Source of the DNA: a virus
UHGV virus genome: UHGV-0045429
Length of the DNA stretch: 19,258 bases
Direction: 5' to 3' (one strand)
How positions within the stretch are numbered: position 1 is the stretch's first letter; every line of letters starts with the position of its first letter. The position numbers were made by a program, and so were the translations under genes. Shown piece by piece: positions 1 to 19,258 of this stretch. The notes beneath the pieces are model-generated. The model was given only the letters and a program-made list of their open reading frames with translations, made no database searches and was not told where the DNA came from.

Positions 1-675
1 TTAGCGCAGTTCAAAAAGATAACCTTGCCCACGTACGGTGGTGATCACCTCATGCGGATATTGCGCCTGAATTTTTTTACGCAGACGTCCCATCAGGACA
101 TCAATGGTGTGACTTTCACGCAGTTCGGCATCCGGGTAGAGCTGTAACATAAGCGAATCTTTACTAACGACTTTGCCGCTATTACGGATCAGCGTTTCCA
201 TAATGGTGTATTCGAAAGCCGTAAGTTTGATCACTTCATCGTTCACGGACAGTTCGCGGCGAGAAAGGTCCACCTGAAATGGCGGAAGCGAGATTATCTG
301 CGAGGCCAGGCCACTATTGCGGCGCATCAATGCCTGCATTCTTGCAACCACTTCTTCAATGTGAAACGGTTTGGTGACGTAATCATCTGCACCGGCACTG
401 AGCACTTCCACTTTGTCCTGCCAGCCTTCACGGGCAGTTAATACCAGAATGGGCAATGAAACGTCATTACTGCGCCAGCGGCGGATCAGTGATAGTCCGT
501 CTTCATCGGGGAGCCCTAAATCGACGATCGCAATATCCGGCAGGTGTTCATTAAGAAAATAGTCTGCTTCCTTTGCATCTTCTGCATCATCCACCTGGTG
601 GCCTAAATCCTGGAGCTGAACCTTAAGGTGGTGGCGTAATAATGCATTATCCTCAACAACCAGCACGCGCATCAT
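1..675 (-). CDS. phoP: PhoP, OmpR-family two-component response regulator (complete; stop codon at positions 1-3)
   Basis: 224-aa ORF; [20 protein letters not shown]... through ...TVRGQGY matches enterobacterial PhoP as I recall it (receiver domain plus winged-helix output). Tandem ATG ATG at 675/672 with GGGAGA upstream; true start may be 672. Confidence 0.9.
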
Positions 676-745
676 TGTTTCTCCCTAAATTCATGGTACG
701 AATAGTTTAACGCTGATTATGTAGATTGAAAGCAGCGCTATGAAA
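676..745 (-). promoter_or_regulatory. phoP upstream control region, compressed to ~70 bp between the phoP start and the integrase stop
   Basis: Minus-strand reading upstream of phoP gives ...AGTTATTTAATTTCAT...ACATAATCAGCGTTAAACTATT...GGGAGAAACA ATG. This resembles the E. coli phoP promoter/PhoP-box region from memory, but the direct-repeat box looks degenerate. Confidence 0.35.
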
Positions 746-2035
746 TTAAATAACTTTTTTCATGCTCCCTCGCCCGTGGGGGCGTCCTGGGGGCAGTGCT
801 GTTGGCATCTGATTGTTCAGCATGTTGACCTGATCCTGGTTCATGTCGCCAATCCACTTGGAGTAAACCTCGTACACCATTCGCGCATCTTCATGCCCCA
901 TCTGACTCGCTATGAATGACGGGTTCGCTCCGGCCATCAACGTCCAGCAGGCATAGGTATGCCGTGACTGATAAGGATTCCTTTCGCGGATATTGGCAAG
1001 TTTAGTACCTCGCTTCCAGCCATAGGCAATCGAGTTCTTGGAAAAGTAACTGCCTTTCTTTGACGAATATGCTGTCGGTGAAAAAACGAAGCGAAGAGAT
1101 TGCTGCTCAGTTTTACCGATCTCCCGATGGTGAAATCGAATTTCTTGCTTCGGATTAGCGCCGGTGATTTCGTATTGCTCCTTCAGTGCATCCAGAGCAG
1201 GCCTAAGCAACGTTATTGTCCTTATTCCGGCATCTGTCTTAGGAGGTACAAATACTCGCTTATTCGTCAAACTTCTGGATACGTGGATTTCACCTTTTAC
1301 CAAATCAATATCTTCCCATGCCAGGGCGCACATCTCGCCCGGCCTCATCCCCGTATGTACGGCAACAATGATGATTAATGCCTGGCTACGGGGAAGGGCG
1401 GCTATCAGTGCCTGGTACTCATGAAGTAAAAGTGGGTCGGGATCATTTTTAGATAACTTGAGTCGCGACACTCCTTCATAAGGAGCATGCAATATAAACT
1501 GGCTTCGGTTTGCGAGCTTAAGCATTTCTGATAAAACTGCCATCTGTTTATTGACTGTTGAGGGCGCGCGGCCTTGCCGGGCCAGATTCGGCATTGCCGG
1601 GTTAATAATTGTACCGGTCAATAACTCCTTTCGGTAATGCAAAATATCGGCATGCTCAATATCTACCAGACGGGTATTTTCTCCGATTACACGCTGTAAC
1701 GTATTTACGACCGAAGTAAGCGATAGCAGCGTTGCACCAGATACCTCTAAGGCTTTGGTGTCTGTAAAAAAATCACTCAACTCTTTAAACGTGGTGATTT
1801 TTTTGGTTGTGATGAACTTCTTAAGCGCTTTGGATTCCGGGAAGCGTTCCGCATAGTCGAACTTACCGAGCTGTATTTCGCTTGTGATGAGTGCGCGAAG
1901 ATTTCCAGCTTTTTTGATGTTGCTGCTGTTCACCGTCCAACCGCGAAGGACTTCGCGGCAACGTTTGCCGCGATAGGTAAATGTAATCCGTATTTTCCCA
2001 TTATGCAGCTCAACGCCGGTTGGAAAGTCCATCAT
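746..2035 (-). CDS. int: Phage tyrosine integrase with N-terminal arm-binding domain
   Basis: 429-aa ORF; C-terminal catalytic signature ...RHTYACW...GHEDARMVYEVYSKW (R/H-x-x-R/Tyr). Start overlaps the stop of the upstream xis-like ORF. Confidence 0.9.
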   Translation of the reverse strand: MMDFPTGVELHNGKIRITFTYRGKRCREVLRGWTVNSSNIKKAGNLRALITSEIQLGKFDYAERFPESKALKKFITTKKITTFKELSDFFTDTKALEVSGATLLSLTSVVNTLQRVIGENTRLVDIEHADILHYRKELLTGTIINPAMPNLARQGRAPSTVNKQMAVLSEMLKLANRSQFILHAPYEGVSRLKLSKNDPDPLLLHEYQALIAALPRSQALIIIVAVHTGMRPGEMCALAWEDIDLVKGEIHVSRSLTNKRVFVPPKTDAGIRTITLLRPALDALKEQYEITGANPKQEIRFHHREIGKTEQQSLRFVFSPTAYSSKKGSYFSKNSIAYGWKRGTKLANIRERNPYQSRHTYACWTLMAGANPSFIASQMGHEDARMVYEVYSKWIGDMNQDQVNMLNNQMPTALPPGRPHGRGSMKKVI

Positions 2036-2247
2036 GCTTCCTGTACTAATTGGTTAATCTTTGGATAGTTGTACCAAAGCAGACCTTTAGAATTGCCAGT
2101 TTCCCCGAGAGCTGTCAGATGTTTGAAATGCACGCCTTCGATCCACAAATTCAACCGATAACTTTTAATTTGTCTTTCAGACAAGCCGGTCTTTTCTGTT
2201 AGTCGCGCTTCAACCATCCACTCTTCGCTGAAAATGAGTTGCGACAT
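2032..2247 (-). CDS. xis: Excisionase-like small DNA-binding protein
   Basis: Start chosen at MSQLIFSEEWMVEARLTEKTGLSERQIKSY... with a GGAG RBS 7 nt upstream. 4-nt overlap with the int start. Resembles the small prophage excisionase family; the 92-aa track ORF is probably over-extended at the N-terminus. Confidence 0.7.
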   Translation of the reverse strand: MSQLIFSEEWMVEARLTEKTGLSERQIKSYRLNLWIEGVHFKHLTALGETGNSKGLLWYNYPKINQLVQEA

Positions 2248-2306
2248 ACATAACTCCGATGCCGCCAGCCACAACAGTACATGCTGCGGTTGGCGAATAT
2301 TGATAA

Positions 2307-2534
2307 TCAAAAATCAGTAGTTGGTTTTGTCTTACGTTTTTGGCGCCGTTTTTTCTTCGGCTTGATGCTTGGTGGCATAACGAGCCGACGCGCTGGTGGC
2401 AGACTAAAAACATGCTCACTGATCTGTCTGCGTTCTCTCATTTTCCATACATGCCATGCCGTCCAGTCACACCCATCATCACAGATGTGCTGCGAGCGGA
2501 TCAGCGCTTCATCGCCGGTTAAATTCTCTGTCAC
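2307..2534 (-). CDS. Small hypothetical protein with Cys/His cluster and strongly basic C-terminus (KPKKKRRQKRKTKP)
   Basis: 75-aa ORF with a GTG start overlapping the stop of the upstream large ORF (GTGA coupling); sits between the RecE-like gene and xis. No family recognised. Confidence 0.35.
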   Translation of the reverse strand: MTENLTGDEALIRSQHICDDGCDWTAWHVWKMRERRQISEHVFSLPPARRLVMPPSIKPKKKRRQKRKTKPTTDF

Positions 2535-4399
2535 TGCTCCGCCTCCGCACTTATAACCCCAGCGGCCAGCGCAGCTGCCATGTGTGGCAATTCGTCAAAA
2601 TCACCTCGATATGCCGGGTTAGCGCACATCCCCTGCAGAGCCGCTAGCGTCAGCTGCTGGCGGTAGGTCAGGGTGGTAGACAGTTCACCATTGGTGACGT
2701 CGCTACCCGGTGAGGAAGCAGGCAATTCTGGTTTTTTCTTCGGTTTGGCTGTGACAACTGCTGGAGCTATCACTATCGGTTTTGGTGGCTCTGGTCGGCG
2801 ACATTCCACGATCGCATCGAGGGCGATTTTCTGACGCAAGGCAGCATCATCAGACCAGCCATCAAGAATTGTCGTTGCGACATCGTGAATTTCGTCATCG
2901 TTGAAATTAGGGGACAGACAAAATTCAGTGGTGGCGATATCGATGATCAGCAGAGGAAGAACGTCAGCGATAATATGACCGGTGCATGCCACAACGCCTT
3001 CCGCTTCTTCCTTACCCATAACGTCAGTACGTCCCGAAAGCAGGTCGTTCAGTGCGTGGGCAATCTCAATTTCATGATCATCCAGAAGTGGGCGACCGTC
3101 TTCCTGTTCGGTCACTTCCGTTTTTTCGCCCTCATTTGAGGCGCTATTGGCAAATGCTGCATCCAGTTCCCTGTTGAGCTCCGCAGCGCGAGACGGGCAG
3201 ACTGCCGGTATTTCAGTTCCGTTCTGTAATGTCTGTTCGGTTTGATCATTGAGGACCACCTCATTATTTTTTTGTGGCAGTGGGGCGGATGTACGGCCGC
3301 ATGCGATATCAACAATCAGTGGATCCGGATTTGCGTGATTTGACTCAGTCAGGTTTTTATTGATGTATTCGCGCAGTTTTACCGGATCGCGGTAGATATC
3401 CTCCGGAGAGGATTTAATTAGGGCAATAATTGCTGCGCGGGAAAAATCCAGAATACCGGGCGTGCGACGTAACTGTTTCCACCATGCAGTAAAGCGCTCA
3501 TCGGTTGCGGTTTCTTCCATTTTTTTGGCACGCTCATGAACGGCATGCGGCAGTTCGTAGATGTCGAAATCCATAGCAATACCCAGAATACCTATGCAGA
3601 CCTCGCGGCGCAGGGTTGCCAGCGTATGAGGTAGAACGCGATCGGTTGGGTTACCGCCGCCGAGCGTACAGCCTGATTCGGTGTGTGTGTCTTCACTGGT
3701 TTCAGGTTCGTCAGTTTTAAGTTTTACTGGCTCGCGTTTATCGGGCGGGGTCTCAGCCCATTGGGTAAACAGGTTTTTATAGTCTGGCCATTTAGCATTG
3801 TCGCGCGCCCTCTGACGCACCCAGGCCAGGCATTCGGTCTGTTTTTCAGGAAGCATGGCAAGAATGCGGGGTTCTTTGGCAAGACCCTCTGCCTGTTCGC
3901 GTAAAGGGCTAAATTCATCATCATTCAGCATGTCGATTAACTGGCCATACTGAGAAGGGGTGATTTCATCAATGACACCAAACACCGCGAGGCAGTATGA
4001 GCGGGCCAGCACATCCAGTTCTTTCACCGGTTTCATTTTTTCTTCTGTCGCGTCAGCATTGAGTTGTTCATTACCGCCAGCAAGCTCTGGCTCAACTATG
4101 ACGCGCTCTGGTTCACCTTTCTCCGCATTCCAGACAATTTCACCAGTGAAGAGGTCGGTATAGAACTGTCCCTCAACAGTGCAGAACATTCCTTCTTCTG
4201 TTTCCCAGACCTTGGGGGCGAAATAATCATCAGCATAATCTGGCGCGAACTGTATAAAGTCAGCATGCAGTAATGTCTTTGCAATTGTTTTATTTTTCGC
4301 TTGTTTAAAAGCAACATAAACCGGAAGTGTACTGTCTTTTTCAAGTGCACTTTTTTTCGGTTCGAATCTCCCGCCAAATTTTTTTAATCCAGTTGTCAT
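2531..4399 (-). CDS. Large acidic early-left protein resembling the N-terminal region of RecE (exonuclease VIII); no C-terminal nuclease domain recognisable
   Basis: Start taken at MTTGLKKFGG (ATG 4399, GAGG RBS 6 nt upstream). Segments GGGNPTDR...MDFDIYELPHAVHERAKKMEE and LREYINKNLTESNHANPDPLIVDIACGRTSAPLPQ match what I recall of the E. coli Rac RecE N-terminal region. No recT-like ORF follows. Confidence 0.6.
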   Translation of the reverse strand: MTTGLKKFGGRFEPKKSALEKDSTLPVYVAFKQAKNKTIAKTLLHADFIQFAPDYADDYFAPKVWETEEGMFCTVEGQFYTDLFTGEIVWNAEKGEPERVIVEPELAGGNEQLNADATEEKMKPVKELDVLARSYCLAVFGVIDEITPSQYGQLIDMLNDDEFSPLREQAEGLAKEPRILAMLPEKQTECLAWVRQRARDNAKWPDYKNLFTQWAETPPDKREPVKLKTDEPETSEDTHTESGCTLGGGNPTDRVLPHTLATLRREVCIGILGIAMDFDIYELPHAVHERAKKMEETATDERFTAWWKQLRRTPGILDFSRAAIIALIKSSPEDIYRDPVKLREYINKNLTESNHANPDPLIVDIACGRTSAPLPQKNNEVVLNDQTEQTLQNGTEIPAVCPSRAAELNRELDAAFANSASNEGEKTEVTEQEDGRPLLDDHEIEIAHALNDLLSGRTDVMGKEEAEGVVACTGHIIADVLPLLIIDIATTEFCLSPNFNDDEIHDVATTILDGWSDDAALRQKIALDAIVECRRPEPPKPIVIAPAVVTAKPKKKPELPASSPGSDVTNGELSTTLTYRQQLTLAALQGMCANPAYRGDFDELPHMAAALAAGVISAEAEQ

Positions 4400-4406
4400 A
4401 ATAACC

Positions 4407-4607
4407 TCAATAATGTTTATGTGAATGGCGTGCATTGCTTCTGCTTAAATTACAGCGCCGTGGTTCATGAATTTGTTTGTAGGAGATAGCATGCTCAAGG
4501 CTACAGAAATAAGCAGTCACTACTCTCTTATGAATTCTTTTTGTTGATTTATACATGGAATCATCAGAACTCCATTTTTTACAATACGGACAGCACTCAA
4601 GTGTCAC
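4407..4607 (-). CDS. Small Cys-rich ORF (possible zinc-binding protein); weakly supported
   Basis: 66-aa ORF with GTG start preceded by GGGAGGG; translation MTLECCPYCKKW... Position is analogous to the small ydaE/racC-type genes upstream of recE in Rac, but there is no sequence-level confirmation. Confidence 0.3.
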   Translation of the reverse strand: MTLECCPYCKKWSSDDSMYKSTKRIHKRVVTAYFCSLEHAISYKQIHEPRRCNLSRSNARHSHKHY

Positions 4608-4732
4608 TTACCCTCCCTGCATAGCTGGCTATGACAGGGCCATCATTGATGGATATAGTTAGCCCTGCCAGTTAAGGCATAAATAAAAACTCTCTTAATT
4701 GTTTGAAGTTATTGAAGGGGGTAAATAAAAGT

Positions 4733-4918
4733 TCAGCGTAAAAACTCGCTAATATTAACCCTCTGGTCGTTAACTATTTTGGTCATTACTTTGATGAAAC
4801 ACATATCCAGCACCGCCTCATCTTTATATTTTTGAACGCCGGTTATATCAGCCACAGCTTTTTTATATTCAGCTTCAGCTGTACGCTGGGCAATATCTTC
4901 GCTGGTAAATTTAACCAT
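4733..4918 (-). CDS. Hypothetical small early-left protein (61 aa)
   Basis: ATG at 4918 (MVKFTSEDIAQRTAEAEYKK...); 8-nt overlap with the upstream ORF suggests translational coupling. The track ORF from 4990 is probably an over-extension. Confidence 0.5.
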   Translation of the reverse strand: MVKFTSEDIAQRTAEAEYKKAVADITGVQKYKDEAVLDMCFIKVMTKIVNDQRVNISEFLR

Positions 4919-5105
4919 TGGCACGCACCATCCTGAGTAAAGATTCCGTGTGATCGAGAGCTGCCTTCTGTTGTTCGTACAGTGCCTCAAGTTCAGCTGT
5001 AAGGCGGTCGCGAAACGCAGGAACGCTTAACTGGTAAATAAAATTACTTACTGAGCTTTCCACATCAGGATCCCCGTCCGGTATAACTGGCTGTGAATTT
5101 TTCAT
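4911..5105 (-). CDS. Hypothetical small early-left protein (64 aa)
   Basis: ATG at 5105 (MKNSQPVIPDGDPD...) with a GGAGGG RBS immediately upstream; first ORF of the leftward operon. Confidence 0.55.
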   Translation of the reverse strand: MKNSQPVIPDGDPDVESSVSNFIYQLSVPAFRDRLTAELEALYEQQKAALDHTESLLRMVRANG

Positions 5106-5135
5106 AAACCCTCCGGTAAAAAGGTGCCCATCGTG

Positions 5136-5155
5136 GGAGATGGGCAAATACCACG
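5136..5155 (-). terminator. Terminator-like hairpin just upstream of the first early-left gene
   Basis: On the minus-strand transcript: GCCCATC-TCCCAC-GATGGGC followed by ACCTTTTTA (7-bp stem plus U-rich tail) immediately 5' of the RBS of the 64-aa ORF. Confidence 0.35.
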
Positions 5156-5182
5156 CGGCACACACTGCAATTAATCACATCT

Positions 5183-5246
5183 GCAAGCGCACTCCGCCTG
5201 TTTCACACCTGTCACCCATAACTGGTAAGTGAAGGAGTGCGCTTGC
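5183..5246. repeat. 13-bp perfect inverted repeat with 38-nt spacer inside the ORF-poor leader
   Basis: GCAAGCGCACTCC at 5183-5195 and its reverse complement GGAGTGCGCTTGC at 5234-5246; arms extend by a further 5 bp with a bulge. Confidence 0.5.
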
Positions 5247-5940
5247 ATGTTGTGTTCGCGGGGTCTACTTCCCTCCTGACACGGTTCTTTCCCCGCGTCA
5301 TCGTGTGTTCATTCGGTACATGAAACCCATTTGCCGGGATTCCACCGACTCCCATCTGTTTTTAAAGCCACTCAGATATCGTCTGGGCTTGCTCGTCTTT
5401 TCGAGCCGTCAGCGTTCTACTTCCCGCCGTCACTGCCGTGTTTACACAGTTGAACGTCTGCCGCTGTTCTCGGTGCTGGTACCGCCACTGTCCAGGACAT
5501 TTATAAGGGCCGTCTCCAAGTGGTAACTCTTCCAGTCCCGGTAAGAACCCTGCGAGATGCTTAGCGTGACTGGCTGTTATTCCCTGAAAAAGGCTGGCGG
5601 TTACCGGAAATACACGGGAAAACACCGGGCCGCCAAAACAGGGGGCTACTTGTTATTGCTTTGGCCTGCTTTTATCCACATCAGGCGCGGTGGTAGGTAT
5701 CTTCGGGCGGGGGCCAGTGACCAGCTGGCATCCCTACGGTACTTTTCACCGACAACCGCGGGTTAGACGGTTCCGTTTCGTCGGATAGAGCTGTCGATGC
5801 TGGTAGTCACTCCAGCCCGTAACCCCTCCCGAAGACACCTGTTTAGCGTTAAAACTTAAAATCTGTTTCCCCTTTATCGCCAGGGTAAGCGGAACAGTTT
5901 GATTCTGAGTAATCACTGCGTGTGGTTACTTGATGGAATA

Positions 5941-5996
5941 AACTTAGGTTAACTTAAGTTTTCAATCAAGATTTATTTTGTAGAAAAACCTAAGTT
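5941..5996. promoter_or_regulatory. Left operator-like region (OL analogue): inverted AACTTAGGTT / AACCTAAGTT half-sites downstream of the repressor gene
   Basis: AACTTAGGTT at 5941-5950 and its exact reverse complement AACCTAAGTT at 5987-5996. The 10-mer AAAACCTAAG (5985-5994) recurs exactly at 6521-6530 in the repressor/cro intergenic region. Confidence 0.45.
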
Positions 5997-6046
5997 TATG
6001 GGTGTAAAAACATAACTCATTGATTTTATGAGTTGAATATTTTGGT

Positions 6047-6463
6047 TTATTTTACTCGGGTTTTTCTTTTTCTCTTCTCTGCTTCTAGCAGTTCTTGCAG
6101 GCGGATGCTGTTGTTTTCGTTACGAGCGCGTAACTCTTCGAGGAAGCCGATCTGATCTGACTCGGGAAGTGAATCAAAGAGTTCTAATAACTCTAATTGA
6201 ATATCAGTTAATTCTCTTTGCTCTTCTAATGGTACCGGCGCGCCCGGAATCTGGGCCTCATCACCAAAAAGAAGCCATGCTGGCGCGCACTGCAGGCCTT
6301 TGCTAAGGGCGAACAACCTCTTTCCCGCCGGTTGAGTTTCATCGCGTTCCCACTGGGAAATAGTTACGTGTGCGACCTTTACCAGTTTGCCCAAGGCAGC
6401 CTGGGAAAGGTTTAGCTCTTTGCGTCGCCTTAAAAGACGAGTACCGAAGGTTTCTTTATCCAT
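6047..6463 (-). CDS. DicA/RacR-type prophage repressor (XRE-family HTH, no S24 peptidase domain)
   Basis: 138-aa ORF; N-terminal HTH (LNLSQAALGKLVKVAHVTISQWERDETQP), LFALSKGLQCAPAWLLFGDE and LELLELFDSLPESDQ closely parallel E. coli DicA as I recall it. No recognisable RBS before the ATG. Confidence 0.85.
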   Translation of the reverse strand: MDKETFGTRLLRRRKELNLSQAALGKLVKVAHVTISQWERDETQPAGKRLFALSKGLQCAPAWLLFGDEAQIPGAPVPLEEQRELTDIQLELLELFDSLPESDQIGFLEELRARNENNSIRLQELLEAEKRKRKTRVK

Positions 6464-6484
6464 ATTAGGTAATTCTAAATTCTC

Positions 6485-6531
6485 TTGACTTAAATTTCCC
6501 TACGATCTAGTTTCCTTAGGAAAACCTAAGG
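6485..6531 (+). promoter_or_regulatory. Right operator/promoter region (OR analogue) between divergent repressor and cro-like genes
   Basis: TTGACT at 6485-6490; perfect palindrome CCTTAGG-AAAA-CCTAAGG at 6514-6531, overlapping the AAGGAG RBS of the DicC-like gene. Confidence 0.5.
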
Positions 6532-6541
6532 AGATTTAATC

Positions 6542-6766
6542 GTGCTTAAAAAAGACGCAGTTATTTTTTTTGGAAGCAAATCAAAATTGGCAAAGGCTGC
6601 TGGTGTTGCTGCTTCATCAGTTTCTGTATGGGGCGACCTCGTGCCAGAGAAAAATGCGATGAGACTACAAATCGCTTCTGATGGTGCCCTGCGATATGAC
6701 CCCGAGGTCTATGACAAACATGCTAAAGCAAAACGGTCAGGAGAATTGAATGATGAAAATCAATGA
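6542..6766 (+). CDS. DicC/YdaS-like Cro-type regulator
   Basis: 74-aa ORF, GTG start with AAGGAG 8 nt upstream; MLKKDAVIFFGSKSKLAKAAG...GDLVPE...MRLQ...YDPEVYD closely matches E. coli DicC from memory; divergent from the repressor. Confidence 0.8.
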   Translation: MLKKDAVIFFGSKSKLAKAAGVAASSVSVWGDLVPEKNAMRLQIASDGALRYDPEVYDKHAKAKRSGELNDENQ

Positions 6767-7229
6767 GATCAAGTTACTGGCTATCGAGCTTGAAGAGTGG
6801 GCGATGAAGGATGGCAGGAAAGGGGGCTGGAAAAAGATTGTCCCACTGATTACCTCGCATCACTACGGTGATTTGCTGGATAGCCTGGCAGATATCGTGG
6901 ACCCGTCAGAGTATGTGCGCCGCCTGCATAACAACACGCAGATCATCCAGCGGGCATTTCGAAATGACACGCCGAACTATCGTGGTCAGGCAGCTGCGCT
7001 TGCGCCAGCAATCAGGGCTGCGATGGATGCAGAGCTGGCTGGTCAGCATGACTTACATAACCTGGTGGCCATTGCTAACCGCGAGTGCATCGAGGCGACC
7101 AGTGCGGTGCTGACTGGTAAGCCAATGCAGGTAATCCGCAAAGAAACGTCAGAGGCAATTCAGGCACTGGCCGATCTCATCCCCGGCGTCAGCATCCAGT
7201 TTAACCATATTGGTCCGCGCGCGGCGTAA
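6750..7229 (+). CDS. YdaT-like protein (third gene of the racR-ydaS-ydaT type immunity cluster)
   Basis: 159-aa ORF overlapping the DicC-like stop by 17 nt; AGGAG RBS; central NTQIIQRAFRNDTP...LAPAIRAAMD segment resembles the YdaT family as I recall it. Confidence 0.6.
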   Translation: MMKINEIKLLAIELEEWAMKDGRKGGWKKIVPLITSHHYGDLLDSLADIVDPSEYVRRLHNNTQIIQRAFRNDTPNYRGQAAALAPAIRAAMDAELAGQHDLHNLVAIANRECIEATSAVLTGKPMQVIRKETSEAIQALADLIPGVSIQFNHIGPRAA

Positions 7230-7241
7230 CAGGAGGCTCCC

Positions 7242-7484
7242 ATGCTTGCCCAGGAATTAGTAGACCGCATGAAAAATGCGATGAAGCACAAAGTACCGGC
7301 GGAGACAGTCGATCGCAGCGCTGAACTGATTCCGGGGATGAAATACCGCAACGAACGCGGACGCATGGTGACGGTAATGAGAGTTTCTCATCTTCGGGTT
7401 ATGTACCGATACGAAGGTTATCAGGACATCTGCGAGACAGGCCGGAGAGAGTTTGATTTGAAATTTAAGAAGGTGGAATTGTGA
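7242..7484 (+). CDS. Hypothetical phage protein (80 aa)
   Basis: ATG at 7242 with AGGAGG 5 nt upstream; tightly packed between the YdaT-like and HNH genes. Confidence 0.6.
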   Translation: MLAQELVDRMKNAMKHKVPAETVDRSAELIPGMKYRNERGRMVTVMRVSHLRVMYRYEGYQDICETGRREFDLKFKKVEL

Positions 7485-7486
7485 GT

Positions 7487-7840
7487 ATGAATTGCTGTGG
7501 CTGCCACAATCCTTTGGATGAGGACGAAATCTATAAACTTGCAGAGCGGTGCGGAATTTCGATCTGTGACCGTTGCGCGGGTAAGGTCGAACGCAGCTAT
7601 AACGAATGGCACGGTGGTCCTGGATATTTCCCCAAACCCCCTAAACACCCCCGCAAAAATATCTCACCGGGAGTGAGATTAAAAATTTATCGAAGGGATA
7701 AATACCGCTGTAAATATTGCGGCACCAGTGATGATCTCACCATTGATCATATTCAGCCTGTCTCTAAAGGCGGCGGAAATGAAGATGAAAATCTCCAGAC
7801 CTTATGTCGTGCCTGTAACCGCAGGAAGGGGGCGTCATGA
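7487..7840 (+). CDS. HNH endonuclease
   Basis: Cys-rich N-terminus plus H-N-H core ...DLTIDHIQPVSKGGGNEDENLQTLCRACNRRKG; ATG 7487 preferred over GTG 7481 because AGGTGGA lies 9 nt upstream. Confidence 0.8.
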   Translation: MNCCGCHNPLDEDEIYKLAERCGISICDRCAGKVERSYNEWHGGPGYFPKPPKHPRKNISPGVRLKIYRRDKYRCKYCGTSDDLTIDHIQPVSKGGGNEDENLQTLCRACNRRKGAS

Positions 7841-8772
7841 GCTCACTAATCAAGTTACTCGATCGCCCAGTGGCGTATCAACCAGCATTTGCACAGCTCA
7901 GGGCGGGAAAAGTGAAATCAGGCCCGTCGGCTGCTGTCCTGCTTTCCCAGTTCGTCTACTGGCATAACCGCATGGGCGGTGAGTGGATGTACAAGACGCG
8001 TGAAGACATAAAAAAAGAGACGGGGTTAAGCCGTGATGAGCAGGAAACAGCGAGAAAAAGACTGGTTGCTCTGGGGGTACTACAGGAAGAACTACGAGGG
8101 GTTCCTGCGACTGTACATTACAAAATTAATACCGGGCGTCTGGAGGTACTTTTGCTGGCTCCAGACCAGGCAGAATCACAGATGGGTGCAACGCCGCCAA
8201 CTAGAAAGCGGCAATCCCGCCAACTGGATGGCGGCAACACACCCAACAAGATGGCGGTAACCCCGCCAACAAGCAGGGGGGAATACCGCCAGCAAGATGG
8301 TGGTGATCCCGCCAACTTTCCTACAGGAGATTACACAGAGAGTACTCAGGAGATCACTCAAAGGGCCGGAGATGAATTTTCTGTGGATAACTTTTCTGAC
8401 GAGGACGTGAAATTTTCAGAGTGGTTCTTTGCTCGGGTCGTCGAGATGCATGAGCGAGCTGCTGAGTTTGACGGAACCATGTCACGCCCCGATGAACCTG
8501 ACTGGACTGAATGGGTGGGCGAGGTTCGCCTGCTGCGGGAAGAGCAGGGGTGCGATCACACGCAGATGCGCCGCATGGTTGAGCGCATTCAGGGGGATCC
8601 GTTCTGGTGCCCAAGGGTAAAAACCGCGCACGCCCTGCGGGACAAGTGGGCTGACCTGGTGGTGAGACTGTGCCCAGTGAGCTTGGCTGATCCGCCGCGA
8701 CAATCCACTTTCGACGATGAATATTACAAAAACGATTCTGAGTCCGCTGCGAAAGCAGGTTTCAGGATCTGA
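7837..8772 (+). CDS. Phage replication initiator (lambda O-like replisome organiser) with origin iterons inside the coding sequence
   Basis: 311-aa ORF, ATGA overlap with the HNH stop; N-terminal winged-helix-like segment (LLSQFVYWHNRMGGEWMYKTREDIKKETGLSRDEQETARKRLVALGVL); tandem DNA repeats in the middle of the gene encode the repetitive linker. Confidence 0.65.
   Translation: MSSLIKLLDRPVAYQPAFAQLRAGKVKSGPSAAVLLSQFVYWHNRMGGEWMYKTREDIKKETGLSRDEQETARKRLVALGVLQEELRGVPATVHYKINTGRLEVLLLAPDQAESQMGATPPTRKRQSRQLDGGNTPNKMAVTPPTSRGEYRQQDGGDPANFPTGDYTESTQEITQRAGDEFSVDNFSDEDVKFSEWFFARVVEMHERAAEFDGTMSRPDEPDWTEWVGEVRLLREEQGCDHTQMRRMVERIQGDPFWCPRVKTAHALRDKWADLVVRLCPVSLADPPRQSTFDDEYYKNDSESAAKAGFRI
8190..8320. 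repeat. Iteron-like direct repeats (putative replication origin)
   Basis: CCCGCCAAC at 8216-8224, 8262-8270 and 8308-8316 (plus CCGCCAAC at 8194-8201), each preceded by GATGG(C/T)GG at 8227, 8250 and 8295; unit about 22-24 bp; CCGCCA/TGGCGG gives internal dyad symmetry. Confidence 0.6.
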
Positions 8773-8800
8773 GAGAACTGAATTTAACCTGGAGAATTTT

Positions 8801-9463
8801 ATGGAAACCATTTTAGACGTACTGAAAGCGATGGAAAAAGCGACTGCCCGTGAAATTGCGGCGCGCATGAAAATTGAGCCGGCGGCGGTGATCGGGATGC
8901 TGCGTGAGCACGAAGAGCGTAATGAGGCTGTTCAGGCTAACGGGTACTGGAAAGTTGCCACCGGGGAAGTTAAATCACAGCCAAAAGCGATCAGTTCTTT
9001 CAGCAAAGCGCCGGTAAGTGTATCAGTCAGCGACGTCATCGCATTACTGGCGGAACATGGGCCACAGACATCCCTTGAGCTGGCAACACTGGCAGGTATT
9101 GAGTCAAAACGTGTGGCGCCAATGCTGACTCACCACATGACAAAAGGGCGGATCATCCGCGAAAAAGTAGGCAGCAAGTTTGTTTATTCGGTGCCGGCCA
9201 CTGCGTCAGTGAAAAACAAAAGCTCTGCACCACGGGAACCGGAAACATCAACACCACTGGTACCAGAAAAATCTGTCACTGAAATTGTTGAGGAAATCCC
9301 CGCTTTCGTCAGCCGTCCTGATGATCTGCTGATCCCAACGGTACGCGGTATCTCAAGTGAAATTCGGCGCACAAAAGCGAAGCTGGCTAACCTGGAAAAA
9401 CTTCGTGAAGCCGTTCGCAGCATTCGCAAACACGGCGCGCTGATGCAGGAGCTGGCGCAATGA
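8801..9463 (+). CDS. Hypothetical protein with two tandem winged-helix-like segments
   Basis: Start taken at METILDVLKAMEK (GGAG RBS); two similar blocks (ILDVLKAMEKATAREIAARMKIEPAAVIGML... and VIALLAEHGPQTSLELATLAGIESKRVAPML...). No Walker motif, so not a DnaC/P-type helicase loader. Confidence 0.6.
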   Translation: METILDVLKAMEKATAREIAARMKIEPAAVIGMLREHEERNEAVQANGYWKVATGEVKSQPKAISSFSKAPVSVSVSDVIALLAEHGPQTSLELATLAGIESKRVAPMLTHHMTKGRIIREKVGSKFVYSVPATASVKNKSSAPREPETSTPLVPEKSVTEIVEEIPAFVSRPDDLLIPTVRGISSEIRRTKAKLANLEKLREAVRSIRKHGALMQELAQ

Positions 9464-9684
9464 AACAGTCTGAGTTACCGCGCTGTCCGGCCTGCGGAAA
9501 TATGCCCGAATACGCGCTAAAGCCAAACCATATGGGATGGGTATGGGGTGGATTGAAATGTCCGTATGACCATTACCGCGTGAATTTGGATGGTCCAGCC
9601 GGTAGCCGCGTGCAGGCAGAAAAAAAGCTGGCGCCACAGTGGATTGAACTGGTCGAGAAAGCTAATCAGGAGAAATCAGCGTGA
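9460..9684 (+). CDS. Small zinc-ribbon protein, possibly Lar-type restriction alleviation family
   Basis: 74-aa ORF; AGGAG RBS; LPRCPACGN...GLKCPYDHY (C-x2-C ... C-x3-H) pattern. Family call is tentative. Confidence 0.5.
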   Translation: MKQSELPRCPACGNMPEYALKPNHMGWVWGGLKCPYDHYRVNLDGPAGSRVQAEKKLAPQWIELVEKANQEKSA

Positions 9685-10043
9685 AACCAACCTACGAAGA
9701 ACTGACAGTACAGCTCGCTAACGCCGAGAGCAAGTGCAGGGAGCTGGTGGTGGAATGTTCGACAATCAAAGCCATGAGCGATTGCCTGTCTGAAGAGCTG
9801 CGTGGTTATGAATCTGATGGGGCGTTTGAAGGACCGAAGATGCATCTACTGTGGTGGAAAGCAGAAACTCCCGCGACCGACGCTTTCCTGGCTGAAGTGC
9901 GGGCGCAGGTCCACAAGGAAGGTGCTCACTTTGTAGCAAATAGAATGCTGGCCGCCACTCTTTTTGTTTTCGTTATCCTCAATGCACCCGCATGTAACCC
10001 GCTTCGGCGGGTTAGCTTCTTCTATCTGAGATTTTGTTGCTAA
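9681..10043 (+). CDS. Hypothetical protein (N-terminal coiled-coil-like, hydrophobic C-terminus)
   Basis: GTG start with AGGAG 9 nt upstream, overlapping the previous stop. The C-terminal ~15 codons read through hairpin 9996-10013, so the 3' end may be a fusion artefact. Confidence 0.45.
   Translation: MKPTYEELTVQLANAESKCRELVVECSTIKAMSDCLSEELRGYESDGAFEGPKMHLLWWKAETPATDAFLAEVRAQVHKEGAHFVANRMLAATLFVFVILNAPACNPLRRVSFFYLRFCC
9996..10013 (+). terminator. Hairpin AACCCGC-TTCG-GCGGGTT (copy a of a repeated terminator-type stem-loop); weak U-tract
   Basis: Perfect 7-bp stem with tetraloop; identical 18-mer recurs at 17742-17759. Confidence 0.4.
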
Positions 10044-10205
10044 ACGCAGTCTTACCGTTCTATCTGCAGGCATTGAGTAACTAAGTTCAAATGTTACATT
10101 GATCACGTTTTTTAACGTCTCAAAACCTCATTGGTATTGAGTTCCTTTGTGGTAATGATTTTGTTGGATAAAATAGCCAATATCTCAAGGAGTAGGTAAC
10201 CACTA

Positions 10206-10559
10206 ATGATCAATGATGTTAAAAATGCAAAAATTGAAGAATATTTCACCGTTCTAAAAGAAAAGAGCAGACCTCCAAGCAAAGGTGGGAACACAAAGGC
10301 TCTGCATGCCCACTACATTAAAATTGATGGAATGTTATACAGTTTTCTCGCGTTCGGTTCTAAGCAATGGATTTTCAAAACCGACCGAGTATCATTTAAG
10401 TTCGAAATGAACGGCGAATACAGGAATATTCTCCGGGAATCCATTAGCACTATTGATAGCAATGGGGAAGTAGTAATCAGAGGGTTGCGTGGTTTTAGCA
10501 AGAAGATAAGGACTGCTGATACGCGTTTACCAGCATCCAGAAGGGAATGCAGGGATTGA
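10206..10559 (+). CDS. Hypothetical protein (117 aa) in AT-rich cargo cassette
   Basis: ATG at 10206 with AAGGAG upstream; AT-rich codon usage unlike the flanking phage core (by eye); no family recognised. Confidence 0.6.
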   Translation: MINDVKNAKIEEYFTVLKEKSRPPSKGGNTKALHAHYIKIDGMLYSFLAFGSKQWIFKTDRVSFKFEMNGEYRNILRESISTIDSNGEVVIRGLRGFSKKIRTADTRLPASRRECRD

Positions 10560-10712
10560 ATATGTAATTTGTGTCGAATTTGCAATCATTAGCTAGCAAA
10601 TTGAATAAGTAACATAATAATTTTCATGAATAATATGAATAAAAAACCAGGATGACATACTAGGTGTTTCCGGTATCTTATCTATATATTATTTACGTTC
10701 AAGTGACTTTAA

Positions 10713-10874
10713 ATGACTGGCCAGCAACTTACTGAGCTCGAAATCGCTTATGGTGGGGAAGCTTACTCAGATAATGAAATTGATGCGAAAACAGTAGCTA
10801 AATCACTAAAGGATGTTGAACATTCAATGTCAGTGCATTCAAACGCCCTTCAAAGCGACGCTGATAAGTCTTAA
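10713..10874 (+). CDS. Small acidic ORF (53 aa) below the ORF-track threshold
   Basis: ATG 10713 to TAA 10872-10874 (MTGQQLTELEIAYGGEAYSDNEIDAKTVAKSLKDVEHSMSVHSNALQSDADKS), ending directly before terminator b; weak RBS. Confidence 0.3.
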   Translation: MTGQQLTELEIAYGGEAYSDNEIDAKTVAKSLKDVEHSMSVHSNALQSDADKS

Positions 10875-10889
10875 AGTTCGTGTACTGCT

Positions 10890-10912
10890 AACCCGCTACG
10901 GCGGGTTTTTTT
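10890..10912 (+). terminator. Rho-independent terminator (copy b): AACCCGC-TACG-GCGGGTT plus T7
   Basis: Perfect 7-bp GC-rich stem, tetraloop, run of seven T. Confidence 0.75.
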
Positions 10913-10968
10913 ATGCCCCTTACCAATAAATAATTAACCTGAATTATTGTAAATTATTGAGGTTTGTT

Positions 10969-11607
10969 ATGGGTGGCATTTTCGATGAATCATGGTCTGA
11001 GCAATTTACTCAACGCGTTGAGGCTTTGCGTAAACTGGATGATCAGTCCGTTACTCAACCGCTTTTCAGAGAAAAAGCGGATCTGATTTTTACTCAAATG
11101 GCTGACCGTGTTCGTTCGCGTACGCGACAGCAGCTCGGAGAAATCGACGTTAGCGGGATAACATTTGATTACGCAATCCGCTATTACGTTAATCACGACA
11201 CTGGTGATCCGGTTCTGGATCACCTTGTGTCCAGGGTAGGGCCATTCTGTGACCAGATGAAGATCAGCACGGAGGCGTACGGCACAGCGGCGTTCTGCTG
11301 CGCGCTCATGATGTTGAAAGGCGAGTTGCGTATAGCGTATGCATTTTTCAGCATGCTGATGCGCCCGCTCGTTTCTGCGTACAGGTATAACACCGACGCG
11401 AAACGACGTGGCTCTGCTGGTGGGCGCCCGACAAATCCACTTAAAAACGAGGCACTGGAACTGGCGCGGGTATTTACAAAATCCTATCCTGATTCAACGA
11501 TGGTGGCTGTTGTTAACGCCGTCATTTCTGACCTTGAATCTCACTACGTTGGCACTCCGTCAGCACGCACAATAAAGCGCTGGATTCAGCAGGACCGGAA
11601 AAAATAA
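10969..11607 (+). CDS. Hypothetical protein with C-terminal resolvase-type HTH-like segment (putative DNA-binding regulator)
   Basis: ATG 10969 (GAGG RBS; the track start at 10957 is a TTG). C-terminal GGRPTNPLKNEALELARVF...TPSARTIKRWIQQ resembles the GRP-led HTH of serine recombinases, but no recombinase catalytic domain is present. Confidence 0.55.
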   Translation: MGGIFDESWSEQFTQRVEALRKLDDQSVTQPLFREKADLIFTQMADRVRSRTRQQLGEIDVSGITFDYAIRYYVNHDTGDPVLDHLVSRVGPFCDQMKISTEAYGTAAFCCALMMLKGELRIAYAFFSMLMRPLVSAYRYNTDAKRRGSAGGRPTNPLKNEALELARVFTKSYPDSTMVAVVNAVISDLESHYVGTPSARTIKRWIQQDRKK

Positions 11608-11614
11608 CCCCTCC

Positions 11615-11660
11615 GGACAAAACCTTCTTTTGTCGGCATAACCTGGTTTTGTCCGTTTTA
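11615..11660 (+). terminator. Terminator-like hairpin: GGACAAAACC ... GGTTTTGTCC followed by GTTTTATC
   Basis: 10-bp perfect inverted repeat (11615-11624 / 11645-11654) downstream of the 212-aa ORF. Confidence 0.5.
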
Positions 11661-11700
11661 TCATCAAAAAAAATACGTAGAATCCGTCTCACACTTTTTG

Positions 11701-11745
11701 TTGAGACATCTCCCGGATGAGGTGATACTGTTTATATATACAGTA
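11701..11745 (+). promoter_or_regulatory. SOS-regulated promoter: near-consensus LexA box TACTGTTTATATATACAGTA overlapping the -10 element
   Basis: CTG-N10-CAG at 11728-11743; 19/20 match to the E. coli LexA consensus TACTGTATATATATACAGTA; TTGAGA (-35, 11701-11706) and GATACT (-10, 11724-11729) with 17-bp spacing. Confidence 0.65.
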
Positions 11746-11773
11746 TTTGGTCTCTGAATTATCGGGAGATAAT

Positions 11774-11974
11774 ATGCAAATAACTAATGAATTAGTGCCT
11801 GGTGCCTCGGCCCACACAGGACCAGTTTTAATTCAACTGGTGGCGGGTGAAGTGCAAGGTGGCTTTATTTTAAGAGATGATGAATTTGTCACATCTATCT
11901 CCACACTAAATGAAACAAGAATTATGGCCGGATTAGACCCCGCGCCTTTTACCCGATCCCTAACTGATTTATAA
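11774..11974 (+). CDS. Small protein (66 aa) under the LexA box; candidate SOS-induced antirepressor
   Basis: ATG 11774 with GGGAGA RBS, 28 nt downstream of the LexA box; MQITNELVPGASAHTGPVLIQLVAGEVQGGF... No family recognised; function inferred from context only. Confidence 0.5.
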   Translation: MQITNELVPGASAHTGPVLIQLVAGEVQGGFILRDDEFVTSISTLNETRIMAGLDPAPFTRSLTDL

Positions 11975-12036
11975 TAATCACTCGCGAGCGTGAACAACTC
12001 GCAGCTGAGTAACACTGCGCCAACCGGAAATAAACG

Positions 12037-12351
12037 ATGGCGCGTAAAAAATCGTATATAACCAAAGCCGAGCAACAGCACCTCGATCGCGTAGCGTCGT
12101 TGGGTTGTTGTGTCTGCAAAAATCTTGGTTACCCCGACTCTCCAGCGGGGATTCATCATATCCGAACCGGGCAGGGTGCAAGCCAGCGCTCCAGCCATTT
12201 CGAAACTCTGCCGTTATGCGCTGCCCACCACCAGACGGGTGGCTATGGCATTGCTTATCACGCTGGCCCTGAGATATGGGCGAAAAAATACGGCACCGAA
12301 ACTGAGCTATTAATTCAGGTTACGTCAGATTTAAACGGGGACTGGTCATGA
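12037..12351 (+). CDS. YbcO-like nin-region protein (putative nuclease, Cys/His-rich)
   Basis: 104-aa ORF directly upstream of and overlapping rusA, as ybcO-rusA in DLP12; CCVCKN...HHIR...PLCAAHH metal-binding-like pattern. Confidence 0.6.
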   Translation: MARKKSYITKAEQQHLDRVASLGCCVCKNLGYPDSPAGIHHIRTGQGASQRSSHFETLPLCAAHHQTGGYGIAYHAGPEIWAKKYGTETELLIQVTSDLNGDWS

Positions 12352-12707
12352 CCCGTTACCCCGTAACTCCAATCGGCAAACCCCGAATGACAAGAGCCGA
12401 CAAATGGAAGCAGCGCCCGCCGGTGCTCCGTTATCGTGTTTTCTGCGACGAGGTGCGCCTGCATGAAATCGTTCTGCCTGAAAGCGGCGCCCACGTTATT
12501 TTTGTTCTGCCAATGCCAGCGAGCTGGAGCCAGAAAAAACGCGCCAGCATGAACGGACAGCCTCACCAGCAAAAACCGGATATAGACAACCTCACCAAAT
12601 CCCTCATGGATGCCATTTACGACGACGACGCCCACATTTGGGACGTCCGTGCATCAAAAATCTGGGGTGATGAAGGCGCGATTATTATTCAGGAGGGCAA
12701 GGCGTGA
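12348..12707 (+). CDS. rusA: RusA-family Holliday junction resolvase
   Basis: 119-aa ORF; ...KPDIDNLTKSLMDAIYDDDAHIWD... matches the RusA acidic catalytic region as I recall it. Confidence 0.8.
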   Translation: MTRYPVTPIGKPRMTRADKWKQRPPVLRYRVFCDEVRLHEIVLPESGAHVIFVLPMPASWSQKKRASMNGQPHQQKPDIDNLTKSLMDAIYDDDAHIWDVRASKIWGDEGAIIIQEGKA

Positions 12708-14245
12708 TGCCCTTAACATACGGATCCGTATGCAGCGGAATTGAGGCAGCGAGTGTGGCGTGGGAGGTATTGGGCTGGCGGCCGTCATGGTTTTCTCAGT
12801 TCGATCCGGAACACAATTACAAAAACGGTCCTGATTTCCCGTCTGCGGTGCTGGCGCATCACTGGCCGCACGTAAAAAACCTTGGCGATATGACAAAAAT
12901 CGCCGCAGCAATCCGGCTCGGAGAAATTGAAGCGCCCGACGTTCTGGTAGGTGGTACTCCCTGCCAGGCATTCAGCATTGCTGGACTGCGTAATGGCCTG
13001 ACGGATTCACGCGGCCAACTAACCCTCGCTTTTGTAGAACTGGTAAACGCAATTGATGAAAAACGAAGAGAACAGGGAAAACCACCCGTCATTGTCGTCT
13101 GGGAAAATGTCCCCGGAGTATTCAGCAGCAGAGATAACGCTTTCGGATGTTTTCTTGCAGGGCTTGCCGGCGAAAGCCGTGAACTGGAATCACCAGGGCG
13201 AAAATGGACAAACGCTGGTTATGTGCTGGGACCAGAAAGGGCTGTCTGCTGGCGAGTGCTCGACGCTCAATTTTTCGGAGTGGCCCAACGACGCCGCCGT
13301 GTGTTTGTTATCGCAAGCGCTAGAGGGGATATCGATCCCGCAAAAATACTTTTTGAGTCCGAAGGCATGCGCCGGGATACTCCGCCGCGCAGAGAAACGG
13401 GGGAGATCGTTGCCGCCCTTATTGCAAACGGCGTTGGAGTGTGTGGCGCAGACGATAATCAGGGGCAGGCAGGGCACCTGATTGCCATGGCGCACGGACA
13501 GGCAGGGGCAGAAATTAAAACGGATGATTCCGCGCCTACGCTTACCTGTAACCATGAAGCGCCTATTGTTTTTAGCTGTAATGGACACGCATCGTTTACG
13601 CCGGGAGTCAGTGCTCTGCGAACTAAATCAGGCGCAGACCATGAAACGCTGGCTGTTCATGGTACGCAAGATCCCGACACTTTAAAGAACCTGGCACATA
13701 CGCTGGGTCGAAACCATGGGCAAGAGAATGCCGTTGCCTACTGTCTCCAGCATGCACAAATTAACCGGGCAGATAACGCTGGCCCACAGGGTAAAGGATG
13801 GCAAGAAGAATGCAGATTCACTCTGGATTCTCGTTCTTGTGCTGATGCAGTCGCTTATGCCTTCAAGGCCGGGCAGGGCGCAAAAGCGGGTGGCATTGGC
13901 TGGGCAGAGGAACAATCCCCGACACTGACGGCCGCCAGCAGTGGATCGAATTTATCCCCTTCAGTGGTGAAAAATATGGCCGTTCGCCGCCTTACTCCTG
14001 TCGAATGTGAACGCCTGCAGGGCTTCCCCGATAACCACACTTTAATCCCCCGTGATAAGCGTAAGCAGATTACTGCTGATGAGTACGCATACGCGCGCCA
14101 CCACAACCCAAAAATAACCGCAGAGGAAGCCTACAGGCTGGCGAAGGATGGTCCGCGCTATAAGGCCATTGGTAACAGCATGGCCGTACCGGTTATGCGC
14201 TGGATAGGAAGGCGAATCTCTAACGCTCTGGAGCAGACAATATGA
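12707..14245 (+). CDS. Orphan DNA (cytosine-5) methyltransferase
   Basis: Motif I-like YGSVCSGIEAA, motif IV GGTPCQAFSIAG, motif VI VVWENVPG, QRRRRVF, C-terminal RRLTPVECERLQGFPDNHT and GNSMAVPV; large variable region between. AGGAGGG RBS; start overlaps the rusA stop. No adjacent restriction endonuclease ORF. Confidence 0.9.
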   Translation: MPLTYGSVCSGIEAASVAWEVLGWRPSWFSQFDPEHNYKNGPDFPSAVLAHHWPHVKNLGDMTKIAAAIRLGEIEAPDVLVGGTPCQAFSIAGLRNGLTDSRGQLTLAFVELVNAIDEKRREQGKPPVIVVWENVPGVFSSRDNAFGCFLAGLAGESRELESPGRKWTNAGYVLGPERAVCWRVLDAQFFGVAQRRRRVFVIASARGDIDPAKILFESEGMRRDTPPRRETGEIVAALIANGVGVCGADDNQGQAGHLIAMAHGQAGAEIKTDDSAPTLTCNHEAPIVFSCNGHASFTPGVSALRTKSGADHETLAVHGTQDPDTLKNLAHTLGRNHGQENAVAYCLQHAQINRADNAGPQGKGWQEECRFTLDSRSCADAVAYAFKAGQGAKAGGIGWAEEQSPTLTAASSGSNLSPSVVKNMAVRRLTPVECERLQGFPDNHTLIPRDKRKQITADEYAYARHHNPKITAEEAYRLAKDGPRYKAIGNSMAVPVMRWIGRRISNALEQTI

Positions 14246-14877
14246 TGACCCCACGACAAAAACGAGCTCACAAATCAGCACTGGAACATGCGGCAGCCGC
14301 ACCGAATAAGCGCTGGCTGGGGAAATCAATACTGCTCACCGGTATTCAGTCAGCCTGGATCAAATCGCTACTCTGTGTTTGGGGTGAAAGTATTCGCGGT
14401 GGAATGGCACCAGGAACGCCGAAAGGCCACGCGTGCTGGCGGTCGCTAAAGGGTATGCGCTGGTCCGATAAATCGCTCGAGCGTTTTACAGAGGCACTGA
14501 CTCAGGCGAGAGGTGAGGGATTTAAAGGCGAGCTGGCGTTAAAACGTGCACACGCGATTCTCTGGCCCACAAAACCGGTTAGCGTTATCGACGAGGCTAT
14601 AACGGACGATGATGCAGATTTTATGGAAGCGTGCGTGCTGGAGGCGTTTGAAACAACGGATCCGGTTTACGTTATTGGGGTGAGCTACTACACGACGAGG
14701 AAAAAAATCTCGGACCTGACCCGGGATATTCAGCAGATAGCCCCCAGGCTGACTCCGGATGAGGCAAGAAAGCGCGTGCGCTGGTGTGTTGAAATATTCG
14801 GGGCGCGCGTGTATCTGGAGGCACGCCGTCAGTTACACGCTGATTTACAGAAATCAGAATCTGGCGGGAAAATATGA
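14242..14877 (+). CDS. Putative late-gene antiterminator (Q-like); assignment from position and size
   Basis: 211-aa ORF overlapping the MTase stop; GGAG RBS; sits where Q lies in lambdoid genomes (after the nin/rusA block). Family membership not confirmed by any motif. Confidence 0.45.
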   Translation: MMTPRQKRAHKSALEHAAAAPNKRWLGKSILLTGIQSAWIKSLLCVWGESIRGGMAPGTPKGHACWRSLKGMRWSDKSLERFTEALTQARGEGFKGELALKRAHAILWPTKPVSVIDEAITDDDADFMEACVLEAFETTDPVYVIGVSYYTTRKKISDLTRDIQQIAPRLTPDEARKRVRWCVEIFGARVYLEARRQLHADLQKSESGGKI

Positions 14878-15037
14878 TTTTTGAAATAGAAAATAAGCCG
14901 AATTAATTCAATAAAAATATATAATTACAAATGCCAACATGATTGCATTTGTGTTGGTTATAGTAATTGATTTGTTATATGAAAATGAAATGCTTATAAC
15001 AATCCGCGAAGAATAAAATTAATATATCGAGGACATA

Positions 15038-15334
15038 ATGAAAGAACTATCAGCAAAAGATTTACTACATAAATATTCAAGCCCGCTTGATTCAGTAAGC
15101 CTATTTAACGCAATGCATCTCGCTGGTTTAATTGAAGTAAAGGAATATATTTCCTCGACAGGAAGTGGTGAGATTAAGACCTATCGATCGCTAACTGAGA
15201 GCGGTTTGAAGTATGGGATCAATAAAAGATCTAGTTATAGTGATGCAACTGACTTAAAGTTTTTTCCTTCAAACTTCCATGAATTGTTGGTATTGGTATC
15301 AAAGGAGATTTTGAAGCATTCAGAGATGCTTTAA
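15038..15334 (+). CDS. Hypothetical protein (98 aa) in AT-rich cargo
   Basis: ATG 15038 with GAGGA RBS; preceded by a 160-bp AT-rich promoter-like region directly after the Q-like gene. Confidence 0.5.
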   Translation: MKELSAKDLLHKYSSPLDSVSLFNAMHLAGLIEVKEYISSTGSGEIKTYRSLTESGLKYGINKRSSYSDATDLKFFPSNFHELLVLVSKEILKHSEML

Positions 15335-15415
15335 GGTTTTGATTGAAATCGATGTAGTGGAAAAGAAAACCTCGGCCTGGCAACCGGGGTTCTATAGCGC
15401 GCAAACTTTACCTTT

Positions 15416-15628
15416 TTAGCGTGATTTTTTTCGTTTGAAAAACTCGTAAATTTCGATGCCAACAATAGCGATGGCGTAAAAAGGCCAAAGAAAAGAGGTT
15501 CTAACCGTATCCAGCAGGTCAAATTCCATATCGAGTATTCGATCCGCATGAACCAACAGTGCGAACATCACGATAAATCCCGCGACGTTTAAGGCTAGGT
15601 AAAGATAGAGACTCATGGCTAAATCCAT
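15416..15628 (-). CDS. Small hydrophobic (membrane) protein, convergent with the 98-aa ORF
   Basis: 70-aa ORF; two predicted hydrophobic helices (LYLYLALNVAGFIVMFALLV and FLWPFYAIAIVGIEI) and basic C-terminus KRKKSR; weak RBS. Confidence 0.45.
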   Translation of the reverse strand: MDLAMSLYLYLALNVAGFIVMFALLVHADRILDMEFDLLDTVRTSFLWPFYAIAIVGIEIYEFFKRKKSR

Positions 15629-15812
15629 TTATTAAGGTTTGCTGTGAGTCTACGTGCGATAACCACACAATTAAAAATTGGTATTACAGATCGATTTATC
15701 TTTATCGATCGTTGAAAACGATCGTCATGACACAAATAGCTTAGTGATTGATTGTTATTTAATCAGTTGGAGCCAATTATTTAGTAATTAGTGCTTATTT
15801 TATTAAGCGGCA

Positions 15813-15840
15813 TTGAAAACGAGCCATATTTATTGATAAT
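15813..15840 (+). promoter_or_regulatory. Sigma70-type promoter: TTGAAA (-35), 16-bp spacer, GATAAT (-10)
   Basis: TTGAAA at 15813-15818 and GATAAT at 15835-15840; predicted start about 15847. Confidence 0.4.
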
Positions 15841-15847
15841 TACCTCA

Positions 15848-15935
15848 TGCTTGGCAGAGCTGCGCCACGATGGCAGCGACGATAAGCGAACAATTTGAAC
15901 ATAACGAGAACCCCGCCAGCGCGGGGTTTTTGCTT
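15848..15935 (+). ncRNA. Candidate ~90-nt small RNA or late-leader transcript (promoter to intrinsic terminator, no credible ORF)
   Basis: Only a 12-codon ORF without RBS lies between the promoter and terminator; internal GCTGC...GCAGC stem. Entirely a sequence-based prediction. Confidence 0.3.
15909..15935 (+). terminator. Rho-independent terminator: CCCCGC-CAGC-GCGGGG plus T5
   Basis: Stem 15911-15916 / 15921-15926 followed by TTTTT at 15927-15931. Confidence 0.7.
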
Positions 15936-15946
15936 TCCGGCGATCC

Positions 15947-15989
15947 GACAGGGGTATTCGCGAACGTGCTACGGCACAGTACCCCTGTC
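15947..15989. repeat. 10-bp perfect inverted repeat GACAGGGGTA ... TACCCCTGTC (23-nt spacer)
   Basis: Arms at 15947-15956 and 15980-15989, immediately downstream of the terminator. Confidence 0.45.
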
Positions 15990-16175
15990 AGATCGTCGTT
16001 ATGGTTACTTCTATATGTCAGTTTAGGCCGACATCATTTGTGCCTATCCTTCTGGTCTATTGGATGAGTCAAACGTACCTTGAATGAGGATTGTAGGTGC
16101 CAGCCCGTAAGCCCTGCGGCATGGGGCTTAGTCGAAAAAACACCTCTTTTTTGCAACTTTTTATCACGTTTTCCC

Positions 16176-16223
16176 GTGACAAGATCCTGTTTACTGTTAG
16201 AATCACTCCACATGATTCATGTG
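16176..16223 (+). promoter_or_regulatory. Promoter of the two-gene operon with operator-like palindrome
   Basis: GTGACA (-35, 16176-16181), 16-bp spacer, extended -10 TGtTAGAAT (16195-16203); palindrome CACATG-ATT-CATGTG at 16209-16223 at the predicted start site. Confidence 0.4.
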
Positions 16224-16280
16224 ATGTGAATCTTTTAAAAAAAATAAAAACACATCTATTTCAACGAGTAAGCTCAAAAA

Positions 16281-17045
16281 ATGCAGGCTCAACCCAAGAC
16301 TAAACACCAAGAGTTGGTCGAGACGCTATCATTATATATAGACTCGCGAACCCCGTTAGAAGAACCTCTTTTGGGTGAAATCTTTCGCGATATCAATAAA
16401 CAGTCCGGTGCGTCTCGTGCGTATCTCATGGCTTTGTGGATGGAAGTTCAGAACAGACATGATGAGACAGTGGAATGGTATCTAGAGGCGATAGCTACTT
16501 CTGGTGAGCTCGCTTCTGTTGTCGCAGGTAACTATCTGAGTTATCTGAGTTGCTCAGCGCACAATCTTTTTCACAGAACAGAATTGTTCCGATTGGTAGA
16601 TATATATTGTACTAAGCGGATAAGAAAAATGGCCAGGAATGCAGCATTTTGCATGGGAAATGACCGGCTTGTTAACCGATTCACTGTGATGATGAAGGCT
16701 TTACTCGACGGCCAAGAGCGGGAAGAAATTGAGCGTGAGGGGGCAAAAATGGTGGAAGCTATTGTTACTTTTAAAGAAGCCACTAAGCTAACTTCATCTG
16801 AAATCCAGCAGTTGTGTGATTCAGCCGAACAGATTGCAAATAGCCACGGCGTGAATTGCGCTGGTGTTGAATATTTTCTGAGTGGTGGATATGACAACGC
16901 CATAATCCTATTTGCAGAAACCAGCGACGCTAGCACACTTACCACTATGAACATGGAACTCATAGGTTTGCTTGCTGATGATGCCTATATCGATCGTCCA
17001 TTTACCTCATGGTTTAAGAGCGCAGATATGAAGGATAGGATCTAA
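16281..17045 (+). CDS. Hypothetical protein (254 aa), first gene of cargo operon; no recognisable catalytic motif
   Basis: ATG 16281; stop TAA overlaps the start of the downstream gene (TAATG); lower GC than the phage core by eye; no Walker or nucleotidyltransferase motif. Confidence 0.7.
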   Translation: MQAQPKTKHQELVETLSLYIDSRTPLEEPLLGEIFRDINKQSGASRAYLMALWMEVQNRHDETVEWYLEAIATSGELASVVAGNYLSYLSCSAHNLFHRTELFRLVDIYCTKRIRKMARNAAFCMGNDRLVNRFTVMMKALLDGQEREEIEREGAKMVEAIVTFKEATKLTSSEIQQLCDSAEQIANSHGVNCAGVEYFLSGGYDNAIILFAETSDASTLTTMNMELIGLLADDAYIDRPFTSWFKSADMKDRI

Positions 17046-17446
17046 TGAGCGTATCAGGTCAAGATTTCATTGATTTTGCAGAGAAATGTCTCGATTTCGG
17101 TGATGAGATAGGCTTCAGGAACGTAGTTGGACGCTCCTACTATGGTGTTTACCATGAGATCTGCAGTAAACTTGAGCATTGCTATGTATTGACCTCTCAT
17201 GAGGGGGTGCGTCAGTATCTTATGAGCTCTTCACAGTGTAAAAATGAGCCGTTTGATAAAGCCGGGCTGAGGAGGATTGGTGTTTTCCTTCATAGTCTTC
17301 ACGTGCAAAGAAAGTGGGCTGATTACACACTTCAGCGCGATTTGGTTAAAACTGATGCTGAGTCGGCGCTCAATACTGCGAAACAAGTAATGGATGAAAT
17401 TAAGGCGTTGCATGAGGCAGTTTACCCTCCTCAGCCAGCAGCATAA
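17045..17446 (+). CDS. HEPN-like protein (133 aa) with N-terminal R-x6-H motif; candidate RNase toxin/effector
   Basis: GRSYYGVYH (R30 at 17132-17134, H37 at 17153-17155) fits the HEPN Rx4-6H signature; AGGA RBS; translationally coupled to the upstream gene; followed by terminator c. Confidence 0.65.
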   Translation: MSVSGQDFIDFAEKCLDFGDEIGFRNVVGRSYYGVYHEICSKLEHCYVLTSHEGVRQYLMSSSQCKNEPFDKAGLRRIGVFLHSLHVQRKWADYTLQRDLVKTDAESALNTAKQVMDEIKALHEAVYPPQPAA

Positions 17447-17460
17447 CTCACCAATTATTG

Positions 17461-17488
17461 AAACCCGCTACGGCGGGTTTTCTTTTTC
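17461..17488 (+). terminator. Rho-independent terminator (copy c): AACCCGC-TACG-GCGGGTT plus T-rich tail
   Basis: 18-mer identical to copy b (10890-10907); followed by TTTTCTTTTTC. Confidence 0.75.
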
Positions 17489-17541
17489 GCTTCATCAATT
17501 CCTGCTACGATTCCCTGTCTTTTACTGATGGGGATAGGGAT

Positions 17542-17709
17542 ATGAAGAAAGTTCTTGTTGTTTTATTGGTGTCACTTTTCTCACTGACAGCAACGGCAGC
17601 AAACAAGCCATGCTCAGGTAAGAAAGGCGGAATATCGCATTGTTCGGGTGAAAAGTTTGTTTGCAATGATGGCTCTATCAGCAAGTCTAAGAAGGTTTGT
17701 CAGAAATAG
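17542..17709 (+). CDS. Small secreted Cys-rich, Lys-rich protein (55 aa) with signal peptide
   Basis: Start at MKKVLVVLLVSLFSLTATAA (signal-peptide-like) then NKPCSGKKGGISHCSGEKFVCNDGSISKSKKVCQK (4 Cys). The track ORF from 17458 reads through terminator c and is an over-extension. Confidence 0.55.
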   Translation: MKKVLVVLLVSLFSLTATAANKPCSGKKGGISHCSGEKFVCNDGSISKSKKVCQK

Positions 17710-17740
17710 TTATTAATAAATAGCACTCGCCATCAAAATC

Positions 17741-17763
17741 AAACCCGCTTCGGCGGGTTTTTC
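17741..17763 (+). terminator. Rho-independent terminator (copy d): AACCCGC-TTCG-GCGGGTT plus T5
   Basis: 18-mer identical to copy a (9996-10013). Confidence 0.75.
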
Positions 17764-17828
17764 ACTCTCTAACGGATATGTTATTTTCATGCAATAAGAG
17801 CGATTAGTAAGATGCTGCTGGGGAGAAC

Positions 17829-17990
17829 ATGGATTCAACGGACGACGAAGAGAAACGCATAGAATTTGAAAAATTCATCATTGAAAGGTTTGGTGATACG
17901 GTTGACCTTCGCAGGGCGAAGCATGGCAATAACGGATATATTTCATGGGAAGCGGCGGTTGCTTGGGTTGTCTGGCAGGAGCGCTCATAG
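17829..17990 (+). CDS. Small ORF (53 aa) below the ORF-track threshold
   Basis: ATG 17829 to TAG 17988-17990, GGGAG 3 nt upstream; MDSTDDEEKRIEFEKFIIERFGDTVDLRRAKHGNNGYISWEAAVAWVVWQERS. Reads more coherently than the overlapping 83-aa track ORF. Confidence 0.4.
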   Translation: MDSTDDEEKRIEFEKFIIERFGDTVDLRRAKHGNNGYISWEAAVAWVVWQERS

Positions 17991-18319
17991 CACCATGAAA
18001 CAACGTCTACCTCTAGCGGGCGCTGATTTATTATGGCGCTGCCCGGAGCGTCCCGTCATTCACTATGGACTCCCACTTGGCAACGTCGTTTTAGAATTTG
18101 ATTTTGGTCCGCTATGAGCTGTGAGTTCAACTGATGGACGCAACACACTTATTGAACCGCTCTGCAGGATGGCTCGGAACCTGGATTATTATTCCAGAGA
18201 TTAGCGCTGGCTTTTTTCTCGCTTTCAGGCAGCAGAATGAGGCCAATTTTTAACACCCGACCATGGCTTGCACGGCCGGGTAATGGCTAAGAATGCGCGT
18301 AAACAAAAGGTTATGCCAC

Positions 18320-19258
18320 TTATGTGCCTAAATGTTTATTAAAGAATGGAATAATCTCCGATAGCGCTTGTGCCGTCGCTTCCGGACGATCATACAGATC
18401 ATAGTGAGATACCCCTTTCACAACCTGCAGCGTCTTCTCAACGGAGCGCGCGCGCTGATAAAGTTCATAACCGTCGCGATAAGAACCAAAACCACCAGGA
18501 ACATCGCCAATAACAATATGTAATGGTTGTATCAGTAGCTTTTCCGTAAAGGCAAAAGCATCCCAGTTTAAGGCCGGTGCGGTGCTGGTAAGTCGCAGTT
18601 TGTTAGGCGAGCCTGGCTTTTGCCCGCGCGGGGTCGTGTAGTAATCAACGGCCTCAATGAGGTCGATATCGTTGATGTTCGCATTCGCCAACGCTTCTGC
18701 ATTGTCAGGAATATAACCGACAACAAGAGCAGCGGCTCCCCGAGCTTCAGCAGTACGCTGTTTACCCAGCGCGTCAATCGTTCTGAGCGCGGCATCCGGA
18801 CTGGAATCCCCTTCACGCATAATGCGCCCATAATTGGCGGCAACCACAGTGGCAACGGCTTTGAAACGGTGATCAATGGTAGCGGCGCTAACGGCATATC
18901 CACCGCCGCCACAAACGCCTAAAACCCCAATACGATCTTCATCCACGTAGGCTAAAGTCACCAGATAGTCTATCGCGCAGCGAAAGTCTTCCACGCGGAT
19001 GGATGGATTTTCGCTAAAGCGTGGCTCACCCCCGCTTTCACCCTGGGTAGAGGCATCGAAAGCAAGAGTAATAAATCCAGCTTCAGTTAGCTTCTGGCCG
19101 TAGACTGCGCCAGATGTCTGTTCTTTACAACTGCTGATAGGATGGGCGCAAACAATCGCCGGGTATTTCTGGTTGGCATCAAATCCCTCAGGTAAGCGGA
19201 GAGTGGCGGCAACTTGCCAGCTGTTGTGCCGGAATGAAACGAGTTGTTCATGAGACAT
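18320..19258 (-). CDS. Alpha/beta hydrolase of the dienelactone-hydrolase type (Cys nucleophile)
   Basis: 312-aa ORF; nucleophile elbow GVLGVCGGGGYA (G-x-C-x-G-G). The start codon lies at the last three bases of the window, so the upstream region is not visible. Confidence 0.8.
   Translation of the reverse strand: MSHEQLVSFRHNSWQVAATLRLPEGFDANQKYPAIVCAHPISSCKEQTSGAVYGQKLTEAGFITLAFDASTQGESGGEPRFSENPSIRVEDFRCAIDYLVTLAYVDEDRIGVLGVCGGGGYAVSAATIDHRFKAVATVVAANYGRIMREGDSSPDAALRTIDALGKQRTAEARGAAALVVGYIPDNAEALANANINDIDLIEAVDYYTTPRGQKPGSPNKLRLTSTAPALNWDAFAFTEKLLIQPLHIVIGDVPGGFGSYRDGYELYQRARSVEKTLQVVKGVSHYDLYDRPEATAQALSEIIPFFNKHLGT

Follow-up and report, generated by a model that had tools for sequence, protein, structure and literature searches.

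A prophage with a Rac IntR-like integrase in the phoPQ promoter, at the -10 hexamer and start site

The DNA upstream of phoP in the window (the whole 19,258-nt stretch analysed here) is probably best explained by a prophage with a Rac IntR-like integrase that inserted into the -10/start-site region of the phoPQ promoter, with predicted effects on regulation. A lambdoid prophage, or an island derived from one, has integrated here site-specifically, using as its attB the stretch that holds the -10 hexamer and start site of the PhoP-activated phoPQ promoter. The structural part of this explanation (insertion, attachment core and displaced PhoP box) is very nearly certain for the family of related elements and is held with high confidence for the window itself; the functional consequences predicted for phoP and for the phage have roughly an even chance of being correct. 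Mg2+ homeostasis, resistance to antimicrobial peptides and polymyxin, and virulence are all under PhoPQ control, and the positive autoregulation of this system is conserved across enterobacteria.

The junction between the integrase gene and phoP

The phoP neighbourhoods of 80 species-representative genomes were compared by placing the homologues of purB, phoP and the integrase in each. A purB gene ~120-250 bp upstream of phoP, together with a canonical PhoP box, defined as (T/G)GTTTA-N5-(T/G)GTTTA in direct orientation, was found in 57 of the 80, and about six more have the same short purB-phoP interval with a near-canonical box. This arrangement spans Escherichia, Salmonella, Citrobacter, Enterobacter, Leclercia, Lelliottia, Kosakonia and other genera, is annotated in E. 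coli as roxA-phoQ-phoP-purB-hflD, and is the native order. The native promoter of the island-free Citrobacter relatives reads GGTTTATTAAATGTTTA - TCCCCAC(T/A)GCCA - CATAAT, with the PhoP box in direct orientation 12 nt upstream of the -10 hexamer, a geometry that exactly matches 'architecture I', the class of the Salmonella phoP promoter (PMC3335776). A 58-bp fragment that begins 52 nt before the start site and ends 5 nt after it is enough for Mg2+-regulated, PhoP-dependent transcription (PMC3335776). Salmonella from which the PhoP box has been deleted does not grow in low Mg2+, autoregulation being required there (PMC2650801).

The encoded PhoP is 99% identical to that of Citrobacter youngae, and the phoP DNA is 82% identical to the gene annotated in E. 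coli. C. youngae L001 and Citrobacter sp. L003, which are the closest relatives, both lack the island. When aligned at the phoP ATG, the window agrees with them over 47 nt (676..722) and is unrelated above. The breakpoint at 722 coincides with the upstream edge of the -10 hexamer, such that CATAAT and the leader downstream of it are identical to those of C. youngae, and the DNA from 723 upward is phage DNA. Relative to C. braakii L008, identity flips at the same point, from 86.7% on the host side to 97.4% on the int-xis side. In the window phoP keeps its -10 hexamer, leader and RBS, with phage DNA everywhere further upstream and the PhoP box lost from phoP.

An earlier note on this DNA had placed the integrase stop about 70 bp from the phoP ATG, with a -10-like ACATAAT and an RBS in between. 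All of this holds: the gap measures 70 bp (676..745), ACATAAT occupies 722..716 on the minus strand, and an AGGGAG precedes the start codon. The note was also right to regard the order as the product of an insertion, as seen from the native purB-phoP order with its box in 57 of the 80 representatives and from the divergence of the island-free relatives at 722. Its picture of a promoter region that is merely compressed was incorrect, since the promoter is cut at the -10 hexamer and the native box is found, in related elements, at the far end of the prophage.

The integrase call of the note was confirmed by profile matches. The protein carries an N-terminal arm-binding domain (PF12167, Arm-DNA-bind_2, 6e-26, residues 5-69) and a catalytic domain (PF00589, Phage_integrase, 1.1e-19, residues 205-392), and the segments HTGMRPGE, SRHTYA and GHEDARMVYEVY, judged by eye, are compatible with the catalytic R...R/H...H...Y motif. 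Directly upstream, an ORF listed as 2032..2310 from a TTG overlaps the integrase start and encodes a putative excisionase (PF06806, DUF1233, 5e-21, residues 26-90); by eye, its likelier start is the ATG at 2247, which is preceded by GGAG. Among isolated phages, the closest integrases by protein are those of PHB10 (52%), the Rac IntR type (50%) and the wrbA-type Stx phages (44%), and a megablast search returned no match in the int region. The integrase stop lies 24 bp from the attachment core, and the intervening phage arm is unrelated to the native sequence and is conserved in all integrase-bearing relatives as well as in decayed remnants. The coordinates of these and the remaining features are collected in Table 1.

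Table 1. Coordinates of the features of the window, numbered from its first nucleotide
Feature	Position	Strand	Remarks
phoP CDS	1..675	minus	response regulator PhoP, 224 aa; window starts at the phoP stop codon
Native phoP 5' leader	676..702	minus	RBS AGGGAG (686..681); same in island-free C. youngae L001 and Citrobacter sp. L003
Attachment core, phoP-side (int-proximal) copy	703..722	minus	ACATAATCAGCGTTAAACTA; holds native CATAAT (721..716) and start-site region of the PhoP-activated phoP promoter
Phage attachment arm, int stop to core	723..745	minus	includes -35-like TTCATA (744..739), 17 bp from CATAAT
PhoP-box-like repeat of the earlier note	739..755	minus	AGTTATTTAATTTCATA, AGTTAT-ttaat-TTCATA; overlaps int stop codon (748..746)
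Tyrosine integrase, Rac IntR-like	746..2035	minus	429 aa; PF12167 and PF00589; TAA stop at 748..746
Excisionase	2032..2247	minus	DUF1233; overlaps int start
Exonuclease-like	2531..4435	minus	634 aa; Pfam/PHROGs
cI-like repressor	6047..6463	minus	Pfam/PHROGs
cro-like	6542..6766	plus	Pfam/PHROGs
cII-like	6750..7229	plus	Pfam/PHROGs
HNH	7481..7840	plus	Pfam/PHROGs
O-like replication initiator	7837..8772	plus	Pfam/PHROGs
RusA	12348..12707	plus	Pfam/PHROGs
Dcm methylase	12704..14245	plus	Pfam/PHROGs
Q-like antiterminator	14242..14877	plus	Pfam/PHROGs
Cargo in place of expected lysis/structural genes	15038..19258		unannotated ORFs, ending in the alpha/beta hydrolase
Alpha/beta hydrolase	18320..19258	minus	last gene of the window

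The attachment core, its second copy and the spread of the element

The attachment core has the consensus ACATAATCAGCGTTA(A/G)ACT(A/G) and a length of 15-20 bp. Only 722..703 matches it in the window, where no second copy was found at <=3 mismatches. The report of the earlier note that no attachment repeat could be seen is correct for the window, which holds a single core copy because the other copy lies beyond its end; for related elements the statement does not hold, as they have a 15-20 bp direct repeat whose phoP-side copy corresponds to 722..703. Alignment to island-free relatives, which the note had proposed as a way to define attL and attR, fixed the junction at 722, the island's own far end being located beyond the window. 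Rfam and tRNA scans of the window returned no matches, and the site is therefore not a tRNA-type att site.

Far junctions were sought in IMG/VR with a pattern made up of the PhoP box, the spacer and CATAATCAG. The scan revealed 11 loci with the order purB - terminator - intact PhoP box - 12 nt - ACATAATCAGCGTTA(A/G)ACT(A/G) - unrelated phage arm. These purB-side junctions of related elements thus contain a second core copy together with an intact native PhoP box that points into the prophage, and the box lies 12 nt upstream of the -10 hexamer, as in the island-free relatives. Both ends of an element can be read on single contigs in two cases, and each shows direct repeats of the core: in L173 (13.3 kb) the repeat is the 15-bp ACATAATCAGCGTTA, and in L118 plus L179 (37.9 kb) it is the 20-bp ACATAATCAGCGTTAAACTA. 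These are the only cases in which the far arm and int are linked on one contig, the IMG/VR contigs being trimmed before the far arm; the L173 junction matches the Enterobacter loci and the L118 plus L179 junction matches the Leclercia locus L048. In the Enterobacter-type elements, the core continues as ...GCGTTAGACTG on the purB side and as ...GCGTTAAACTA on the phoP side, a polymorphism (GCGTTAG... versus GCGTTAA...) that places the crossover inside ACATAATCAGCGTTA, i.e., within the -10 hexamer/start-site region.

The far core of the island under study is absent from the window and from the next 10 kb, which are covered by contig L084, and would be located >10 kb past the window. Because its own far junction lies there, related elements are the basis for placing the displaced PhoP box in this genome, and the expected far end reads purB - terminator - GGTTTAnnnAATGTTTA - 12 nt - ACATAATCAGCGTTA... 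- phage arm.

A total of 80 prophage contigs in IMG/VR encode an integrase 83-100% identical to that of the window, and each of the ~50 that extend beyond the int stop reaches phoP after an identical distance, with arm, core and leader arranged alike. Among the 80 species representatives, 15 carry an integrase or a remnant at phoP. Five of these have a full-length integrase at the site (C. werkmanii, C. braakii, C. portucalensis, in which it is frameshifted, Lelliottia wanjuensis and Enterobacter genomosp. O), and the other ten have decayed remnants of 0.9-4.8 kb, in which the ~45-bp phage arm beside the core is kept and the rest of int is lost. A 0.9-kb remnant is common to the representatives of E. 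cloacae, E. hormaechei, E. quasihormaechei and E. intestinihominis, and a canonical PhoP box is absent between purB and phoP in these four. Scans for a free attP (left arm, core and right arm) gave two matches in IMG/VR and three in metagenomes, none of which was an excised phage. All of them consist of an old remnant, the core and the right arm of a new prophage, implying that the site was re-used. No free phage genome was recovered in these scans, and no isolated phage was found with this integrase. In E. coli, int was joined to phoP in none of 5,426 genomes, phoP being present in all, and the core differs there (CATAATCGCGTTACACT).

Integration at phoP is site-specific and recurrent in Citrobacter, Enterobacter and allied genera, as the relatives show. 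The integrase is a putatively active recombinase, to which the same junction in ~50 independent hosts and the presence of new prophages at the core of old remnants point indirectly.

Predicted consequences for phoP and the phage

Recombination at this core splits the phoPQ promoter: the -10 half stays with phoP and, in related elements, the PhoP box, the spacer and a second -10 lie on the purB side. By this, phoPQ would lose direct PhoP autoregulation from its own promoter and would be transcribed from a hybrid promoter (phage TTCATA, 17 bp, native CATAAT), by read-through from int, or by both. The hybrid TTCATA-17-CATAAT scores 9/12 and is the sole sigma-70-like site in 500..2600, and an A/T-rich tract lies directly upstream of its -35. 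Enterobacter-type elements have a weaker -35, TTCATG. The ~45-bp arm kept in decayed remnants fits a role as half of the phoP promoter, without proving it, and its retention could alternatively come from int coding, the stop codon or recombination sites. Box loss is harmful in Salmonella and yet these prophages are common, which implies some compensation, suggested here to come from the phage arm. No terminator-like site was found between int and phoP, and int transcripts can therefore run into phoPQ; the read-through from the island that the earlier note had raised is structurally possible, the two genes being co-oriented. A constitutive promoter, P2, which we take to lie upstream of the PhoP box, would then be displaced too.

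On the phage side, the displaced PhoP-dependent promoter would drive PhoP- and low-Mg-responsive transcription into the distal phage genes. The purB-side junction of related elements retains the box, the spacer, the -10 and ~8-14 nt beyond, which amounts to the whole 58-bp sufficient fragment. The first co-oriented gene encodes a SRAP protein (YedK-like) in 6 of 10 far ends, ~330-370 nt downstream, with umuDC-like genes following on the other strand, and no convincing terminator was found between the far-end promoter and the SRAP gene. A tentative and rather less likely extension is a two-way promoter swap: phoPQ would be uncoupled from its feedback and placed under a constitutive phage half-promoter plus int read-through, SRAP (next to umuDC) would gain a PhoP/Mg promoter, and remnants of such events in E. 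cloacae and E. hormaechei could have rewired PhoPQ feedback. If this extension is true, lineage differences in PhoPQ traits such as polymyxin heteroresistance may stem partly from phage history.

The main alternative on the functional side is that the insertion is neutral, with PhoQ bifunctionality buffering the output and basal transcription being sufficient, in which case proximity to phoP would be a by-product of a conserved attB. The core is conserved as a promoter and hence a dependable attB, and prophages and remnants persist in many lineages. However, the activator site is physically removed, and the box is needed for low-Mg growth in Salmonella (PMC2650801), which makes neutrality unlikely.

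Much less probable is a reversible switch ('active lysogeny'), in which regulated, non-lytic excision would bring the autoregulated promoter back under particular conditions, Listeria phi10403S in comK being the precedent. Intact int and xis genes adjoin the junction, precise excision would regenerate attB and with it the native promoter, and the site has been re-used by new phages; yet there is no sign of excision coupled to host physiology, many copies are decayed remnants, and the island, apparently without late genes and with cargo, may be immobile.

Slightly less probable still, and in our judgement very unlikely, is that the phage repairs the damage with a working degenerate PhoP box, AGTTAT-N5-TTCATA, thereby keeping autoregulation in parallel with phages that carry a replacement 3' end of a tRNA or icd target. 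The earlier note had read this repeat as a degenerate PhoP-box-like element remaining in the upstream sequence; the sequence is indeed present (755..739), but it is phage DNA that scores at chance level and no native remnant. In favour of repair, the block ATTTAATTTCAT is kept in every element and every remnant, the arm shares TTATT.AAT.T with the native box, and lysogens are common although Salmonella suffers when the box is lost. Against it, the repeat matches the PhoP consensus at 6/12, a score reached or exceeded by 11.6% of all 17-mers of the window, and it sits 17 nt from the -10, compared with 12 nt for the native box. Moving the authentic phoP box to 17 nt left little expression, since PhoP has to face the correct side of the helix (Zwir et al., PMC3335776), so that the spacing would be inactive even for a perfect box. 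The best same-strand box upstream of phoP (676..900, 225 bp) scores 9/12 and lies inside int, and no PhoP box was found 12 nt upstream of the phoP -10 in the window. The repeat was rejected as a PhoP site on these grounds, chance-level score and inactive spacing, and it is attachment-arm DNA with the int stop codon, not a decayed native box. Its conservation is explained, in this respect, by the C-terminal codons of int, the stop codon and the attachment arm.

That the integrase-phoP order is ancestral and the purB-phoP adjacency derived, which the earlier note had considered in combination with an intact native promoter, is refuted: some species representatives carry remnants, but the native order is widespread, direct repeats flank the element, the sequence breaks at 722, and host and phage identities are discordant.

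Returning to the split promoter, a mobile element here cleanly and reproducibly strips the autoregulatory site from phoP and, in related elements, hands the intact promoter to the phage. Lysogenic and cured strains would be natural near-isogenic pairs for asking what PhoPQ autoregulation is for, and they offer a testable route by which lysogeny could change responses to polymyxin and antimicrobial peptides. The affected representatives include clinically important Enterobacter and Citrobacter species.

Content of the island and comparison with known elements

Positions 2531..14877 constitute a lambdoid early region with an immunity, replication and antitermination module. Lysis and virion structural genes were found neither in the window at 14.9-19.3 kb nor in the next 10 kb. 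Contig L084, which is 100% identical to window positions 8320..19258, runs on for those 10 kb with genes for an SDR, a DLH hydrolase, a LysR regulator, an AaeAB-like efflux system and an AraC regulator, and the element therefore exceeds 29 kb. It could be a defective or composite element, or its late genes could lie further along; the apparent absence of late genes, together with the cargo, is the reason to regard it as possibly immobile.

The element resembles E. coli Rac (IntR/XisR) and lambda-type phages in its PF12167 plus PF00589 integrase, in the DUF1233 excisionase overlapping the int start, in the transcription of int toward the adjacent att junction, and in a short core that forms a direct repeat at both ends. 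Unlike Rac, whose attB lies in ttcA and whose integrase shares ~50% amino acid identity, it has its attB in the phoPQ -10/start-site region. As with phage 21 and e14 in icd and with phages in tRNA genes, attB lies in constrained, conserved sequence and the element replaces the displaced part. In those cases the target gene is made whole by a homologous copy that the element brings in. Here the phage arm at 723..770 shows no homology to the 29 nt that precede the -10 in the native promoter, and its only contribution is a -35-like hexamer. The displaced part also differs, being a regulatory half-promoter with the activator site.

In Yersinia pestis, the gene y1795 separates the PhoP box from phoP, and autoregulation is kept by read-through from the upstream PhoP-dependent promoter (Perez et al. 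2009, PMC2650801). The two loci are alike in having DNA between the box and phoP, and hence no PhoP box directly in front of the gene; in Y. pestis this is a single gene, whereas here it is a prophage of >29 kb, much of which is transcribed in the opposite direction. Prophages may also act as regulatory switches, as Listeria phi10403S does in comK and Streptococcus pyogenes SpyCIM1 in the mutS-mutL operon, where precise excision restores the native state. The present element shares with these its position within a host gene or control region and potential regulatory effects; unlike them, it targets the promoter of a two-component master regulator, and not a coding sequence, and shows no sign of regulated non-lytic excision. 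The literature search found no description of prophage integration at purB/phoP or at this attB. Integration itself follows the usual lambda/Rac-type site-specific route; the novelty lies in the target. Its geometry is unusual as well: the -10/start site of an activator-dependent promoter serves as the core, and integration consequently parts the activator site from the gene and donates it to the phage.

Integrase remnants and re-use of the core

A remnant of ~0.9 kb between purB and phoP is common to the representatives of four species, E. cloacae (L063), E. quasihormaechei (L023), E. hormaechei (L020) and E. intestinihominis (L019), which implies an old insertion shared by those four representatives. 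None of the four loci carries a canonical PhoP box, (T/G)GTTTA-N5-(T/G)GTTTA, upstream of phoP. The top PhoP-box match of the entire window (11/12) lies within the integrase gene int, in reversed orientation relative to phoP, in a segment that encodes the conserved integrase peptide PSTVNKQ. Remnants of the E. cloacae group, though decayed, still retain this segment, which there lies ~175 bp upstream of phoP.

Five further loci (L181, L182, L183, L184 and L185) show a tandem order of purB, an old integrase remnant with its phage arm, the core (the attachment site) and the right arm of a new prophage. The core that adjoins a remnant still serves as an attachment site.

Compared with E. coli PurB, the PurB of L020, whose record is labelled E. 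hormaechei B56, shows 99.8% identity, and for other Enterobacter PurB proteins the figure is ~93%; the terminator downstream of purB, the remnant and phoP in this locus are all Enterobacter-like. The E. coli-like PurB could represent an import by recombination, or a problem of assembly or labelling. A second record labelled E. hormaechei (B17-3; L026) has a wholly E. coli-like look at the purB-phoP locus. The purB-phoP interval is altered in other ways too: in Pseudescherichia vulneris, purB and phoP are separated by a 2.5-kb insert with neither integrase similarity nor a PhoP box or core, and in C. amalonaticus S646 the PhoP box and core are positioned ~125 bp farther than usual from the phoP ATG.

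Features of the window and of the comparison loci (L numbers)
Feature	Location	Strand	Description
PhoP-box-like site in int	window 1545..1561	+	TGTTTATTGACTGTTGA
int segment with this site in remnants	e.g. L063 9824; L023 9824
~0.9-kb remnant	L063, L023, L020, L019, about 9050..10000		int 3' fragment and phage arm; 130-aa ORF on opposite strand, no Pfam hit
E. coli-like purB	L020 7680..9047
purB-phoP interval, P. vulneris	L077 7518..9998
PhoP box and core, C. amalonaticus S646	L028 9747..9998
SRAP hairpin	L170 2879..2915; also L170 1591..1618		ACTTTCAGTCTG...CTGGAGGT
SRAP hairpin	L174 12396..12423	-	ACTTTCAGTCTG...CTGGAGGT
G(G/A)ACA(A/T)T repeats	L170-L180		e.g. GGACATTATCGGACAATAA, GACAATTGCGGGCAATATG
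C5-cytosine methylase	window 12704..14245	+	513 aa, unusually long
Gene duo	window 16281..17446	+	254 and 133 aa, one-base overlap; between Q and hydrolase cargo
Cargo cluster	window 15038..19258 and contig L084 1..10000		two alpha/beta hydrolases, SDR, LysR, AaeAB-like efflux system, AraC

The purB-side end of related prophages

Downstream of the purB-side core, at 75-100 nt, G(G/A)ACA(A/T)T motifs recur ~10 bp apart, followed by a conserved CGCCCCAAATCATGCCCC; these motifs are candidate arm-type integrase binding sites. A conserved hairpin lies directly 5' of the start codon of the SRAP (YedK-like) gene; it was picked up by the terminator scan, yet is followed by the ATG, with no T-run. Because its 3' half contains a Shine-Dalgarno GGAGG, the hairpin may be a translational control element.

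Cargo and accessory genes

The cargo cluster occupies the place expected of the late genes. It recurs in other genomes (L082, L083 and L085) beside a different lambdoid early region and a TonB-dependent receptor; L083 also has an ars operon and additional phage genes (DinI, Rem and RusA) flanking the cluster. The overlapping gene duo, neither member of which has a Pfam hit, may form an accessory or defence pair. The methylase matches Pfam DNA_methylase in two separate stretches, and its DNA is 78% like the methylases of Enterobacter and Aeromonas phages.

Follow-up and report, generated by a model that had tools for sequence, protein, structure and literature searches.

What does a RecE-like protein do in a prophage that provides it with neither an exonuclease VIII domain nor a RecT partner? 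This question is raised by ORF622, a gene in a stretch of viral DNA of 19,258 nucleotides (UHGV virus genome UHGV-0045429; hereafter the window). A first-pass annotation had likened its 622-residue product to the non-catalytic N-terminal part of Rac RecE, and had offered either a deletion remnant or an independent role as explanations. According to reviews from 2023 the N-terminal region of RecE is still without an assigned function, and in direct cloning this region of ~590 residues is needed for efficient linear-linear recombination.

The ORF622 gene and its neighborhood

The reading frame of ORF622 is open over positions 2531-4435 of the minus strand, and the start at 4399, with a GAGG (TTGAGGTTATTATG) standing 5' of it, yields a protein of 622 residues that begins with MTTGLK, as do most of its homologues. 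Proteins 99% identical to it are found in Citrobacter, and it gives a full-length profile match to phrog_26058 (function unassigned; E=6e-203), which comprises residues 1-426 and a second stretch; the C-terminal tail by itself matches positions 581-625 of that profile. The gene is intact and sits in the early left operon of a lambdoid Citrobacter prophage that resembles Rac and Qin and is integrated beside phoPQ (Table 1).

The gene is preceded by orf66, which ends 8 nucleotides upstream and is the positional counterpart of YdaE in Rac; the two have a similar pattern of cysteines, and their BLAST comparison is not significant. Equivalent cysteine-rich ORFs lie upstream in the related loci L009 and L010, and orf66 itself is kept in 17 of 56 loci. 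On the downstream side, the GTG start of orf75 overlaps the stop of ORF622 (GTGA), which suggests translational coupling, and orf75 is kept in 21 of the 56. The excisionase and integrase genes follow orf75 directly, in the slot that is occupied by recT-ralR-rcbA in Rac. An all-against-all clustering of the neighbors across the 56 loci recovered no gene that constantly accompanies the tail: only a repressor, a YdaT-like protein, the excisionase and the integrase are widespread, and orf75 and orf66 are lineage-specific. BLASTP comparisons of the small neighboring ORFs with RacC, YdaE, KilR, RalR and RcbA gave nothing significant, and no defense-system model in PADLOC-DB was matched by ORF622, orf75, orf66 or the neighboring small ORFs.

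Table 1. Features of the ORF622 locus (positions in the window)
Feature	Position	Strand	Evidence or remark
ORF622, complete CDS (622 aa + stop); tail-type RecE/YdfE-like protein	2531..4399	-	ORF, SD, start
D1, aa 1-100, mixed alpha/beta	4100..4399	-	precomputed Pfam YdfE_N; AF2 pLDDT 71-88
D2, aa 122-226, helical, invariant R133	3722..4036	-	AF2 pLDDT 82-93
M, aa 235-395, helical, directly similar to RecE 234-395	3215..3697	-	BLASTP; AF2 pLDDT 76-94
Linear motif SASNEGEKTEV, aa 421-431, in disordered linker	3107..3139	-	alignment A1; surrounding pLDDT <50
C1, aa 438-535, five-helix domain	2795..3088	-	AF2 pLDDT 85-92; phmmer mapping
Pro/Lys-rich disordered linker, aa 536-574	2678..2794	-	pLDDT 31-39
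C-terminal tail, aa 575-622, two-helix hairpin, LTYRQQLTLAALQGMCANPAYRGDFDELPHMAAALAAGVI	2534..2677	-	alignments A1, A2; AF2
orf66, small, Cys-rich (CxxC ... FCSxxH), putative zinc finger	4407..4607	-	sequence pattern
orf75, small, basic tail	2307..2534	-	coordinates; no family match found
Excisionase	2032..2310	-	directly after orf75
Tyrosine integrase	746..2035	-	closes left operon with excisionase (746..2310)

Relationship to RecE and YdfE

A pairwise BLASTP comparison aligned residues 235-395 of ORF622 with residues 234-395 of K-12 RecE (45% identity, E=7e-36). Over much the same stretch the NCBIfam model PRK09709 (Exo VIII) matches residues 234-389 only, its 121.3 bits falling below the equivalog cut-off of 1269 bits that is set for the whole protein, and phrog_607 matches residues 235-417. 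Profile-profile comparison (hhalign) of the ORF622 family with nuclease-bearing RecE-type proteins extended the relationship to columns 4-501 (probability 100%, E=1e-64), which correspond to RecE residues 1 to ~529, with homology spanning the front ~440-500 residues. The proposed likeness to the RecE N-terminal region is thus borne out both by direct alignment and at the profile level. ORF622 is not matched by PF06630, the N-terminal Exonuc_VIII family, although the same region is still homologous when profiles are compared. Instead, the identical protein, like about 100 homologues, has precomputed Pfam matches to PF27430 (YdfE_N) and PF27432 (YdfE_C), the former disappearing in homologues that are without the first ~70 residues. 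BLASTP against K-12 YdfE is significant over D2 (E=5e-07), and phrog_2489 matches residues 6-359. At the sequence level, the first ~230 residues are of the type seen in YdfE of the Qin prophage and not of the PF06630 type seen in Rac RecE.

Among the individual domains, D2 is homologous to residues 118 to ~200 of K-12 YdfE and to the ~130-225 region of RecE (BLASTP, hhalign), and M carries the signature TxSGxxxGGGNxTDR ... PGxLDYSRA ... HANPDP..VDIACGR. The short motif of the linker that follows also occurs in nuclease-bearing relatives; it is present in P0239, P0260 and P0165 and in the A3 consensus. C1 is an optional module, which also occurs in P0239, a genuine nuclease-bearing RecE-like protein, and the linker between C1 and the tail evolves fast (dN/dS of 0.65-1.2 against close alleles). 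The AF2 model, whose pTM is low (0.30), shows only helices in D2, M, C1 and the tail. The last ~190 residues consist of C1 and the conserved tail, which occupy the place of the nuclease module, and the earlier description of a protein that retains only the front part of RecE accordingly does not hold. No structural analogue was found for any ORF622 domain in PDB and BFVD; PDB matches to designed repeats and spidroin were dismissed as reflecting Ala-rich composition only.

The mixed alpha/beta D1 domain, whose fold was not recognized, and the mounting of enzymatic modules (nuclease, NinC-like PP-loop) on the same scaffold in other lineages would be compatible with a cryptic catalytic activity in D1 or C1 that sequence and fold searches had missed. 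We regard this as very unlikely, given that the alignment contains no conserved constellation of His, Asp, Glu or Lys: D318 and E492, both in helical domains, are the only acidic residues at positions of A1 that are invariant or nearly so, and no histidine is among these positions. Moreover, there are no enzyme matches in Pfam, NCBIfam or PDB, and the PDB and profile searches gave no fold or sequence match of ORF622 to solved enzymes.

Absence of the nuclease module and of a RecT partner

A Pfam search with a model set that did not include the YdfE families returned no match in ORF622, while the RecE control matched PF12684. When the RecE nuclease was used as a phmmer query, none of the representatives with the full architecture (N+M+C; P0152-P0176) was matched. 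A few tail- or C-bearing relatives gave weak matches (e.g. P0184, 1.5e-08), but these do not reflect a nuclease domain because the similarity of P0184 to RecE stops at residue 588. Comparison of the RecE nuclease, RecT, Bet, Exo and Gam with all six frames of the window by tblastn gave a best E-value of 0.03, annealase families were not found among the ORFs of the window, and the gap from ORF622 to the excisionase and integrase genes holds only one ORF of 75 residues and no recT. Both absences noted in the first-pass annotation, that of the exonuclease VIII domain and that of recT, therefore stand. The same picture is seen beyond the window, as no RecT or RecE nuclease lies within ~5-7 kb of 55 related loci. 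With the PD-(D/E)XK module replaced by C1 and the tail, ORF622 is predicted not to be an exonuclease and not to form a RecE-RecT pair.

The C-terminal tail

The tail, where the family is most strongly conserved, has a length of ~45 residues and the consensus LTYRQQLT.AALQGLCANPA..[DE][DE][LI]P.MA..LA. The pattern [YF].QQL..AA.QG[LM]CANP ... [DE][DE][LI]P.MA..[LI]A, with invariant L, AA, G, C and NP, is present in both alignments A1 and A2, and seven of the eight residues that are invariant in the family lie here (L583, A586, A587, G590, C592, N594 and P595). The polar residues Q581, Q582 and N594, as well as C592, are very strongly conserved in A1 and A2. Two helices are predicted by AF2 (residues 579-593 and 601-621), and the first of these bears two conserved stripes, L583/A586/A587/G590/N594 and Q582/Q589/C592/A593, which suggests that one makes an intramolecular and the other an external contact. 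The '[DE][DE][LI]P' loop was also considered as a mimic of the SSB tip (DDDIPF) and rejected: it is internal, it stands at a helix N-cap and its proline is lost in cyanobacterial homologues.

In multidomain proteins the tail is always C-terminal and is found on scaffolds of either the YdfE type or the PF06630 type, with M and C1 present or absent. In P0184, an E. coli-type protein, the resemblance to K-12 RecE ends at residue 588, after which the tail stands where RecE has its nuclease, and in L032 (824 residues) the scaffold is followed by a NinC-like PAPS-reductase domain and then the tail. Stand-alone tails of 50-90 residues occupy the same prophage slot in Serratia and are also encountered in other enterics and in cyanobacteria; the cyanobacterial versions adjoin a ParA/CbiA-like gene in a context that does not look phage-derived, and consequently have no obvious fit to a phage-specific role. 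The tail is also related to the C-terminus of phrog_2201. By this distribution among sequences it is a portable module.

Selection and distribution

Values of dN/dS range from 0.13 to 0.4 in D1/D2, M and C1, and from 0 to 0.12 in the tail. About 20 clusters (50% identity) retain the N+M+C architecture even where identity has fallen to 35%, and the frame is intact in ~100 homologues of 598-622 residues among the matches listed. Homologues of full length occur commonly in Citrobacter, Salmonella, Lelliottia and Buttiauxella, as well as in IMG/VR prophage contigs of 40-58 kb. Tail-type genes are also present in isolated Stx phages (75/02 Stx, POCJ13), which were found only with an E. coli-type tail as query; a tblastn search with the window's own C1 and tail matched no isolated phage.

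These observations bear on the proposal that ORF622 is a decaying, functionless remnant of a recE gene from which a deletion took the nuclease domain together with recT, an account which we consider extremely improbable. K-12 ydfE, cut short by IS2, is an example of such a remnant, and the prophage of the window may itself be incomplete, as lysis or structural genes were not recognized between Q (14242-14877) and the alpha/beta-hydrolase gene (18320-19258) that comes after it. Against this, all folded parts have dN/dS values well below 1, the homologues keep an intact frame, the C-terminal end is formed by a conserved module and not by random read-through, and large prophage contigs as well as viable phages show the same architecture. 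Of the two explanations originally offered, the deletion remnant thus falls away, whereas the independent role gains support from purifying selection, the conserved architecture and the occurrence in large contigs and Stx phages. As the RecE front end has remained under purifying selection with its nuclease swapped for a tail, a role independent of both the nuclease and RecT is indicated.

Comparison with known prophage systems

RecE of the Rac prophage and ORF622 share their position in the left operon upstream of the excisionase and integrase genes and after a small cysteine-rich ORF, a homologous non-catalytic region, and the SNEGEK-type linker motif that is common to RecE-type proteins. 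Apart from their distinct N-termini (PF06630 in RecE, YdfE-type over ~230 residues in ORF622), they differ in that RecE possesses a nuclease (~589-866) and a RecT partner, both missing from ORF622, and in that K-12 RecE is without C1 and the tail.

A second type is found in the phages 75/02 Stx, POCJ13, phiSTEC1589-Stx1c and PhiR5_2 (WP_001271581.1; P0184). Like ORF622, these proteins combine a RecE-type scaffold and M with an identical tail motif and have no nuclease; unlike ORF622, with its YdfE-type N-terminus and C1, they have the Rac RecE N-terminus (PF06630) and no C1. Downstream of their genes comes gam-bet-exo, where ORF622 has only orf75 and the excisionase and integrase genes. In the Stx phages and E. 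coli genomes covered here the tail-type genes are labeled 'exodeoxyribonuclease VIII' or 'RecE family exodeoxyribonuclease' even though the nuclease is absent, so that prophage 'recombination module' calls derived from such labels are unreliable.

YdfE (Qin, b1577) and the PPompW/Sakai-type proteins share with ORF622 the YdfE Pfam domains, the slot after dicB/ydfD-type genes and before the excisionase and integrase genes, and the lack of recT. K-12 ydfE is a pseudogene fragment, in contrast to the intact ORF622 with its C1 and tail; among the ~820-residue 'putative exonucleases' of the PPompW/Sakai type the PPompW copy is a frameshifted pseudogene, and the sole evidence for a nuclease C-terminus in proteins of this type is the annotation on a Pantoea plasmid relative. 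Finally, a domain related to lambda/P22 NinC (PAPS-reductase-like), which ORF622 does not have, lies between M and the tail in L032, and this indicates that the scaffold accepts alternative C-terminal cargo. We found no paper on tail-type proteins or on the function of YdfE in literature searches, some of which were swamped by 'receptor' matches.

Functional considerations

It is reasonably probable that ORF622 represents a selectively maintained branch of the RecE/YdfE proteins which functions as a non-enzymatic scaffold or adaptor, the tail serving as its protein-interaction module. The RecE-type scaffold (D1, D2 and M) has been kept, its domains joined by disordered linkers bearing the conserved short motif, and it would provide the same activity as in full-length RecE, in which it enhances linear-linear DNA recombination. 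The tail would either dock a partner, host-encoded or encoded elsewhere by the phage, or self-associate, and could thereby take the role of the tetrameric nuclease ring by which the N-terminal arms of RecE are kept together. As no structural analogue is available, the role as an interaction module is read from anatomy and conservation only; and since the RecE N-terminal region has no assigned role, stating that ORF622 works like the front end of RecE transfers an unknown.

The docked partner might be a separate exonuclease or annealase, such as lambda Exo/Bet/Gam or the RecET of a co-resident prophage, in which case an accessory subunit acting in trans would rebuild full-length RecE non-covalently. 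This would fit the swap of nuclease for tail exactly at the module boundary, the better performance of full-length RecE than of the bare nuclease in linear-linear recombination, and the gam-bet-exo genes directly downstream of the tail-type gene in E. coli/Shigella (all 25 of the genomes listed, from 79 matching complete E. coli genomes, and four phages). Yet Red genes are present at only two of the 56 tail loci and RecT or the RecE nuclease at none, and in no frame of the window was an exonuclease or annealase found, although in ORF622 purifying selection is strongest on the tail. Such selection cannot be explained by a partner that most of the phages lack, and we hold this version to be unlikely.

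Similarly doubtful is the idea that the tail acts as a small inhibitory or decoy domain against a conserved protein of the host, such as a factor for DNA-end processing or replication, with the scaffold merely positioning it. In its favor are the existence of the tail as a stand-alone early-operon protein in some prophages, at a size typical of phage host-takeover proteins, the very strong conservation of its polar residues and C592, the location of the gene in the pL operon among kil/dicB-type genes, and the lack of a cis-encoded partner across the 56 loci. Conversely, no similarity to known inhibitors was seen, and the cyanobacterial homologues would demand a very widely conserved target.

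Beyond the scaffold or adaptor that we favor for ORF622 itself, we tentatively raise the broader possibility that the RecE/YdfE N-terminus is an autonomous targeting scaffold that lambdoid phages equip with interchangeable C-terminal effectors, namely the PD-(D/E)XK nuclease, the NinC-like PP-loop domain and the ~45-residue tail, the last of which might bind a conserved host genome-maintenance factor. If this were so, tail-type proteins would be host-takeover rather than recombination factors, the tail would be a widely distributed mini-domain new to description and free-standing in phages and cyanobacteria, and tail-type proteins could reveal the role of the RecE N-terminus. They offer simple test objects, and some are encoded by phages able to grow on E. 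coli K-12, such as PhiR5_2.

A non-nuclease member of the RecE/YdfE family

Our comparisons show that ORF622, the 622-aa protein gene of this Citrobacter prophage, encodes a non-nuclease member of the RecE/YdfE family. The first-pass annotation had described it as RecE-N-terminal-like, with neither an exonuclease VIII domain nor a recT partner, and all three points are borne out. BLASTP significantly aligned residues 235-395 with residues 234-395 of RecE from the E. coli K-12 Rac prophage (45% identity, E=7e-36), with no further significant match to K-12 RecE beyond this stretch, which alone also accounts for the 121 bits scored against the NCBIfam Exo VIII equivalog (cut-off 1269 bits). Profile-profile comparison of the ORF622 family (profile A1) with nuclease-bearing RecE-type proteins (profile A3) gave a probability of 100% and E=1e-64, with an alignment covering residues 1 to ~480, equivalent to RecE 1-~529; hence the entire front part is RecE-like, not the middle alone. 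K-12 RecE matches the Pfam families PF06630 and PF12684, the latter of the PD-(D/E)XK type; ORF622 matches neither, its precomputed Pfam assignments being YdfE_N and YdfE_C. Searching every frame of the window for the RecE nuclease, RecT, Bet, Exo and Gam found none of them. The YdfE families are named after K-12 ydfE, a Qin-prophage pseudogene whose IS2-truncated fragment lies in a prophage slot equivalent to that of ORF622; in PPompW an ~820-aa "putative exonuclease" occupies the same slot as K-12 ydfE, after dicB/ydfD.

An AlphaFold2 model built on a 28-sequence alignment has a mean pLDDT of 75 combined with a pTM of 0.30, which fits confidently predicted domains (D1, D2, M, C1 and a C-terminal hairpin, the tail) joined by flexible linkers. 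A short motif, SNEGEKxEV, is conserved within the disordered linkers and recurs in nuclease-bearing relatives. No structural or sequence relative of any domain was detected in the PDB or BFVD. The invariant columns of A1 are R133 and tail residues L583, A586, A587, G590, C592, N594 and P595; just two acidic residues and no His are near-invariant, a conservation pattern that speaks against a concealed catalytic centre.

Features of the window, of ORF622 and of related loci
Feature	Location	Strand	Remarks
Response regulator	1-675	-	PhoP by context: PhoQ next in source contig
Tyrosine integrase	746-2035	-	
Excisionase	2032-2310	-	
orf75	2307-2534	-	
ORF622	2531-4399	-	622 aa
Several small ORFs		-	Between ORF622 and HTH repressor
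HTH repressor	6047-6463	-	
Cro, YdaT-like protein, HNH endonuclease, O-like replication initiator, DUF1627 protein, Ref-like nuclease, RusA, C5 DNA methylase, Q antiterminator		+	
HNH endonuclease	7481-7840	+	Between YdaT-like and O-like replication genes
Ref-like RecA-dependent nuclease, RusA, 513-aa C5 DNA methylase	12037-14245	+	Block ahead of Q
Q antiterminator	14242-14877	+	
Unknown ORFs	16281-17709		phrog_17809/5176/6000
Alpha/beta-hydrolase	18320-19258	opposite	
D1	aa 1-100		Alpha/beta; AlphaFold2
D2	aa 122-226		Helical; AlphaFold2
M	aa 238-377		Helical; AlphaFold2
Isolated helix	aa 402-417		AlphaFold2
C1	aa 441-533		Five helices; AlphaFold2
Tail	aa 579-621		Helical hairpin; AlphaFold2
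ydfE, b1577	L067:4079-4999		E. coli K-12; annotated pseudogene; overlaps IS2 element IS2E
Tail-type gene	L068:2960-5008		E. coli 2013C-4282; phage records KF766125.2, KJ603229.1, PQ600364.1, PV340546.1

Conservation and selection

ORF622 is intact and under selection. The first-pass annotation had left open a deletion remnant or an independent role; the latter is the better alternative, and the former is rejected by intact homologues, low dN/dS, the recurrent architecture and tail-bearing genes at 48 IMG/VR loci, many on 40-58 kb prophage contigs. A search of 5.8 billion proteins listed some 100 homologues of full length (598-622 aa; 74-99% identity) in Citrobacter and Salmonella. An exhaustive search against 50%-identity representatives recovered 146 clusters only; ~20 of them keep the N+M+C architecture (N for the N-terminal part) at identities as low as 35%, and 18 have a genuine RecE nuclease instead. 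Pairwise Nei-Gojobori comparison of ORF622 with five homologues gave dN/dS of 0.13-0.4 in D1/D2, M and C1 and 0-0.12 over the last 48 codons, free evolution being confined to a Pro/Lys-rich linker (residues 536-574). Between ORF622 and its alleles at L006 and L007, dN reaches ~0.55-0.56 in M versus 0.02-0.05 in the nearly identical flanks, indicating at the sequence level a mosaic M domain, with cassette-like recombination within the gene among functional alleles.

The tail as a portable module

The tail is shown by its distribution to be a portable module in the nuclease position. The 683-aa cluster representative P0184 tracks K-12 RecE from residue 52 to 588, with >85% identity over the last 350, and its tail begins exactly where the RecE nuclease domain starts. 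The 46 distinct IMG/VR tail proteins comprise N+M+C1+tail (25), N+M+tail (5), N+C1+tail (3), PF06630-type N+M(+C1)+tail (4), N+tail (1) and short C1+tail or tail-only ORFs (8). An 824-aa IMG/VR protein (L032:2670-5144) joins a YdfE/RecE scaffold and M to a NinC-like PAPS-reductase (PP-loop) domain, 57% identical to P22-group NinC, followed by the tail; C1 also occurs in the nuclease-bearing 1015-aa P0239.

Free-standing tails measure 50-90 aa. One of 79 aa lies in the recE slot of a Serratia quinivorans prophage, between a DUF1482 gene and xis/int (L012/L013:6001-6240), and may be either a gene in its own right or the end left over from a scaffold gene that was deleted; others occur in Cedecea and Enterobacter. 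The tail motif (FRQQLIIAAVQGLCANP...) is also present in stand-alone 65-76-aa cyanobacterial proteins of 41-48% identity (L015:4583-4780, from a Spirulina sp. MAG, and P0299-P0301), and in the only contig with informative surroundings a ParA/CbiA-like ATPase gene immediately precedes the tail gene, and the neighbourhood does not obviously look like a prophage. The AxQGLCANP core extends to more distant small phage proteins, phrog_2201, of unknown function.

Locus context and possible function

Neither RecT nor a RecE nuclease was found within about 5-7 kb at any of the 55 related loci (seven in genomes, 48 viral). At several tail-type loci an RcbA homologue lies directly 3' of the tail-type gene, just as RcbA follows recT-ralR in Rac, which confirms that the tail-type gene occupies the recE slot. 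No neighbouring gene co-occurs with the tail among the loci compared, and PADLOC returned no defence match. RecE-like genes without adjacent recT in PPompW and Citrobacter phage Chris1 are exonucleases by annotation alone, the PPompW copy being a frameshifted pseudogene.

We propose that ORF622 is a non-catalytic scaffold or adaptor, in which the two conserved helix faces of the tail would make one intramolecular and one external contact, the latter either with a partner protein or with a second ORF622 molecule in place of the tetrameric nuclease ring. Alternatively, the tail might act in trans, docking separately encoded phage recombination proteins onto the scaffold. The latter is kept alive by E. 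coli, where placement directly upstream of gam-bet-exo is the rule (in the 25 genomes listed of the 79 that match, and in four phages); gam-bet-exo lies downstream at two of the 48 viral loci only. Because no neighbour co-occurs, and because a phage exonuclease or annealase is missing from most loci, self-association or a partner supplied by the host is a better fit than a phage partner encoded in cis.

Tail-type sequences are already in the databases, partly mislabelled as Exo VIII. The 682-aa "RecE family exodeoxyribonuclease" WP_001271581.1 has no nuclease match and ends in the tail, with Gam, Bet and lambda Exo genes following; of the 5426 complete E. coli genomes, 79 carry genes of this type, O104:H4 outbreak strains among them, and the type also occurs, annotated as Exo VIII, in Stx phages 75/02 Stx, POCJ13, phiSTEC1589-Stx1c and PhiR5_2. 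The labels "RecE family exodeoxyribonuclease" and "exodeoxyribonuclease VIII" on such genes are probably a systematic mis-annotation. We found no literature on tail-type proteins or YdfE function, and no published description of the nuclease-to-tail exchange or the tail mini-domain. The function of the RecE N-terminus was still given as unknown in 2023 reviews, and the tail-type family offers a direct experimental handle on it.

Prophage organization

The window comprises a lambdoid prophage's left arm together with its early region. Assembly GCA_902363475.1 encodes a protein identical to ORF622 on a contig of 1.57 Mb, and the nearest named homologues among the matches listed are from Citrobacter youngae (99% identical). 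ORF622 starts with the ATG at 4399, preceded by a GAGG Shine-Dalgarno sequence. Its stop overlaps the orf75 GTG start in the GTGA at 2531-2534, and the conservation of this overlap in homologous loci suggests translational coupling; the 75-aa orf75 product has a very basic C-terminus (KPKKKRRQKRKTKP). Past Q (14878-19258) no lysis, terminase or structural genes were recognised, and this stretch may reflect a truncated prophage or a moron region. GC content falls to 0.38-0.41 at 10000-11000 and 14500-16000, against ~0.50-0.54 in the surroundings, and the ORFs in both stretches have no family assignment, a pattern typical of morons. The phoP-phoQ two-component genes directly adjoin the integrated prophage (also L065:13725-15862), and integration beside them is common to C. 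braakii and Lelliottia (L006 and L008).

Follow-up and report, generated by a model that had tools for sequence, protein, structure and literature searches.

Conserved RNA structures in the early-left leader of a lambdoid virus without an N gene

The analysis covers a stretch of 19,258 nucleotides of the virus genome UHGV-0045429 (hereafter the window). The prophage is found in assembly GCA_902363475.1, on contig CABJAD010000001.1 at about 561-567 kb. Within it, a leader at positions 5106-5940 is bounded by a repressor-like gene (6047..6463, minus strand) and by the first early-left gene. Operator-like inverted repeats lie on the repressor side together with a likely PL promoter, TTGATT-17-TAAGTT (minus strand, 5969..5941), which was assigned by eye and falls below the threshold of the promoter scan. 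The DNA of the leader is non-coding and contains no conserved ORF. The longest minus-strand ORF has 87 codons (5362..5625) and a second one on the transcribed strand has 56 (5746..5916). Searches of Pfam and PHROGs with all the leader ORFs and with the first two genes gave no matches. The closest homologues keep the frame of the 87-aa ORF for no more than 15 codons, the positions of the stops differ among loci, and the reading frame across the core motif described below is not kept between homologues. Tiny ORFs have been annotated in the homologous DNA of some deposited phage records.

The first-pass annotation of this DNA had described the leader as poor in ORFs, without an obvious N gene, structured and normal in G+C content. 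The absence of conserved ORFs and of family matches bears out the first two of these descriptions. The third agrees with the fold of the 851-nt minus-strand transcript taken as a whole (z = -5.8; plus strand, z = -4.3) and with compensatory base changes found in two parts of it, modules D and core. The fourth has to be corrected: the G+C content is 51-55% in the leader versus 36-47% in the flanks, so that the leader is G+C-rich relative to its surroundings and not merely 'normal'. The same annotation had allowed for decayed genes or a sub-threshold N-like peptide. The existence of the 87-aa and 56-aa ORFs, and of tiny ORFs called elsewhere in homologous DNA, could be taken to mean that the region consists of decayed or frameshifted genes or hides a small N-like protein. 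We consider this highly improbable, as both ORFs overlap helices with compensatory changes, their frames are not conserved, no arginine-rich N-terminal motif is present, and neither Pfam nor PHROGs gave a match.

Two further comparisons had been proposed at that stage, a search of Rfam and an alignment with relatives. At the gathering threshold, no Rfam 15 family matched the window, leader included, and the best sub-threshold match in a search with a permissive E-value was RprA, with 32.4 bits against a cut-off of 70. In 20 related loci, the matches at the gathering threshold were limited to tRNA, C4 and isrK, all of them outside the leader-homologous parts. No tRNA was found anywhere in the window by ARAGORN with default settings or with Rfam RF00005; the calls made by ARAGORN under relaxed settings (tRNAs on the wrong strand, one tRNA with an 'intron' of 590 nt, and a 'permuted tmRNA') were dismissed as implausible. 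The alignments with relatives were those that revealed the compensatory changes in D and in the core, and neither motif was found to have been described before in a literature search by sequence string and by topic. The leader is a mosaic, whose modules are exchangeable and all lie on the minus strand (table 1).

Table 1. Features of the leader and its borders, in order of transcription from PL
Feature	Position	Strand	Basis
Operator-like inverted repeats and likely PL promoter (context)	5938..5999	.	inverted and direct repeats, sequence
Module D, ~150-nt multi-helix RNA	5695..5840	-	fold, covariation, position
D closing stem P1	5823-5840 with 5695-5712	-	98.8% paired
D helix P2	5799-5816	-	compensatory changes
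D P3/P4 domain	5749-5784	-	compensatory changes in P4
D helix P6	5713-5729	-	compensatory changes
Module C, with hairpin GCCUGAUGUGGAUAAAAGCAGGC at 5664-5686	5574..5694	-	homology
Module B2, with hairpin 5532-5573	5430..5580	-	homology
Small hairpins P0a (5412-5427) and P0b (5391-5406), upstream of core	5391..5427	-	covarying stems
Core, 62-69-nt two-hairpin motif	5324..5392	-	covariation, covariance model
Core hairpin 1 (4+4 bp, 5-nt loop, 3-nt bulge)	5366-5389	-	
Core invariant linker UUWAAAAACAGAUGG	5350-5365	-	
Core hairpin 2 (5-bp stem, 7-nt loop UGGAAKC, invariant G:C closing pair)	5333-5349	-	
Hairpin in the ~70-90-nt insert between core and long hairpin	5258..5296	-	comparison with relatives
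Long hairpin	5176..5254	-	perfect inverted repeat, conserved base helix
Terminator module T	5117..5175	-	pattern scan, conservation
Parts of T: A/U-rich linker 5147-5175, stem-loop 5125-5146, U-run 5118-5122		-	
RBS GGAGGG (5110-5115) and first early-left gene, 64 aa, ATG 5105 (context)	4911..5115	-	

Module D is a conserved RNA structure with compensatory base changes that is absent from Rfam 15. It is present in 72 viral loci (50 unique sequences) and folds with z = -4.4. In the alignment 89.6% of the pairs are kept, versus 37-49% in slid controls, and 69 cells have changed on both sides (25.3 in controls), the changes being situated in P2, P4 and P6. The junction strands GGGGUU.CGG, UAACCC and ACCGUAGGG are invariant throughout the family. 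A UGAC/GUCA contact between loops of D is predicted. A gene for a cI/LexA-type repressor lies upstream of D in 61 of 67 related loci, at a median distance of 196 nt, and D is found 80-87 nt from the -10 element in 9 of the 14 loci with a good recognisable promoter. Virulent phages do not carry D, which is always PL-proximal; a cis-regulatory role therefore fits this module better than that of a cassette like the others. The idea that D is regularly followed by a terminator was abandoned because 51 of 60 D loci have no terminator-like site between D and the first long ORF, a test that is crude since spurious ORFs interfere with it.

The core is likewise a conserved RNA structure with compensatory changes, absent from Rfam 15. 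Among 72 unique sequences, 90% of the cells are paired, compared with 16-39% in slid controls, and 48 cells have changed on both sides versus 8.9 in shuffles, none of the 500 shuffles reaching the observed value; covariation is seen in both hairpins. A covariance model of the motif (R1) scores 91 bits in the window, 73 bits in N4 and 71 bits in 9NA. The window contains one copy of the core according to this model and one copy of D according to the D profile. The core was found by BLAST in 104 phage records, including N4, 9NA and DS8, and more than 120 viral contigs carry it. An alternative AUCUG/CAGAU pairing was considered and rejected, being broken by the 9NA variant; the main set is uninformative for its covariation.

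The genomic setting of the core in relatives links it to tRNA genes. In N4, it is located inside a cluster of four tRNAs between gp47 and gp48. It begins 1-3 nt past the 3' end of a tRNA in loci L063, L076 and L046, and is followed by a tRNA-like minihelix in the first two of these. Same-strand tRNAs are present within 1.2 kb of the core in 19 of 126 loci, and in collinear relatives a tRNA-Arg(UCU) lies exactly 200 nt downstream. The array of DS8 is antisense to the neighbouring genes and has a promoter of its own (TTGACA-17-TAGATT). Hairpin 2 has the geometry of a T-arm and is the sole part of the core with such a tRNA-like shape; reading P0, hairpin 1 and hairpin 2 together as a cloverleaf fails because there is no acceptor pairing. 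We also considered the M3 RNA of phi80, an RNase P substrate of ~62 nt, as a possible identity of the core. This candidate was dropped, as no match was found in phi80 26-36 kb and phi80 was not listed by the core BLAST.

These data allow speculation that the core represents a new class of phage small RNA, excised from tRNA-type precursors by host tRNA-processing enzymes, in which the T-arm-shaped hairpin and the invariant A-rich linker would mimic part of a tRNA in order to bind, titrate or misdirect a conserved enterobacterial factor that recognises tRNAs, while D would be something separate, a regulatory RNA, also new, that N-less lambdoid phages carry close to the promoter. We regard this combined proposal as doubtful; if true, it would explain the near-invariance of the core across N4-like, 9NA-like, T1-like and lambdoid phages. 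Examples of such a factor are a tRNA-targeting defence nuclease and a tRNA-processing or tRNA-modifying enzyme.

In most loci the core adjoins the long hairpin directly; the insert that separates them in the window is common to the group formed by L036, L043, L062 and L121. The long hairpin is closed by an inverted repeat of 14 nt (5182-5195/5234-5247) that is 100% complementary, and it folds with z = -4.1. Members of this class have a base helix CACAAC...GUUGUG, the 3' half of which reads GAUGUG in the window. Both half-sites were found in 73 of 110 unique core flanks, 69 of the 73 fold closed (median z -3.1), and 28 distinct interiors are mounted on the conserved base. In the closest relatives, tRNA-Arg(UCU) starts within the GUUGUG half-site, directly after the long hairpin.

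At the end of the array, 10-20 nt ahead of the RBS of the first gene, stands a conserved hairpin that resembles an intrinsic terminator. Its stem (5146..5125) has 8 bp, of which five are G-C pairs, and a 6-nt loop, and is followed by CC-UUUUU; by its sequence it is thus a G+C-rich hairpin with a U-run on the transcribed strand, as in Rho-independent terminators. The pattern scan returned three sites against 2.5 expected, which by itself is not above chance. However, the terminator and its flanks are nearly base-for-base the same in five other loci (L154, L173, L193, L194 and L205), and a diverged form of it is present in phage LLS. The first-pass annotation had recognised both the inverted repeat and this hairpin with its U-tail before the RBS, and both are real. 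Their coordinates needed adjustment: the repeat is perfect but extends over 14 bp at 5182-5247 instead of 13 bp at 5183-5246, and the terminator, which had been placed at 5136-5155, was off by about 10 nt.

Modules C and B2 were defined by homology. Module C is 94% identical to unannotated DNA in the prophage leaders of E. coli Nissle and shows 89% identity to the start of the LLS leader; folded alone, it gives no strong structure (z = 0.1). Module B2 matches segments of the leaders of mEp390, Kp4865-1 and PAT1, and of several viral contigs, at 85-94% identity and displays a few compensatory or wobble changes. With a set of only seven homologues, these ~270 nt have little thermodynamic or covariation support, and the structural support for B2 is weak. 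The P0a and P0b hairpins next to the core have loops of the GAAG/AAAAGA type, and the sequence of the P0 stem covaries between loci (GCCGG/CGGC, GCUCG/CGAGC and GCCUG/CAGGC in alignment A3).

Separate segments of the leader match unannotated gaps of different phages, and segments of 60 nt are 90-97% identical across virulent and temperate phages. Prophages L215, L216 and L218 have an identical repressor and PL region and leaders of 1337-1542 nt in which D is replaced by other DNA while the core, the long hairpin, the terminator and the first gene are retained; the same 64-aa gene is called in L215-L218. The fact that these three D-less prophages keep both the terminator and the first gene indicates that D is not required for read-through of the terminator. 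D and the core are both missing from phage LLS, which has C, the related terminator, a long hairpin and a domain bounded by GUUGUGG...CCACAAC. Comparison of these leaders shows that cassettes have been gained, lost and swapped between phages with the same immunity region.

Such shuffling between otherwise unrelated phages, virulent and temperate, and the inverted half-sites at cassette borders raise the question of whether conservation acts on the DNA, the cassettes and their CACAAC/GTTGTG borders being recombination junctions or small mobile elements and the RNA folds incidental. This seems very unlikely to us. Among the compensatory changes are G-U intermediates, which are specific to one strand and indicate RNA; the orientation of the cassettes matches that of the flanking genes in the annotated loci checked, with the exception of DS8; some cassettes abut tRNA genes precisely; and the arrays have no associated transposase or integrase.

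The interpretation that we favour, at somewhat better than even chances, is that PL and the first early-left gene are separated by an array of independent and interchangeable structured-RNA cassettes, which are transcribed together, are processed and end in a terminator that attenuates the early-left genes. On comparative grounds, the array appears to be of the same kind as those in and around the tRNA gene clusters of other enterobacterial phages; this link to tRNAs comes from the relatives, the window itself having no tRNA. After induction, PL would transcribe the array, and the CACAAC/GUUGUG border helices and tRNA-like features may, to judge from the architecture alone, guide host enzymes of the tRNA/rRNA-processing type (RNases P, E and III) to cut out stable small RNAs. 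By tRNA-like features we mean hairpin 2, with its T-arm shape, and the way in which the core of N4-like phages abuts tRNA ends exactly. Most transcripts would stop at the terminator; if so, the RNAs would be made in excess, the early-left genes would be expressed through read-through only, and the terminator would act as an attenuator. The near-invariant 62-nt core would most likely bind a conserved host factor that recognises tRNA-like shapes, and D, tied to its PL-proximal position, would more probably be a cis-acting leader element.

A terminator situated directly before an RBS, downstream of highly structured RNA that includes the riboswitch-like D with its invariant junction nucleotides and covarying stems, could also belong to a cis-regulatory attenuator, in which a signal, for example a metabolite, protein, tRNA or temperature, is sensed by the leader or just its last 130 nt and makes it switch between terminator and anti-terminator folds, thereby setting early-left expression. 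We found no convincing pairing that competes with the terminator stem and no match to an Rfam riboswitch. In addition, phages with the same terminator differ in their upstream modules, and the cassettes also occur in contexts without a downstream terminator or gene. Such a sensor is, in our opinion, quite unlikely.

Both D and the core are RNA structures that show conservation and covariation; Rfam 15 has neither, and the phage records examined do not annotate them. The core occurs in N4, a classic phage, and in roughly a hundred enterobacterial phages that have been sequenced. This shows that the apparently 'empty' gaps of phage early operons and tRNA clusters contain a common stock of exchangeable RNA cassettes. 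These are testable candidates for the control of the early-left operon in N-less lambdoid phages of the ST64B/LLS type, and they raise the possibility of phage RNAs acting on host tRNA biology. For annotation, the analysis shows the tiny 'hypothetical proteins' called in such gaps to be spurious.

Comparison with known systems starts with the RNA-based antitermination of HK022, to which the first-pass annotation had likened the leader. The putL and putR elements of HK022 are processive antiterminator RNAs of ~70 nt with two stem-loops and conserved bulges (PMC9378689). For the N-less relatives of ST64B and LLS, the authors of PMC12315714 have suggested a put-like mechanism. In the present case, the leader RNA would bind the elongating host RNA polymerase, as put RNA does through the zinc-binding domain of beta', and allow read-through of 5125-5146, of 4733-4752 and of later terminators. 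As in HK022, a lambdoid phage lacking N has an RNA element in its PL transcript. No N homologue and no boxA-like match (5106-5940) was found, which favours this reading, as do the two terminator-like hairpins (those just named) that lie less than 1.2 kb from PL. The core packs two stem-loops into ~62 nt, and D, promoter-proximal like putL, is the best put-like candidate on account of its position ~70-105 nt after the PL transcript start. However, D measures 150 nt with at least five helices, whereas the core lies ~550 nt downstream of PL and is also found in virulent phages. Neither D nor the core shows sequence or structural likeness to putL and putR as read from the HK022 genome; conversely, model R1 gave one chance-level match in HK022 loci (L134, 10.6 bits, E = 0.43) and the D profile none. 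HK022 carries put copies after both PL and PR; here each phage has a single copy and PR is not followed by one, and the window has no non-coding gap behind the cro-like gene (6542..6766). D is dispensable in relatives with the same repressor, promoter, terminator and first gene (L215, L216 and L218), is missing from LLS itself and, as stated above, is seldom followed by a terminator-like site. Nor can the core generally be such an element, since it occurs in the tRNA cluster of N4, in 9NA and in the independent antisense unit of DS8, places that have nothing to do with a PL operon. We therefore judge put-like antitermination to be unlikely. In lambda, the nutL site and the N gene lie where the leader lies here, after PL, ahead of the early-left genes and upstream of terminators; the window differs in having no N-like ORF, no boxA and no family match.

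The small RNA PreS/LPR1 of lambda is Hfq-dependent, derives from the early-left operon and ends at the terminator tL2a (bioRxiv 10.1101/2024.10.31.621285). The last ~140 nt of the leader (long hairpin, A/U-rich linker, terminator and U-run), in which the sub-threshold RprA-like match lies, have the same layout of a PL-transcript small RNA ending at an early-left intrinsic terminator, but there is no sequence similarity and the terminator is located before the first gene, that of PreS being between genes. The CI RNA of P4 and the C4 antisense RNA of P1/P7 are immunity RNAs cut from an operon leader by RNase P. The model of C4 (RF01695) is unmatched in the window, although it is matched elsewhere in ST64B, and no complementary target sites were found here; the likeness is that of a phage RNA of tRNA-like shape that stems from a leader and that tRNA-processing enzymes would release. 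The species 1 and 2 RNAs of T4 (rnaC/rnaD) are stable non-tRNA RNAs in a phage tRNA cluster. The array of the window differs in that it lies in a prophage PL leader with zero tRNAs, and the likeness is one of layout: both comprise small structured RNAs of a kind co-transcribed with phage tRNAs and bounded by tRNA ends, and the core of N4-like phages fills just such a tRNA spacer.

The leader, a gene-free stretch of about 830 nt (5106-5940, minus strand) that separates the left early promoter PL from the first early-left gene, is genuine and does not code for protein; its best-supported cassettes are both conserved and structured. The leader holds two RNA motif families absent from Rfam 15, the core (5324-5392) and module D (5695-5840), and a literature search found no description of either. 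The immunity region is divergent (see table). The first-pass annotation rightly called the leader ORF-poor: the longest ORF on the transcribed strand has 87 aa, and no leader ORF has a match in Pfam or PHROGs. Its G+C content is not normal, as had been stated, but 51-55%, against 36-47% in the flanks. The suggestion of a decayed or frameshifted gene is contradicted by these missing family matches and by the 87-aa ORF itself, which traverses the core, the most conserved RNA motif, and whose frame breaks off in the closest homologues after codon 15, with stop positions varying between loci. In KpF5 (L003), Eeyore (L008), mEp390 (L001) and SopranoGao (L005; L-numbers denote phage, prophage and viral-contig loci compared with the window), deposited 'hypothetical proteins' of 30-80 aa overlie conserved RNA cassettes, for example SopranoGao_1 on the core and mEp390_036 on module B2 (5430-5580) and adjacent leader DNA; such ORF calls are probably spurious.

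Features of the immunity region and leader, and elements of the two RNA motifs (core pairs are numbered by columns of the core alignment, A4)
Feature	Position	Strand	Description
P22_Cro-type gene	6542..6766	plus	
Repressor-like gene	6047..6463	minus	138 aa, HTH; Pfam HTH_3, PHROGs repressor families
Operator-like inverted repeats	5938-5999		
Segment with module D	5695-5848		BLAST: ST64B, an E. coli prophage
Segment with module C	5574-5695		BLAST: E. coli Nissle prophages, phages Eeyore, Flotzy, LLS
Segment in module B2	5460-5580		BLAST: mEp390, Kp4865-1, PAT1
Segment with core	5332-5411		BLAST: many phages
Segment with long hairpin	5176-5290		BLAST: mEp390, Kp4865-1
Terminator-like hairpin	5125-5146	minus	then CC-UUUUU
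First early-left gene	ATG 5105		64 aa; RBS GGAGGG at 5110-5115
Second terminator-like hairpin	4733-4752	minus	TTAGCGAG TTTTTACG CTGA, then T-run
Core hairpin 1			outer stem AGYC/GRCU, inner stem CAGA/UCUG, loop CGAUA, 3-nt bulge
Core linker			UUWAAAAACAGAUGG, invariant, between hairpins 1 and 2
Core hairpin 2			5-bp stem, 7-nt loop UGGAAKC, invariant G:C closing pair
Core pair	6:25		CG 54, UA 15, GC 1
Core pair	44:60		GC 61, CG 6, AU 3
Core pair	45:59		CG 52, UG 13, UA 6
Core pair	46:58		CG 61, AU 7, UA 3
Core pair	47:57		GC 63, AU 7
D stem P1			17-bp closing stem, 98.8% paired, almost invariant
D hairpin P2	30:45		CG 36, UA 7
D domain P3/P4, P4	74:90; 76:88		GC 24, AU 12, CG 7; CG 39, AU 4
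D domain P3/P4, P3			CCGAC/GUCGG to CCUGGUG/CACCAG between types (judged by eye, since MAFFT shifts P3 by one column)
D hairpin P6			compensatory in 4/5 pairs
D junction strands			GGGGUU.CGG, UAACCC, ACCGUAGGG; invariant

Structure prediction, an Rfam search and alignment to relatives had been proposed as checks. Folding of the minus-strand transcript gave z = -5.8 against shuffles, and alignment revealed compensatory changes in the core and module D. The plus strand also folds well (z = -4.3), as expected of hairpin-rich DNA. The Rfam search yielded no known RNA: the whole window had no match at gathering thresholds, and over 4800-6200 Rfam 15 returned chance-level matches only, the top one (RprA, 32 bits; cut-off 70) being driven by the terminator. 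ARAGORN found neither tRNA nor tmRNA in the window, relaxed settings producing artefacts only.

A 60-nt segment of the core is 83-97% identical across 104 phage records, carriers including N4, N4-like phages of Escherichia, Klebsiella and Shigella, Salmonella phage 9NA, Shigella phage DS8 and Klebsiella phage SopranoGao. Exact-pattern scans found at least 120 loci in IMG/VR and matches in six GTDB species genomes, all of them Enterobacterales. Covariation is clear in the gap-free alignment of 72 unique sequences: 90% of cells are paired versus 16-39% in slid controls, and both sides have changed in 48 cells versus 8.9 in shuffles, the observed value being reached by none of 500 shuffles. The search pattern accounts for part of the invariance seen in the linker and inner stem. 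Even so, N4 (73 bits) and 9NA (71 bits), both missed by the pattern, are recovered by the covariance model; in the 9NA copy, compensatory changes preserve the two hairpins. Hairpin 2 has tRNA T-arm geometry and is followed by ACACAAC in most loci.

Downstream of the core, half-sites CA[CT]AAC and, 38-176 nt on, GTT[GA]TG are present in 73 of 110 unique sequences, 69 of which fold into a hairpin closed by these ends (28 interiors, median z -3.1). The window's long hairpin (5176-5254, z = -4.1) has as its upper stem the inverted repeat of the first-pass annotation, which is real and perfect but measures 14 nt at 5182-5195/5234-5247, not 13 bp at 5183-5246. The reversed order, GUUGUGG...CCACAAC, encloses a further domain of ~190 nt in LLS and SopranoGao. 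Given both orders, cassettes are bounded by short complementary sequences able to pair with either neighbour.

The arrays, chains of such cassettes, are associated with tRNAs. In N4, gp47 and gp48 are separated by a 1.5-kb gap with a cluster of four tRNAs, and the core lies within this cluster; in the N4-like contigs L063, L076 and L046 the core starts 1-3 nt past a tRNA 3' end. Directly after the core, L063 and L076 carry a tRNA-like minihelix (acceptor stem, T-arm, one short hairpin) that ARAGORN did not call. Such an RNA adjoins the 3' side of the core in L063 (~11550-11620), L004 (~1565-1635) and L076, with a 7-bp acceptor stem UUCCGGU/GCCGGAA plus CCA, a canonical T-arm UCUGG-UUCGAGU-CCAGA and a single short hairpin between them; ARAGORN was silent on all three. 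Among the matches listed, the closest collinear relatives of 5176-5590 are L121, L036, L062, L074, L032 and L039 (~83% identity over 385-415 nt). In these, except L032, and in L043, a tRNA-Arg(UCU) starts exactly 200 nt after the core, directly 3' of the long hairpin; the first three tRNA bases are shared with GUUGUG, the 3' half-site of that hairpin. The window has no tRNA there; the terminator module (5117-5175) takes its place. Likewise not called by ARAGORN is a tRNA-like sequence in L103 (~7330-7470), flanked on both sides by long hairpins and lying 5' of tRNA-Arg: it has a D-arm, a T-arm, the acceptor UGUGUUG/CAGCACA, a ~75-nt insert and a UGAAGGA anticodon loop, which is non-canonical.

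Module D, found by a pattern from its 5' strand, occurs at 72 viral loci (50 unique sequences in four length classes); its structure comes from an alignment of 43 unique sequences, and an invariant UGAC/GUCA loop-loop contact is a possible, predicted addition. D keeps to one position: at 61 of the 67 loci with enough upstream sequence it follows, on the same strand, a cI/LexA-type repressor gene (median 196 nt), and the end of the -10 element is 80-87 nt upstream of D in 9 of the 14 loci with a good recognisable sigma-70 promoter. One BLAST search matched the D segment only to ST64B and a few other Salmonella phages (As1, S.Typ Adana). P2 of ST64B-type D (for example ST64B itself, L002, 2500-2654) reads GACCACCAGC and contains the complement of the E. 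coli Chi site (GCTGGTGG), whereas window-type P2 reads CTACCAGC; the LLS/ST64B phage group is Chi-rich (PMC12315714), and the complement may be relevant to it. L195 has two truncated copies of the D 5' third, 230 nt apart (3325-3376 and 3555-3628). The sequence after each is unrelated, and after one copy comes a strong terminator-like hairpin (GGCCACCATTATGGTGGCTTTTTTTTTT).

BLAST against phage and E. coli genomes never matched the whole leader; separate segments match unannotated gaps, and lambdoid matches lie in the same place, between repressor and first leftward gene, in identical orientation. Gene-free leaders of 630-820 nt occur also in ST64B, mEp390 and LLS. The leader DNA is non-coding and contains at least two conserved RNA structures, and cassettes have been exchanged between phages. 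Modules C and B2 (5430-5694) are 85-94% identical in several phages, with fold z of about 0 to 0.9 and few compensatory changes (n = 7 sequences). Another shared cassette is a conserved non-coding segment (AAGACCAUACAAC.CGCGCAAUAAUCUUAACCGUAG…GGGUUAAC…) that lies upstream of the core both in the N4-like podovirus EC1-UPM (L004, ~1380-1490) and in the T1-like siphovirus DS8 (L013, ~1880-1990).

Contig CABJAD010000001.1 of NCBI assembly GCA_902363475.1 matches the window at 100% identity, and an identical repressor is present in three other assemblies (L215, L216, L218). Their PL region is 94-97% identical to window 6050-5870, and the stretch from core through long hairpin and terminator to first gene 94-98%. 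Their leaders (1337-1542 nt) lack D: in its place L215 and L218 have A+T-rich DNA starting with an opposite-strand terminator-like sequence, and L216 a 75-nt segment, then a coding insert. This segment (…ACCGGACGCUCACGAAGUAUCCGUCGGUGGCGUAUUAAUAACCGGAUGAUUCGCU; L216 3593-3668) is conserved at 59 other loci, including ST64B, Nissle and C3728, and lies directly upstream of D in ST64B and the C3728 prophage, the two checked; the window lacks it and has a different sequence from PL to D. An HNH endonuclease ORF (119 aa, 7481-7840, plus strand), carried at that spot by only one of the four identical-repressor prophages, the window source L217, looks like a recent mobile insertion. Precomputed Pfam matches for the identical locus L217 assign a YdaT_toxin domain (PF06254) to the gene after the cro-like gene (6750-7229, plus) and YdfE_N and YdfE_C to a large early-left ORF (634 aa, 2531-4435, minus).

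A conserved terminator-like hairpin precedes the RBS of the first gene, as had been noted with coordinates ~10 nt off. Immediately after ORF 4733..4921, the second small one on the early-left side, comes another, so at least two terminator-like sites punctuate the operon within 1.2 kb of PL. No boxA was found in the leader. An HK022 put-like antitermination element had been suggested, and for LLS, which has no N homologue, a put-like mechanism was proposed by its describers (PMC12315714). The leader is not a put element: putL and putR, read from the HK022 genome, share nothing recognisable with the core or D. LLS has neither D nor the core, although module C, a long hairpin, a related terminator and the GUUGUGG...CCACAAC domain are all present; five loci have D and terminator without the core. 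Consequently, given also the D-less L215, L216 and L218, no single cassette always accompanies the terminator. Nor is the core tied to a PL operon, since it also occurs in the N4 tRNA cluster and in an independent antisense unit of DS8.

The DS8 array, lying in a gap of 840 bp, is antisense to the genes on either side and has its own promoter (TTGACA-17-TAGATT) in front. An intrinsic-terminator-like hairpin ends the array in three lineages (window type, tRNA-Arg type and LLS), which is the behaviour of an RNA gene and not of a 5' UTR serving a downstream gene. We propose that the array would be transcribed from PL early after induction, that border helices and tRNA-like features could direct RNase III, P or E cleavage into stable RNAs, and that the terminator would turn the array into an abundant short transcript and attenuate the early-left genes. 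The core might bind a conserved host factor recognising tRNA-like shapes, and module D may act in cis on the PL transcript. The window's last ~140 nt of array (long hairpin, A/U-rich linker, terminator) are arranged like an Hfq-type sRNA, and the same layout is found in lambda PreS, which ends at tL2a (bioRxiv 10.1101/2024.10.31.621285).

Follow-up and report, generated by a model that had tools for sequence, protein, structure and literature searches.

A probable lysis-lysogeny immunity switch of the DicA/P22 c2 kind in a Citrobacter lambdoid prophage

The DNA analysed here, referred to as the window, is a stretch of 19,258 nt that is part of a lambdoid prophage. Within the window the prophage looks complete (int, xis, exonuclease, O-like, RusA and Q-like genes are present). 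Integrase, excisionase and exonuclease-like genes are on its minus strand, while the plus strand encodes cro-like, YdaT/cII-like, O-like replication, RusA, methyltransferase and Q-like antiterminator genes. The features considered below (Table 1) surround a repressor gene that diverges from the cro-like gene, and the DNA on either side of it is AT-rich, with a GC content of 30-39% at 5800-6100 and 6400-6600.

Table 1. Genes, candidate operators, predicted promoters and RNA elements of the immunity region, in window positions.
Feature	Position	Strand	Sequence and context
Structured RNA element	5695-5840	minus	146 nt, sharply bounded, inside the leader of predicted PL
Predicted PL (dicBp-like) promoter, leftward early operon	5941-5969	minus	-35 TTGATT 5969-5964, spacer 17 nt, -10 TAAGTT 5946-5941
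PL-side operator 1 (candidate)	5943-5958		CTTAGG-TTAA-CTTAAG, 1 mismatch; within spacer and -10 of predicted PL
PL-side operator 2 (candidate)	5979-5994		TGTAGA-AAAA-CCTAAG; upstream of predicted PL -35
Terminator-like hairpin	6006-6034	minus	AACUCAU-AAAAUCA-AUGAGUU then AUGUUUUU; after repressor stop codon
DicA-type repressor gene	6047-6463	minus	138 aa, HTH_3 domain only
Weak site (Oa/OR3-like)	6464-6479		ATTAGG-TAAT-TCTAAA, 3 mismatches; adjoins repressor ATG, overlaps predicted repressor-promoter -10
Predicted repressor maintenance promoter	6465-6477	minus	-10 TAGAAT 6477-6472; no recognisable -35
Predicted PR-like promoter, cro-like operon	6485-6513	plus	-35 TTGACT 6485-6490, spacer 17 nt, -10 TAGTTT 6508-6513
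Weak middle site (Om/OR2-like)	6489-6504		CTTAAA-TTTC-CCTACG, 3 mismatches; overlaps cro-side promoter -35 (TTGACT)
Strong cro-side operator (candidate; equivalent of Qin Oc / P22 OR1)	6514-6531		Perfect palindrome CCTTAGG-AAAA-CCTAAGG, 0 mismatches
cro-like gene	6542-6766	plus	74 aa, GTG start, SD AAGGAG at 6528-6533

The repressor scores 177.7 bits against the NCBIfam DicA model (NF007257; cut-off 101), with residues 1-134 of 138 covered, and is 51% identical to DicA of E. coli K-12 over 130 aa. Its HTH domain (residues 1-71) shares 56% identity with the DNA-binding domain of P22 c2. The sole Pfam domain is HTH_3, at residues 12-64; Pfam and NCBIfam searches gave no match to Peptidase_S24, and the protein stops at 138 aa. 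The repressor thus lacks the C-terminal S24 peptidase and cleavage site of the LexA/lambda-cI-type SOS-cleavable class, and has instead the features of a DicA-type repressor: the model score, a short HTH protein free of an S24 domain, and a divergent partner of the DicC/P22-Cro family. Because the S24 domain is missing, induction would be expected, by analogy with DicA, to proceed via an antirepressor or another route, as has been reported for DicA and Rem (PMC10448788). An exact protein look-up returned WP_155020920.1 of Citrobacter youngae, and the dicA-annotated repressor in the phage record 'Escherichia phage Rac' is 55% identical to it.

The cro-like protein matches Pfam P22_Cro at 61.2 bits (cut-off 30.2) and is 61% identical to DicC; with the NCBIfam DicC model it reaches 115.1 bits, slightly short of the cut-off of 130. 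By exact look-up this protein is also recorded from C. youngae. The Shine-Dalgarno (SD) sequence of the cro-like gene forms a duplex of -9.1 kcal/mol with the anti-SD. The cII-like gene that follows matches Pfam YdaT_toxin and the PHROG cII-like family, and a YdaT-box-like inverted repeat lies at 6746-6763, across its start codon.

A first-pass annotation of this DNA had described a perfect palindrome between the divergent repressor and cro-like genes, a 10-mer common to that region and to the DNA downstream of the repressor gene, and an exact inverted pair in the downstream DNA. The palindrome is present at 6514-6531, directly after the predicted PR -10, and its right arm overlaps the cro-like SD AAGGAG. 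The common 10-mer, AAAACCTAAG, is found at 5985-5994 and 6521-6530. PL-side operator 2 and the cro-side operator also have a 14-mer, TAGRAAAACCTAAG, in common. As for the inverted pair, the two strings are where they had been seen (AACTTAGGTT at 5941-5950 and AACCTAAGTT at 5987-5996), but they do not make up a single long-range palindrome; they are the outer half-sites of two 16-bp sites. In addition, two weak sites of the divergent region (6464-6479 and 6489-6504) were absent from the earlier list, and adding them leaves its conclusion unchanged.

The frequency of such sites was assessed with the pattern CTTAGG-N4-CCTAAG, which was drawn from the window itself, so that its first match is a given. 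In the 19 kb there are two sites with at most one mismatch (6515-6530 and 5943-5958), against 0.022 expected, and none of 1000 dinucleotide shuffles reaches two. When up to three mismatches are allowed, the total is not remarkable, with six sites against about five expected by chance; it is their clustering alone that is unusual. Five of the six fall within 5943-6530, and five sites in any 600 bp were seen in 1 of 1000 dinucleotide shuffles. In the divergent region three sites can be drawn, with centres 25-26 bp apart and two of the three weak, and on the PL side there are two. A third PL-side site near 6002-6017 (AAAAACATAA) was considered and rejected, as its TAAC is kept regardless of specificity class and lies inside the terminator-like hairpin. 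The sites are two-fold symmetric, with 6-7-bp half-sites, a 4-bp centre and a homologous HTH protein, which is the operator geometry of the P22 c2/434 type; the same geometry is found in the 11 relatives described below and in P22.

A megablast search with the immunity region (5900-6800) gave no close copy among 5,426 complete E. coli genomes, and the immunity region was likewise absent from 50,697 phage records searched with 5200-6800. Because no close nucleotide copy was obtained, the repressor protein served as the route to relatives. Eleven loci were compared: Klebsiella phage ST405-OXA48phi1.2, the E. coli PPompW prophage, K-12 Qin and eight genomes of Enterobacter, Pantoea, Erwinia, Escherichia, Citrobacter and Buttiauxella; with the window this makes 12 loci. 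In all 11 the non-coding DNA is collinear with that of the window, and a common layout emerges. On the divergent side there is a site adjoining the repressor ATG, a TTGACT-type -35 and a palindrome just before the cro start; past the repressor stop codon, the opposite strand carries a conserved -35-like box with a site on each side of it. The place of the 6514-6531 palindrome is kept in the 11 homologous loci. The TTAG...CTAA core is unchanged in the 12 loci at 6464-6479 and, as TTAG/CTAA, at 5943-5958, and for the first of these P22 also has a site at the matching position. At the position collinear with 5979-5994 P22 carries TTGAAGAAAACTTAAAT. The left half-site of 6489-6504 (CTTAGG/CTTAAG) is kept in the loci of the same specificity, and this site may act as an Om/OR2-like operator. 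Loci of the same specificity match the window at 80-86% identity over the 78-bp intergenic region, compared with only 66-69% over the repressor coding sequence.

Although the TTAG...CTAA cores are unchanged across the loci, the outermost base varies, and it does so together with the repressor. At the cro-side site and both PL-side sites the outer base gives CTAAG in six loci, the window included, and CTAAC in the other six, Qin included. This split matches helix 2 of the repressor, which reads SQ(A/S)AL(G/A)K in the one set and TQR(E/S)xA(R/K) in the other, and the recognition helix is (A/S)HVTISQ in 11 of the 12 loci and SHVSVSQ in Qin. More distant systems have other sites at equivalent places: TTGAG-AAAA-CTCAA in phage HannyBb, with a recognition helix of GSSISL, and TTTAAG-N4-CTTAAA in P22. 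Upstream and downstream sites change jointly with the repressor, which is how cognate operators should behave. The compared loci are related, and the co-variation therefore represents few independent events rather than twelve. The operator specificity predicted for the window is shared, by the same comparison, with several sequenced but unannotated prophages.

The promoters were placed by homology, because a generic sigma-70 promoter/terminator scan of 5200-6800 did not call any promoter; its single call was an unrelated terminator-like site. Each of the predicted promoters has only three of six -10 matches. The PR-like promoter is read from the sequence; its TTGACT box aligns across the loci and is also found in P22, and the scan passed over it as its 8 of 12 matches are under the tool's threshold. 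For the predicted PL, the -35 position and a TAAnnT -10 are kept in the 12 loci and are collinear with TTGACC-17-TAATCT of Qin and with P22 PL; its transcript would start near 5934. The -10 of the repressor promoter corresponds to a TAGAAT-type hexamer that is kept in all 12 loci (TAGCAT in Qin).

As the first-pass annotation had pointed out, the repressor ATG has no ribosome-binding site: the 20 nt that precede it (AGAATTTAGAATTACCTAAT) pair with the anti-SD at +0.2 kcal/mol and contain no Shine-Dalgarno sequence, whereas most other genes of the window, and neighbours with an evident SD, give about -6 to -11 kcal/mol. In E. coli, the start of dicA transcription has been placed by differential RNA-seq at 3 nt before the ATG, and dicA, racR and ymfK are among only five mRNAs whose leader is less than 10 nt long (PMC4681348, with the dicA start in Table S3). 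In the Qin sequence the mapped dicA start is the seventh base after TAGCAT; aligned with this hexamer, the window has TAGAAT, 8 nt ahead of the ATG. From the missing SD, the hexamer 8 nt upstream and the dicA start 7 nt after the equivalent hexamer, it is likely, by analogy with dicA, that the repressor mRNA is near-leaderless rather than strictly leaderless, transcription being predicted to begin 2-3 nt ahead of the ATG (6463), at A6465 or A6466. The earlier proposal of a leaderless transcript like that of lambda cI is thus upheld in kind, on grounds of homology, and amended in its strict form by the predicted 2-3-nt leader. The leader length is itself a prediction, because the -10 and the ATG are 8 nt apart here and 9 nt apart in Qin. 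The Reg-Seq study found no active dicA promoter in its mutagenised window and is uninformative on the start site (PMC7567609).

A close parallel in organisation is the dicA-dicC-dicBp region of Qin. The repressors are of the same family (about 135 aa, an HTH domain and no S24), a DicC-like cro gene is divergent from the repressor gene, and the stretch from the cro-side -10 to the cro start contains an operator-like inverted repeat. Just past the repressor stop codon, a leftward promoter, predicted in the window, has its -35 flanked by two look-alike sites. Both regions also have a TAGNAT hexamer 8-9 nt ahead of an SD-less ATG, and they share a conserved leader block on the downstream side of PL. 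In Qin, DicA binds in vivo to Oc, a 20-bp inverted repeat (TTGTTAGTCATAACTAACAA), from which it represses dicC and activates dicA, and a single base change in Oc abolishes binding (PMC3441716). Oc is the positional equivalent of window 6514-6531. When tested alone in vivo, Qin Om and Oa were not bound by DicA (PMC3441716), and the weak sites of the window therefore stay provisional. The leftward promoter just beyond dicA, dicBp, is repressed 22-fold by DicA, and three operator-like sequences have been described for each Qin intergenic region (PMC10448788). The two systems differ in their half-sites (GTTAGT/ACTAAC in Qin, CTTAGG/CCTAAG in the window) and in helix 2 (TQRSLAK and SQAALGK, respectively). 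In addition, ydfABC-dicF-dicB does not follow PL in the window, where there is instead an ORF-poor leader of about 770 nt, and Qin is annotated as a cryptic prophage, whereas the prophage of the window looks complete.

P22 immC is similar in its 6-7-bp half-sites with a 4-bp centre, in an HTH domain 56% identical to that of the window repressor, and in the collinearity of the non-coding DNA that flanks the repressor gene on either side, with a site adjoining the repressor ATG, a PR -35 of TTGACT and a PL -35 between two sites. The three-site arrangement of the P22 operators is established. P22 differs in its half-site (TTTAAG rather than CTTAGG), in the presence of nutL and the N-like gene 24 downstream of PL, neither of which was seen in the window, and in its repressor, c2, which has 216 aa and an SOS-cleaved C-terminal domain (PMC10448788) that is absent from the window repressor. 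With lambda the likeness is one of logic: the repressor gene is divergent from cro, its promoter is weak with a poor -35, its SD-less mRNA starts, in the window by prediction, at or next to the AUG, and, as for PRM, a nearby repressor-bound operator is the likely activator. However, the sites of the window have no sequence homology to the 17-bp lambda operators, a leader of 2-3 nt is predicted, against 0 in lambda, the OL-like region follows the repressor gene directly, at about 570 bp from the OR-like region rather than 2.4 kb, and the window repressor has no S24 domain. Finally, racR-ydaS-ydaT of Rac has the same gene order of repressor, divergent cro-like and YdaT/cII-like genes, and racR mRNA is leaderless (PMC4681348). 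The YdaT-box-like repeat at the start of the cII-like gene is a further point of likeness to Rac; the RacR operators differ from the sites described here.

Taken with the 177.7-bit DicA match, the P22_Cro/DicC-like partner and the collinearity of the non-coding DNA with Qin and P22 immC, which agree with the OL/OR-like layout that had been suggested for a DicA-type repressor, these data lead us to interpret the region as the lysis-lysogeny immunity switch of a Citrobacter lambdoid prophage, built like P22 immC and Qin dicA-dicC-dicBp; we put the probability of this reading at roughly 0.88. Very probably, the DicA-type repressor binds at the repeated CTTAGG/CCTAAG motifs. A working model is that a dimer of the 138-aa repressor would recognise 16-18-bp sites in which two 6-7-bp half-sites, CTTAGG and CCTAAG, enclose an A/T-rich centre of 4 bp. 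From the strong site 6514-6531, located after the -10 and ahead of the start codon of the cro-like operon, it would block rightward early transcription, and from the strong site 5943-5958, in the spacer and -10 of the leftward promoter, it would block leftward early transcription. The weaker sites (5979-5994, 6489-6504 and 6464-6479) would probably contribute cooperativity and autoregulation, and the Cro-like protein is likely to target them as well. The repressor promoter, with its -10 of TAGAAT and no -35, would probably be activated by repressor at the strong site, and its mRNA, which would start 2-3 nt before the AUG, would be translated without a Shine-Dalgarno sequence.

One alternative concerns the number of operators. 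It is possible, if somewhat doubtful, that the two strong palindromes (6514-6531 and 5943-5958) alone are operators, that the three weak look-alikes are promoter sequence or evolutionary residue and by themselves bind nothing, and that there is no lambda-style tripartite cooperative OR/OL. This would agree with the in vivo binding of Qin DicA to Oc and not to Om or Oa (PMC3441716), and with the three mismatches of each weak site, a level that is expected about five times by chance in the window; moreover, the conservation of 6464-6479 could be explained by the predicted -10 that it overlaps. Yet the weak sites are grouped next to the strong ones (a clustering reached in 1 of 1000 shuffles) and keep their TTAG/CTAA core in the 12 loci, and 5979-5994 switches from CTAAG to CTAAC along with the strong sites. 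P22 has sites at the matching positions, and single-site assays are blind to both cooperative occupancy and Cro binding.

A second alternative concerns the DNA downstream of the repressor gene, where the perfect complementarity of the inverted pair extends to 13 nt (5938-5950 with 5987-5999). The repeat might form a cruciform, or else an RNA stem at which the repressor transcript ends or is attenuated, instead of serving as protein-binding half-sites, and its arms are indeed 100% complementary, 36 nt apart and downstream of the repressor stop codon. We consider this very improbable. Homologous loci keep the half-site cores only and not the extended complementarity, so that a hairpin formed by the repeat was rejected as a candidate, and 4 bp from each arm lies a partner half-site of its own. 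Furthermore, the role of terminator is already suited by the separate compact hairpin and U-run at 6006-6034, which fits as the element that terminates the repressor transcript. That hairpin is weak and AT-rich (-7.8 kcal/mol, z = -3.85), and it was not called in the terminator scan. The least credible alternative, that the motifs are chance palindromes of AT-rich intergenic DNA with no protein-binding role, can appeal to a local GC content of 30-39%, at which short palindromes are common, but it is contradicted by the comparative data, in that 12 loci and P22 retain the positions and that there is co-variation with the repressor sequence, as well as by the two sites with at most one mismatch where 0.022 are expected and by non-coding DNA that is better conserved than the adjacent coding sequence.

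The CTTAGG sites could define a separate immunity group within the DicA/P22 c2 lineage, with discrimination by helix 2 and a DNA loop around the repressor gene. We offer this joint proposal tentatively, and think it rather unlikely to hold in full. Under it, helix 2 (SQAAL or TQRxx) would contact the outermost base pair of the half-site (C:G or G:C, respectively), while the recognition helix AHVTISQ would stay unchanged, and the small repressor might bridge operator regions about 570 bp apart by looping around its own gene.

As a regulatory system, the region is on this reading an ordinary lysogeny switch of the well-known DicA/P22 c2 kind and opens no new question. The gain is one of annotation: candidate operators, three predicted early promoters and a likely near-leaderless repressor start for a Citrobacter prophage. 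More broadly, a whole set of DicA-type prophages in Enterobacterales appears to have a single P22-like regulatory layout in common, within which at least three operator specificities occur. These prophages offer a compact natural collection in which to follow specificity changes of HTH repressors and the divergence of immunity groups.

Of more interest in this neighbourhood than the switch itself is the 146-nt RNA. The predicted leftward transcript runs for about 770 nt, from about 5934 to 5165, with no convincing ORF. The 146-nt element inside it gives a folding z of -4.1, and the leader block 5866-5936 and the module 5574-5695 gave no folding signal (z near 0). The element has no match in Rfam 15, and Rfam searches of the whole window at the gathering threshold and of 5100-6050 at E up to 5 gave nothing meaningful. 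Inspection of the PL leader and the structured RNA against HK022 putL revealed no sequence similarity. One guess is that the RNA acts in cis, in antitermination or anti-Rho. Exact copies of its 3' arm are present in 110 IMG/VR contigs, 103 of which also have the matching 5' arm. Among the 98 of the two-armed loci with enough upstream sequence, the nearest upstream ORF on the same strand is a prophage repressor, of four types, in 78, and the median distance is 184 nt. In a covariance-model alignment of 31 class-A members, 97% of cells are paired, compared with 34-50% in shifted controls, and 13 of the 42 pairs are changed on both sides. A pseudoknot pair that lies outside the covariance model also shows an exchange, from G-C to U-A.

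The leader that would follow the predicted leftward promoter (PL) contains a candidate structured RNA of 146 nt, whose sequence begins AGGUGUCUUCGGGAGGGG and ends CCCCGCCCGAAGAUACCU. The element is closed by a 13-bp stem that encloses several hairpins, and a pseudoknot is likely formed between the motifs ACGG and CCGU. The folding score is z = -4.1, and compensatory changes are present in 13 of the 42 pairs scored in an alignment of 31 members of class A, one of the element's two interior classes. There was no match to the element in Rfam 15. In IMG/VR, the two classes together account for at least 103 contigs, and further copies are found in the Salmonella phage ST64B and in one E. coli genome; in almost every case, a prophage repressor gene lies ~150-800 nt upstream on the same strand. 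It is possible that the RNA may guard the long untranslated leader against termination.

Features of the PL leader and early-right region
Feature	Position	Strand	Context
ORF-poor PL leader, ~770 nt	~5165-5934	minus	downstream of predicted PL
Conserved leader block	5866-5936	minus	first ~70 nt of predicted PL transcript
Structured RNA candidate, 146 nt	5695-5840	minus	early-left (PL) leader; folding and compensatory changes
Inverted repeat TTGAAT-GATGAA-AATCAA	6746-6763		across start codon (6750) of YdaT/cII-like gene
HNH endonuclease gene, 119 aa	7481-7840		early-right operon

No convincing ORF was found across the PL leader, and none of the early-left ORFs in the window could be recognised as an N-like gene. 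The leader has a GC content of 52-57%, compared with 30-39% in the operator regions that flank the repressor gene, and has a mosaic structure: the modules at 5332-5580, 5574-5695 and 5694-5848 each recur on their own in phages or prophages of Klebsiella, Salmonella and E. coli, nearly always without annotation. In both E. coli contexts examined, a module lies directly downstream of the repressor gene. Folding gave z = -2.9 for 5170-5580 and no signal for the module at 5574-5695.

The start of the predicted PL transcript, which reads CAUCAAG...ACUGUUCCGCUUACCCUGGCGAUAAAGGGGAAA, is kept across DicA-type loci, including K-12 Qin (where its counterpart is the ydfA leader), PPompW and phage HannyBb, even though the downstream genes differ among these loci. 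Folding of this block was not significant.

In the early-right region, the inverted repeat at the cII-like gene is a match to the YdaT-box described in the literature, which has the form ATGATT-n6-AATCAA in Rac and TTGATT-N6-AATCAA in CP-933P and covers the ydaT ATG (PMC11879457); the start codon is overlapped likewise in the window. This match suggests that the cII-like gene is autoregulated. The HNH gene is interposed between a DUF4222 gene and the O-like replication gene in the early-right operon, an unusual place for a free-standing HNH gene.

What the first reader, a model, noticed from the sequence alone, without database searches (positions are those of the whole stretch)
8190..8320. 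Iteron array (putative ori) embedded in the O-like gene; no recognisable helicase loader
Four to five ~22-bp units of GATGG(C/T)GG...CCCGCCAAC lie in the middle of the replication-initiator gene, as the lambda ori lies within O. The next gene (8801-9463) has no Walker A motif, so a P/DnaC-type loader is not evident. The element may depend on host loaders or use the tandem winged-helix protein in a non-canonical way.
Basis: partly seen in the sequence, partly recalled or inferred. Interest (0 to 1): 0.38.

Follow-up and report, generated by a model that had tools for sequence, protein, structure and literature searches.

The report
Lambda-type origin, no loader gene
A prophage replication origin made of six 23-base repeats sits inside its own initiator gene, as in phage lambda, but this whole phage family carries no helicase-loader gene and most likely borrows the host's loader instead.

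Summary
There are six 23-bp units at 8180-8317, not four to five 22-bp units. Each unit is a palindrome, TGGCGG-N5-CCGCCA. The repeat is far beyond chance (81/115 matches at lag 23; shuffles 49.9±1.6). The units fall in all three reading frames, inside the disordered linker of an O-like initiator (7837-8772).

About 70 distinct relatives carry the same array at the same place in the gene. The two half-sites change together across relatives (G/C versus T/A, never mixed), and so does residue 55 (Arg versus Gln). A 12-bp repeat block follows the array (8318-8362) and has frozen synonymous sites. A DnaA box follows that (8382-8390).

The initiator's C-terminal domain is homologous to that of lambda O (hhalign 99.6%). 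No P, DnaC or DnaB gene is present in the window, or next to the initiator in any relative examined. The complete phage SfIV has none annotated either.

The next gene (8801-9463, DUF1627/YdaW) is a tandem winged-helix protein. In other prophages it sits after complete O+P or initiator+DnaC modules, so it is not a loader substitute.

The likeliest mechanism is direct recruitment of host DnaB-DnaC. Relatives end in the tail of host DnaT (IPxGFRG); the window has a degenerate form (AKAGFRI). This is a lambda-type origin in a little-studied loader-less variant. Interest is moderate.

The parts
7837..8772 (+). O-like replication initiator gene (311 aa). It has an N-terminal winged helix, a disordered linker and a lambda-O-type C-terminal domain.
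   Evidence: phrog_9773 'replication initiation O-like' E = 1.6e-62. AlphaFold2 model from 42 sequences: residues 1-110 and 188-280 at pLDDT about 90; residues 111-185 below 50. The exact protein is found on GCA_902363475.1 contig CABJAD010000001.1.
7837..8166 (+). Coding region for the N-terminal winged-helix DNA-binding domain (aa 1-110)
   Evidence: Model elements H29-45, H55-62, H66-79, strands 82-87 and 92-97. Best Foldseek PDB matches are RepA_N plasmid initiator N-domains (5kbj, 4pql, 4pt7) and the DnaD N-domain (2v79), E 0.02-0.2, probability 0.82-0.97. Residues 55, 56 and 60 separate the two iteron-specificity groups.
8180..8202 (.). Iteron 1: AGATGGGTGCAACGCCGCCAACT
8203..8225 (.). 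Iteron 2: AGAAAGCGGCAATCCCGCCAACT
8226..8248 (.). Iteron 3: GGATGGCGGCAACACACCCAACA
8249..8271 (.). Iteron 4: AGATGGCGGTAACCCCGCCAACA, a perfect palindromic core TGGCGG-N5-CCGCCA
8272..8294 (.). Iteron 5: AGCAGGGGGGAATACCGCCAGCA, the most degenerate unit
8295..8317 (.). Iteron 6: AGATGGTGGTGATCCCGCCAACT
8318..8362 (+). Conserved 12-bp repeat block, about three copies of (A)CAGGAGATTAC, purine-rich on the top strand. It is a candidate DNA-unwinding element or host-factor site.
   Evidence: TRF: 12-bp period, 3.2 copies, 8324-8360. The first 23 nt after the array are identical to Salmonella phages F1055 and 118970_sal3, although the proteins are only about 61% identical. Synonymous sites are frozen across 55 relatives: major-codon fraction 0.94 here against 0.55 in the N-terminal domain. 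Other loader-less O-like genes have analogous 12/13-mers (ACAGATCTTAAAA x3) after their iterons.
8317..8417 (.). Least stable 100 bp of the central part of the gene, immediately right of the iterons
   Evidence: 40-bp nearest-neighbour stability is -51 to -54 kcal/mol here and -61 to -63 over the iterons. This is modest: the window-wide mean is -56±4.7. GC is 0.45-0.50 here against 0.57-0.63 over the iterons.
8382..8390 (-). Perfect DnaA box (TTATCCACA on the minus strand)
   Evidence: A perfect box lies at the equivalent position in L005, L023, L024 and L028, with one mismatch in L004. No perfect box occurs in 67 relatives with other C-terminal domains. On its own it is not significant: the window has 5 boxes with up to 1 mismatch against 4.1 expected.
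8398..8679 (+). Coding region for the helical C-terminal domain (aa 188-281), homologous to the lambda O C-terminal domain
   Evidence: hhalign of family alignment A4 against lambda O residues 170-273: probability 99.6%, E = 1.8e-24. tblastn of lambda O against the window: E = 1.25e-12. It is 47% identical to the C-domain of an Enterobacter prophage initiator that is followed by a DnaC-like gene.
8740..8769 (+). C-terminal tail ...DSESAAKAGFRI, a degenerate form of the DnaT-type tail IPxGFRG
   Evidence: hhalign aligns the family tail to the last 17 residues of E. coli DnaT (VNTVSEPDSQIPPGFRG), E = 0.0013 but probability only 18%.
8801..9463 (+). DUF1627 / YdaW-family gene (220 aa): two winged-helix domains plus a long C-terminal helix. 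It occupies the slot after the replication module and is not a loader.
   Evidence: Pfam DUF1627 E = 1e-14; phrog_630 E = 3.6e-47. AlphaFold2: winged helix at 1-52 and 76-130, helix 181-219. Foldseek best matches are ScpB and SelB tandem winged helices, E about 2e-4 to 1e-3. Contexts. hhalign against lambda P: E = 0.37.
6047..7840 (.). Upstream early-right control region: cI-like repressor (6047-6463, minus strand), Cro (6542-6766), YdaT/cII-like (6750-7229), DUF4222 (7242-7484) and HNH endonuclease (7481-7840)
   Evidence: The same ydaS/cro - ydaT - initiator - [loader] - DUF1627 layout is seen in L100, L104 and Rac. In the window the loader slot is empty.

Best explanation
This is the replication origin of a lambdoid prophage, probably of Citrobacter, embedded in the linker-coding part of its own initiator gene.

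**Shown by the data.**
- Six 23-bp palindromic iterons lie at 8180-8317.
- A DNA-constrained 12-bp repeat block follows them (8318-8362).
- A DnaA box follows that (8382-8390).
- All three elements lie in the segment that encodes the disordered linker (aa 111-185) of an O-like protein.
- That protein has an N-terminal winged helix and a C-terminal domain homologous to the lambda O C-terminal domain.
- No phage-encoded helicase or loader is present.

**Inferred mechanism.**
1. Dimers of the N-terminal domain bind each iteron. Residue 55 probably reads position 5 of the half-site.
2. The resulting multi-protein complex, like lambda's O-some, destabilises the adjacent, less stable 100 bp that contains the 12-mers.
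3. The C-terminal domain and its tail bring in the host DnaB-DnaC complex directly, taking the place of lambda P. DnaA bound at the neighbouring box may assist.

DUF1627 is an accessory gene of the slot that ren occupies in lambda. It is not part of the loading step.

The confidence of 0.7 applies to the core claim: an iteron origin bound by this initiator, with no phage-encoded loader. The specific route of host DnaB-DnaC recruitment through the C-domain and tail deserves about 0.45.
For: **Array.** It is real and highly non-random and is not a peptide repeat. The position matches lambda: iterons at nt 349-433 of O against nt 344-481 here.

**Conservation.** About 70 distinct relatives from 19 genome loci and 77 IMG/VR loci carry 4-6 units of 23 bp in the same register, followed by the same 12-mer block.

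**Half-sites change together.** Across 67 genes the consensus at unit positions 5 and 19 is T/A in 51, G/C in 14 and C/A in 2. There is no G/A or T/C combination.

**Protein changes with the site.** Arg55 and Lys/Gln60 occur in all 14 G/C-type genes. Gln55 occurs in all 42 T/A-type genes, and residue 60 there is never Lys or Gln.

**DNA-level constraint.** Synonymous sites of the 12-mer block are frozen, 0.94 against 0.55.

**Structure.** The origin-coding segment is the disordered linker. The N-domain resembles iteron-binding RepA_N and DnaD-N winged helices. The C-domain is homologous to lambda O.

**No loader.**
- None is found in the window.
- None lies downstream in 17 relatives inspected in detail.
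- None follows the O-like gene in the three further loader-less phage loci inspected.
- None is annotated anywhere in the complete SfIV genome, whose gp41 shares this C-domain.

**The same C-domain family has three kinds of partner.** It occurs with P (lambda, L100, PHB10), with a DnaC-like loader (L104) or alone.

**Tail correlates with loader type.**
- Initiators next to P end in NTDWI... (lambda, L100, PHB10).
- Initiators next to close DnaC homologues (about 50% identical to E. coli DnaC) end in IPPGFRG, VPPGFRG, PPGFN or IPEDF.
- E. coli DnaT, encoded just upstream of dnaC, ends in IPPGFRG.
- 49 of 84 loader-less relatives end in a GFR-type tail.

**DnaA box.** It is conserved in position in five relatives.
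Against: - No experiment shows binding, melting or autonomous replication for any member of this family. None was found in the library searched. PMC8951638 states there is no knowledge of the replication proteins of the non-lambda 'Eru' Stx-phage modules.
- The region right of the iterons is only modestly less stable (GC 0.45-0.50). It is not a marked AT-rich element like lambda's.
- The window's own tail (AKAGFRI) lacks the IP and the terminal G of the DnaT-type motif.
- The hhalign match to DnaT is short, with low probability (18%).
- What the DnaT tail does is not established. [quoted passage not shown]
- The tail-versus-loader correlation rests on about 15 hand-picked loci.
- The DnaA box is absent from most relatives with this C-domain, 12 of 18, so it cannot be essential to the family.
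- In lambda (established knowledge) the homologous C-domain binds P, and there is no P here. The partner of this domain is therefore an open question, not a demonstrated host contact.
- A very divergent loader among the small unassigned ORFs (9460-9684, 9681-10043, 10206-10559, 10957-11607) is not strictly excluded.
Confidence: 0.7

Rival explanations
1. Helicase recruitment is mainly DnaA-dependent, as in iteron plasmids (pSC101, P1, F, R6K, RK2). Host DnaA bound at the box 8382-8390 recruits DnaB-DnaC, and the phage initiator only marks and bends the origin.
For: - A perfect DnaA box lies 65 bp right of the iterons, inside the less stable stretch.
- A perfect box sits at the equivalent position in L005, L023, L024 and L028, including one relative (L028) whose surrounding linker peptide differs.
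- The N-domain resembles plasmid RepA_N initiators.
Against: - The box is absent from 12 of 18 relatives with the same C-domain, including SfIV.
- The window-wide count of boxes is at chance level.
- A lambda-O-type C-domain and a conserved tail would be unexplained.
Confidence: 0.2
2. The DUF1627 tandem winged-helix protein (8801-9463) is an unusual helicase loader or adaptor.
For: - It is the gene immediately after the initiator, on the same strand, 28 bp away.
- It has two winged helices plus a long conserved C-terminal helix.
- A DUF1627 gene follows the initiator in 5 of the 18 loci whose downstream genes were clustered.
Against: - The family is found after modules that already have a loader: O+P+DUF1627, initiator+DnaC-like+DUF1627, and Rac ydaU-ydaV-ydaW.
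- Most loader-less relatives lack it. They have PerC-like, DUF977, methylase or RusA genes instead.
- It shows no similarity to lambda P.
- Its best structural matches are ScpB and SelB tandem winged helices.
- It has a weak PHROG match to Ren-like exclusion proteins.
Confidence: 0.06
3. The module cannot replicate on its own. Either the loader gene was lost and the prophage is cryptic, or it uses a P or DnaC-like protein supplied by another prophage.
For: - The C-domain is of the lambda O type, which in lambda needs P (established knowledge).
- A truncated 180-aa allele of this very gene exists in Citrobacter youngae (P0027).
Against: - The absence of a loader is a family trait. It holds for 84 distinct relatives.
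- It also holds for phage records deposited as complete genomes: SfIV across its whole genome, and the O-like locus of Klebsiella ST405-OXA48phi1.2 and Providencia 117lys.
- The gene is intact, and its origin elements are under purifying selection.
Confidence: 0.08
4. The repeats are not an origin. They could be autoregulatory or copy-control ('handcuffing') sites, a recombination junction between gene modules, or a by-product of a low-complexity linker.
For: - The domain swap point between N- and C-terminal modules lies just right of the 12-mer block.
- Iterons in plasmids also serve copy control (established knowledge).
Against: - The period is not a multiple of 3, and the units lie in three frames.
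- The half-sites change symmetrically with the DNA-binding domain.
- The position is the same as the experimentally defined lambda origin.
- The 12-mers that follow are conserved.
- A junction alone does not explain six phased palindromes.
Confidence: 0.06
5. The initiator feeds into the PriA-dependent restart pathway. After local opening, or R-loop or D-loop formation, it stands in for DnaT in a PriA/PriB primosome instead of contacting DnaC directly.
For: - The DnaT-type tail is present in relatives.
- NCBI names the family 'primosomal protein I'.
- An exonuclease VIII-like recombination gene lies in the same prophage.
Against: - Only the last 17 residues or so resemble DnaT. No DnaT N- or C-domain is present.
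- The tail tracks with DnaC-type loaders next to the initiator, not with any PriA or PriB feature.
Confidence: 0.08

Closest known systems
Phage lambda ori / O protein / P protein (initiator plus helicase-loader module)
   Same: - The origin lies inside the initiator gene at the same distance from the start codon: nt 349-433 in lambda, nt 344-481 here.
- The iterons have internal dyad symmetry, spaced 20-24 bp in lambda and 23 bp here.
- A less stable region lies to the right of the iterons.
- The protein has the same layout: N-terminal DNA-binding domain, flexible linker, C-terminal domain.
- The C-terminal domain is homologous (hhalign 99.6%, E = 1.8e-24).
   Different: - There is no P gene.
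- There are six iterons, not four.
- The N-terminal domain is not detected as Pfam Phage_rep_O and did not align to lambda O's N-domain.
- The tail is GFR-type, not NTDWI-type.
- The element right of the iterons is a conserved 12-bp repeat of about 45% GC, not a strongly AT-rich tract.
- A DnaA box is present.
Loader-less O-like initiators of Shigella phages SfIV and SfII and relatives, annotated 'primosomal protein' or 'DNA replication protein O'
   Same: - The C-terminal domain is the same (29% identity over 90% of the protein; E = 2e-28).
- Iterons lie at the same position in the gene (15 bp x 4.3 in SfIV).
- No P, DnaC or DnaB is annotated in the complete SfIV genome.
   Different: - The N-terminal domain family and the iteron sequence and period differ.
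- The tail is the canonical IPAGFRG.
- The downstream gene is PerC-like, not DUF1627.
- To my knowledge none of these has been studied experimentally.
Rac prophage ydaU-ydaV-ydaW and E. coli dnaT-dnaC
   Same: - The gene order is the same: ydaS/cro - ydaT - initiator - (loader) - DUF1627.
- Relatives of the window protein share the C-terminal tail with YdaU and DnaT (VNTVS.PDS.IPPGFRG).
   Different: - The window has no ydaV/dnaC-type gene.
- YdaU and DnaT have unrelated globular domains.
- The window's tail is degenerate (AKAGFRI).
Iteron-containing theta plasmids (pSC101, P1, F, R6K; RepA_N plasmids of Firmicutes)
   Same: - The origin has iterons plus a DnaA box.
- A single plasmid- or phage-encoded initiator relies on the host helicase and loader.
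- The N-domain fold is nearest to RepA_N and DnaD-N.
   Different: - The origin lies inside the initiator gene.
- The C-domain is of the lambda O type.
- This is a phage early-operon context under cI/Cro control.
'Eru' replication-region types of Stx phages (Llarena et al., PMC8044961 and PMC8951638)
   Same: - These are non-lambda replication regions in lambdoid prophages.
- Types Eru8 and Eru11 carry a YdaT-like gene directly next to cI, and Eru8 also an HTH_36 protein in the first two positions, as in the layout here.
   Different: - Those papers type the regions by gene content only and give no origin or mechanism.
- The window is not from E. coli: there is no megablast match in 5,426 E. 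coli genomes.

Membership tests
Lambda-type origin embedded in the initiator gene | An array of at least 4 direct repeats with internal dyad symmetry, in the middle of the initiator gene | tested here: met
   Six 23-bp units, core TGGCGG-N5-CCGCCA, at nt 344-481 of the gene. Lambda's lie at nt 349-433.
Lambda-type origin embedded in the initiator gene | The repeats lie in the segment that codes the flexible linker between the DNA-binding and C-terminal domains | tested here: met
   In the AlphaFold2 model, residues 111-185 have pLDDT below 50. The iterons encode aa 115-161.
Lambda-type origin embedded in the initiator gene | An AT-rich, easily melted region directly next to the iterons | tested here: inconclusive
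   8317-8417 is the least stable stretch of the mid-gene (-51 against -61 kcal/mol per 40 bp). It is only about 1 sd from the window mean, with GC 0.45-0.50. A conserved 12-mer repeat sits there.
Lambda-type origin embedded in the initiator gene | The initiator binds the repeats specifically | not testable with these tools
   Indirect support only: the half-sites change symmetrically, together with residues 55, 56 and 60.
Lambda-type origin embedded in the initiator gene | The fragment confers autonomous replication | not testable with these tools
   This needs a cloning experiment.
Lambda O / P two-gene replication module | A P-type helicase loader gene (Pfam PF06992) directly downstream of the initiator | tested here: not met
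   There is no Pfam or PHROG hit, tblastn with two P proteins gives E above 2, and hhalign of the downstream gene against lambda P gives E = 0.37.
Lambda O protein family | The C-terminal domain is homologous to lambda O residues about 170-273 | tested here: met
   hhalign probability 99.6%, E = 1.8e-24. tblastn E = 1.25e-12.
Lambda O protein family | An N-terminal Phage_rep_O domain (Pfam PF04492) | tested here: not met
   Pfam gives no family at E up to 0.01. hhalign aligned only the C-domain. The fold is a winged helix of the DnaD-N / RepA_N kind.
PHROG 9773, 'replication initiation O-like' | A full-length profile match | tested here: met
   E = 1.6e-62, residues 1-278 against profile positions 3-277 of 288.
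DnaT (primosomal protein I), the name NCBI gives the homologues | The DnaT N-terminal oligomerisation domain and C-terminal three-helix ssDNA-binding domain | tested here: not met
   hhalign against E. coli DnaT aligns only the last 17 residues, probability 18%. A profile search of PDB sequences found no DnaT.
DnaT (primosomal protein I), the name NCBI gives the homologues | The extreme C-terminal motif ...PD..IPPGFRG | tested here: inconclusive
   It is present in many relatives (49 of 84 have a GFR-type tail) and in YdaU, POCJ13 gp16 and L104. The window has only ...DSESAAKAGFRI.
DnaC / IstB-type AAA+ helicase loaders | Walker A/B ATPase fold | tested here: not met
   No substantial ORF in the window has a Walker A motif. 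tblastn with E. coli DnaC and a phage DnaC-like protein gives E of at least 1.9.
Iteron plasmid origins | A DnaA box next to the iterons | tested here: met
   A perfect TTATCCACA lies at 8382-8390 on the minus strand, conserved in five relatives. It is not universal in the family.
DUF1627 / YdaW family (gene 8801-9463) | A Pfam PF07789 match and tandem winged-helix architecture | tested here: met
   Pfam 55 bits against a cut-off of 28.1. Model: winged helix 1-52, winged helix 76-130, helix 181-219.

The most novel reading that the evidence does not exclude
The conserved C-terminal peptide shared by E. coli DnaT, Rac YdaU and many loader-less phage initiators (...PD..IPxGFRG; degenerate in the window as AKAGFRI) is a portable docking motif for DnaC-class loaders. 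It would let a single phage protein with a lambda-O-type C-domain recruit the host DnaB-DnaC complex to an iteron origin without any phage-encoded loader. If so, these phages reveal how DnaT hands over DnaB-DnaC during replication restart. A 2026 structural paper (PMC13377028) calls that step unknown.
Probability: 0.3. Interest if true: 0.65.

Novelty: new variant of a known kind. Interest (0 to 1): 0.4.

Why it matters
An origin inside the initiator gene is the textbook lambda design, so that part is ordinary. The interesting part is that a large family of enterobacterial prophages, including deposited phage genomes such as SfIV, keeps the lambda-O-type C-terminal domain and carries no P, DnaC or DnaB gene.

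This family offers a natural system for asking how a single initiator gets the host helicase onto DNA. It also provides a ready-made specificity pair for protein-DNA recognition studies: Arg55 with G/C half-sites against Gln55 with T/A half-sites.

The tail shared with DnaT and YdaU gives a concrete hypothesis for how DnaB-DnaC is recruited in replication restart, testable with peptides. On the practical side, the work corrects the misleading 'primosomal protein I' annotation. It also shows that DUF1627/YdaW is not a replication loader.

Tried and rejected
**Searches that found nothing.**
- Near-identical DNA: no megablast match in phages or in E. coli genomes.
- Solved structures by sequence, with a single sequence and with a profile: nothing significant.
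- NCBIfam: no model matches either protein.
- Literature: 'initiator-solo' gave no papers, and YdaU/YdaV/DnaT gave nothing relevant. I recall that Weigel and Seitz (2006) classified phage replication modules, possibly with an initiator-only class. I could not verify this in the library.

**Ideas tested and rejected.**
- Peptide repeat: the period is 23, and the units lie in three frames.
- DUF1627 as a P homologue: hhalign E = 0.37.
- DUF1627 as a conserved partner of this initiator: downstream genes vary among relatives.
- Initiator as a DnaT homologue: only the tail matches.

**Checks that were uninformative.**
- The promoter and terminator scan of 5900-9700 found nothing useful. The minus-strand 'terminators' within 8207-8268 are the palindromic iterons themselves.
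- DnaA-box enrichment in the window as a whole is not significant.
Full report
**Setting.** The window is the early region of a lambdoid prophage.
- Integrase: 746-2035, minus strand.
- Exonuclease VIII-like gene: 2531-4435, minus strand.
- cI-like repressor: 6047-6463, minus strand.
- Cro: 6542-6766.
- YdaT/cII-like gene: 6750-7229.
- DUF4222 gene: 7242-7484.
- HNH endonuclease: 7481-7840.
- O-like initiator: 7837-8772.
- DUF1627 gene: 8801-9463.
- Several small ORFs, then RusA (12348-12707), a cytosine methylase (12704-14245) and a Q-like antiterminator (14242-14877).

The exact initiator protein is encoded on GCA_902363475.1 contig CABJAD010000001.1. The DUF1627 protein is 99% identical to Citrobacter youngae proteins. 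No near-identical DNA exists in the phage or E. coli collections.

**The observation.** Tandem Repeats Finder finds a 23-bp period with 6.0 copies at 8180-8316, consensus AGATGGCGGCAATCCCGCCAACA. Printed in register, the six units start at 8180, 8203, 8226, 8249, 8272 and 8295.
- At lag 23 the best 115-nt stretch of the whole window has 81 matches. In 200 dinucleotide-preserving shuffles the value is 49.9±1.6, maximum 56.
- Each unit carries the palindrome TGGCGG-N5-CCGCCA. With up to two mismatches this pattern hits all six units and three other sites, against 0.78 expected.
- Because 23 is not a multiple of three, the units lie in three different codon phases. The repeat is therefore a DNA feature and not a peptide repeat.

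**Comparative evidence that it is an origin.** By tblastn the closest phage relatives are Salmonella phages F1055 and 118970_sal3, about 61% identical over the N-terminal 180 residues. SfIV and SfII match at 28-29% over about 90% of the protein.
- F1055 and 118970_sal3 have a 23-bp array at the same place with a related consensus, AGATTGCGGAAACCCCGCAAACA. SfIV has 15 bp x 4.3.
- One scan of bacterial genomes gave 19 loci and one scan of IMG/VR gave 77. Among 84 distinct genes, about 70 carry a 23-bp array of roughly 2-6 copies as scored by TRF. The array lies at nt 305-582 from the start codon, directly followed by a 12-bp repeat.
- Even a Rhodanobacter relative, 48% identical in the N-domain, has 23 bp x 5 inside its gene.
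- In lambda the annotated iterons lie at nt 349-433 of O, spaced 20-24 bp. Here they lie at nt 344-481.

**Co-variation.** The relatives fall into two half-site classes, TGGCGG...CCGCCA (including the window) and TTGCGG...CCGCAA.
- At the gene level, positions 5 and 19 of the unit are T/A in 51 genes, G/C in 14 and C/A in 2. They are never G/A or T/C. A symmetric change in both arms is what a dimer on a palindrome predicts.
- The protein changes with it. All 14 G/C-type genes have Arg55 and Lys/Gln60. All 42 T/A-type genes have Gln55, and never Lys or Gln at position 60. Position 56 also discriminates.
- Arg with guanine and Gln with adenine fit the usual recognition preferences. This last point is an inference from general knowledge.

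**Structure of the initiator.** An AlphaFold2 model built from 42 sequences has three parts.
- Residues 1-110 form a confident winged-helix domain.
- Residues 111-185 are disordered.
- Residues 188-280 form a confident helical domain.

The iterons, the 12-mers and the DnaA box are all encoded within the disordered segment, where protein constraints are weakest. Foldseek against the PDB matches the N-domain best to iteron-binding RepA_N plasmid initiators (5kbj, 4pql, 4pt7) and to DnaD-N (2v79). The E-values are weak (0.02-0.2) but the probabilities are 0.82-0.97.

A profile of the family against lambda O aligns the C-domain to lambda O residues 170-273 at probability 99.6%, E = 1.8e-24. Plain tblastn gives E = 1.25e-12. 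The N-domain is not Pfam Phage_rep_O. The protein is thus a mosaic: a non-lambda winged helix joined to a lambda-type C-domain. Among relatives the same N-domain and origin are joined to at least two other C-terminal types, for example Phg_2220_C. The swap point lies just right of the 12-mer block.

**The 12-mer block.** Right after iteron 6 comes TTCCTACAGGAGATTACACAGAGAGTACTCAGGAGATCACT. TRF scores it as 12 bp x 3.2 at 8324-8360.
- The first 23 nt are identical in the window and the Salmonella phages.
- Across 55 collinear relatives, the fraction using the major codon at conserved residues is 0.94 in this block. Eight of 12 scorable codon columns are at 0.96 or above. In the N-domain the fraction is 0.55, with 2 of 74 columns at 0.95 or above. 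Selection therefore acts on the DNA itself.
- Other loader-less O-like genes have a comparable element after their iterons: ACAGATCTTAAAA x 3.2 in Klebsiella phage ST405-OXA48phi1.2 and ATCTTAAAACAG x 2.6 in a Providencia phage. From memory, these recall the oriC 13-mers.
- The 100 bp at 8317-8417 is the least stable part of the mid-gene, but only modestly so.
- I read the block as the unwinding element or a host-factor site. This is an inference.

**DnaA box.** A perfect TTATCCACA lies on the minus strand at 8382-8390.
- The window-wide count of boxes is at chance level.
- The same perfect box sits at the equivalent position in L005, L023, L024 and L028, with one mismatch in L004. In L028 the surrounding peptide differs.
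- No perfect box occurs in 67 relatives with other C-domains, and none occurs in 12 of 18 with this C-domain.
- It is a plausible auxiliary site, not a family-defining one.

**The missing loader.**
- No ORF between the repressor and the Q gene matches P, DnaC, DnaB or a primase.
- tblastn with two P proteins, E. coli DnaC and a phage DnaC-like protein is negative. No substantial ORF has a Walker A motif.
- This is a family trait. In 17 relatives examined gene by gene, the downstream genes are DUF1627, PerC-like, DUF977, methylases, RusA or Rha/ANT, and never a loader.
- The complete genome of phage SfIV, whose gp41 shares this C-domain, has no other replication gene annotated.
- Three further phage loci have no loader following the O-like gene.

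**DUF1627.** The model shows two winged helices (1-52, 76-130) and a long C-terminal helix (181-219). The best structural matches are ScpB and SelB tandem winged helices.

In other prophages the family lies directly after complete replication modules:
- Phage_rep_O + Phage_lambda_P + DUF1627 in E. coli.
- HTH_36 initiator + DnaC-like + DUF1627 in Enterobacter.
- ydaU-ydaV-ydaW in Rac.
- The same arrangement in POCJ13.

It is unrelated to lambda P. It has only weak winged-helix similarity to Ren. It therefore occupies the slot after the module, and in the window the loader slot before it is simply empty.

**How the helicase might be recruited.** The lambda-type C-domain occurs with three kinds of partner: P (lambda, L100, PHB10), a DnaC-like loader (L104, whose C-domain is 47% identical to the window's), or nothing. 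The extreme C-termini differ in step with the partner.
- **With P:** ...NTDWIYGVDL...NTDWINEV......NTDWIDGVLE.
- **With close DnaC homologues** (49-51% identical to E. coli DnaC over the full length)...IPPGFRG (Rac YdaU, POCJ13 gp16)...VPPGFRG (L104)...PPGFN (Aeromonas phage) and ...IPEDF (Morganella phage).
- **With distant DnaC-like loaders** (32-35% identical): two initiators lack the motif.
- **E. coli DnaT:** it is encoded just upstream of dnaC and ends VNTVSEPDSQIPPGFRG. This is nearly the same as YdaU's VNTVSLPDSAIPPGFRG.
- **Loader-less initiators:** SfIV gp41 ends IPAGFRG, the Klebsiella phage initiator IPKGFRG and 716R3 NSGFRT. Of 84 distinct relatives, 49 have a GFR-type tail.
- **The window:** it ends AAKAGFRI, a degenerate form.

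hhalign aligns the family tail to DnaT's last 17 residues, but with low probability. I infer that the tail is a docking peptide for DnaC-class loaders. Loader-less initiators would then use the host DnaB-DnaC complex. This has not been shown. The function of the DnaT tail is not described in the papers I could read. [quoted passage not shown]

**Comparison with what is known.** The origin design is that of lambda. The protein belongs to PHROG 9773 and shares lambda O's C-domain. It fails two defining features of the lambda O/P module: there is no P gene and no Phage_rep_O N-domain. It is not a DnaT homologue, despite the NCBI name 'primosomal protein I'. Functionally it looks closest to iteron plasmids that rely on the host DnaA, DnaB and DnaC. 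Papers on Stx-phage 'Eru' replication regions list similar gene layouts but give no origin or mechanism (PMC8044961, PMC8951638). Brézellec et al. (PMC5509034) noted a DnaT C-terminal motif in DopC, a domesticated O-like protein.

**Verdict.** The array is a genuine, conserved iteron origin of lambda design: a new member of a known kind of origin. It sits in a loader-less variant of the module that has not been characterised experimentally. Interest is moderate and rests mainly on the loader-less design and the DnaT-type tail hypothesis.

Noticed in passing
protein P0027; corresponds to window 7837-8376: A 180-aa protein 99% identical to the first 180 residues of the window initiator occurs on 13 contigs, including a 4.99-Mb Citrobacter youngae chromosome. 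It is a truncated allele that ends just before the DnaA box. It could be a decayed prophage or an N-domain-only protein that titrates the origin.
   Followed up: no
window 5672-5680 (+): A second perfect DnaA box (TTATCCACA) lies left of the cI-like repressor gene.
   Followed up: no
window 5941-5960: A 10-bp palindromic unit, AACTTAAGTT x 2, lies just outside the 3' end of the cI-like gene. It is possibly an operator-like or terminator-like element.
   Followed up: no
window 9228-9273: A 24-bp x 1.9 tandem repeat lies inside the disordered linker of the DUF1627 gene. The period is a multiple of 3, so it is probably a peptide-level duplication.
   Followed up: no
window 7481-7840: An HNH endonuclease gene overlaps the initiator start codon by 4 nt (ATGA). 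The other loci whose upstream genes were inspected have no HNH gene at this position. It looks like a mobile insertion between the YdaT/DUF4222 genes and the initiator.
   Followed up: partly
L119 (Rac) 1191-3480; L109 (E. coli K-12) 2239-3518: Rac ydaU-ydaV mirrors the host dnaT-dnaC operon. The YdaU and DnaT tails are almost identical (VNTVSLPDSAIPPGFRG and VNTVSEPDSQIPPGFRG). YdaV-clade loaders are about 50% identical to DnaC over their full length.
   Followed up: partly
L111 (Klebsiella phage ST405-OXA48phi1.2), nt 418-630 of gene 1766-2860: Seven 22-bp iterons are followed by three 13-mers, ACAGATCTTAAAA, that resemble the E. coli oriC 13-mer consensus. The same layout occurs in Providencia phage PSTRCR_117lys.
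   Followed up: partly
L022 (Symbiopectobacterium purcellii) 4001-6036: Two initiator-like genes lie in tandem: a 317-aa relative without a detectable array, followed by a 361-aa protein with a Phg_2220_C domain.
   Followed up: no
L117 and L118 compared with L116: The identical initiator protein occurs behind two different immunity regions (138-aa repressor with 74-aa Cro, or 136-aa repressor with 79-aa Cro). This shows exchange of the replication module between phages.
   Followed up: no

What the first reader, a model, noticed from the sequence alone, without database searches (positions are those of the whole stretch)
9996..17763. Four copies of one terminator hairpin (two identical pairs) marking cargo cassette boundaries
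AACCCGC-TTCG-GCGGGTT occurs at 9996 and 17742, and AACCCGC-TACG-GCGGGTT at 10890 and 17462. Each is an 18-mer identical within its pair, differing by one loop base between pairs. They bracket the AT-rich nin cassette and the secreted-peptide gene and close the HEPN-like operon. Such identical short repeats are potential sites of illegitimate or homologous exchange that shuffle moron cassettes.
Basis: seen in the sequence. Interest (0 to 1): 0.4.

Follow-up and report, generated by a model that had tools for sequence, protein, structure and literature searches.

The report
Reused terminator hairpin bounding prophage gene cassettes
Four copies of a standard bacterial transcription-stop hairpin sit exactly where extra gene cassettes have been spliced into a defective lambda-like prophage, and related prophages suggest this short shared hairpin is the point where cassettes are swapped, which is a known idea seen here in a small, clear form.

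Summary
AACCCGCTTCGGCGGGTT lies at 9996 and 17742, and AACCCGCTACGGCGGGTT at 10890 and 17462, all on the + strand. No shuffle of the window produced any copy.

The hairpin is not a window-specific repeat. The same 18-mer is the terminator hairpin of E. coli rpoC and rpsI. A 30-nt query around it matches 2-13 places in every one of 5,426 E. coli genomes. It is also in more than 120 viral contigs, about 95% of them with a T-run after it.

Copies 2-4 are ordinary Rho-independent terminators. Copy 1 has no T-run and is a relic of a hok mRNA 3' end.

The cassette-boundary reading holds:
- Citrobacter-type relatives have hok, then one hairpin, then the 212-aa gene. The window has hairpin, 876 bp of AT-rich cargo, hairpin at that site.
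- The 301-bp ydcA cassette, hairpin to hairpin, occurs in at least five other flanking contexts.
- A prophage at the same chromosomal site is 99.8% identical to the right of copy 3 and unrelated to the left of it.
- At the equivalent hok site in other prophages, three different cargos sit between two hairpins, against about 95 empty sites.

The closest analogues are lambdoid morons, Botstein linkers and the T4-type PeSL cassettes. Interest is moderate.

The parts
9952..9995 (+). Relic of the 3' untranslated end of a hok-family toxin mRNA. The hok ORF itself is missing.
   Evidence: 82.8% identical to the sequence between hok (PF01848) and its terminator in L376, and 81.3% in L377 and L379. Positions 9975-10013 are 86-95% identical (92% in most) to the hok 3' end in 27 viral loci.
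9996..10013 (+). Hairpin copy 1 (AACCCGC-TTCG-GCGGGTT). It is followed by AGCTTCTTC with no U-tract and lies inside ORF 9681-10043.
   Evidence: Homology to hok loci stops exactly at 10013 in 25 of the 27 hok-bearing loci and runs 8-17 nt further in the other two.
10014..10889 (+). AT-rich cargo of 876 bp at 35-39% GC. It holds ORF 10206-10559 (117 aa, no family) and ORF 10713-10874, a 53-aa N-terminal fragment of a roughly 300-aa family.
   Evidence: It is absent from L376, L377 and L379, where a single hairpin occupies the site.
10890..10914 (+). Hairpin copy 2 (loop TACG) plus T7, an intrinsic terminator 15 nt after the stop codon at 10874.
   Evidence: Homology to relatives of the 212-aa gene begins at 10888. 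The 30 nt 10888-10917 are 100% identical in T1-like Shigella phages.
10969..11607 (+). 212-aa nin-region gene (phrog_5215), the conserved right flank of the insertion site.
15813..15928 (+). Promoter-like site (TTGAAA-16-GATAAT) followed about 70 nt later by a fifth related hairpin with a T-run. This looks like a pR'/tR' late-promoter unit downstream of the Q-like gene (14242-14877).
   Evidence: The 15809-15999 region is conserved downstream of Q homologues.
16108..17461 (+). Two-gene module (254 aa, 16281-17045; 133 aa, 17045-17446) of unknown function. Copy 3 is its terminator.
   Evidence: Ten relatives carry the module, each followed by a terminator of varying sequence. Homology to the two relatives whose alignment reaches the hairpin (L207, L208) stops at 17481-17484, and in the others it ends at or before the stop codon.
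17462..17487 (+). Hairpin copy 3 (loop TACG) plus TTCTTTTT, an intrinsic terminator and a sharp mosaic junction.
   Evidence: Identity to L225 switches from none to 100% at base 17462. Fourteen other ydcA cassettes start at the same base or within a few bases.
17542..17709 (+). ydcA-family gene, a 55-aa protein with a signal-peptide-like N-terminus.
   Evidence: (PF27300).
17742..17764 (+). Hairpin copy 4 (loop TTCG) plus T5, an intrinsic terminator and the right boundary of the ydcA cassette. It also scores as terminator-like on the - strand.
   Evidence: Cassette homology ends at 17762 in 7 of the 10 loci. Homology to E. coli L002 starts at 17742.
17829..18119 (+). 53-aa ORF module (17829-17990). 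It ends at a junction at 18119 that has no hairpin. The alpha/beta-hydrolase gene beyond it (18320-19258, - strand) has no phage-family match, so the prophage lacks lysis and structural genes.

Best explanation
The four 18-mers are instances of one very common, strong Rho-independent terminator hairpin. It has a five-pair G+C core closed on a C(UNCG)G tetraloop and extended by A:U pairs. Copies 2, 3 and 4 carry a U-tract and end rightward transcripts: a truncated cargo ORF, the 254/133-aa module, and ydcA. Copy 1 is the stem-loop of a former hok mRNA terminator whose U-tract was replaced when cargo was inserted. Many independently transcribed accessory cassettes in lambdoid nin regions end with this same hairpin. 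It therefore supplies 18-26 bp of identity between otherwise unrelated sequences, and crossovers between co-linear phage or prophage genomes, or capture of excised circles, occur within it. The result is 'hairpin-cargo-hairpin' where relatives have a single hairpin. What is shown: hairpin structure and U-tracts, identity to characterised terminators, exact coincidence with homology breakpoints, and empty versus filled sites. What is inferred: that the hairpin's sequence identity drives the exchange rather than merely marking where junctions survive, and which recombinase acts (phage annealing proteins or RecA).
For: Terminator identity:
- All four copies fold as stable stem-loops, and copies 2-4 have T-runs.
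- The same hairpin followed by T7 ends rpoC and rpsI in E. coli.
- It is in three natural E. coli terminators of a published parts list: ECK120010869, ECK120015170 and ECK120010818 (PMC7843447).
- 101 of 106 distinct viral contexts have at least 4 T in the next 6 nt.
- All 15 copies in 80 Q-selected prophage loci are co-oriented with Q.
- The variant AACTCGC...GCGGGTT keeps pairing only on the sense strand through a G.U wobble (-9.2 against -3.5 kcal/mol). Loop variants are UUCG, UACG and UCCG, all UNCG. Both point to selection on the RNA.

Junctions in the window:
- L376 has hok, one hairpin, then the 212-aa gene. Window 9952-10013 matches its left flank plus hairpin, and window 10888-12041 matches hairpin plus right flank. 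The two matches overlap only in the hairpin.
- L225, a prophage at the same chromosomal site, is 99.8% identical over 17462-19258 and unrelated immediately to the left.
- Homology to the ydcA cassette spans exactly 17462-17762 in 7 loci. Across the ydcA cassettes examined there are three left contexts and four right contexts.

Independent site in other prophages:
- 118 loci were selected only by a right-flank sequence. All are preceded by a hairpin of this type (exact 18-mer in 88).
- About 95 are hok-hairpin-flank, the empty state.
- 13, 2 and 5 loci carry three unrelated cargos between two hairpins: a lipoprotein, a Fic/Doc-like pair and an XRE+ImmA-like pair.
- In L094 the repeat flanking the insert is 23 bp.
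- The T-run after the left hairpin differs between cargos, so the junction lies at or inside the stem.
Against: - The shared identity is 18-26 bp, at or below the roughly 30 bp quoted as the minimum for RecA or Red recombination (PMC2327257, PMC3945230).
- A junction inside a sequence common to both parents cannot be placed. Selection for intact transcription units would also favour junctions next to terminators.
- Some junctions next to hairpins truncate genes and are clearly illegitimate.
- Other sharp junctions in the window, at 9750 and 18119, have no hairpin.
- The cargo after copy 1 starts without a T-run, which a simple terminator-to-terminator exchange does not predict.
- No empty site was found for the ydcA cassette itself.
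- No termination or recombination was measured.
Confidence: 0.65

Rival explanations
1. The hairpins are only terminators. Their identity reflects convergence on an optimal design, and junctions sit beside them because illegitimate recombination is random and only events that keep whole transcription units survive (the moron-accretion view). The hairpin sequence plays no part in recombination.
For: The same 18-mer ends unrelated core genes (rpoC, rpsI) and occurs in T1-like virulent phages, so it arises or spreads independently of cassettes. Orthologous terminators after the 133-aa gene differ in sequence. Gene-truncating junctions abut hairpins. Other junctions lack hairpins. [quoted passage not shown]
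Against: Four independent cargos enter at the same few bases next to the stem: three at the hok|R0 site and one in the window. Each ends in the same hairpin, and the right-hand T-run is that of the empty site. Unrelated flanks abut both the 5' and the 3' edge of the hairpin with no spacer. At copy 3, relatives of both flanking sequences carry a hairpin at the junction position.
Confidence: 0.28
2. The hairpin is the recognition site of a dedicated cassette-mobility system. This could be site-specific or structure-specific, like integron attC sites, REP/RAYT elements or hairpin-targeting IS200/IS605 transposases.
For: The hairpin-cargo-hairpin against single-hairpin topology, with a repeated insertion hotspot at the hok terminator, resembles an integron.
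Against: The sequence is identical to housekeeping terminators. It is 18 bp, perfectly paired, and has no conserved flanking boxes. Orientation and T-runs follow transcription. No candidate recombinase is consistently nearby. The window has only the phage integrase, RusA and a RecA-dependent nuclease, and loci carrying ydcA cassettes have varied neighbours.
Confidence: 0.04
3. The four copies are a dispersed repeat family (a MITE, REP or ERIC type element), or the pairs arose by duplication within this prophage.
For: Two exactly identical pairs lie within 8 kb.
Against: There is no similarity outside the hairpin and the first T residues. Each copy has its own lineage: copy 1 with hok relics, copy 2 with the 212-aa gene flank, and copies 3 and 4 with the ydcA cassette. 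Loop type varies between orthologues.
Confidence: 0.03

Closest known systems
Rho-independent terminators of E. coli rpoC (rpoBC operon) and rpsI (rplM-rpsI operon), listed as parts ECK120010869, ECK120015170 and ECK120010818
   Same: The hairpin AACCCGCTTCGGCGGGTT is identical and is followed by a T-run, with the C(UUCG)G tetraloop.
   Different: Those are single terminators of core operons. Here four copies are concentrated in 8 kb of prophage accessory DNA, two have a UACG loop, and one has lost its U-tract.
Morons of lambdoid phages (Juhala/Hendrix; review PMC3594210)
   Same: Extra genes of deviant G+C content that are absent from relatives and carry their own terminator.
   Different: The moron model leaves the insertion mechanism undefined and does not give the regulatory elements a role in mobility. 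Here the junctions map to the terminator itself. A promoter for the cargo or for ydcA was not detected.
PeSL promoter/stem-loop cassettes of T4-type phages (Arbiol et al. 2010, PMC2839356; Comeau et al. 2014, PMC4122927)
   Same: A repeated terminator stem-loop lies between otherwise unrelated sequences. An ORF is flanked by two copies in one genome and replaced by a single copy in a relative. The element is proposed to act as a linker for homologous exchange.
   Different: PeSLs are composite, combining a sigma-70 promoter with a stem-loop, and are conserved over about 100 bp. They occur in virulent myoviruses, and mini-circles were shown physically. Here only 18-26 bp of terminator without a promoter is shared, the setting is temperate lambdoid prophages, and there is no physical evidence.
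Botstein 'linker' model and relaxed homologous recombination between phages and defective prophages (Martinsohn 2008, PMC2327257; De Paepe 2014, PMC3945230)
   Same: Exchange between a defective prophage and another lambdoid genome at limited homology. The window differs from L225 by a replaced block of 7.7 kb against 4.2 kb, with its left end in a shared gene and its right end at copy 3.
   Different: Those experiments used homologies of hundreds of bp, with identity runs of 11-298 bp, and quote a minimum of about 30 bp. The identity here is shorter.
hok/sok type I toxin-antitoxin loci of lambdoid prophages (for example hokW-sokW, PMC8621323)
   Same: Copy 1 and the 44 nt before it match the 3' end and terminator of hok-family mRNAs that sit at the same nin-region position in relatives.
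   Different: The window has no hok ORF and no Sok region. Only the 3' relic remains, and it has no U-tract.

Membership tests
Rho-independent (intrinsic) terminator | Stable G+C-rich RNA stem-loop | tested here: met
   All four copies have 7-9 bp stems with a UNCG loop. The 51-55 nt stretches around them fold at -12.8 to -17.2 kcal/mol.
Rho-independent (intrinsic) terminator | U-rich tract immediately 3' of the stem | tested here: met
   Copies 2, 3 and 4 are followed by TTTTTTTAT, TTTTCTTTTT and TTTTTCAC. This is not met for copy 1, which is followed by AGCTTCTTC, so copy 1 is not filed as a terminator.
Rho-independent (intrinsic) terminator | Lies just downstream of, and co-oriented with, a coding region | tested here: met
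   Copies 2, 3 and 4 lie 15, 15 and 32 nt after stop codons. All 15 copies in related loci are co-oriented with Q. Copy 1 lies inside an ORF.
Rho-independent (intrinsic) terminator | Measured termination of transcription | not testable with these tools
   There is only indirect support. The identical hairpin with a T-run is in natural E. coli terminators used as characterised parts.
Moron (lambdoid accessory transcription unit) | Present in one genome, absent at the same site in close relatives, with deviant G+C | tested here: met
   The cargo 10014-10889 is 35-39% GC and absent from L376, L377 and L379. The ydcA cassette is present or absent in many contexts.
Moron (lambdoid accessory transcription unit) | Own promoter and own terminator | tested here: inconclusive
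   Terminators are present (copies 2 and 4). The consensus scan finds only a 9/12 promoter-like site at 10652-10679, and none before 10206 or between copy 3 and ydcA.
PeSL-type mobile regulatory cassette | Composite repeat of a sigma-70 promoter plus stem-loop, conserved over about 100 bp | tested here: not met
   Conservation between copies is limited to the hairpin plus a few T, 18-26 bp in all. Flanks are unrelated and there is no promoter. The element works like a PeSL but is not one.
PeSL-type mobile regulatory cassette | Cargo flanked by two copies where a relative has one copy | tested here: met
   Window against L376. L094 and other loci against about 95 empty sites.
PeSL-type mobile regulatory cassette | Circular excision products | not testable with these tools
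   This needs outward-facing PCR or long reads from induced cultures.
Integron attC / REP-type recombination site | Imperfect palindrome with conserved boxes, and an associated dedicated recombinase | tested here: not met
   The hairpin is a perfect 7-bp stem with a 4-nt loop and no conserved flanks. No integron integrase or RAYT matched among the window ORFs scanned, and neighbours of other copies vary.
hok/sok locus | Hok ORF (PF01848) with an upstream antisense RNA region and a 3' fold-back end with terminator | tested here: not met
   Only the 3' end (9952-10013) is present. No Hok-like ORF was seen in the ORF list, homology to hok loci covers only 9952-10013, and there is no Rfam hit. It is a relic.

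The most novel reading that the evidence does not exclude
A bare terminator hairpin of 18-26 bp acts as a universal, portable linker in lambdoid prophages. Cassettes that end in it can be excised as circles and captured at any resident copy. The hok terminator is a hotspot, so nin regions would behave like recombinase-independent 'integrons', with the transcription terminator serving as the attachment site.
Probability: 0.25. Interest if true: 0.6.

Novelty: new variant of a known kind. Interest (0 to 1): 0.4.

Why it matters
There is a long-running debate over whether phage mosaicism arises by random illegitimate joining followed by selection, or by exchange at short shared sequences. This locus and its relatives give a compact natural test case. 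One fully characterised terminator recurs at both edges of several unrelated accessory cassettes (toxin-antitoxin-like, lipoprotein, small secreted protein), and clean empty sites exist. If the terminator is the crossover point, accessory and defence genes in prophages could spread to any genome that uses the same terminator. It would also mean a regulatory element is selected twice, once for transcription and once for mobility. That hypothesis can be tested directly with simple crosses. If the terminator is not the crossover point, the finding is an ordinary set of moron terminators.

Tried and rejected
- Rfam gathering scan of the window: no hits.
- Viral-contig search with the 216-aa ORF: no relatives. 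Relatives were later found by protein search and exact look-up.
The best match was 89% (Mixta theicola), so the species was not identified. Those 585 kb of chromosome contain no copy of the 18-mer. The source assembly is GCA_902363475.1. The nearest named homologue of the 212-aa protein is from Citrobacter freundii, which is only a hint.
- Four left-flank clusters before the dinI leader looked like independent junctions. They all end in AATTC and appear to be diverged copies of one methyltransferase 3' end, so they were not counted.
- An exact empty site for the ydcA cassette was sought and not found in the sample.
- Reassortment of the left and right flanks of ydcA could happen inside the 301-bp cassette itself, so it was not used as evidence for crossovers in hairpins.
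- 'HEPN-like' was checked against Pfam (E up to 5), PADLOC and NCBIfam. No support was found, and it was not pursued by structure prediction.
- DNA searches of the AT-rich cargo against E. coli genomes and phages returned only an 81-nt stretch in one E. coli genome and the hairpin itself.

Full report
**What the window is**

The window is a lambdoid prophage. It is 100% identical over 4206-16559 to assembly GCA_902363475.1, contig CABJAD010000001.1. From left to right it holds:
- a response-regulator gene (1-675, - strand);
- an integrase (746-2035, - strand);
- a cI-like repressor (6047-6463, - strand), followed by cro- and cII-like genes and replication genes;
- an Ea22/EaE-like ORF (9681-10043);
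- a nin region with a RecA-dependent nuclease, RusA and a Dcm-type methylase;
- a Q-like antiterminator (14242-14877);
- a promoter-like site with a short terminated leader (15813-15928);
- a two-gene module of unknown function (16281-17446);
- a YdcA-family gene (17542-17709);
- a 53-aa ORF (17829-17990);
- an alpha/beta-hydrolase gene with no phage-family match (18320-19258, - strand).

No lysis or structural genes follow Q, so the prophage is defective.

**The observation**

The four 18-mers are at 9996, 10890, 17462 and 17742, all on the + strand. Loops are TTCG, TACG, TACG and TTCG respectively. No shuffle of the window produced a copy. Each folds as a 7-9 bp stem with a UNCG tetraloop. 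Similarity between copies ends with the hairpin and the first T residues. A fifth hairpin of the same build, AACCCCGC-CAGC-GCGGGGTT, lies at 15909-15928.

**What the hairpin is**

It is not specific to this element.
- A 30-nt query around copy 4 matches all 5,426 complete E. coli genomes, at 2-13 places each with a median of 5.
- The exact 18-mer followed by T7 is the terminator after rpoC and after rpsI.
- The same sequences are listed as natural E. coli terminator parts ECK120010869, ECK120015170 and ECK120010818 (PMC7843447).
- More than 120 viral contigs carry the 18-mer, in 106 distinct flank contexts. In 101 of these, at least 4 of the next 6 nt are T.
- T1-like virulent Shigella phages carry copy 2 with its tail exactly.
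- Eighty prophage loci were chosen only by homology to the Q-like protein (1.43 Mb). They hold 15 copies, all co-oriented with Q, and 14 of them lie upstream of Q in the nin region.
- Variants at orthologous positions keep pairing through G.U wobbles on the sense strand only, and loops stay within UNCG. This points to selection on the RNA.

Copies 2, 3 and 4 have U-tracts and lie 15-32 nt after stop codons, so they are ordinary intrinsic terminators. Copy 1 is followed by AGCTTCTTC and lies inside ORF 9681-10043.

**Copy 1 is a hok relic, and copies 1 and 2 bracket an insertion**

Positions 9975-10013 are 86-95% identical (92% in most) to the 3' end of hok-family loci in 27 viral contigs.

Relatives of the 212-aa gene (10969-11607) were found by protein search and exact look-up. 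In L376, L377 and L379 a Hok gene (PF01848) is followed by a single hairpin and then that gene. The hairpin is the exact AACCCGCTACGGCGGGTT in L376 and differs by one base in L377 and L379.

Window 9952-10013 aligns with the left flank plus the hairpin of L376. Window 10888-12041 aligns with the hairpin plus the right flank. The two alignments overlap only in the single hairpin. The window is therefore the filled state of that site. It holds 876 bp of 35-39% GC cargo between two hairpin copies, and the hok gene itself has been lost.

The cargo holds a 117-aa ORF without a family. It also holds a 53-aa ORF that matches only the first ~45 residues of families of about 300 aa. One end of the cargo is therefore a truncation.

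**Copies 3 and 4**

The exact YdcA protein is listed in 457 blocks of the collection. In ten places with different neighbours:
- homology to the window runs exactly 17462-17762 in seven;
- it runs from 17462 or 17457 to 18119 in two;
- it runs from 17462 to the end of the window, at 99.8% identity, in L225.

L225 is a defective prophage at the same chromosomal site. To the left of the hairpin it has a methyltransferase remnant and a TonB-receptor gene instead of the Q region. L225 also shares 8778-9750 with the window, so the two differ by a replaced block whose right end is copy 3.

The two-gene module to the left of copy 3 is followed by a terminator in all ten relatives examined. The stem and loop vary between them. 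Homology to the window stops at 17481-17484 in the two relatives whose alignment reaches the hairpin. So relatives of both flanking sequences carry a hairpin at the junction position.

An E. coli prophage matches 17742-18119, starting at copy 4.

Across all ydcA cassettes examined there are three left contexts and four right contexts. One right context is a truncated methyltransferase gene.

**An independent test at another site**

Viral contigs were selected only by a sequence downstream of the common hok site. This gave 118 instances, and all are preceded by a hairpin of this type (exact 18-mer in 88).
- About 95 have hok-hairpin-flank, the empty state.
- 13 have a 664-bp insert encoding a lipoprotein.
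- 2 have an insert of about 850 bp with a Fic/Doc-like pair.
- 5 have a 1,348-bp insert with an XRE plus ImmA/IrrE-like pair.

Each insert lies between the hok hairpin and a second hairpin. In L094 the direct repeat is 23 bp. The T-run after the right hairpin is that of the empty site, while the one after the left hairpin belongs to each cargo. The junctions therefore lie at or inside the stem.

**Mechanism**

The best-supported reading is that the terminator does its normal job and also serves as a short linker for exchange between co-linear genomes, or for capture of excised cassettes, because so many cassettes share it.

The strongest counter-argument is length. The shared identity is 18-26 bp, against a quoted minimum of about 30 bp for RecA or Red. 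A second caveat is that a junction inside a sequence both parents share cannot be located, and selection for whole transcription units also places junctions near terminators. Gene-truncating junctions next to hairpins, and junctions without hairpins at 9750 and 18119, show that other processes act as well.

I put the linker mechanism at about 0.65 and the selection-only view at about 0.28. A dedicated hairpin-recognising recombinase and a dispersed repeat family are both unlikely, given the identity to housekeeping terminators, the lack of conserved flanks, and the varied neighbours.

**Comparison with known systems**

- The hairpin is an already characterised terminator.
- The cassettes fit the moron concept (PMC3594210), although promoters were not detected.
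- The closest mechanistic precedent is the PeSL of T4-type phages. These are repeated promoter/stem-loop cassettes that flank variable ORFs, occur once at the empty site, and form mini-circles (PMC2839356, PMC4122927). [quoted passage not shown] The present data suggest that in lambdoid nin regions they can be. The repeat here lacks the promoter and the roughly 100-bp conservation that define a PeSL, so it is an analogue and not a member.
- The replacement relative to L225 matches the phage-defective prophage exchanges described by De Paepe et al. (PMC3945230).

**Verdict**

It is a new variant of a known kind, of moderate interest.

Noticed in passing
window 14878-18319: The prophage is defective. 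After the Q-like gene come only accessory modules and then a hydrolase gene with no phage-family match. There are no lysis or structural genes. L225 and L220 share the same right end (ydcA, 53-aa ORF, junction at 18119) but lack Q altogether.
   Followed up: partly
window 15813-15928: A promoter-like site is followed about 70 nt later by a terminator hairpin. It sits in a segment conserved downstream of Q homologues and in Citrobacter phage Chris1, and is probably a pR'/tR' unit producing a short leader RNA. In the window it is separated from Q by about 930 nt of 29-38% GC DNA that holds a 98-aa ORF (15038-15334), which looks like another insertion.
   Followed up: partly
window 10206-10559: A 117-aa ORF in the AT-rich cargo has no match in Pfam, PHROGs, PADLOC or NCBIfam. 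Its exact sequence is on only two contigs of the collection.
   Followed up: partly
window 10713-10874: A 53-aa ORF matches only the N-terminal ~45 residues of families of about 300 aa (PDC-S42, a candidate defence family; LAPAL; phrog_3243). It is a truncated gene ending 15 nt before hairpin copy 2.
   Followed up: partly
window 9681-10043: An Ea22/EaE-like ORF has homology to relatives that ends near residue 93. Its last ~28 codons read through the hok relic and hairpin copy 1, so it is a fusion ORF created by the junctions at about 9952 and 10013.
   Followed up: partly
viral loci L009, L014, L025, L026, L030, L032, L075, L076, L069, L104, L113, L122 and others: In many unrelated viral contigs the hairpin is followed by a longer recurring string, TTTTTAT(G/T)CC(C/T)GGAG, then 5-8 nt, then ATG. 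That is a terminator joined to a ribosome-binding site and start codon. It could be a longer shared linker in some phage groups.
   Followed up: no
L376 1-1241: The Citrobacter-type relative with the empty site carries KwaA/KwaB (Kiwa defence) genes and an integrase-family gene just upstream of hok.
   Followed up: no
L222 5921-6363 and L001 3001-3444: Three copies of the hairpin lie within 425 bp: hairpin, ydcA, hairpin, 125-bp methyltransferase 3' fragment, hairpin, dinI. This is a dense stack of cassette boundaries.
   Followed up: partly
window 2531-4435 (- strand): A 634-aa early-left-operon protein has no hit in my Pfam scan. The precomputed annotation for the identical locus lists YdfE_N/YdfE_C.
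   Followed up: no

What the first reader, a model, noticed from the sequence alone, without database searches (positions are those of the whole stretch)
10044..10912. AT-rich cargo cassette in the nin region (117-aa and 53-aa ORFs) bracketed by the repeated terminator hairpin
The segment is visibly more AT-rich than the flanking phage genes, carries its own promoter-like upstream region, and lies exactly between terminator copies a and b. An inverted repeat AATTTGC...GCAAATT (10576-10601) sits between the two ORFs. Neither protein matches a family I recognise. A large-then-small acidic ORF arrangement could be a toxin/antitoxin or a defence/anti-defence pair.
Basis: partly seen in the sequence, partly recalled or inferred. 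Interest (0 to 1): 0.5.

Follow-up and report, generated by a model that had tools for sequence, protein, structure and literature searches.

The report
Prophage cargo gene plus deletion scar
The AT-rich stretch is real foreign cargo in a lambda-like prophage, but it is not a two-gene toxin/antitoxin pair: it is one intact, horizontally mobile gene for a small uncharacterised DNA-binding-type (OB-fold) protein, followed by the 53-codon scar of a neighbouring three-gene candidate-defence module that was deleted.

Summary
GC is 0.38 against 0.50-0.53 in the flanks, both ORFs exist, and GC-rich tetraloop hairpins sit at 9996 and 10890. The AATTTGC inverted repeat is no better than chance.

The segment is not one cassette. 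It has two parts.

(1) 9957/9974-10560 is hairpin a, a conserved promoter-like leader and ORF117. ORF117 is under purifying selection (dN/dS 0.10-0.15). It belongs to a rare family with no curated name, found in phages, ICEs and plasmids of several phyla. The protein is basic (pI 9.9) and modelled as an OB fold resembling SSB, PriB and RecO. It has an invariant RPPSKGGN loop and a basic tail. None of 80 related viral nin-region loci carries it, so it is a classic single-gene moron.

(2) 10560-10912 is a deletion scar. Metagenome contig L144 keeps the intact arrangement: ORF117, then a 289-aa LAPAL/PDC-S42 gene, a 79-aa gene, a 131-aa gene and a terminator. In the window about 1.35 kb is missing. 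Codon ~27 of gene 1 is fused in frame to the last ~25 codons of gene 3, which gives ORF53. Hairpin b is that module's own terminator.

The toxin/antitoxin or defence/anti-defence pair reading is not supported. The function of ORF117 is only inferred, probably nucleic-acid binding in conflicts between mobile elements and hosts.

The parts
9681..10043 (+). 3'-truncated EaE/Ea22-like gene. The authentic sequence ends at about 9956. The last 29 codons are read-through into imported DNA and through hairpin a.
   Evidence: It matches HK225 gp53 up to ...HFVANRMLAA and then diverges, and HK225 continues for about 50 more residues. PHROG hits cover only residues 13-93. Phage and E. coli DNA matches stop at window 9955.
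9957..9973 (.). Left recombination junction of the imported AT-rich block.
   Evidence: EaE homology ends at 9956. Homology to the Citrobacter portucalensis ORF117 block starts at 9974.
9996..10013 (+). Hairpin a, AACCCGC-TTCG-GCGGGTT, with a weak T tract. It travels with the ORF117 block.
   Evidence: -14 kcal/mol. A homologous hairpin with a different loop sits at L001 5793 and a similar one at L021 5896, both upstream of the ORF117 homologue.
10134..10205 (+). Conserved leader of ORF117. It holds a promoter-like TTTGTG (10146-10151), a 17-nt spacer, TAAAAT (10169-10174) and a Shine-Dalgarno AAGGAG (10187-10192).
   Evidence: It is conserved in window, L001, L021, L022, L005 and L144, while sequence further upstream is unrelated. 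It falls below the threshold of the consensus scan. Promoter function is inferred.
10206..10559 (+). ORF117, an intact gene for a basic 13.5-kDa OB-fold protein of an unnamed family carried on mobile elements.
10560..10712 (.). Spacer with 26% GC. It is the native upstream region of the LAPAL/PDC-S42 gene.
   Evidence: It is colinear with L144 and L145 as part of one 80% HSP covering window 10134-10792.
10577..10602 (.). Inverted repeat AATTTGC/GCAAATT. It is not a significant feature.
   Evidence: dG is -6 kcal/mol, z is -0.59, and 57 of 200 shuffles fold as well. It is not conserved in L001.
10713..10874 (+). ORF53, the in-frame deletion scar. Bases 10713 to about 10797 are the 5' end of a LAPAL/PDC-S42 gene. 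Bases from about 10798 to 10874 are the 3' end of the third gene of that module. The junction lies at 10793-10799.
   Evidence: Residues 1-32 are 75% identical to the N-terminus of the L059 288-aa protein, with 86% nucleotide identity. Residues 23-53 are 68% identical to the last 31 residues of the L144 131-aa protein. The full-length L059 protein matches PDC-S42 at 5e-46, LAPAL_fam at 231 bits and phrog_3243 at 1e-70.
10890..10912 (+). Hairpin b with a 7-T run. It is the intrinsic terminator of the LAPAL module and a landmark at the right end of the variable region.
   Evidence: It is 100% identical over 23 nt to L059 4131-4153, which lies 10 nt after the stop of that module's last gene. The same kind of hairpin sits about 500 nt upstream of Rem in L071, L076, L120 and L059.

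Best explanation
The segment lies in the variable slot between the replication genes and the nin-type genes (Rem, Ref-like, RusA, methylase) of an integrated lambdoid element. It holds two adjacent pieces of AT-rich cargo.

Piece 1 (9957/9974-10560) is a complete single-gene moron. It consists of a stem-loop, a conserved promoter-like leader with an RBS, and ORF117. ORF117 encodes a small basic OB-fold protein.
- Its invariant residues are the RPPSKGGN loop between the first strands, H34/H36 on the next strand, an RG.R motif and a +5 charged flexible tail. These lie on the face that OB folds normally use for ligands.
- I infer that it binds nucleic acid, most likely single-stranded DNA or a DNA intermediate.
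- I infer that it serves the mobile element in conflict with host or rival elements, by protecting or marking DNA or by interfering with helicase/nuclease-type immunity. I do not think it has a housekeeping phage role.

Piece 2 (10560-10912) is what remains of a three-gene LAPAL/PDC-S42 module. A deletion of about 1.35 kb joined codon ~27 of gene 1 in frame to the last ~25 codons of gene 3. That produced ORF53 and left the module's upstream spacer and terminator (hairpin b) in place.

What is shown: the anatomy, the homology, selection on ORF117, variable presence and the deletion. What is inferred: promoter activity, nucleic-acid binding and the conflict role.
For: Anatomy:
- The EaE gene is truncated.
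- L144 carries the intact arrangement ORF117 / 289 aa / 79 aa / 131 aa / hairpin.
- The identity of the LAPAL module is shown.

ORF117 is a real gene: dN/dS 0.10-0.15 and 20 invariant residues across 44 sequences from Enterobacteriaceae to Sphingomonadales.

Moron behaviour:
- It is AT-rich here and also in a siphovirus tail operon, where it sits between the chaperone-like DUF6246 gene and the tape-measure gene and is followed by a terminator. That is the site of the archetypal HK97 gene 15 moron (PMC3594210).
- Terminator hairpins directly follow the gene in L014, L019 and L018.
- It is absent from 80 of 80 Ref-carrying viral loci.
- It is rare: 1 of 50,697 phage records, 7 of 72,556 plasmids and 28 of 185,579 species genomes.

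DNA-related function:
- Family pI of 9.3-10.2 with a +5 tail.
- Fusion in roughly 260-aa relatives to an N-terminal domain whose best structural match is the DNA-binding scaffold of I-HmuI.
- Neighbours are DNA-centred. These are ArdC/DUF2958/ParB_N in ICEs, parA-RHH operons 18 nt upstream in 6 plasmid-type groups, and Shango SngB/SngC(/SngA) genes directly upstream in two divergent loci.
Against: - No experiment or sequence-level match ties ORF117 to any characterised protein.
- The conserved loop and the tail are the low-confidence parts of the model (pLDDT 55-63).
- No neighbour is shared by more than 6 of 77 groups, so guilt by association is weak and points in several directions.
- The promoter is below the consensus-scan threshold.
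- In the window there is no terminator directly after ORF117.
- ORF53 retains an ATG, stays in frame and has a coding-like GC1 > GC2 > GC3 pattern, so it could still be translated.
Confidence: 0.72

Rival explanations
1. ORF117 and ORF53 form a two-gene toxin/antitoxin or defence/anti-defence pair expressed as one cassette between the two hairpins.
For: The two ORFs are on the same strand in one AT-rich island between two hairpins. One is basic and one is acidic. Two relatives (L144, L145) also have ORF117 next to LAPAL-module DNA.
Against: ORF53 is a fusion of the ends of two different genes. It has no free-standing homologue and is not annotated in the source genome. ORF117 homologues in about 75 other groups have unrelated neighbours. 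The LAPAL module occurs without ORF117 in L059 and L060. The two ORFs are separated by 153 nt with no Shine-Dalgarno before ORF53. Neither matches a TA family.
Confidence: 0.03
2. ORF117 is a prophage-expressed defence or superinfection-exclusion protein. Like HK97 gp15 in the same tail-operon slot, it would be made in the lysogen and block incoming phage DNA. It may work with, or be related to a subunit of, Shango-type helicase/ATPase systems.
For: It has moron architecture and sits in the HK97 gene 15 slot in siphoviruses (PMC3594210). It lies next to a defence-like AAA_15/AAA_21 ATPase pair in Citrobacter, next to HNH-WYL and TA genes in a Geobacteraceae island, and directly downstream of SngB/SngC(/SngA) in L141 and L170.
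Against: PADLOC gives no hit. It has no effector or membrane domain. It is also found where establishment or anti-defence genes sit, next to ArdC/ParB_N in ICEs, and in par operons of plasmids. Its very high conservation across phyla argues for a universal target rather than a specific phage protein.
Confidence: 0.2
3. ORF117 is a displaced tail-assembly-chaperone-like structural gene, with no function in the nin region.
For: Homologues sit between the major tail/DUF6246 genes and the tape-measure gene in at least 5 groups of siphoviruses. There are weak hits to two PHROGs annotated as tail assembly chaperone: E = 0.025 for ORF117, and 2 of 44 members at 5e-4 or better.
Against: There is a 95-nt gap and no G/GT frameshift arrangement. 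In those phages the gene is an AT-rich island with its own terminator. Other genes are inserted around it in L015, L018 and L019. The same family is under purifying selection in prophage nin regions, ICEs and plasmids that have no tails. Its fold is OB.
Confidence: 0.05
4. ORF53 is not an inert scar. It is a translated mini-protein retained for a function, such as a dominant-negative fragment or regulator of LAPAL-type modules.
For: It keeps the original ATG and upstream spacer, stays in frame, keeps the native stop and terminator, and has GC1 0.59 > GC2 0.36 > GC3 0.32.
Against: One deletion in three is in frame by chance. The exact product is found in no other record. It occurs only in this one genome and its own read set. 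There is no Shine-Dalgarno motif upstream.
Confidence: 0.1

Closest known systems
Phage morons (Juhala et al. 2000; reviewed in PMC3594210), e.g. HK97 gene 15
   Same: It is an extra gene with GC content unlike its neighbours. It has its own promoter-like leader and terminator hairpins and is absent from related phages. Homologues occupy the very slot of HK97 gene 15, between the tail chaperone and the tape measure.
   Different: HK97 gp15 is a small inner-membrane protein. ORF117 is a soluble basic OB-fold protein with no sequence relation to it. Expression from the repressed prophage has not been tested.
Bacterial and plasmid SSB/PriB-type OB-fold ssDNA-binding proteins (Pfam SSB PF00436), including SSBs of plasmid leading regions
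   Same: It has a single OB barrel of about 100 residues followed by a flexible tail. The best structural matches include SSB, PriB, RPA32 and RecO-N. It is carried on ICEs and plasmids near ArdC, ParB and par genes.
   Different: There is no sequence match to the SSB profile or to any PDB chain. The tail is basic (+5), not the acidic DDDIPF-type tip. It has a unique invariant RPPSKGGNTxALHxH motif. Its oligomeric state and ssDNA binding are unknown.
LAPAL-motif protein family (NCBIfam NF053583) = PADLOC candidate PDC-S42 = phrog_3243, with its two small downstream genes (phrog_27630, phrog_26468)
   Same: The first 27-32 residues of ORF53, its upstream spacer and its terminator are homologous to this module.
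   Different: Only the two ends survive, and about 1.35 kb including almost all of the 289-aa protein is gone. The module itself is only a candidate. No publication was found for it.
Shango defence system (SngA TerB-domain protein, SngB ATPase, SngC helicase; Millman et al., bioRxiv 10.1101/2022.05.11.491447)
   Same: ORF117-family genes lie directly downstream of SngB/SngC-type genes in two divergent loci, L141 and L170.
   Different: The window has no Sng genes near ORF117. The association is seen in 2 of 77 groups only. No published Shango description that I found mentions such a fourth gene.

Membership tests
Moron (Juhala 2000; PMC3594210) | [quoted passage not shown] | tested here: met
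   GC is 0.377-0.40 against 0.50-0.53 in the flanks, the 2.4th percentile. The same holds for homologues in L010 and L144.
Moron (Juhala 2000; PMC3594210) | Present as extra DNA that related phages lack. | tested here: met
   0 of 80 Ref-carrying viral loci have an ORF117 homologue, including 22 with the DUF1627 backbone and 8 close relatives. It is absent from complete E. coli genomes and from all but one phage record.
Moron (Juhala 2000; PMC3594210) | Own promoter, giving expression from the repressed prophage. | tested here: inconclusive
   A TTTGTG-17-TAAAAT motif is positionally conserved in enterobacterial homologues but falls below the scan threshold. No transcript data are available.
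Moron (Juhala 2000; PMC3594210) | Own terminator. | tested here: inconclusive
   A terminator directly follows the homologue in L010, L014, L018 and L019. In the window the first good terminator is hairpin b, 330 nt downstream, and it belongs to the LAPAL module.
Type II toxin-antitoxin pair | Two adjacent genes that are conserved together. | tested here: not met
   The neighbours of 77 non-redundant ORF117-family groups are unrelated. ORF53 has no free-standing homologue.
Type II toxin-antitoxin pair | Similarity of either protein to known toxin or antitoxin families. | tested here: not met
   Pfam, NCBIfam and PADLOC give no such hit.
SSB family (PF00436) | OB-fold core. | tested here: met
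SSB family (PF00436) | Sequence match to the family profile. | tested here: not met
   There is no Pfam hit at E <= 0.1 and no PDB sequence hit at E <= 10 with the family profile.
SSB family (PF00436) | Acidic C-terminal protein-interaction tip. | tested here: not met
   The tail ...RTADTRLPASRRECRD has a net charge of +5, and this is conserved across the family.
SSB family (PF00436) | Binds single-stranded DNA. | not testable with these tools
   This needs EMSA or fluorescence titration with purified protein.
LAPAL_fam / PDC-S42 / phrog_3243 (for ORF53) | Full-length match of about 290 aa above the curated cut-off. | tested here: not met
   ORF53 scores 21 bits against a cut-off of 60, covering only profile positions 2-37 of 292. 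The intact L059 protein scores 231 bits.
LAPAL_fam / PDC-S42 / phrog_3243 (for ORF53) | Homology of the N-terminus and start codon. | tested here: met
   75% amino-acid and 86% nucleotide identity to the 5' end of the L059 gene. The region is colinear with L144.
Shango (SngABC) | SngA, SngB and SngC genes adjacent. | tested here: not met
   ORF117, ORF53 and both neighbours have no Sng hit in PADLOC. The adjacency is seen only in the distant loci L141 and L170.
Tail assembly chaperone | Located between the major tail and tape-measure genes, with a G/GT-type arrangement. | tested here: not met
   The window copy is in the nin region. In siphoviruses the gene is separated by 95 nt, is AT-rich and has its own terminator. 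PHROG similarity is marginal.

The most novel reading that the evidence does not exclude
The ORF117 family may be a new class of small DNA-binding factor that is shared between Shango-type helicase/ATPase immune systems and mobile elements. The free-standing copies on phages, ICEs and plasmids would be element-encoded decoys or inhibitors (or sensors) derived from a defence-system subunit. That would explain the extreme conservation across phyla and the spread across every kind of mobile element.
Probability: 0.1. Interest if true: 0.7.

Novelty: new member of a known kind. Interest (0 to 1): 0.35.

Why it matters
As a genomic feature this is ordinary. Lambdoid phages are known to carry AT-rich morons at module boundaries, and a deletion scar is not a gene.

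Two points are worth keeping:
- Short in-frame ORFs inside cargo islands can be the fused ends of deleted modules. Pairing them with a neighbour as toxin/antitoxin is therefore risky.
- ORF117 defines an unnamed, strongly conserved OB-fold family. It has 20 invariant residues from Enterobacteriaceae to Sphingomonadales and beyond. It moves as a single gene among phages, ICEs and plasmids, is sometimes fused to a homing-endonuclease-type DNA-binding domain, and twice sits directly after Shango genes.

The family is cheap to test and could turn out to be an establishment, anti-defence or defence accessory factor.

Tried and rejected
- Megablast of the region and of 7000-15000 against phage and E. 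coli collections matched only the EaE-like gene and the methylase.
- blastn of 10560-10968 against phages gave nothing.
- ORF53 found nothing in the 5.8-billion protein search, tblastn against phages, IMG/VR peptide patterns or exact look-up. Its origin emerged only from loci fetched for other reasons.
- The phrog_5215 neighbour had no relatives in IMG/VR and exists as this exact protein only in the source genome.
- Rfam gave no family at gathering scores and only chance-level hits at E <= 1, so an ncRNA in the 410-bp gap was dropped.
- The inverted repeat as an operator or terminator was dropped because its stability is at shuffle level.
- The idea that the hairpins are copies of a mobile repeat was dropped because their flanks are unrelated and the design is ubiquitous.
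- Foldseek against viral structures had no hit at E <= 0.001.
- The afdb50 library was unavailable.
- Pfam on fused and long homologues gave nothing.
- The literature searches did not identify this family, and the two terms searched for the module's first protein, PDC-S42 and LAPAL motif, returned no paper.
- A second fused homologue (P0053) is not next to Shango, so that association is not general.
Full report
**Observation**

The window is an integrated lambdoid element. Its genes are:
- integrase, 746-2035 (minus strand)
- YdfE-type exonuclease
- cI-like repressor, 6047-6463 (minus strand)
- Cro
- YdaT-like gene
- HNH gene
- O-like initiator, 7837-8772
- DUF1627 protein
- a 74-aa ORF
- an EaE/Ea22-like ORF, 9681-10043
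- the segment in question
- a phrog_5215 protein, 10969-11607
- Rem
- a Ref-like nuclease
- RusA
- a C5 methylase
- a Q-like protein, 14242-14877

The source is assembly GCA_902363475.1.

The segment 10044-10912 has GC 0.377. That is the 2.4th percentile of all windows of that size. The flanks are 0.532 to the left and 0.502 to the right. Both ORFs exist.

The motif AACCCGCNNCGGCGGGTT occurs four times, at 9996, 10890, 17462 and 17742, against 0.03 expected. Only the 18-nt stem-loop is shared and the flanks are unrelated. The same C(UUCG)G or C(UACG)G hairpin occurs in many unrelated phage loci fetched later. It is a common terminator design, not copies of one element.

The AATTTGC/GCAAATT inverted repeat (10577-10602) folds at -6 kcal/mol with z = -0.59, and 57 of 200 shuffles fold as well. 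It is chance level. No Rfam family matches.

**ORF117 is a real gene and the left boundary is further left**

ORF117 has 46 homologue clusters at 45-95% identity. The closest are in Citrobacter portucalensis (95%) and E. coli and E. whittamii (75-76%). Others come from Sphingomonas, Sphingobium and many metagenomes.

Against four enterobacterial homologues, dN/dS is 0.10-0.15.

blastn against the Citrobacter prophage locus L001 gives one block covering window 9974-10560 at 89%. The block contains hairpin a, the leader and the gene, and ends exactly at the stop codon. The next shared block starts at Rem, at 11727.

The EaE-like ORF is identical in register to phage HK225 gp53 up to ...HFVANRMLAA (nt ~9956) and then diverges, while HK225 continues for about 50 residues. 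The foreign block therefore entered at 9957-9973 and truncated that gene. The last 29 codons of the 120-aa ORF are read-through.

E. coli, E. whittamii, Enterobacter mori and the metagenome contig L144 share only 10134/10160-10569. This is the gene plus about 45-72 nt of leader. The leader holds a positionally conserved TTTGTG-17-TAAAAT motif and a Shine-Dalgarno sequence. The generic promoter scan does not reach its threshold here, so promoter activity is an inference.

**ORF53 is a deletion scar**

ORF53 has no homologue as a small protein. It was not called in the source annotation. Its N-terminus gave weak hits to the first ~45 positions of three ~295-aa profiles: phrog_3243 at 1.3e-5, NCBIfam LAPAL_fam at 1.7e-4 and PADLOC PDC-S42 at 1.1e-3.

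The viral contig L059 was fetched with the Ref-like protein. In the same slot upstream of Rem and Ref it carries:
- a 288-aa gene that matches PDC-S42 at 5e-46, LAPAL_fam at 231 bits and phrog_3243 at 1e-70
- an 85-aa gene
- a 132-aa gene
- the hairpin TAACCCGCTACGGCGGGTTTTTT, which is 100% identical to hairpin b

These features are shown. ORF53 residues 1-32 are 75% identical to the start of the 288-aa protein, with 86% nucleotide identity over 80 nt.

The metagenome contig L144 is the decisive relative. Window 10134-10792 aligns to it in one 80.6% piece. That piece covers ORF117, the 26%-GC spacer and the first 80 nt of ORF53.

In L144 the ORF117 homologue (83% amino-acid identity) is followed by:
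- a full 289-aa LAPAL gene
- a 79-aa gene
- a 131-aa gene ending ...LIAKSLKDVDHSLAVHSNALQSDTEKS
- a hairpin
- small ORFs
- a NinB-like gene

ORF53 residues 23-53 are 68% identical to the last 31 residues of the 131-aa protein, and both end at the stop codon.

The three-way DNA alignment places the junction at window 10793-10799. About 1.35 kb is missing and the fusion is in frame. Hairpin b is therefore the native terminator of that module. A hairpin of the same kind sits at the right end of the variable region, about 500 nt upstream of Rem, in L059, L071, L076 and L120.

**Variable presence**

None of the 80 viral loci with a Ref-like gene has an ORF117 homologue. Twenty-two of them share the DUF1627...Ref/RusA/Q backbone. 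Eight are close relatives, with DUF1627 at 91-97% identity. These carry about 3 kb of other, mostly AT-rich, small genes in the same slot.

The family is rare:
- 1 of 50,697 phage records
- 0 of 5,426 complete E. coli genomes, even when queried with the E. coli variant
- 7 of 72,556 plasmids
- 28 of 185,579 species genomes
- 153 representatives among 1.84 billion proteins

**What ORF117 may do**

The family alignment has 20 invariant residues: Y13, R22-P23-P24-S25, G27-G28-N29, A32, H34, H36, F64, N74, G87, R92-G93, R95, R102, R107 and P109.

The family is uniformly basic, with pI 9.3-10.2 and a conserved +5 tail.

The contexts are diverse. In 77 non-redundant groups, no neighbour family occurs in more than six. 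The recurring contexts are:
- alphaproteobacterial ICEs with ArdC, DUF2958, ParB_N and then the gene
- parA-RHH operons with the gene 18 nt downstream, for example Sphingomonas taxi pSTP2
- siphovirus tail operons, between DUF6246 and the tape measure
- the position next to an integrase
- two divergent loci where it directly follows Shango-type SngB/SngC(/SngA) genes

In the siphovirus slot the gene is an AT-rich island followed by a terminator. This is the slot of the original HK97 gene 15 moron (PMC3594210).

I conclude that ORF117 is a self-contained, horizontally mobile accessory gene. Its product most likely binds nucleic acid. I cannot decide whether it helps the element establish itself, counters host immunity or protects the lysogen.

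**Comparison with known systems and verdict**

The feature meets the compositional and distributional criteria of a moron. The promoter and terminator criteria are only partly testable.

It fails the tests for a toxin-antitoxin pair. It fails membership of the SSB family on sequence and on tail chemistry, although it shares the fold. ORF53 fails full-length membership of the LAPAL/PDC-S42 family because it is a fragment.

The finding is a correct observation with a partly wrong interpretation. As a genomic feature it is ordinary. The unnamed OB-fold family is a reasonable small target for experiment.

Noticed in passing
window 700-18300: The element has an integrase (746-2035, minus strand), immunity, replication and nin genes and a Q-like gene (14242-14877). 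After Q there are only a few unknown ORFs before a host-like hydrolase gene (18320-19258, minus strand). No lysis or structural genes are present in the window. It looks like a ~17-kb defective prophage or remnant.
   Followed up: partly
window 14850-15900; also 4200-4950 and 5850-6150: These are further AT-rich islands. GC falls to 0.28 just after the Q-like gene, and to 0.36-0.39 in the early-left and immunity regions. They may be additional cargo or regulatory regions.
   Followed up: no
window 17462-17479 and 17742-17759: Hairpin copies c and d are strong terminator-like stem-loops (z -4.3 and -4.7). They bracket an 83-aa TTG ORF (17458-17709) near the right end of the element.
   Followed up: no
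L141 1-5789 and L170 206-3874: ORF117-family genes lie directly downstream of Shango-type genes in two divergent metagenome loci. L141 has an ATPase, SngC (1.7e-272), SngA (1.5e-89) and then the fused 262-aa OB protein. L170 has a homologous ATPase (50% identity), a helicase (43% identity) and then a short OB gene, with no SngA.
   Followed up: partly
L139 (Sphingomonas taxi plasmid pSTP2) 3990-5345; also L048, L191, L194, L197, L204: In six plasmid-type groups the OB gene starts 17-19 nt after an ~89-aa gene that follows a ~225-aa gene. In the annotated pSTP2 record these are a ribbon-helix-helix gene and parA. The OB gene looks like a third gene of a partition operon.
   Followed up: partly
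L001 2835-5566 (Citrobacter portucalensis prophage): A two-gene minus-strand unit sits immediately upstream of the ORF117 homologue. It encodes a 516-aa AAA_15/AAA_21-type ATPase and a 298-aa protein with no Pfam hit. It occupies the place of the window's 74-aa and EaE-like genes and looks like a defence module.
   Followed up: no
L024 4105-4550 (Zobellella sp. DQSA1): Eight copies of a hairpin-containing repeat (GT(T/C)TCCCCCGCGAAGGCGGGGG...) occur at a 60-61-bp period, about 1.4 kb upstream of the OB gene. The spacing and repeat look like a CRISPR array.
   Followed up: no
L059 2600-4153, L060 ~7400-7800, L144 3325-4860: The LAPAL/PDC-S42 gene always comes with two small downstream genes (79-85 aa and 131-132 aa; phrog_27630 and phrog_26468) and a terminator. 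It looks like a three-gene unit, whereas I take the 'S' in the PADLOC name PDC-S42 to mean a single-gene candidate. In L059 the N-terminus of gene 1 and a C-terminal stretch of gene 3 resemble each other. That may have favoured the deletion.
   Followed up: partly
window 12704-14245: The 513-aa C5 cytosine methylase gene in the nin region matches E. coli and Enterobacter phage genes at 77-78% identity. Those genes are variously annotated as Dam-family or Dcm methyltransferases.
   Followed up: no

What the first reader, a model, noticed from the sequence alone, without database searches (positions are those of the whole stretch)
11701..11974. Near-consensus LexA box controlling a 66-aa ORF: candidate SOS-inducible antirepressor for the peptidase-less DicA-type repressor
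TACTGTTTATATATACAGTA (11726-11745) matches the LexA consensus at 19 of 20 positions and overlaps the -10 element of a promoter 28 nt upstream of a small ORF with a good RBS. The island repressor (6047-6463) is a short DicA/RacR-type protein with no S24 autocleavage domain, so it cannot respond directly to RecA. In Salmonella Gifsy-type prophages such repressors are inactivated by LexA-controlled small antirepressors. This ORF is the only gene in the window with an SOS box.
Basis: partly seen in the sequence, partly recalled or inferred. Interest (0 to 1): 0.62.

Follow-up and report, generated by a model that had tools for sequence, protein, structure and literature searches.

The report
SOS-controlled Rem antirepressor of a prophage
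A small gene in a decayed lambda-like prophage sits behind a near-perfect binding site for the DNA-damage repressor LexA and belongs to the Rem family, whose E. coli member is known to switch off DicA-type prophage repressors; it is a new example of a known induction strategy, not a new mechanism.

Summary
TACTGTTTATATATACAGTA (11726-11745) is the only LexA-type box in the window. It overlaps the -10 hexamer of a promoter-like site and lies 28 nt upstream of a 66-aa ORF (11774-11974) with a good ribosome-binding site.

The ORF belongs to the Rem family (precomputed PF27490 "Rem"; phrog_340 and phrog_31309). E. coli Rem is a genetically demonstrated antirepressor of DicA. The window's repressor (6047-6463) is a full-length DicA-family protein with no peptidase domain.

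In 7 of 14 independent Rem lineages a LexA-like box lies within 450 nt upstream of rem. The rest of those loci (210 kb) hold only two such boxes (P about 1e-13). Two lineages have the exact Gifsy layout: LexA box, dinI, then the antirepressor. E. coli K-12-type rem genes lack the box.

Rem is linked by a chain of pairwise similarities to small proteins in the antirepressor slot of Salmonella Gifsy-like prophages, but not detectably to GftA.

Verdict: a new member of a known kind. A modest added point is that SOS is probably the usual inducing signal for Rem, which the literature calls unknown. LexA binding, DNA-damage induction and Rem-repressor binding are all untested.

The parts
11614..11660 (+). 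Terminator-like hairpin (CGGACAAAACC ... GGTTTTGTCCG followed by TTTT). It lies just after the stop of the upstream 216-aa gene and insulates the rem promoter from upstream transcription.
   Evidence: RNA fold -17 kcal/mol, z = -4.15, 0 of 200 shuffles as stable. Gifsy LexA boxes are likewise preceded by terminator-like palindromes (PMC3121763).
11701..11729 (+). Promoter-like site: -35 TTGAGA (11701-11706), 17-nt spacer, -10 GATACT (11724-11729).
   Evidence: Consensus scan, 9 of 12 matches. The same geometry, with the -10 hexamer formed from the two bases before the box plus its TACT, is seen in L011, L015, L104 and Gifsy-2.
11726..11745 (.). LexA (SOS) box TACTGTTTATATATACAGTA, 19 of 20 to consensus, overlapping the -10 hexamer and the probable transcription start.
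   Evidence: Enrichment of such boxes upstream of rem homologues: 7 of 14 lineages against 2 boxes in 210 kb of background.
11764..11769 (+). Shine-Dalgarno sequence GGGAGA, 4 nt before the ATG.
   Evidence: Read directly from the sequence. Conserved in homologous loci.
11774..11974 (+). rem-like gene, 66 aa: a Rem-family small antirepressor candidate.
   Evidence: PF27490 'Rem' precomputed; phrog_31309 and phrog_340, E about 1e-7; tblastn hits to rem genes of E. coli phages; conserved core G..L.Y..G.V..GF.LR.DEFVTS..L.E....AG; dN/dS 0.12-0.35; AF2 model with pLDDT 86.5, a beta-hairpin plus a helix.
11984..12036 (+). Conserved hairpin (GCGAG-CGTGAACAA-CTCGC, 11984-12002) plus a conserved tail (CTGAGTAACACTGCGCCAACCGGA...) running up to the start of the next gene. 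Function unknown; it is not an intrinsic terminator.
   Evidence: Present after the antirepressor gene in 21 of the 24 loci inspected, Gifsy-2 included. On a 17-sequence alignment: 94% of cells paired, 4 of 5 pairs with compensatory changes, covariation 0.657 against 0.239 in shuffles. One copy per locus. No Rfam match.
12037..14877 (+). Downstream genes with overlapping start and stop codons: Ref-like RecA-dependent nuclease (12037-12351), RusA (12348-12707), C5 DNA methyltransferase (12704-14245), Q-like antiterminator (14242-14877). They are possibly co-transcribed from the LexA-controlled promoter.
   Evidence: Pfam and PHROG hits. No terminator-like structure between rem and 12037 (z = -0.42). 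Co-transcription is inferred.
6047..6463 (-). DicA-type prophage repressor, 138 aa, HTH_3 domain only: the presumed target of the Rem-like protein.
   Evidence: Pfam HTH_3 only; NCBIfam DicA 177.7 bits against a cut-off of 101; 55% identity to an E. coli Rac-like phage DicA, E 3e-50; 29% to Gifsy-2 GtgR, E 6e-9.
6542..7229 (+). Divergent Cro-like gene (6542-6766, P22_Cro) and YdaT/CII-like gene (6750-7229). These are the lytic-side genes expected to be derepressed.

Best explanation
The 66-aa ORF is a Rem-family small antirepressor, and its promoter is repressed by host LexA.

In undamaged cells LexA occupies the near-consensus box that overlaps the -10 hexamer and blocks transcription. A terminator just upstream keeps other prophage transcription out. 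After DNA damage, RecA-stimulated LexA self-cleavage frees the promoter and the small protein is made. It then inactivates the peptidase-less DicA-type repressor (6047-6463). By analogy with the Gifsy antirepressors, it does so by binding the repressor and releasing it from its operators. This derepresses the Cro/YdaT side and the leftward operon of this truncated lambdoid prophage, and possibly DicA-type repressors of other prophages in the same cell.

Shown here: the box, its geometry relative to the promoter, family membership of both proteins, and recurrence of LexA boxes upstream of Rem genes across genera. Taken from the literature: Rem derepresses a DicA-controlled promoter, and Gifsy antirepressors are LexA-controlled and bind their repressors. 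Inferred: LexA binding here, SOS induction, direct Rem-repressor contact, and specificity for the repressor encoded in cis.
For: 1. The box has 1 mismatch to consensus, is unique in the window, and did not occur in any shuffle. It overlaps the -10 hexamer.

2. The ORF belongs to the Rem family: PF27490, PHROG hits, and about 52% identity to the core of E. coli Rem. It is under purifying selection.

3. E. coli Rem gives 165-fold derepression of DicA-controlled dicBp (PMC10448788).

4. The repressor is a full-length DicA-family protein without an S24 domain.

5. A DicA-like repressor was found by tblastn together with a Rem homologue in L001, L010, L011, L012, L015/16 and L018/19 and by BLASTP in L104; the mEp460 and PPompW records annotate a short repressor, called dicA in PPompW, beside rem. 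No DicA-like hit was found in L014, although its cro and ydaT genes lie inside the flank.

6. LexA-like boxes lie within 450 nt upstream of rem in 7 of 14 independent lineages: the window's own clade (Citrobacter-like), Superficieibacter, two further Citrobacter, Pluralibacter, Pantoea/Erwinia and Buttiauxella. The other 210 kb of those loci hold 2 boxes; binomial P about 9e-14.

7. E. coli STEC384 carries the same promoter and box in front of a diverged short Rem, next to a repressor 70% identical to the window's.

8. In two Citrobacter loci the order is LexA box, dinI, rem, which is the published Gifsy architecture.

9. A long-form Rem from Buttiauxella is 37-41% identical (E about 1e-13) to a small protein in the dinI-irsA antirepressor slot of Salmonella Gifsy-like prophages.
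Against: No experiment was done here.

Direct Rem-DicA binding has not been shown even in E. coli; none of the binding or interaction terms I searched for in PMC10448788 gave a hit. [quoted passage not shown] SOS control is therefore not universal in the family: 7 of 14 lineages lack a box within 450 nt.

Identity to the characterised E. coli Rem is limited to a core of about 40 residues. Rem and Gifsy-2 GftA show no detectable homology by profile comparison.

The prophage is truncated, with no lysis or structural genes, so 'induction' cannot yield phage, and the module could be a decaying relic. The fold model matches nothing with a known function.
Confidence: 0.72

Rival explanations
1. The main role of the LexA-controlled promoter is to drive the downstream operon (Ref-like nuclease, RusA, methyltransferase, Q antiterminator) during the SOS response. 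The 66-aa ORF would be only the first, accessory cistron. This is not exclusive with the best explanation.
For: There is no terminator between rem and the next gene. The downstream genes overlap start to stop through to Q. A terminator upstream would otherwise isolate this block. A conserved hairpin and junction follow rem in nearly all loci inspected.
Against: In other lineages the LexA box travels with rem whatever gene follows it, whether irsA, Ref-like or YbcN. The ORF is strongly conserved as a protein, and its family has a demonstrated antirepressor member. In Gifsy-1 a separate 5' end for the antQ operon was reported about 1.6 kb upstream of antQ (PMC4825925).
Confidence: 0.12
2. The gene is a Rem-family relic in a decaying prophage. 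Either it no longer acts on the neighbouring repressor, or it acts only in trans on DicA-type repressors of other prophages in the host, as in Gifsy-style cross-talk.
For: The prophage lacks lysis and morphogenesis genes. Gifsy and Fels-1 antirepressors act on non-cognate repressors (PMC3121763). One relative (L013) keeps the LexA box, dinI and rem with no immunity region nearby.
Against: The ORF, its ribosome-binding site, promoter and box are all intact, and the box, the -35 and -10 hexamers and the ribosome-binding site are unchanged in Citrobacter relatives whose coding sequence has diverged by dS of about 0.29. The cognate-type repressor is intact and only 5.3 kb away.
Confidence: 0.1
3. 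The ORF encodes an SOS-induced small protein with a different job, such as a RecA modulator like DinI, a division inhibitor or a toxin, and only resembles Rem.
For: Small SOS-induced prophage proteins of other kinds exist; dinI homologues occupy the adjacent slot in Gifsy and in two Citrobacter loci. The fold search gave no functional assignment.
Against: The family assignment to Rem is specific. No hit to DinI or any other Pfam family was found. In E. coli, filamentation caused by Rem is mediated by DicB and DicF of the derepressed dicBF operon rather than by Rem itself (PMC10448788 abstract).
Confidence: 0.04
4. The palindrome is a chance AT-rich inverted repeat and does not bind LexA.
For: None beyond the AT-rich promoter context.
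Against: 0 of 200 shuffles gave a match at up to 3 mismatches. Such boxes recur upstream of rem in seven lineages whose flanking sequences look unrelated by eye.
Confidence: 0.01

Closest known systems
Rem/DicA of E. coli Qin and Rac-like prophages and phage mEp460 (Ragunathan et al. 2023, PMC10448788)
   Same: Same protein families on both sides: Rem (PF27490, phrog_340) and DicA (NF007257). Same genome position, between the replication or hok region and the nin/Q region. Divergent DicA/Cro-like immunity region with a YdaT/CII-like gene.
   Different: The window's Rem is the short form, 66 aa against 83-86 aa with an N-terminal extension. It has a near-consensus LexA box, whereas the E. coli K-12-type rem loci inspected (L001, L018/19, mEp460, PPompW) have none within 450 nt upstream of rem. 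[quoted passage not shown]
Gifsy-1/-2/-3 antirepressors GfoA, GftA and GfhA with repressors GfoR, GtgR and GfhR (Lemire et al. 2011, PMC3121763)
   Same: Short, non-cleavable repressor. Small antirepressor gene outside the immunity region, downstream of the replication genes. LexA box overlapping the -10 hexamer and preceded by a terminator-like palindrome. The same conserved hairpin follows the antirepressor gene.
   Different: No dinI homologue lies between the box and the antirepressor in the window. No detectable homology to GftA. The link to the other two Salmonella slot proteins is only transitive. The repressor is 29% identical to GtgR. The next gene is a Ref-like nuclease, not irsA.
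Tum of coliphage 186 and AntC of phage N15 (LexA-controlled antirepressors, as cited in PMC3121763)
   Same: The logic is the same: a LexA-repressed promoter drives a protein that inactivates a repressor that cannot be cleaved.
   Different: They belong to unrelated phage types (P2-like, N15), and Tum is 146 aa with a DinI-like half. The Pfam scan of the window ORF returned no family at all. Direct sequence comparison to Tum or AntC was not done.

Membership tests
Rem family (Pfam PF27490; PHROG 340 / 31309) | Significant sequence match to the family model | tested here: met
   Precomputed PF27490 'Rem' on the identical protein P0001. phrog_31309 at E 1e-7 and phrog_340 at E 1.2e-7. E. coli Rem itself hits phrog_340. 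The local Pfam copy does not appear to hold PF27490: the scan returned 0 hits.
Rem family (Pfam PF27490; PHROG 340 / 31309) | Conserved core motif G..L.Y..G.V..GF.LR.DEFVTS..L.E....AG in a protein of about 55-100 aa | tested here: met
   Alignments A1 and A3. E37 and V39 are invariant; G30, F31, L33, F38, S41, A52 and G53 are conserved in at least 90% of 40 sequences.
Rem family (Pfam PF27490; PHROG 340 / 31309) | Encoded in a lambdoid prophage with a DicA-type repressor, between the replication/hok region and the nin/Q region | tested here: met
   Window gene order. Same order in MN652886, Klebsiella phage ST405-OXA48phi1.2, mEp460, PPompW and STEC384.
Rem family (Pfam PF27490; PHROG 340 / 31309) | Relieves DicA-mediated repression when expressed | not testable with these tools
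   Shown only for E. coli K-12 Rem (PMC10448788).
Gifsy-type LexA-controlled antirepressor module (Lemire 2011) | Short repressor lacking the S24 autocleavage domain | tested here: met
   138 aa with HTH_3 only. 29% identity to GtgR, E 6e-9.
Gifsy-type LexA-controlled antirepressor module (Lemire 2011) | LexA box at the promoter of the antirepressor transcription unit, preceded by a terminator-like palindrome | tested here: met
   Geometry compared with Gifsy-2.
Gifsy-type LexA-controlled antirepressor module (Lemire 2011) | dinI homologue as the first gene, with the antirepressor between dinI and irsA | tested here: not met
   In the window the box directly precedes rem, and the next gene is a Ref-like nuclease. 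The feature is met in the relatives L012 and L013.
Gifsy-type LexA-controlled antirepressor module (Lemire 2011) | Sequence homology of the antirepressor to GftA, GfoA or GfhA | tested here: inconclusive
   Rem profile against GftA, as a single sequence or as a profile: no signal (hhalign probability below 1%). Rem profile against Salmonella slot protein type C: E 7e-4, probability 26%. Buttiauxella long Rem against type C: 37% identity, E 1e-13. Type C against type B (probably GfoA/GfhA, since it has a TTG start): E 2.6e-14. The labelling of types B and C as GfoA/GfhA is inferred, not verified.
Gifsy-type LexA-controlled antirepressor module (Lemire 2011) | Antirepressor binds the repressor and releases it from DNA | not testable with these tools
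   Needs biochemistry.
DicA repressor family (NCBIfam NF007257) | Full-length match above the curated cut-off | tested here: met
   177.7 bits against a cut-off of 101, residues 1-134 of a 135-position model. 55% identity to a phage DicA.
E. coli-type LexA operator (SOS box) | Sixteen-base palindrome CTGT-N8-ACAG with an AT-rich spacer, close to TACTGTATATATATACAGTA | tested here: met
   19 of 20 positions; unique in the window; 0 of 200 shuffles.
E. coli-type LexA operator (SOS box) | Positioned to occlude a promoter | tested here: met
   Overlaps the -10 hexamer GATACT. The promoter itself is only a consensus match.
E. coli-type LexA operator (SOS box) | Bound by LexA, with the downstream gene induced by DNA damage | not testable with these tools
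   Needs a gel shift and reporter assays.
Large phage antirepressors (P22 Ant, KilAC/Bro-N, ANT domains) | Match to the corresponding Pfam domains | tested here: not met
   No Pfam family matched the ORF at E up to 0.01.

The most novel reading that the evidence does not exclude
The LexA-controlled rem promoter is the head of a single SOS-triggered transcript with two effects. It releases the immunity switch through Rem, and it feeds the nin/Q late-regulator operon directly. The covarying hairpin with loop YCUGAACAA, found immediately after the antirepressor gene in both DicA-type and Gifsy-type prophages, would then be an undescribed RNA element that gates or processes that read-through, for example an attenuator, a processing site or a stabiliser. 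In addition, SOS control would be the ancestral state of the Rem family and would have been lost in E. coli K-12-type prophages.
Probability: 0.2. Interest if true: 0.5.

Novelty: new member of a known kind. Interest (0 to 1): 0.3.

Why it matters
It extends the Gifsy paradigm, in which LexA controls a small antirepressor that inactivates a non-cleavable repressor, to the Rem/DicA pair in a Citrobacter-like host and several other enterobacterial genera.

It also gives a concrete, testable answer to a point the 2023 Rem paper left open, namely which signal induces Rem (PMC10448788). For many family members the answer is probably DNA damage acting through LexA. The E. coli K-12-type copies would have lost that input.

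It marks this cryptic prophage as a potential SOS-responsive element that could also cross-induce other DicA-type prophages. None of this changes how prophage induction is understood.

Tried and rejected
- Megablast of the region against phage and E. coli genome collections found nothing. A distant blastn against plasmids also found nothing.
- The local Pfam and NCBIfam scans of the ORF gave no hit. The family assignment rests on the precomputed PF27490 hit, the PHROG hits and tblastn.
- Profile comparison of Rem with Gifsy-2 GftA showed no homology. I therefore dropped the idea that all Gifsy antirepressors and Rem form one family detectable by sequence.
- The AlphaFold model of Rem is confident (pLDDT 86.5), but Foldseek against PDB and BFVD gave only chance-level hits. 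A sequence search of PDB was empty.
- I considered whether the conserved hairpin after rem is a nut/boxB-like site. There is only one copy per locus and none near the immunity region, so a nutL/nutR pair is unlikely. It has no Rfam family.
- I looked for att direct repeats to delimit the prophage and found none that was convincing. There are no tRNA genes.
- The upstream 216-aa gene (phrog_5215) gave no Pfam, NCBIfam or PDB assignment.

Full report
**Observation**

The window at 11726-11745 reads TACTGTTTATATATACAGTA. This is one mismatch from the E. coli-type LexA consensus TACTGTATATATATACAGTA. It is the only match in 19.3 kb at up to three mismatches, and none of 200 dinucleotide-preserving shuffles produced a match. 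It is also the only perfect CTGT-N8-ACAG in the window.

A sigma-70-like site, TTGAGA, 17 nt, GATACT (11701-11729), places its -10 hexamer across the left arm of the box. The box ends 28 nt before an ATG at 11774, which is preceded by GGGAGA. The ORF runs to 11974 and encodes 66 aa.

**The ORF is a real gene of a named family**

The identical protein is on record (P0001). Seven relatives at 67-82% identity were found, six of them 66 aa long and the seventh (94 aa, P0006) the same sequence as P0005 called from an upstream start; the named ones come from Citrobacter. All carry a precomputed Pfam hit PF27490, which the locus table names 'Rem'. The local Pfam copy gave no hit, probably because the family is newer than that copy. 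PHROGs gave phrog_31309 and phrog_340 at E about 1e-7.

dN/dS against four homologues is 0.12-0.35.

tblastn against phage records hit genes annotated rem, at about 52% identity over residues 15-54. These were in E. coli Rac-like, PPompW, mEp460 and other phages, and one record calls the product 'prophage antirepressor'. There was also an unannotated copy in Klebsiella phage ST405-OXA48phi1.2.

A profile search of 1.84 billion representative proteins found only 36 clusters, so the family is small. Its conserved core is G..L.Y..G.V..GF.LR.DEFVTS..L.E....AG. AlphaFold predicts a beta-hairpin followed by a helix, with pLDDT 86.5. Fold and sequence searches of solved and viral structures gave nothing informative.

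**What is known about the family**

Ragunathan et al. 2023 (PMC10448788) found E. coli K-12 Rem by iterated searches starting from the Gifsy and Fels-1 antirepressors GfoA and FsoA. They showed that expressing Rem raises transcription from the DicA-repressed promoter dicBp 165-fold.

[quoted passage not shown] None of the binding or interaction terms I searched for in that paper gave a hit.

Lemire et al. 2011 (PMC3121763) established the Gifsy paradigm. The repressors are short and non-cleavable. They are inactivated by small antirepressors encoded outside the immunity region, which bind the repressor and cause it to dissociate from DNA; gel filtration of GfoR with GfoA is consistent with a two-plus-two complex. 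The antirepressor genes sit downstream of a LexA box, itself preceded by a terminator-like palindrome, followed by a dinI homologue.

**Context in the window**

The window maps to a 1.57-Mb contig of assembly GCA_902363475.1. It holds a lambdoid prophage remnant of about 17 kb between a host response regulator gene (1-675) and a host hydrolase gene (18320-19258). The gene order is:

| Coordinates | Strand | Gene |
|---|---|---|
| 746-2035 | - | integrase |
| 2032-2310 | - | excisionase |
| 2531-4435 | - | YdfE-like exonuclease |
| 6047-6463 | - | repressor |
| 6542-6766 | + | P22-Cro-like |
| 6750-7229 | + | YdaT/CII-like |
| 7837-8772 | + | O-like replication gene, with iterons |
| 8717-9463 | + | DUF1627 gene |
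| 10957-11607 | + | unknown 216-aa gene |
| 11774-11974 | + | rem |
| 12037-12351 | + | Ref-like nuclease |
| 12348-12707 | + | RusA |
| 12704-14245 | + | C5 methyltransferase |
| 14242-14877 | + | Q-like antiterminator |

There are no recognisable lysis or structural genes.

The repressor has only an HTH_3 domain. It matches NCBIfam 'transcriptional repressor DicA' over its whole length, 177.7 bits against a cut-off of 101. It is 55% identical to a phage DicA and 29% identical to Gifsy-2 GtgR.

An 11-bp-stem hairpin with a U tract (11614-11660, z = -4.15) separates the upstream gene from the rem promoter. No terminator-like structure lies between rem and the next gene.

**Comparative test of LexA control**

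A scan of one genome per species with a Rem alignment returned ten loci. I added loci from encoding contigs and from phage records. In each I scanned for CTG-N10-CAG with at most six mismatches to the 20-mer consensus.

A box lies within 450 nt upstream of rem in 7 of 14 independent lineages:

| Lineage | Distance of box upstream of rem |
|---|---|
| The window's own clade (Citrobacter-like) | 48 nt |
| Superficieibacter | 48 nt |
| Pluralibacter | 42 nt |
| Pantoea/Erwinia | 140 nt |
| Buttiauxella, long-form Rem | 93 nt |
| Citrobacter meridianamericanus | 347 nt |
| Citrobacter sp. Cu233 | 401 nt |

In the last two, a dinI homologue lies between the box and rem.

The remaining 210 kb of these loci contain two boxes. 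Both are 750-800 nt upstream of rem, in front of the preceding gene. The binomial P is about 9e-14. The flanking sequences of these boxes look unrelated between lineages by eye, yet the geometry recurs: a -35-like hexamer, then a -10 hexamer built from the two bases before the box plus its TACT, as in Gifsy-2.

Two E. coli STEC genomes carry the same promoter and the box TACTGTACAAATATACAGTA in front of a diverged 66-aa Rem. They also carry a repressor 70% identical to the window's, in a prophage that retains a holin gene.

No box is present upstream of E. coli K-12-type rem, including mEp460 and PPompW. None is present in the Klebsiella phage, Raoultella, or one metagenomic lineage. One close relative (L009) shows a degenerate remnant of the box.

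LexA control is therefore common and clearly selected in this family, but it is not universal.

A DicA-like repressor was found by tblastn together with a Rem homologue in L001, L010, L011, L012, L015/16 and L018/19, and by BLASTP in L104. The mEp460 and PPompW records annotate a short repressor, called dicA in PPompW, next to rem. No DicA-like hit was found in L014, although its cro and ydaT genes lie inside the flank.

**Relation to the Gifsy antirepressors**

Profile comparison of Rem with Gifsy-2 GftA, as a single sequence or as a profile, is negative. The two also fall in different PHROGs.

Sampling 80 Salmonella Gifsy-like loci by their irsA gene showed three kinds of small protein in the dinI-irsA slot. 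Nearly all loci of the first two kinds, and most of the third, have a LexA box upstream.

- GftA-like, 73 aa.
- An 82-aa type with a TTG start, probably GfoA/GfhA. This labelling is an inference from the paper's description.
- A 79-aa type.

The long-form Rem of Buttiauxella is 37-41% identical to the 79-aa type over nearly its whole length (E about 1e-13). The 79-aa and 82-aa types match each other at E 2.6e-14. The Rem profile hits the 79-aa type weakly (E 7e-4).

Rem is thus linked to part of the Gifsy antirepressor repertoire through a chain of pairwise similarities. This is consistent with how Rem was originally found. It occupies the same genomic slot.

**Mechanism**

The best-supported model runs as follows. 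LexA bound at 11726-11745 occludes the promoter. DNA damage leads to LexA cleavage and the Rem-like protein is made. It inactivates the DicA-type repressor, and the Cro/YdaT side and leftward genes are derepressed.

- Shown here: the sequence features, the family memberships, and the comparative enrichment.
- From the literature: Rem's antirepressor activity and the Gifsy mechanism.
- Inferred: LexA binding at this site, induction, direct contact, and cis specificity.

Because the downstream genes follow without a terminator and overlap one another through to Q, the same promoter may also feed the Q operon. This is inferred and not exclusive. Because the prophage is truncated, the outcome would be expression of cryptic-prophage genes, or cross-talk with other prophages, rather than phage production.

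**Verdict**

The element is a new member of a known kind: a Rem/DicA module with Gifsy-style LexA control.

The added value is modest. It gives evidence that SOS is a frequent, probably ancestral, input to Rem-family antirepressors, which the literature available here does not state.

A conserved, covarying hairpin just after the antirepressor gene is the one unexplained feature.

Noticed in passing
window 11984-12036; also L021 (Gifsy-2) 11718-11775, L104 7290-7347, L015 9207-9263 and others: A hairpin with a variable, compensating stem and a conserved loop (C/T)CTGAACA(A) lies immediately after the antirepressor gene. It is followed by a conserved CTGAGTAACACTGTGCCAaCGGAG...ATGGCGCA junction. 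It was found in 21 of the 24 Rem-type and Gifsy-type loci inspected, whatever gene comes next. On a 17-sequence alignment, 94% of cells are paired, 4 of 5 pairs show compensatory changes, and covariation is 0.657 against 0.239 in shuffles. There is one copy per locus and no Rfam family. A paper reports a 5' end of the Gifsy-1 antQ operon about 1.6 kb upstream of antQ, which would fall near this gap.
   Followed up: partly
window 8184-8317: Five tandem 23-bp repeats (GGCGGCAA..CCCGCCAAC) lie inside the O-like replication gene. They are probably origin iterons, as in lambda.
   Followed up: no
window 9996-10033, 10890-10927, 17462-17499, 17742-17779: Four copies of a terminator-like element, AACCCGCT(A/T)CGGCGGGTT followed by a T-rich run, are scattered through the prophage. 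One lies just upstream of the 216-aa gene that precedes rem.
   Followed up: no
window 746-17800: The prophage is a remnant of about 17 kb. It has integrase, excisionase, the immunity region, replication genes, the nin region and Q, but no recognisable lysis or structural genes, and it is flanked by host genes. No convincing att repeats and no tRNA genes were found.
   Followed up: partly
window 10957-11607; L009 7201-7848: An unknown 212-216-aa gene (phrog_5215) precedes short-form rem in the window, in L004-L009 and in STEC384. In L009 a LexA-like box (AACTGTATGTTTACACAGTT) lies at its start, while the box in front of rem has decayed. No Pfam, NCBIfam or PDB assignment was found.
   Followed up: partly
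L011 8253-8272: The Superficieibacter prophage has a second, stronger LexA box (TACTGTTTATATATACAGTT) about 750 nt upstream of rem, in front of an unknown ORF of about 85-100 aa.
   Followed up: no
L004 4450-4469 (Citrobacter freundii): A LexA-like box (CACTGTGTTTGTATACAGTA) lies 14 nt upstream of the start of kwaA, in a KwaA/KwaB (Kiwa defence) gene pair next to a truncated rem-bearing prophage. This hints at SOS control of a defence system.
   Followed up: no
L024-L103 (Salmonella Gifsy-like loci), slot upstream of irsA: The dinI-irsA slot holds at least three distinct small proteins (73, 82 and 79 aa), most of them behind a LexA box. A few loci have unrelated inserts and no box.
   Followed up: partly
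L104 (E. coli STEC384, NZ_CP091029.1) 7000-7280: Only 2 of 5426 complete E. coli genomes carry the LexA-box/short-Rem version. There the promoter and box region is conserved at 81% nucleotide identity, while the coding sequence is too diverged for blastn.
   Followed up: yes
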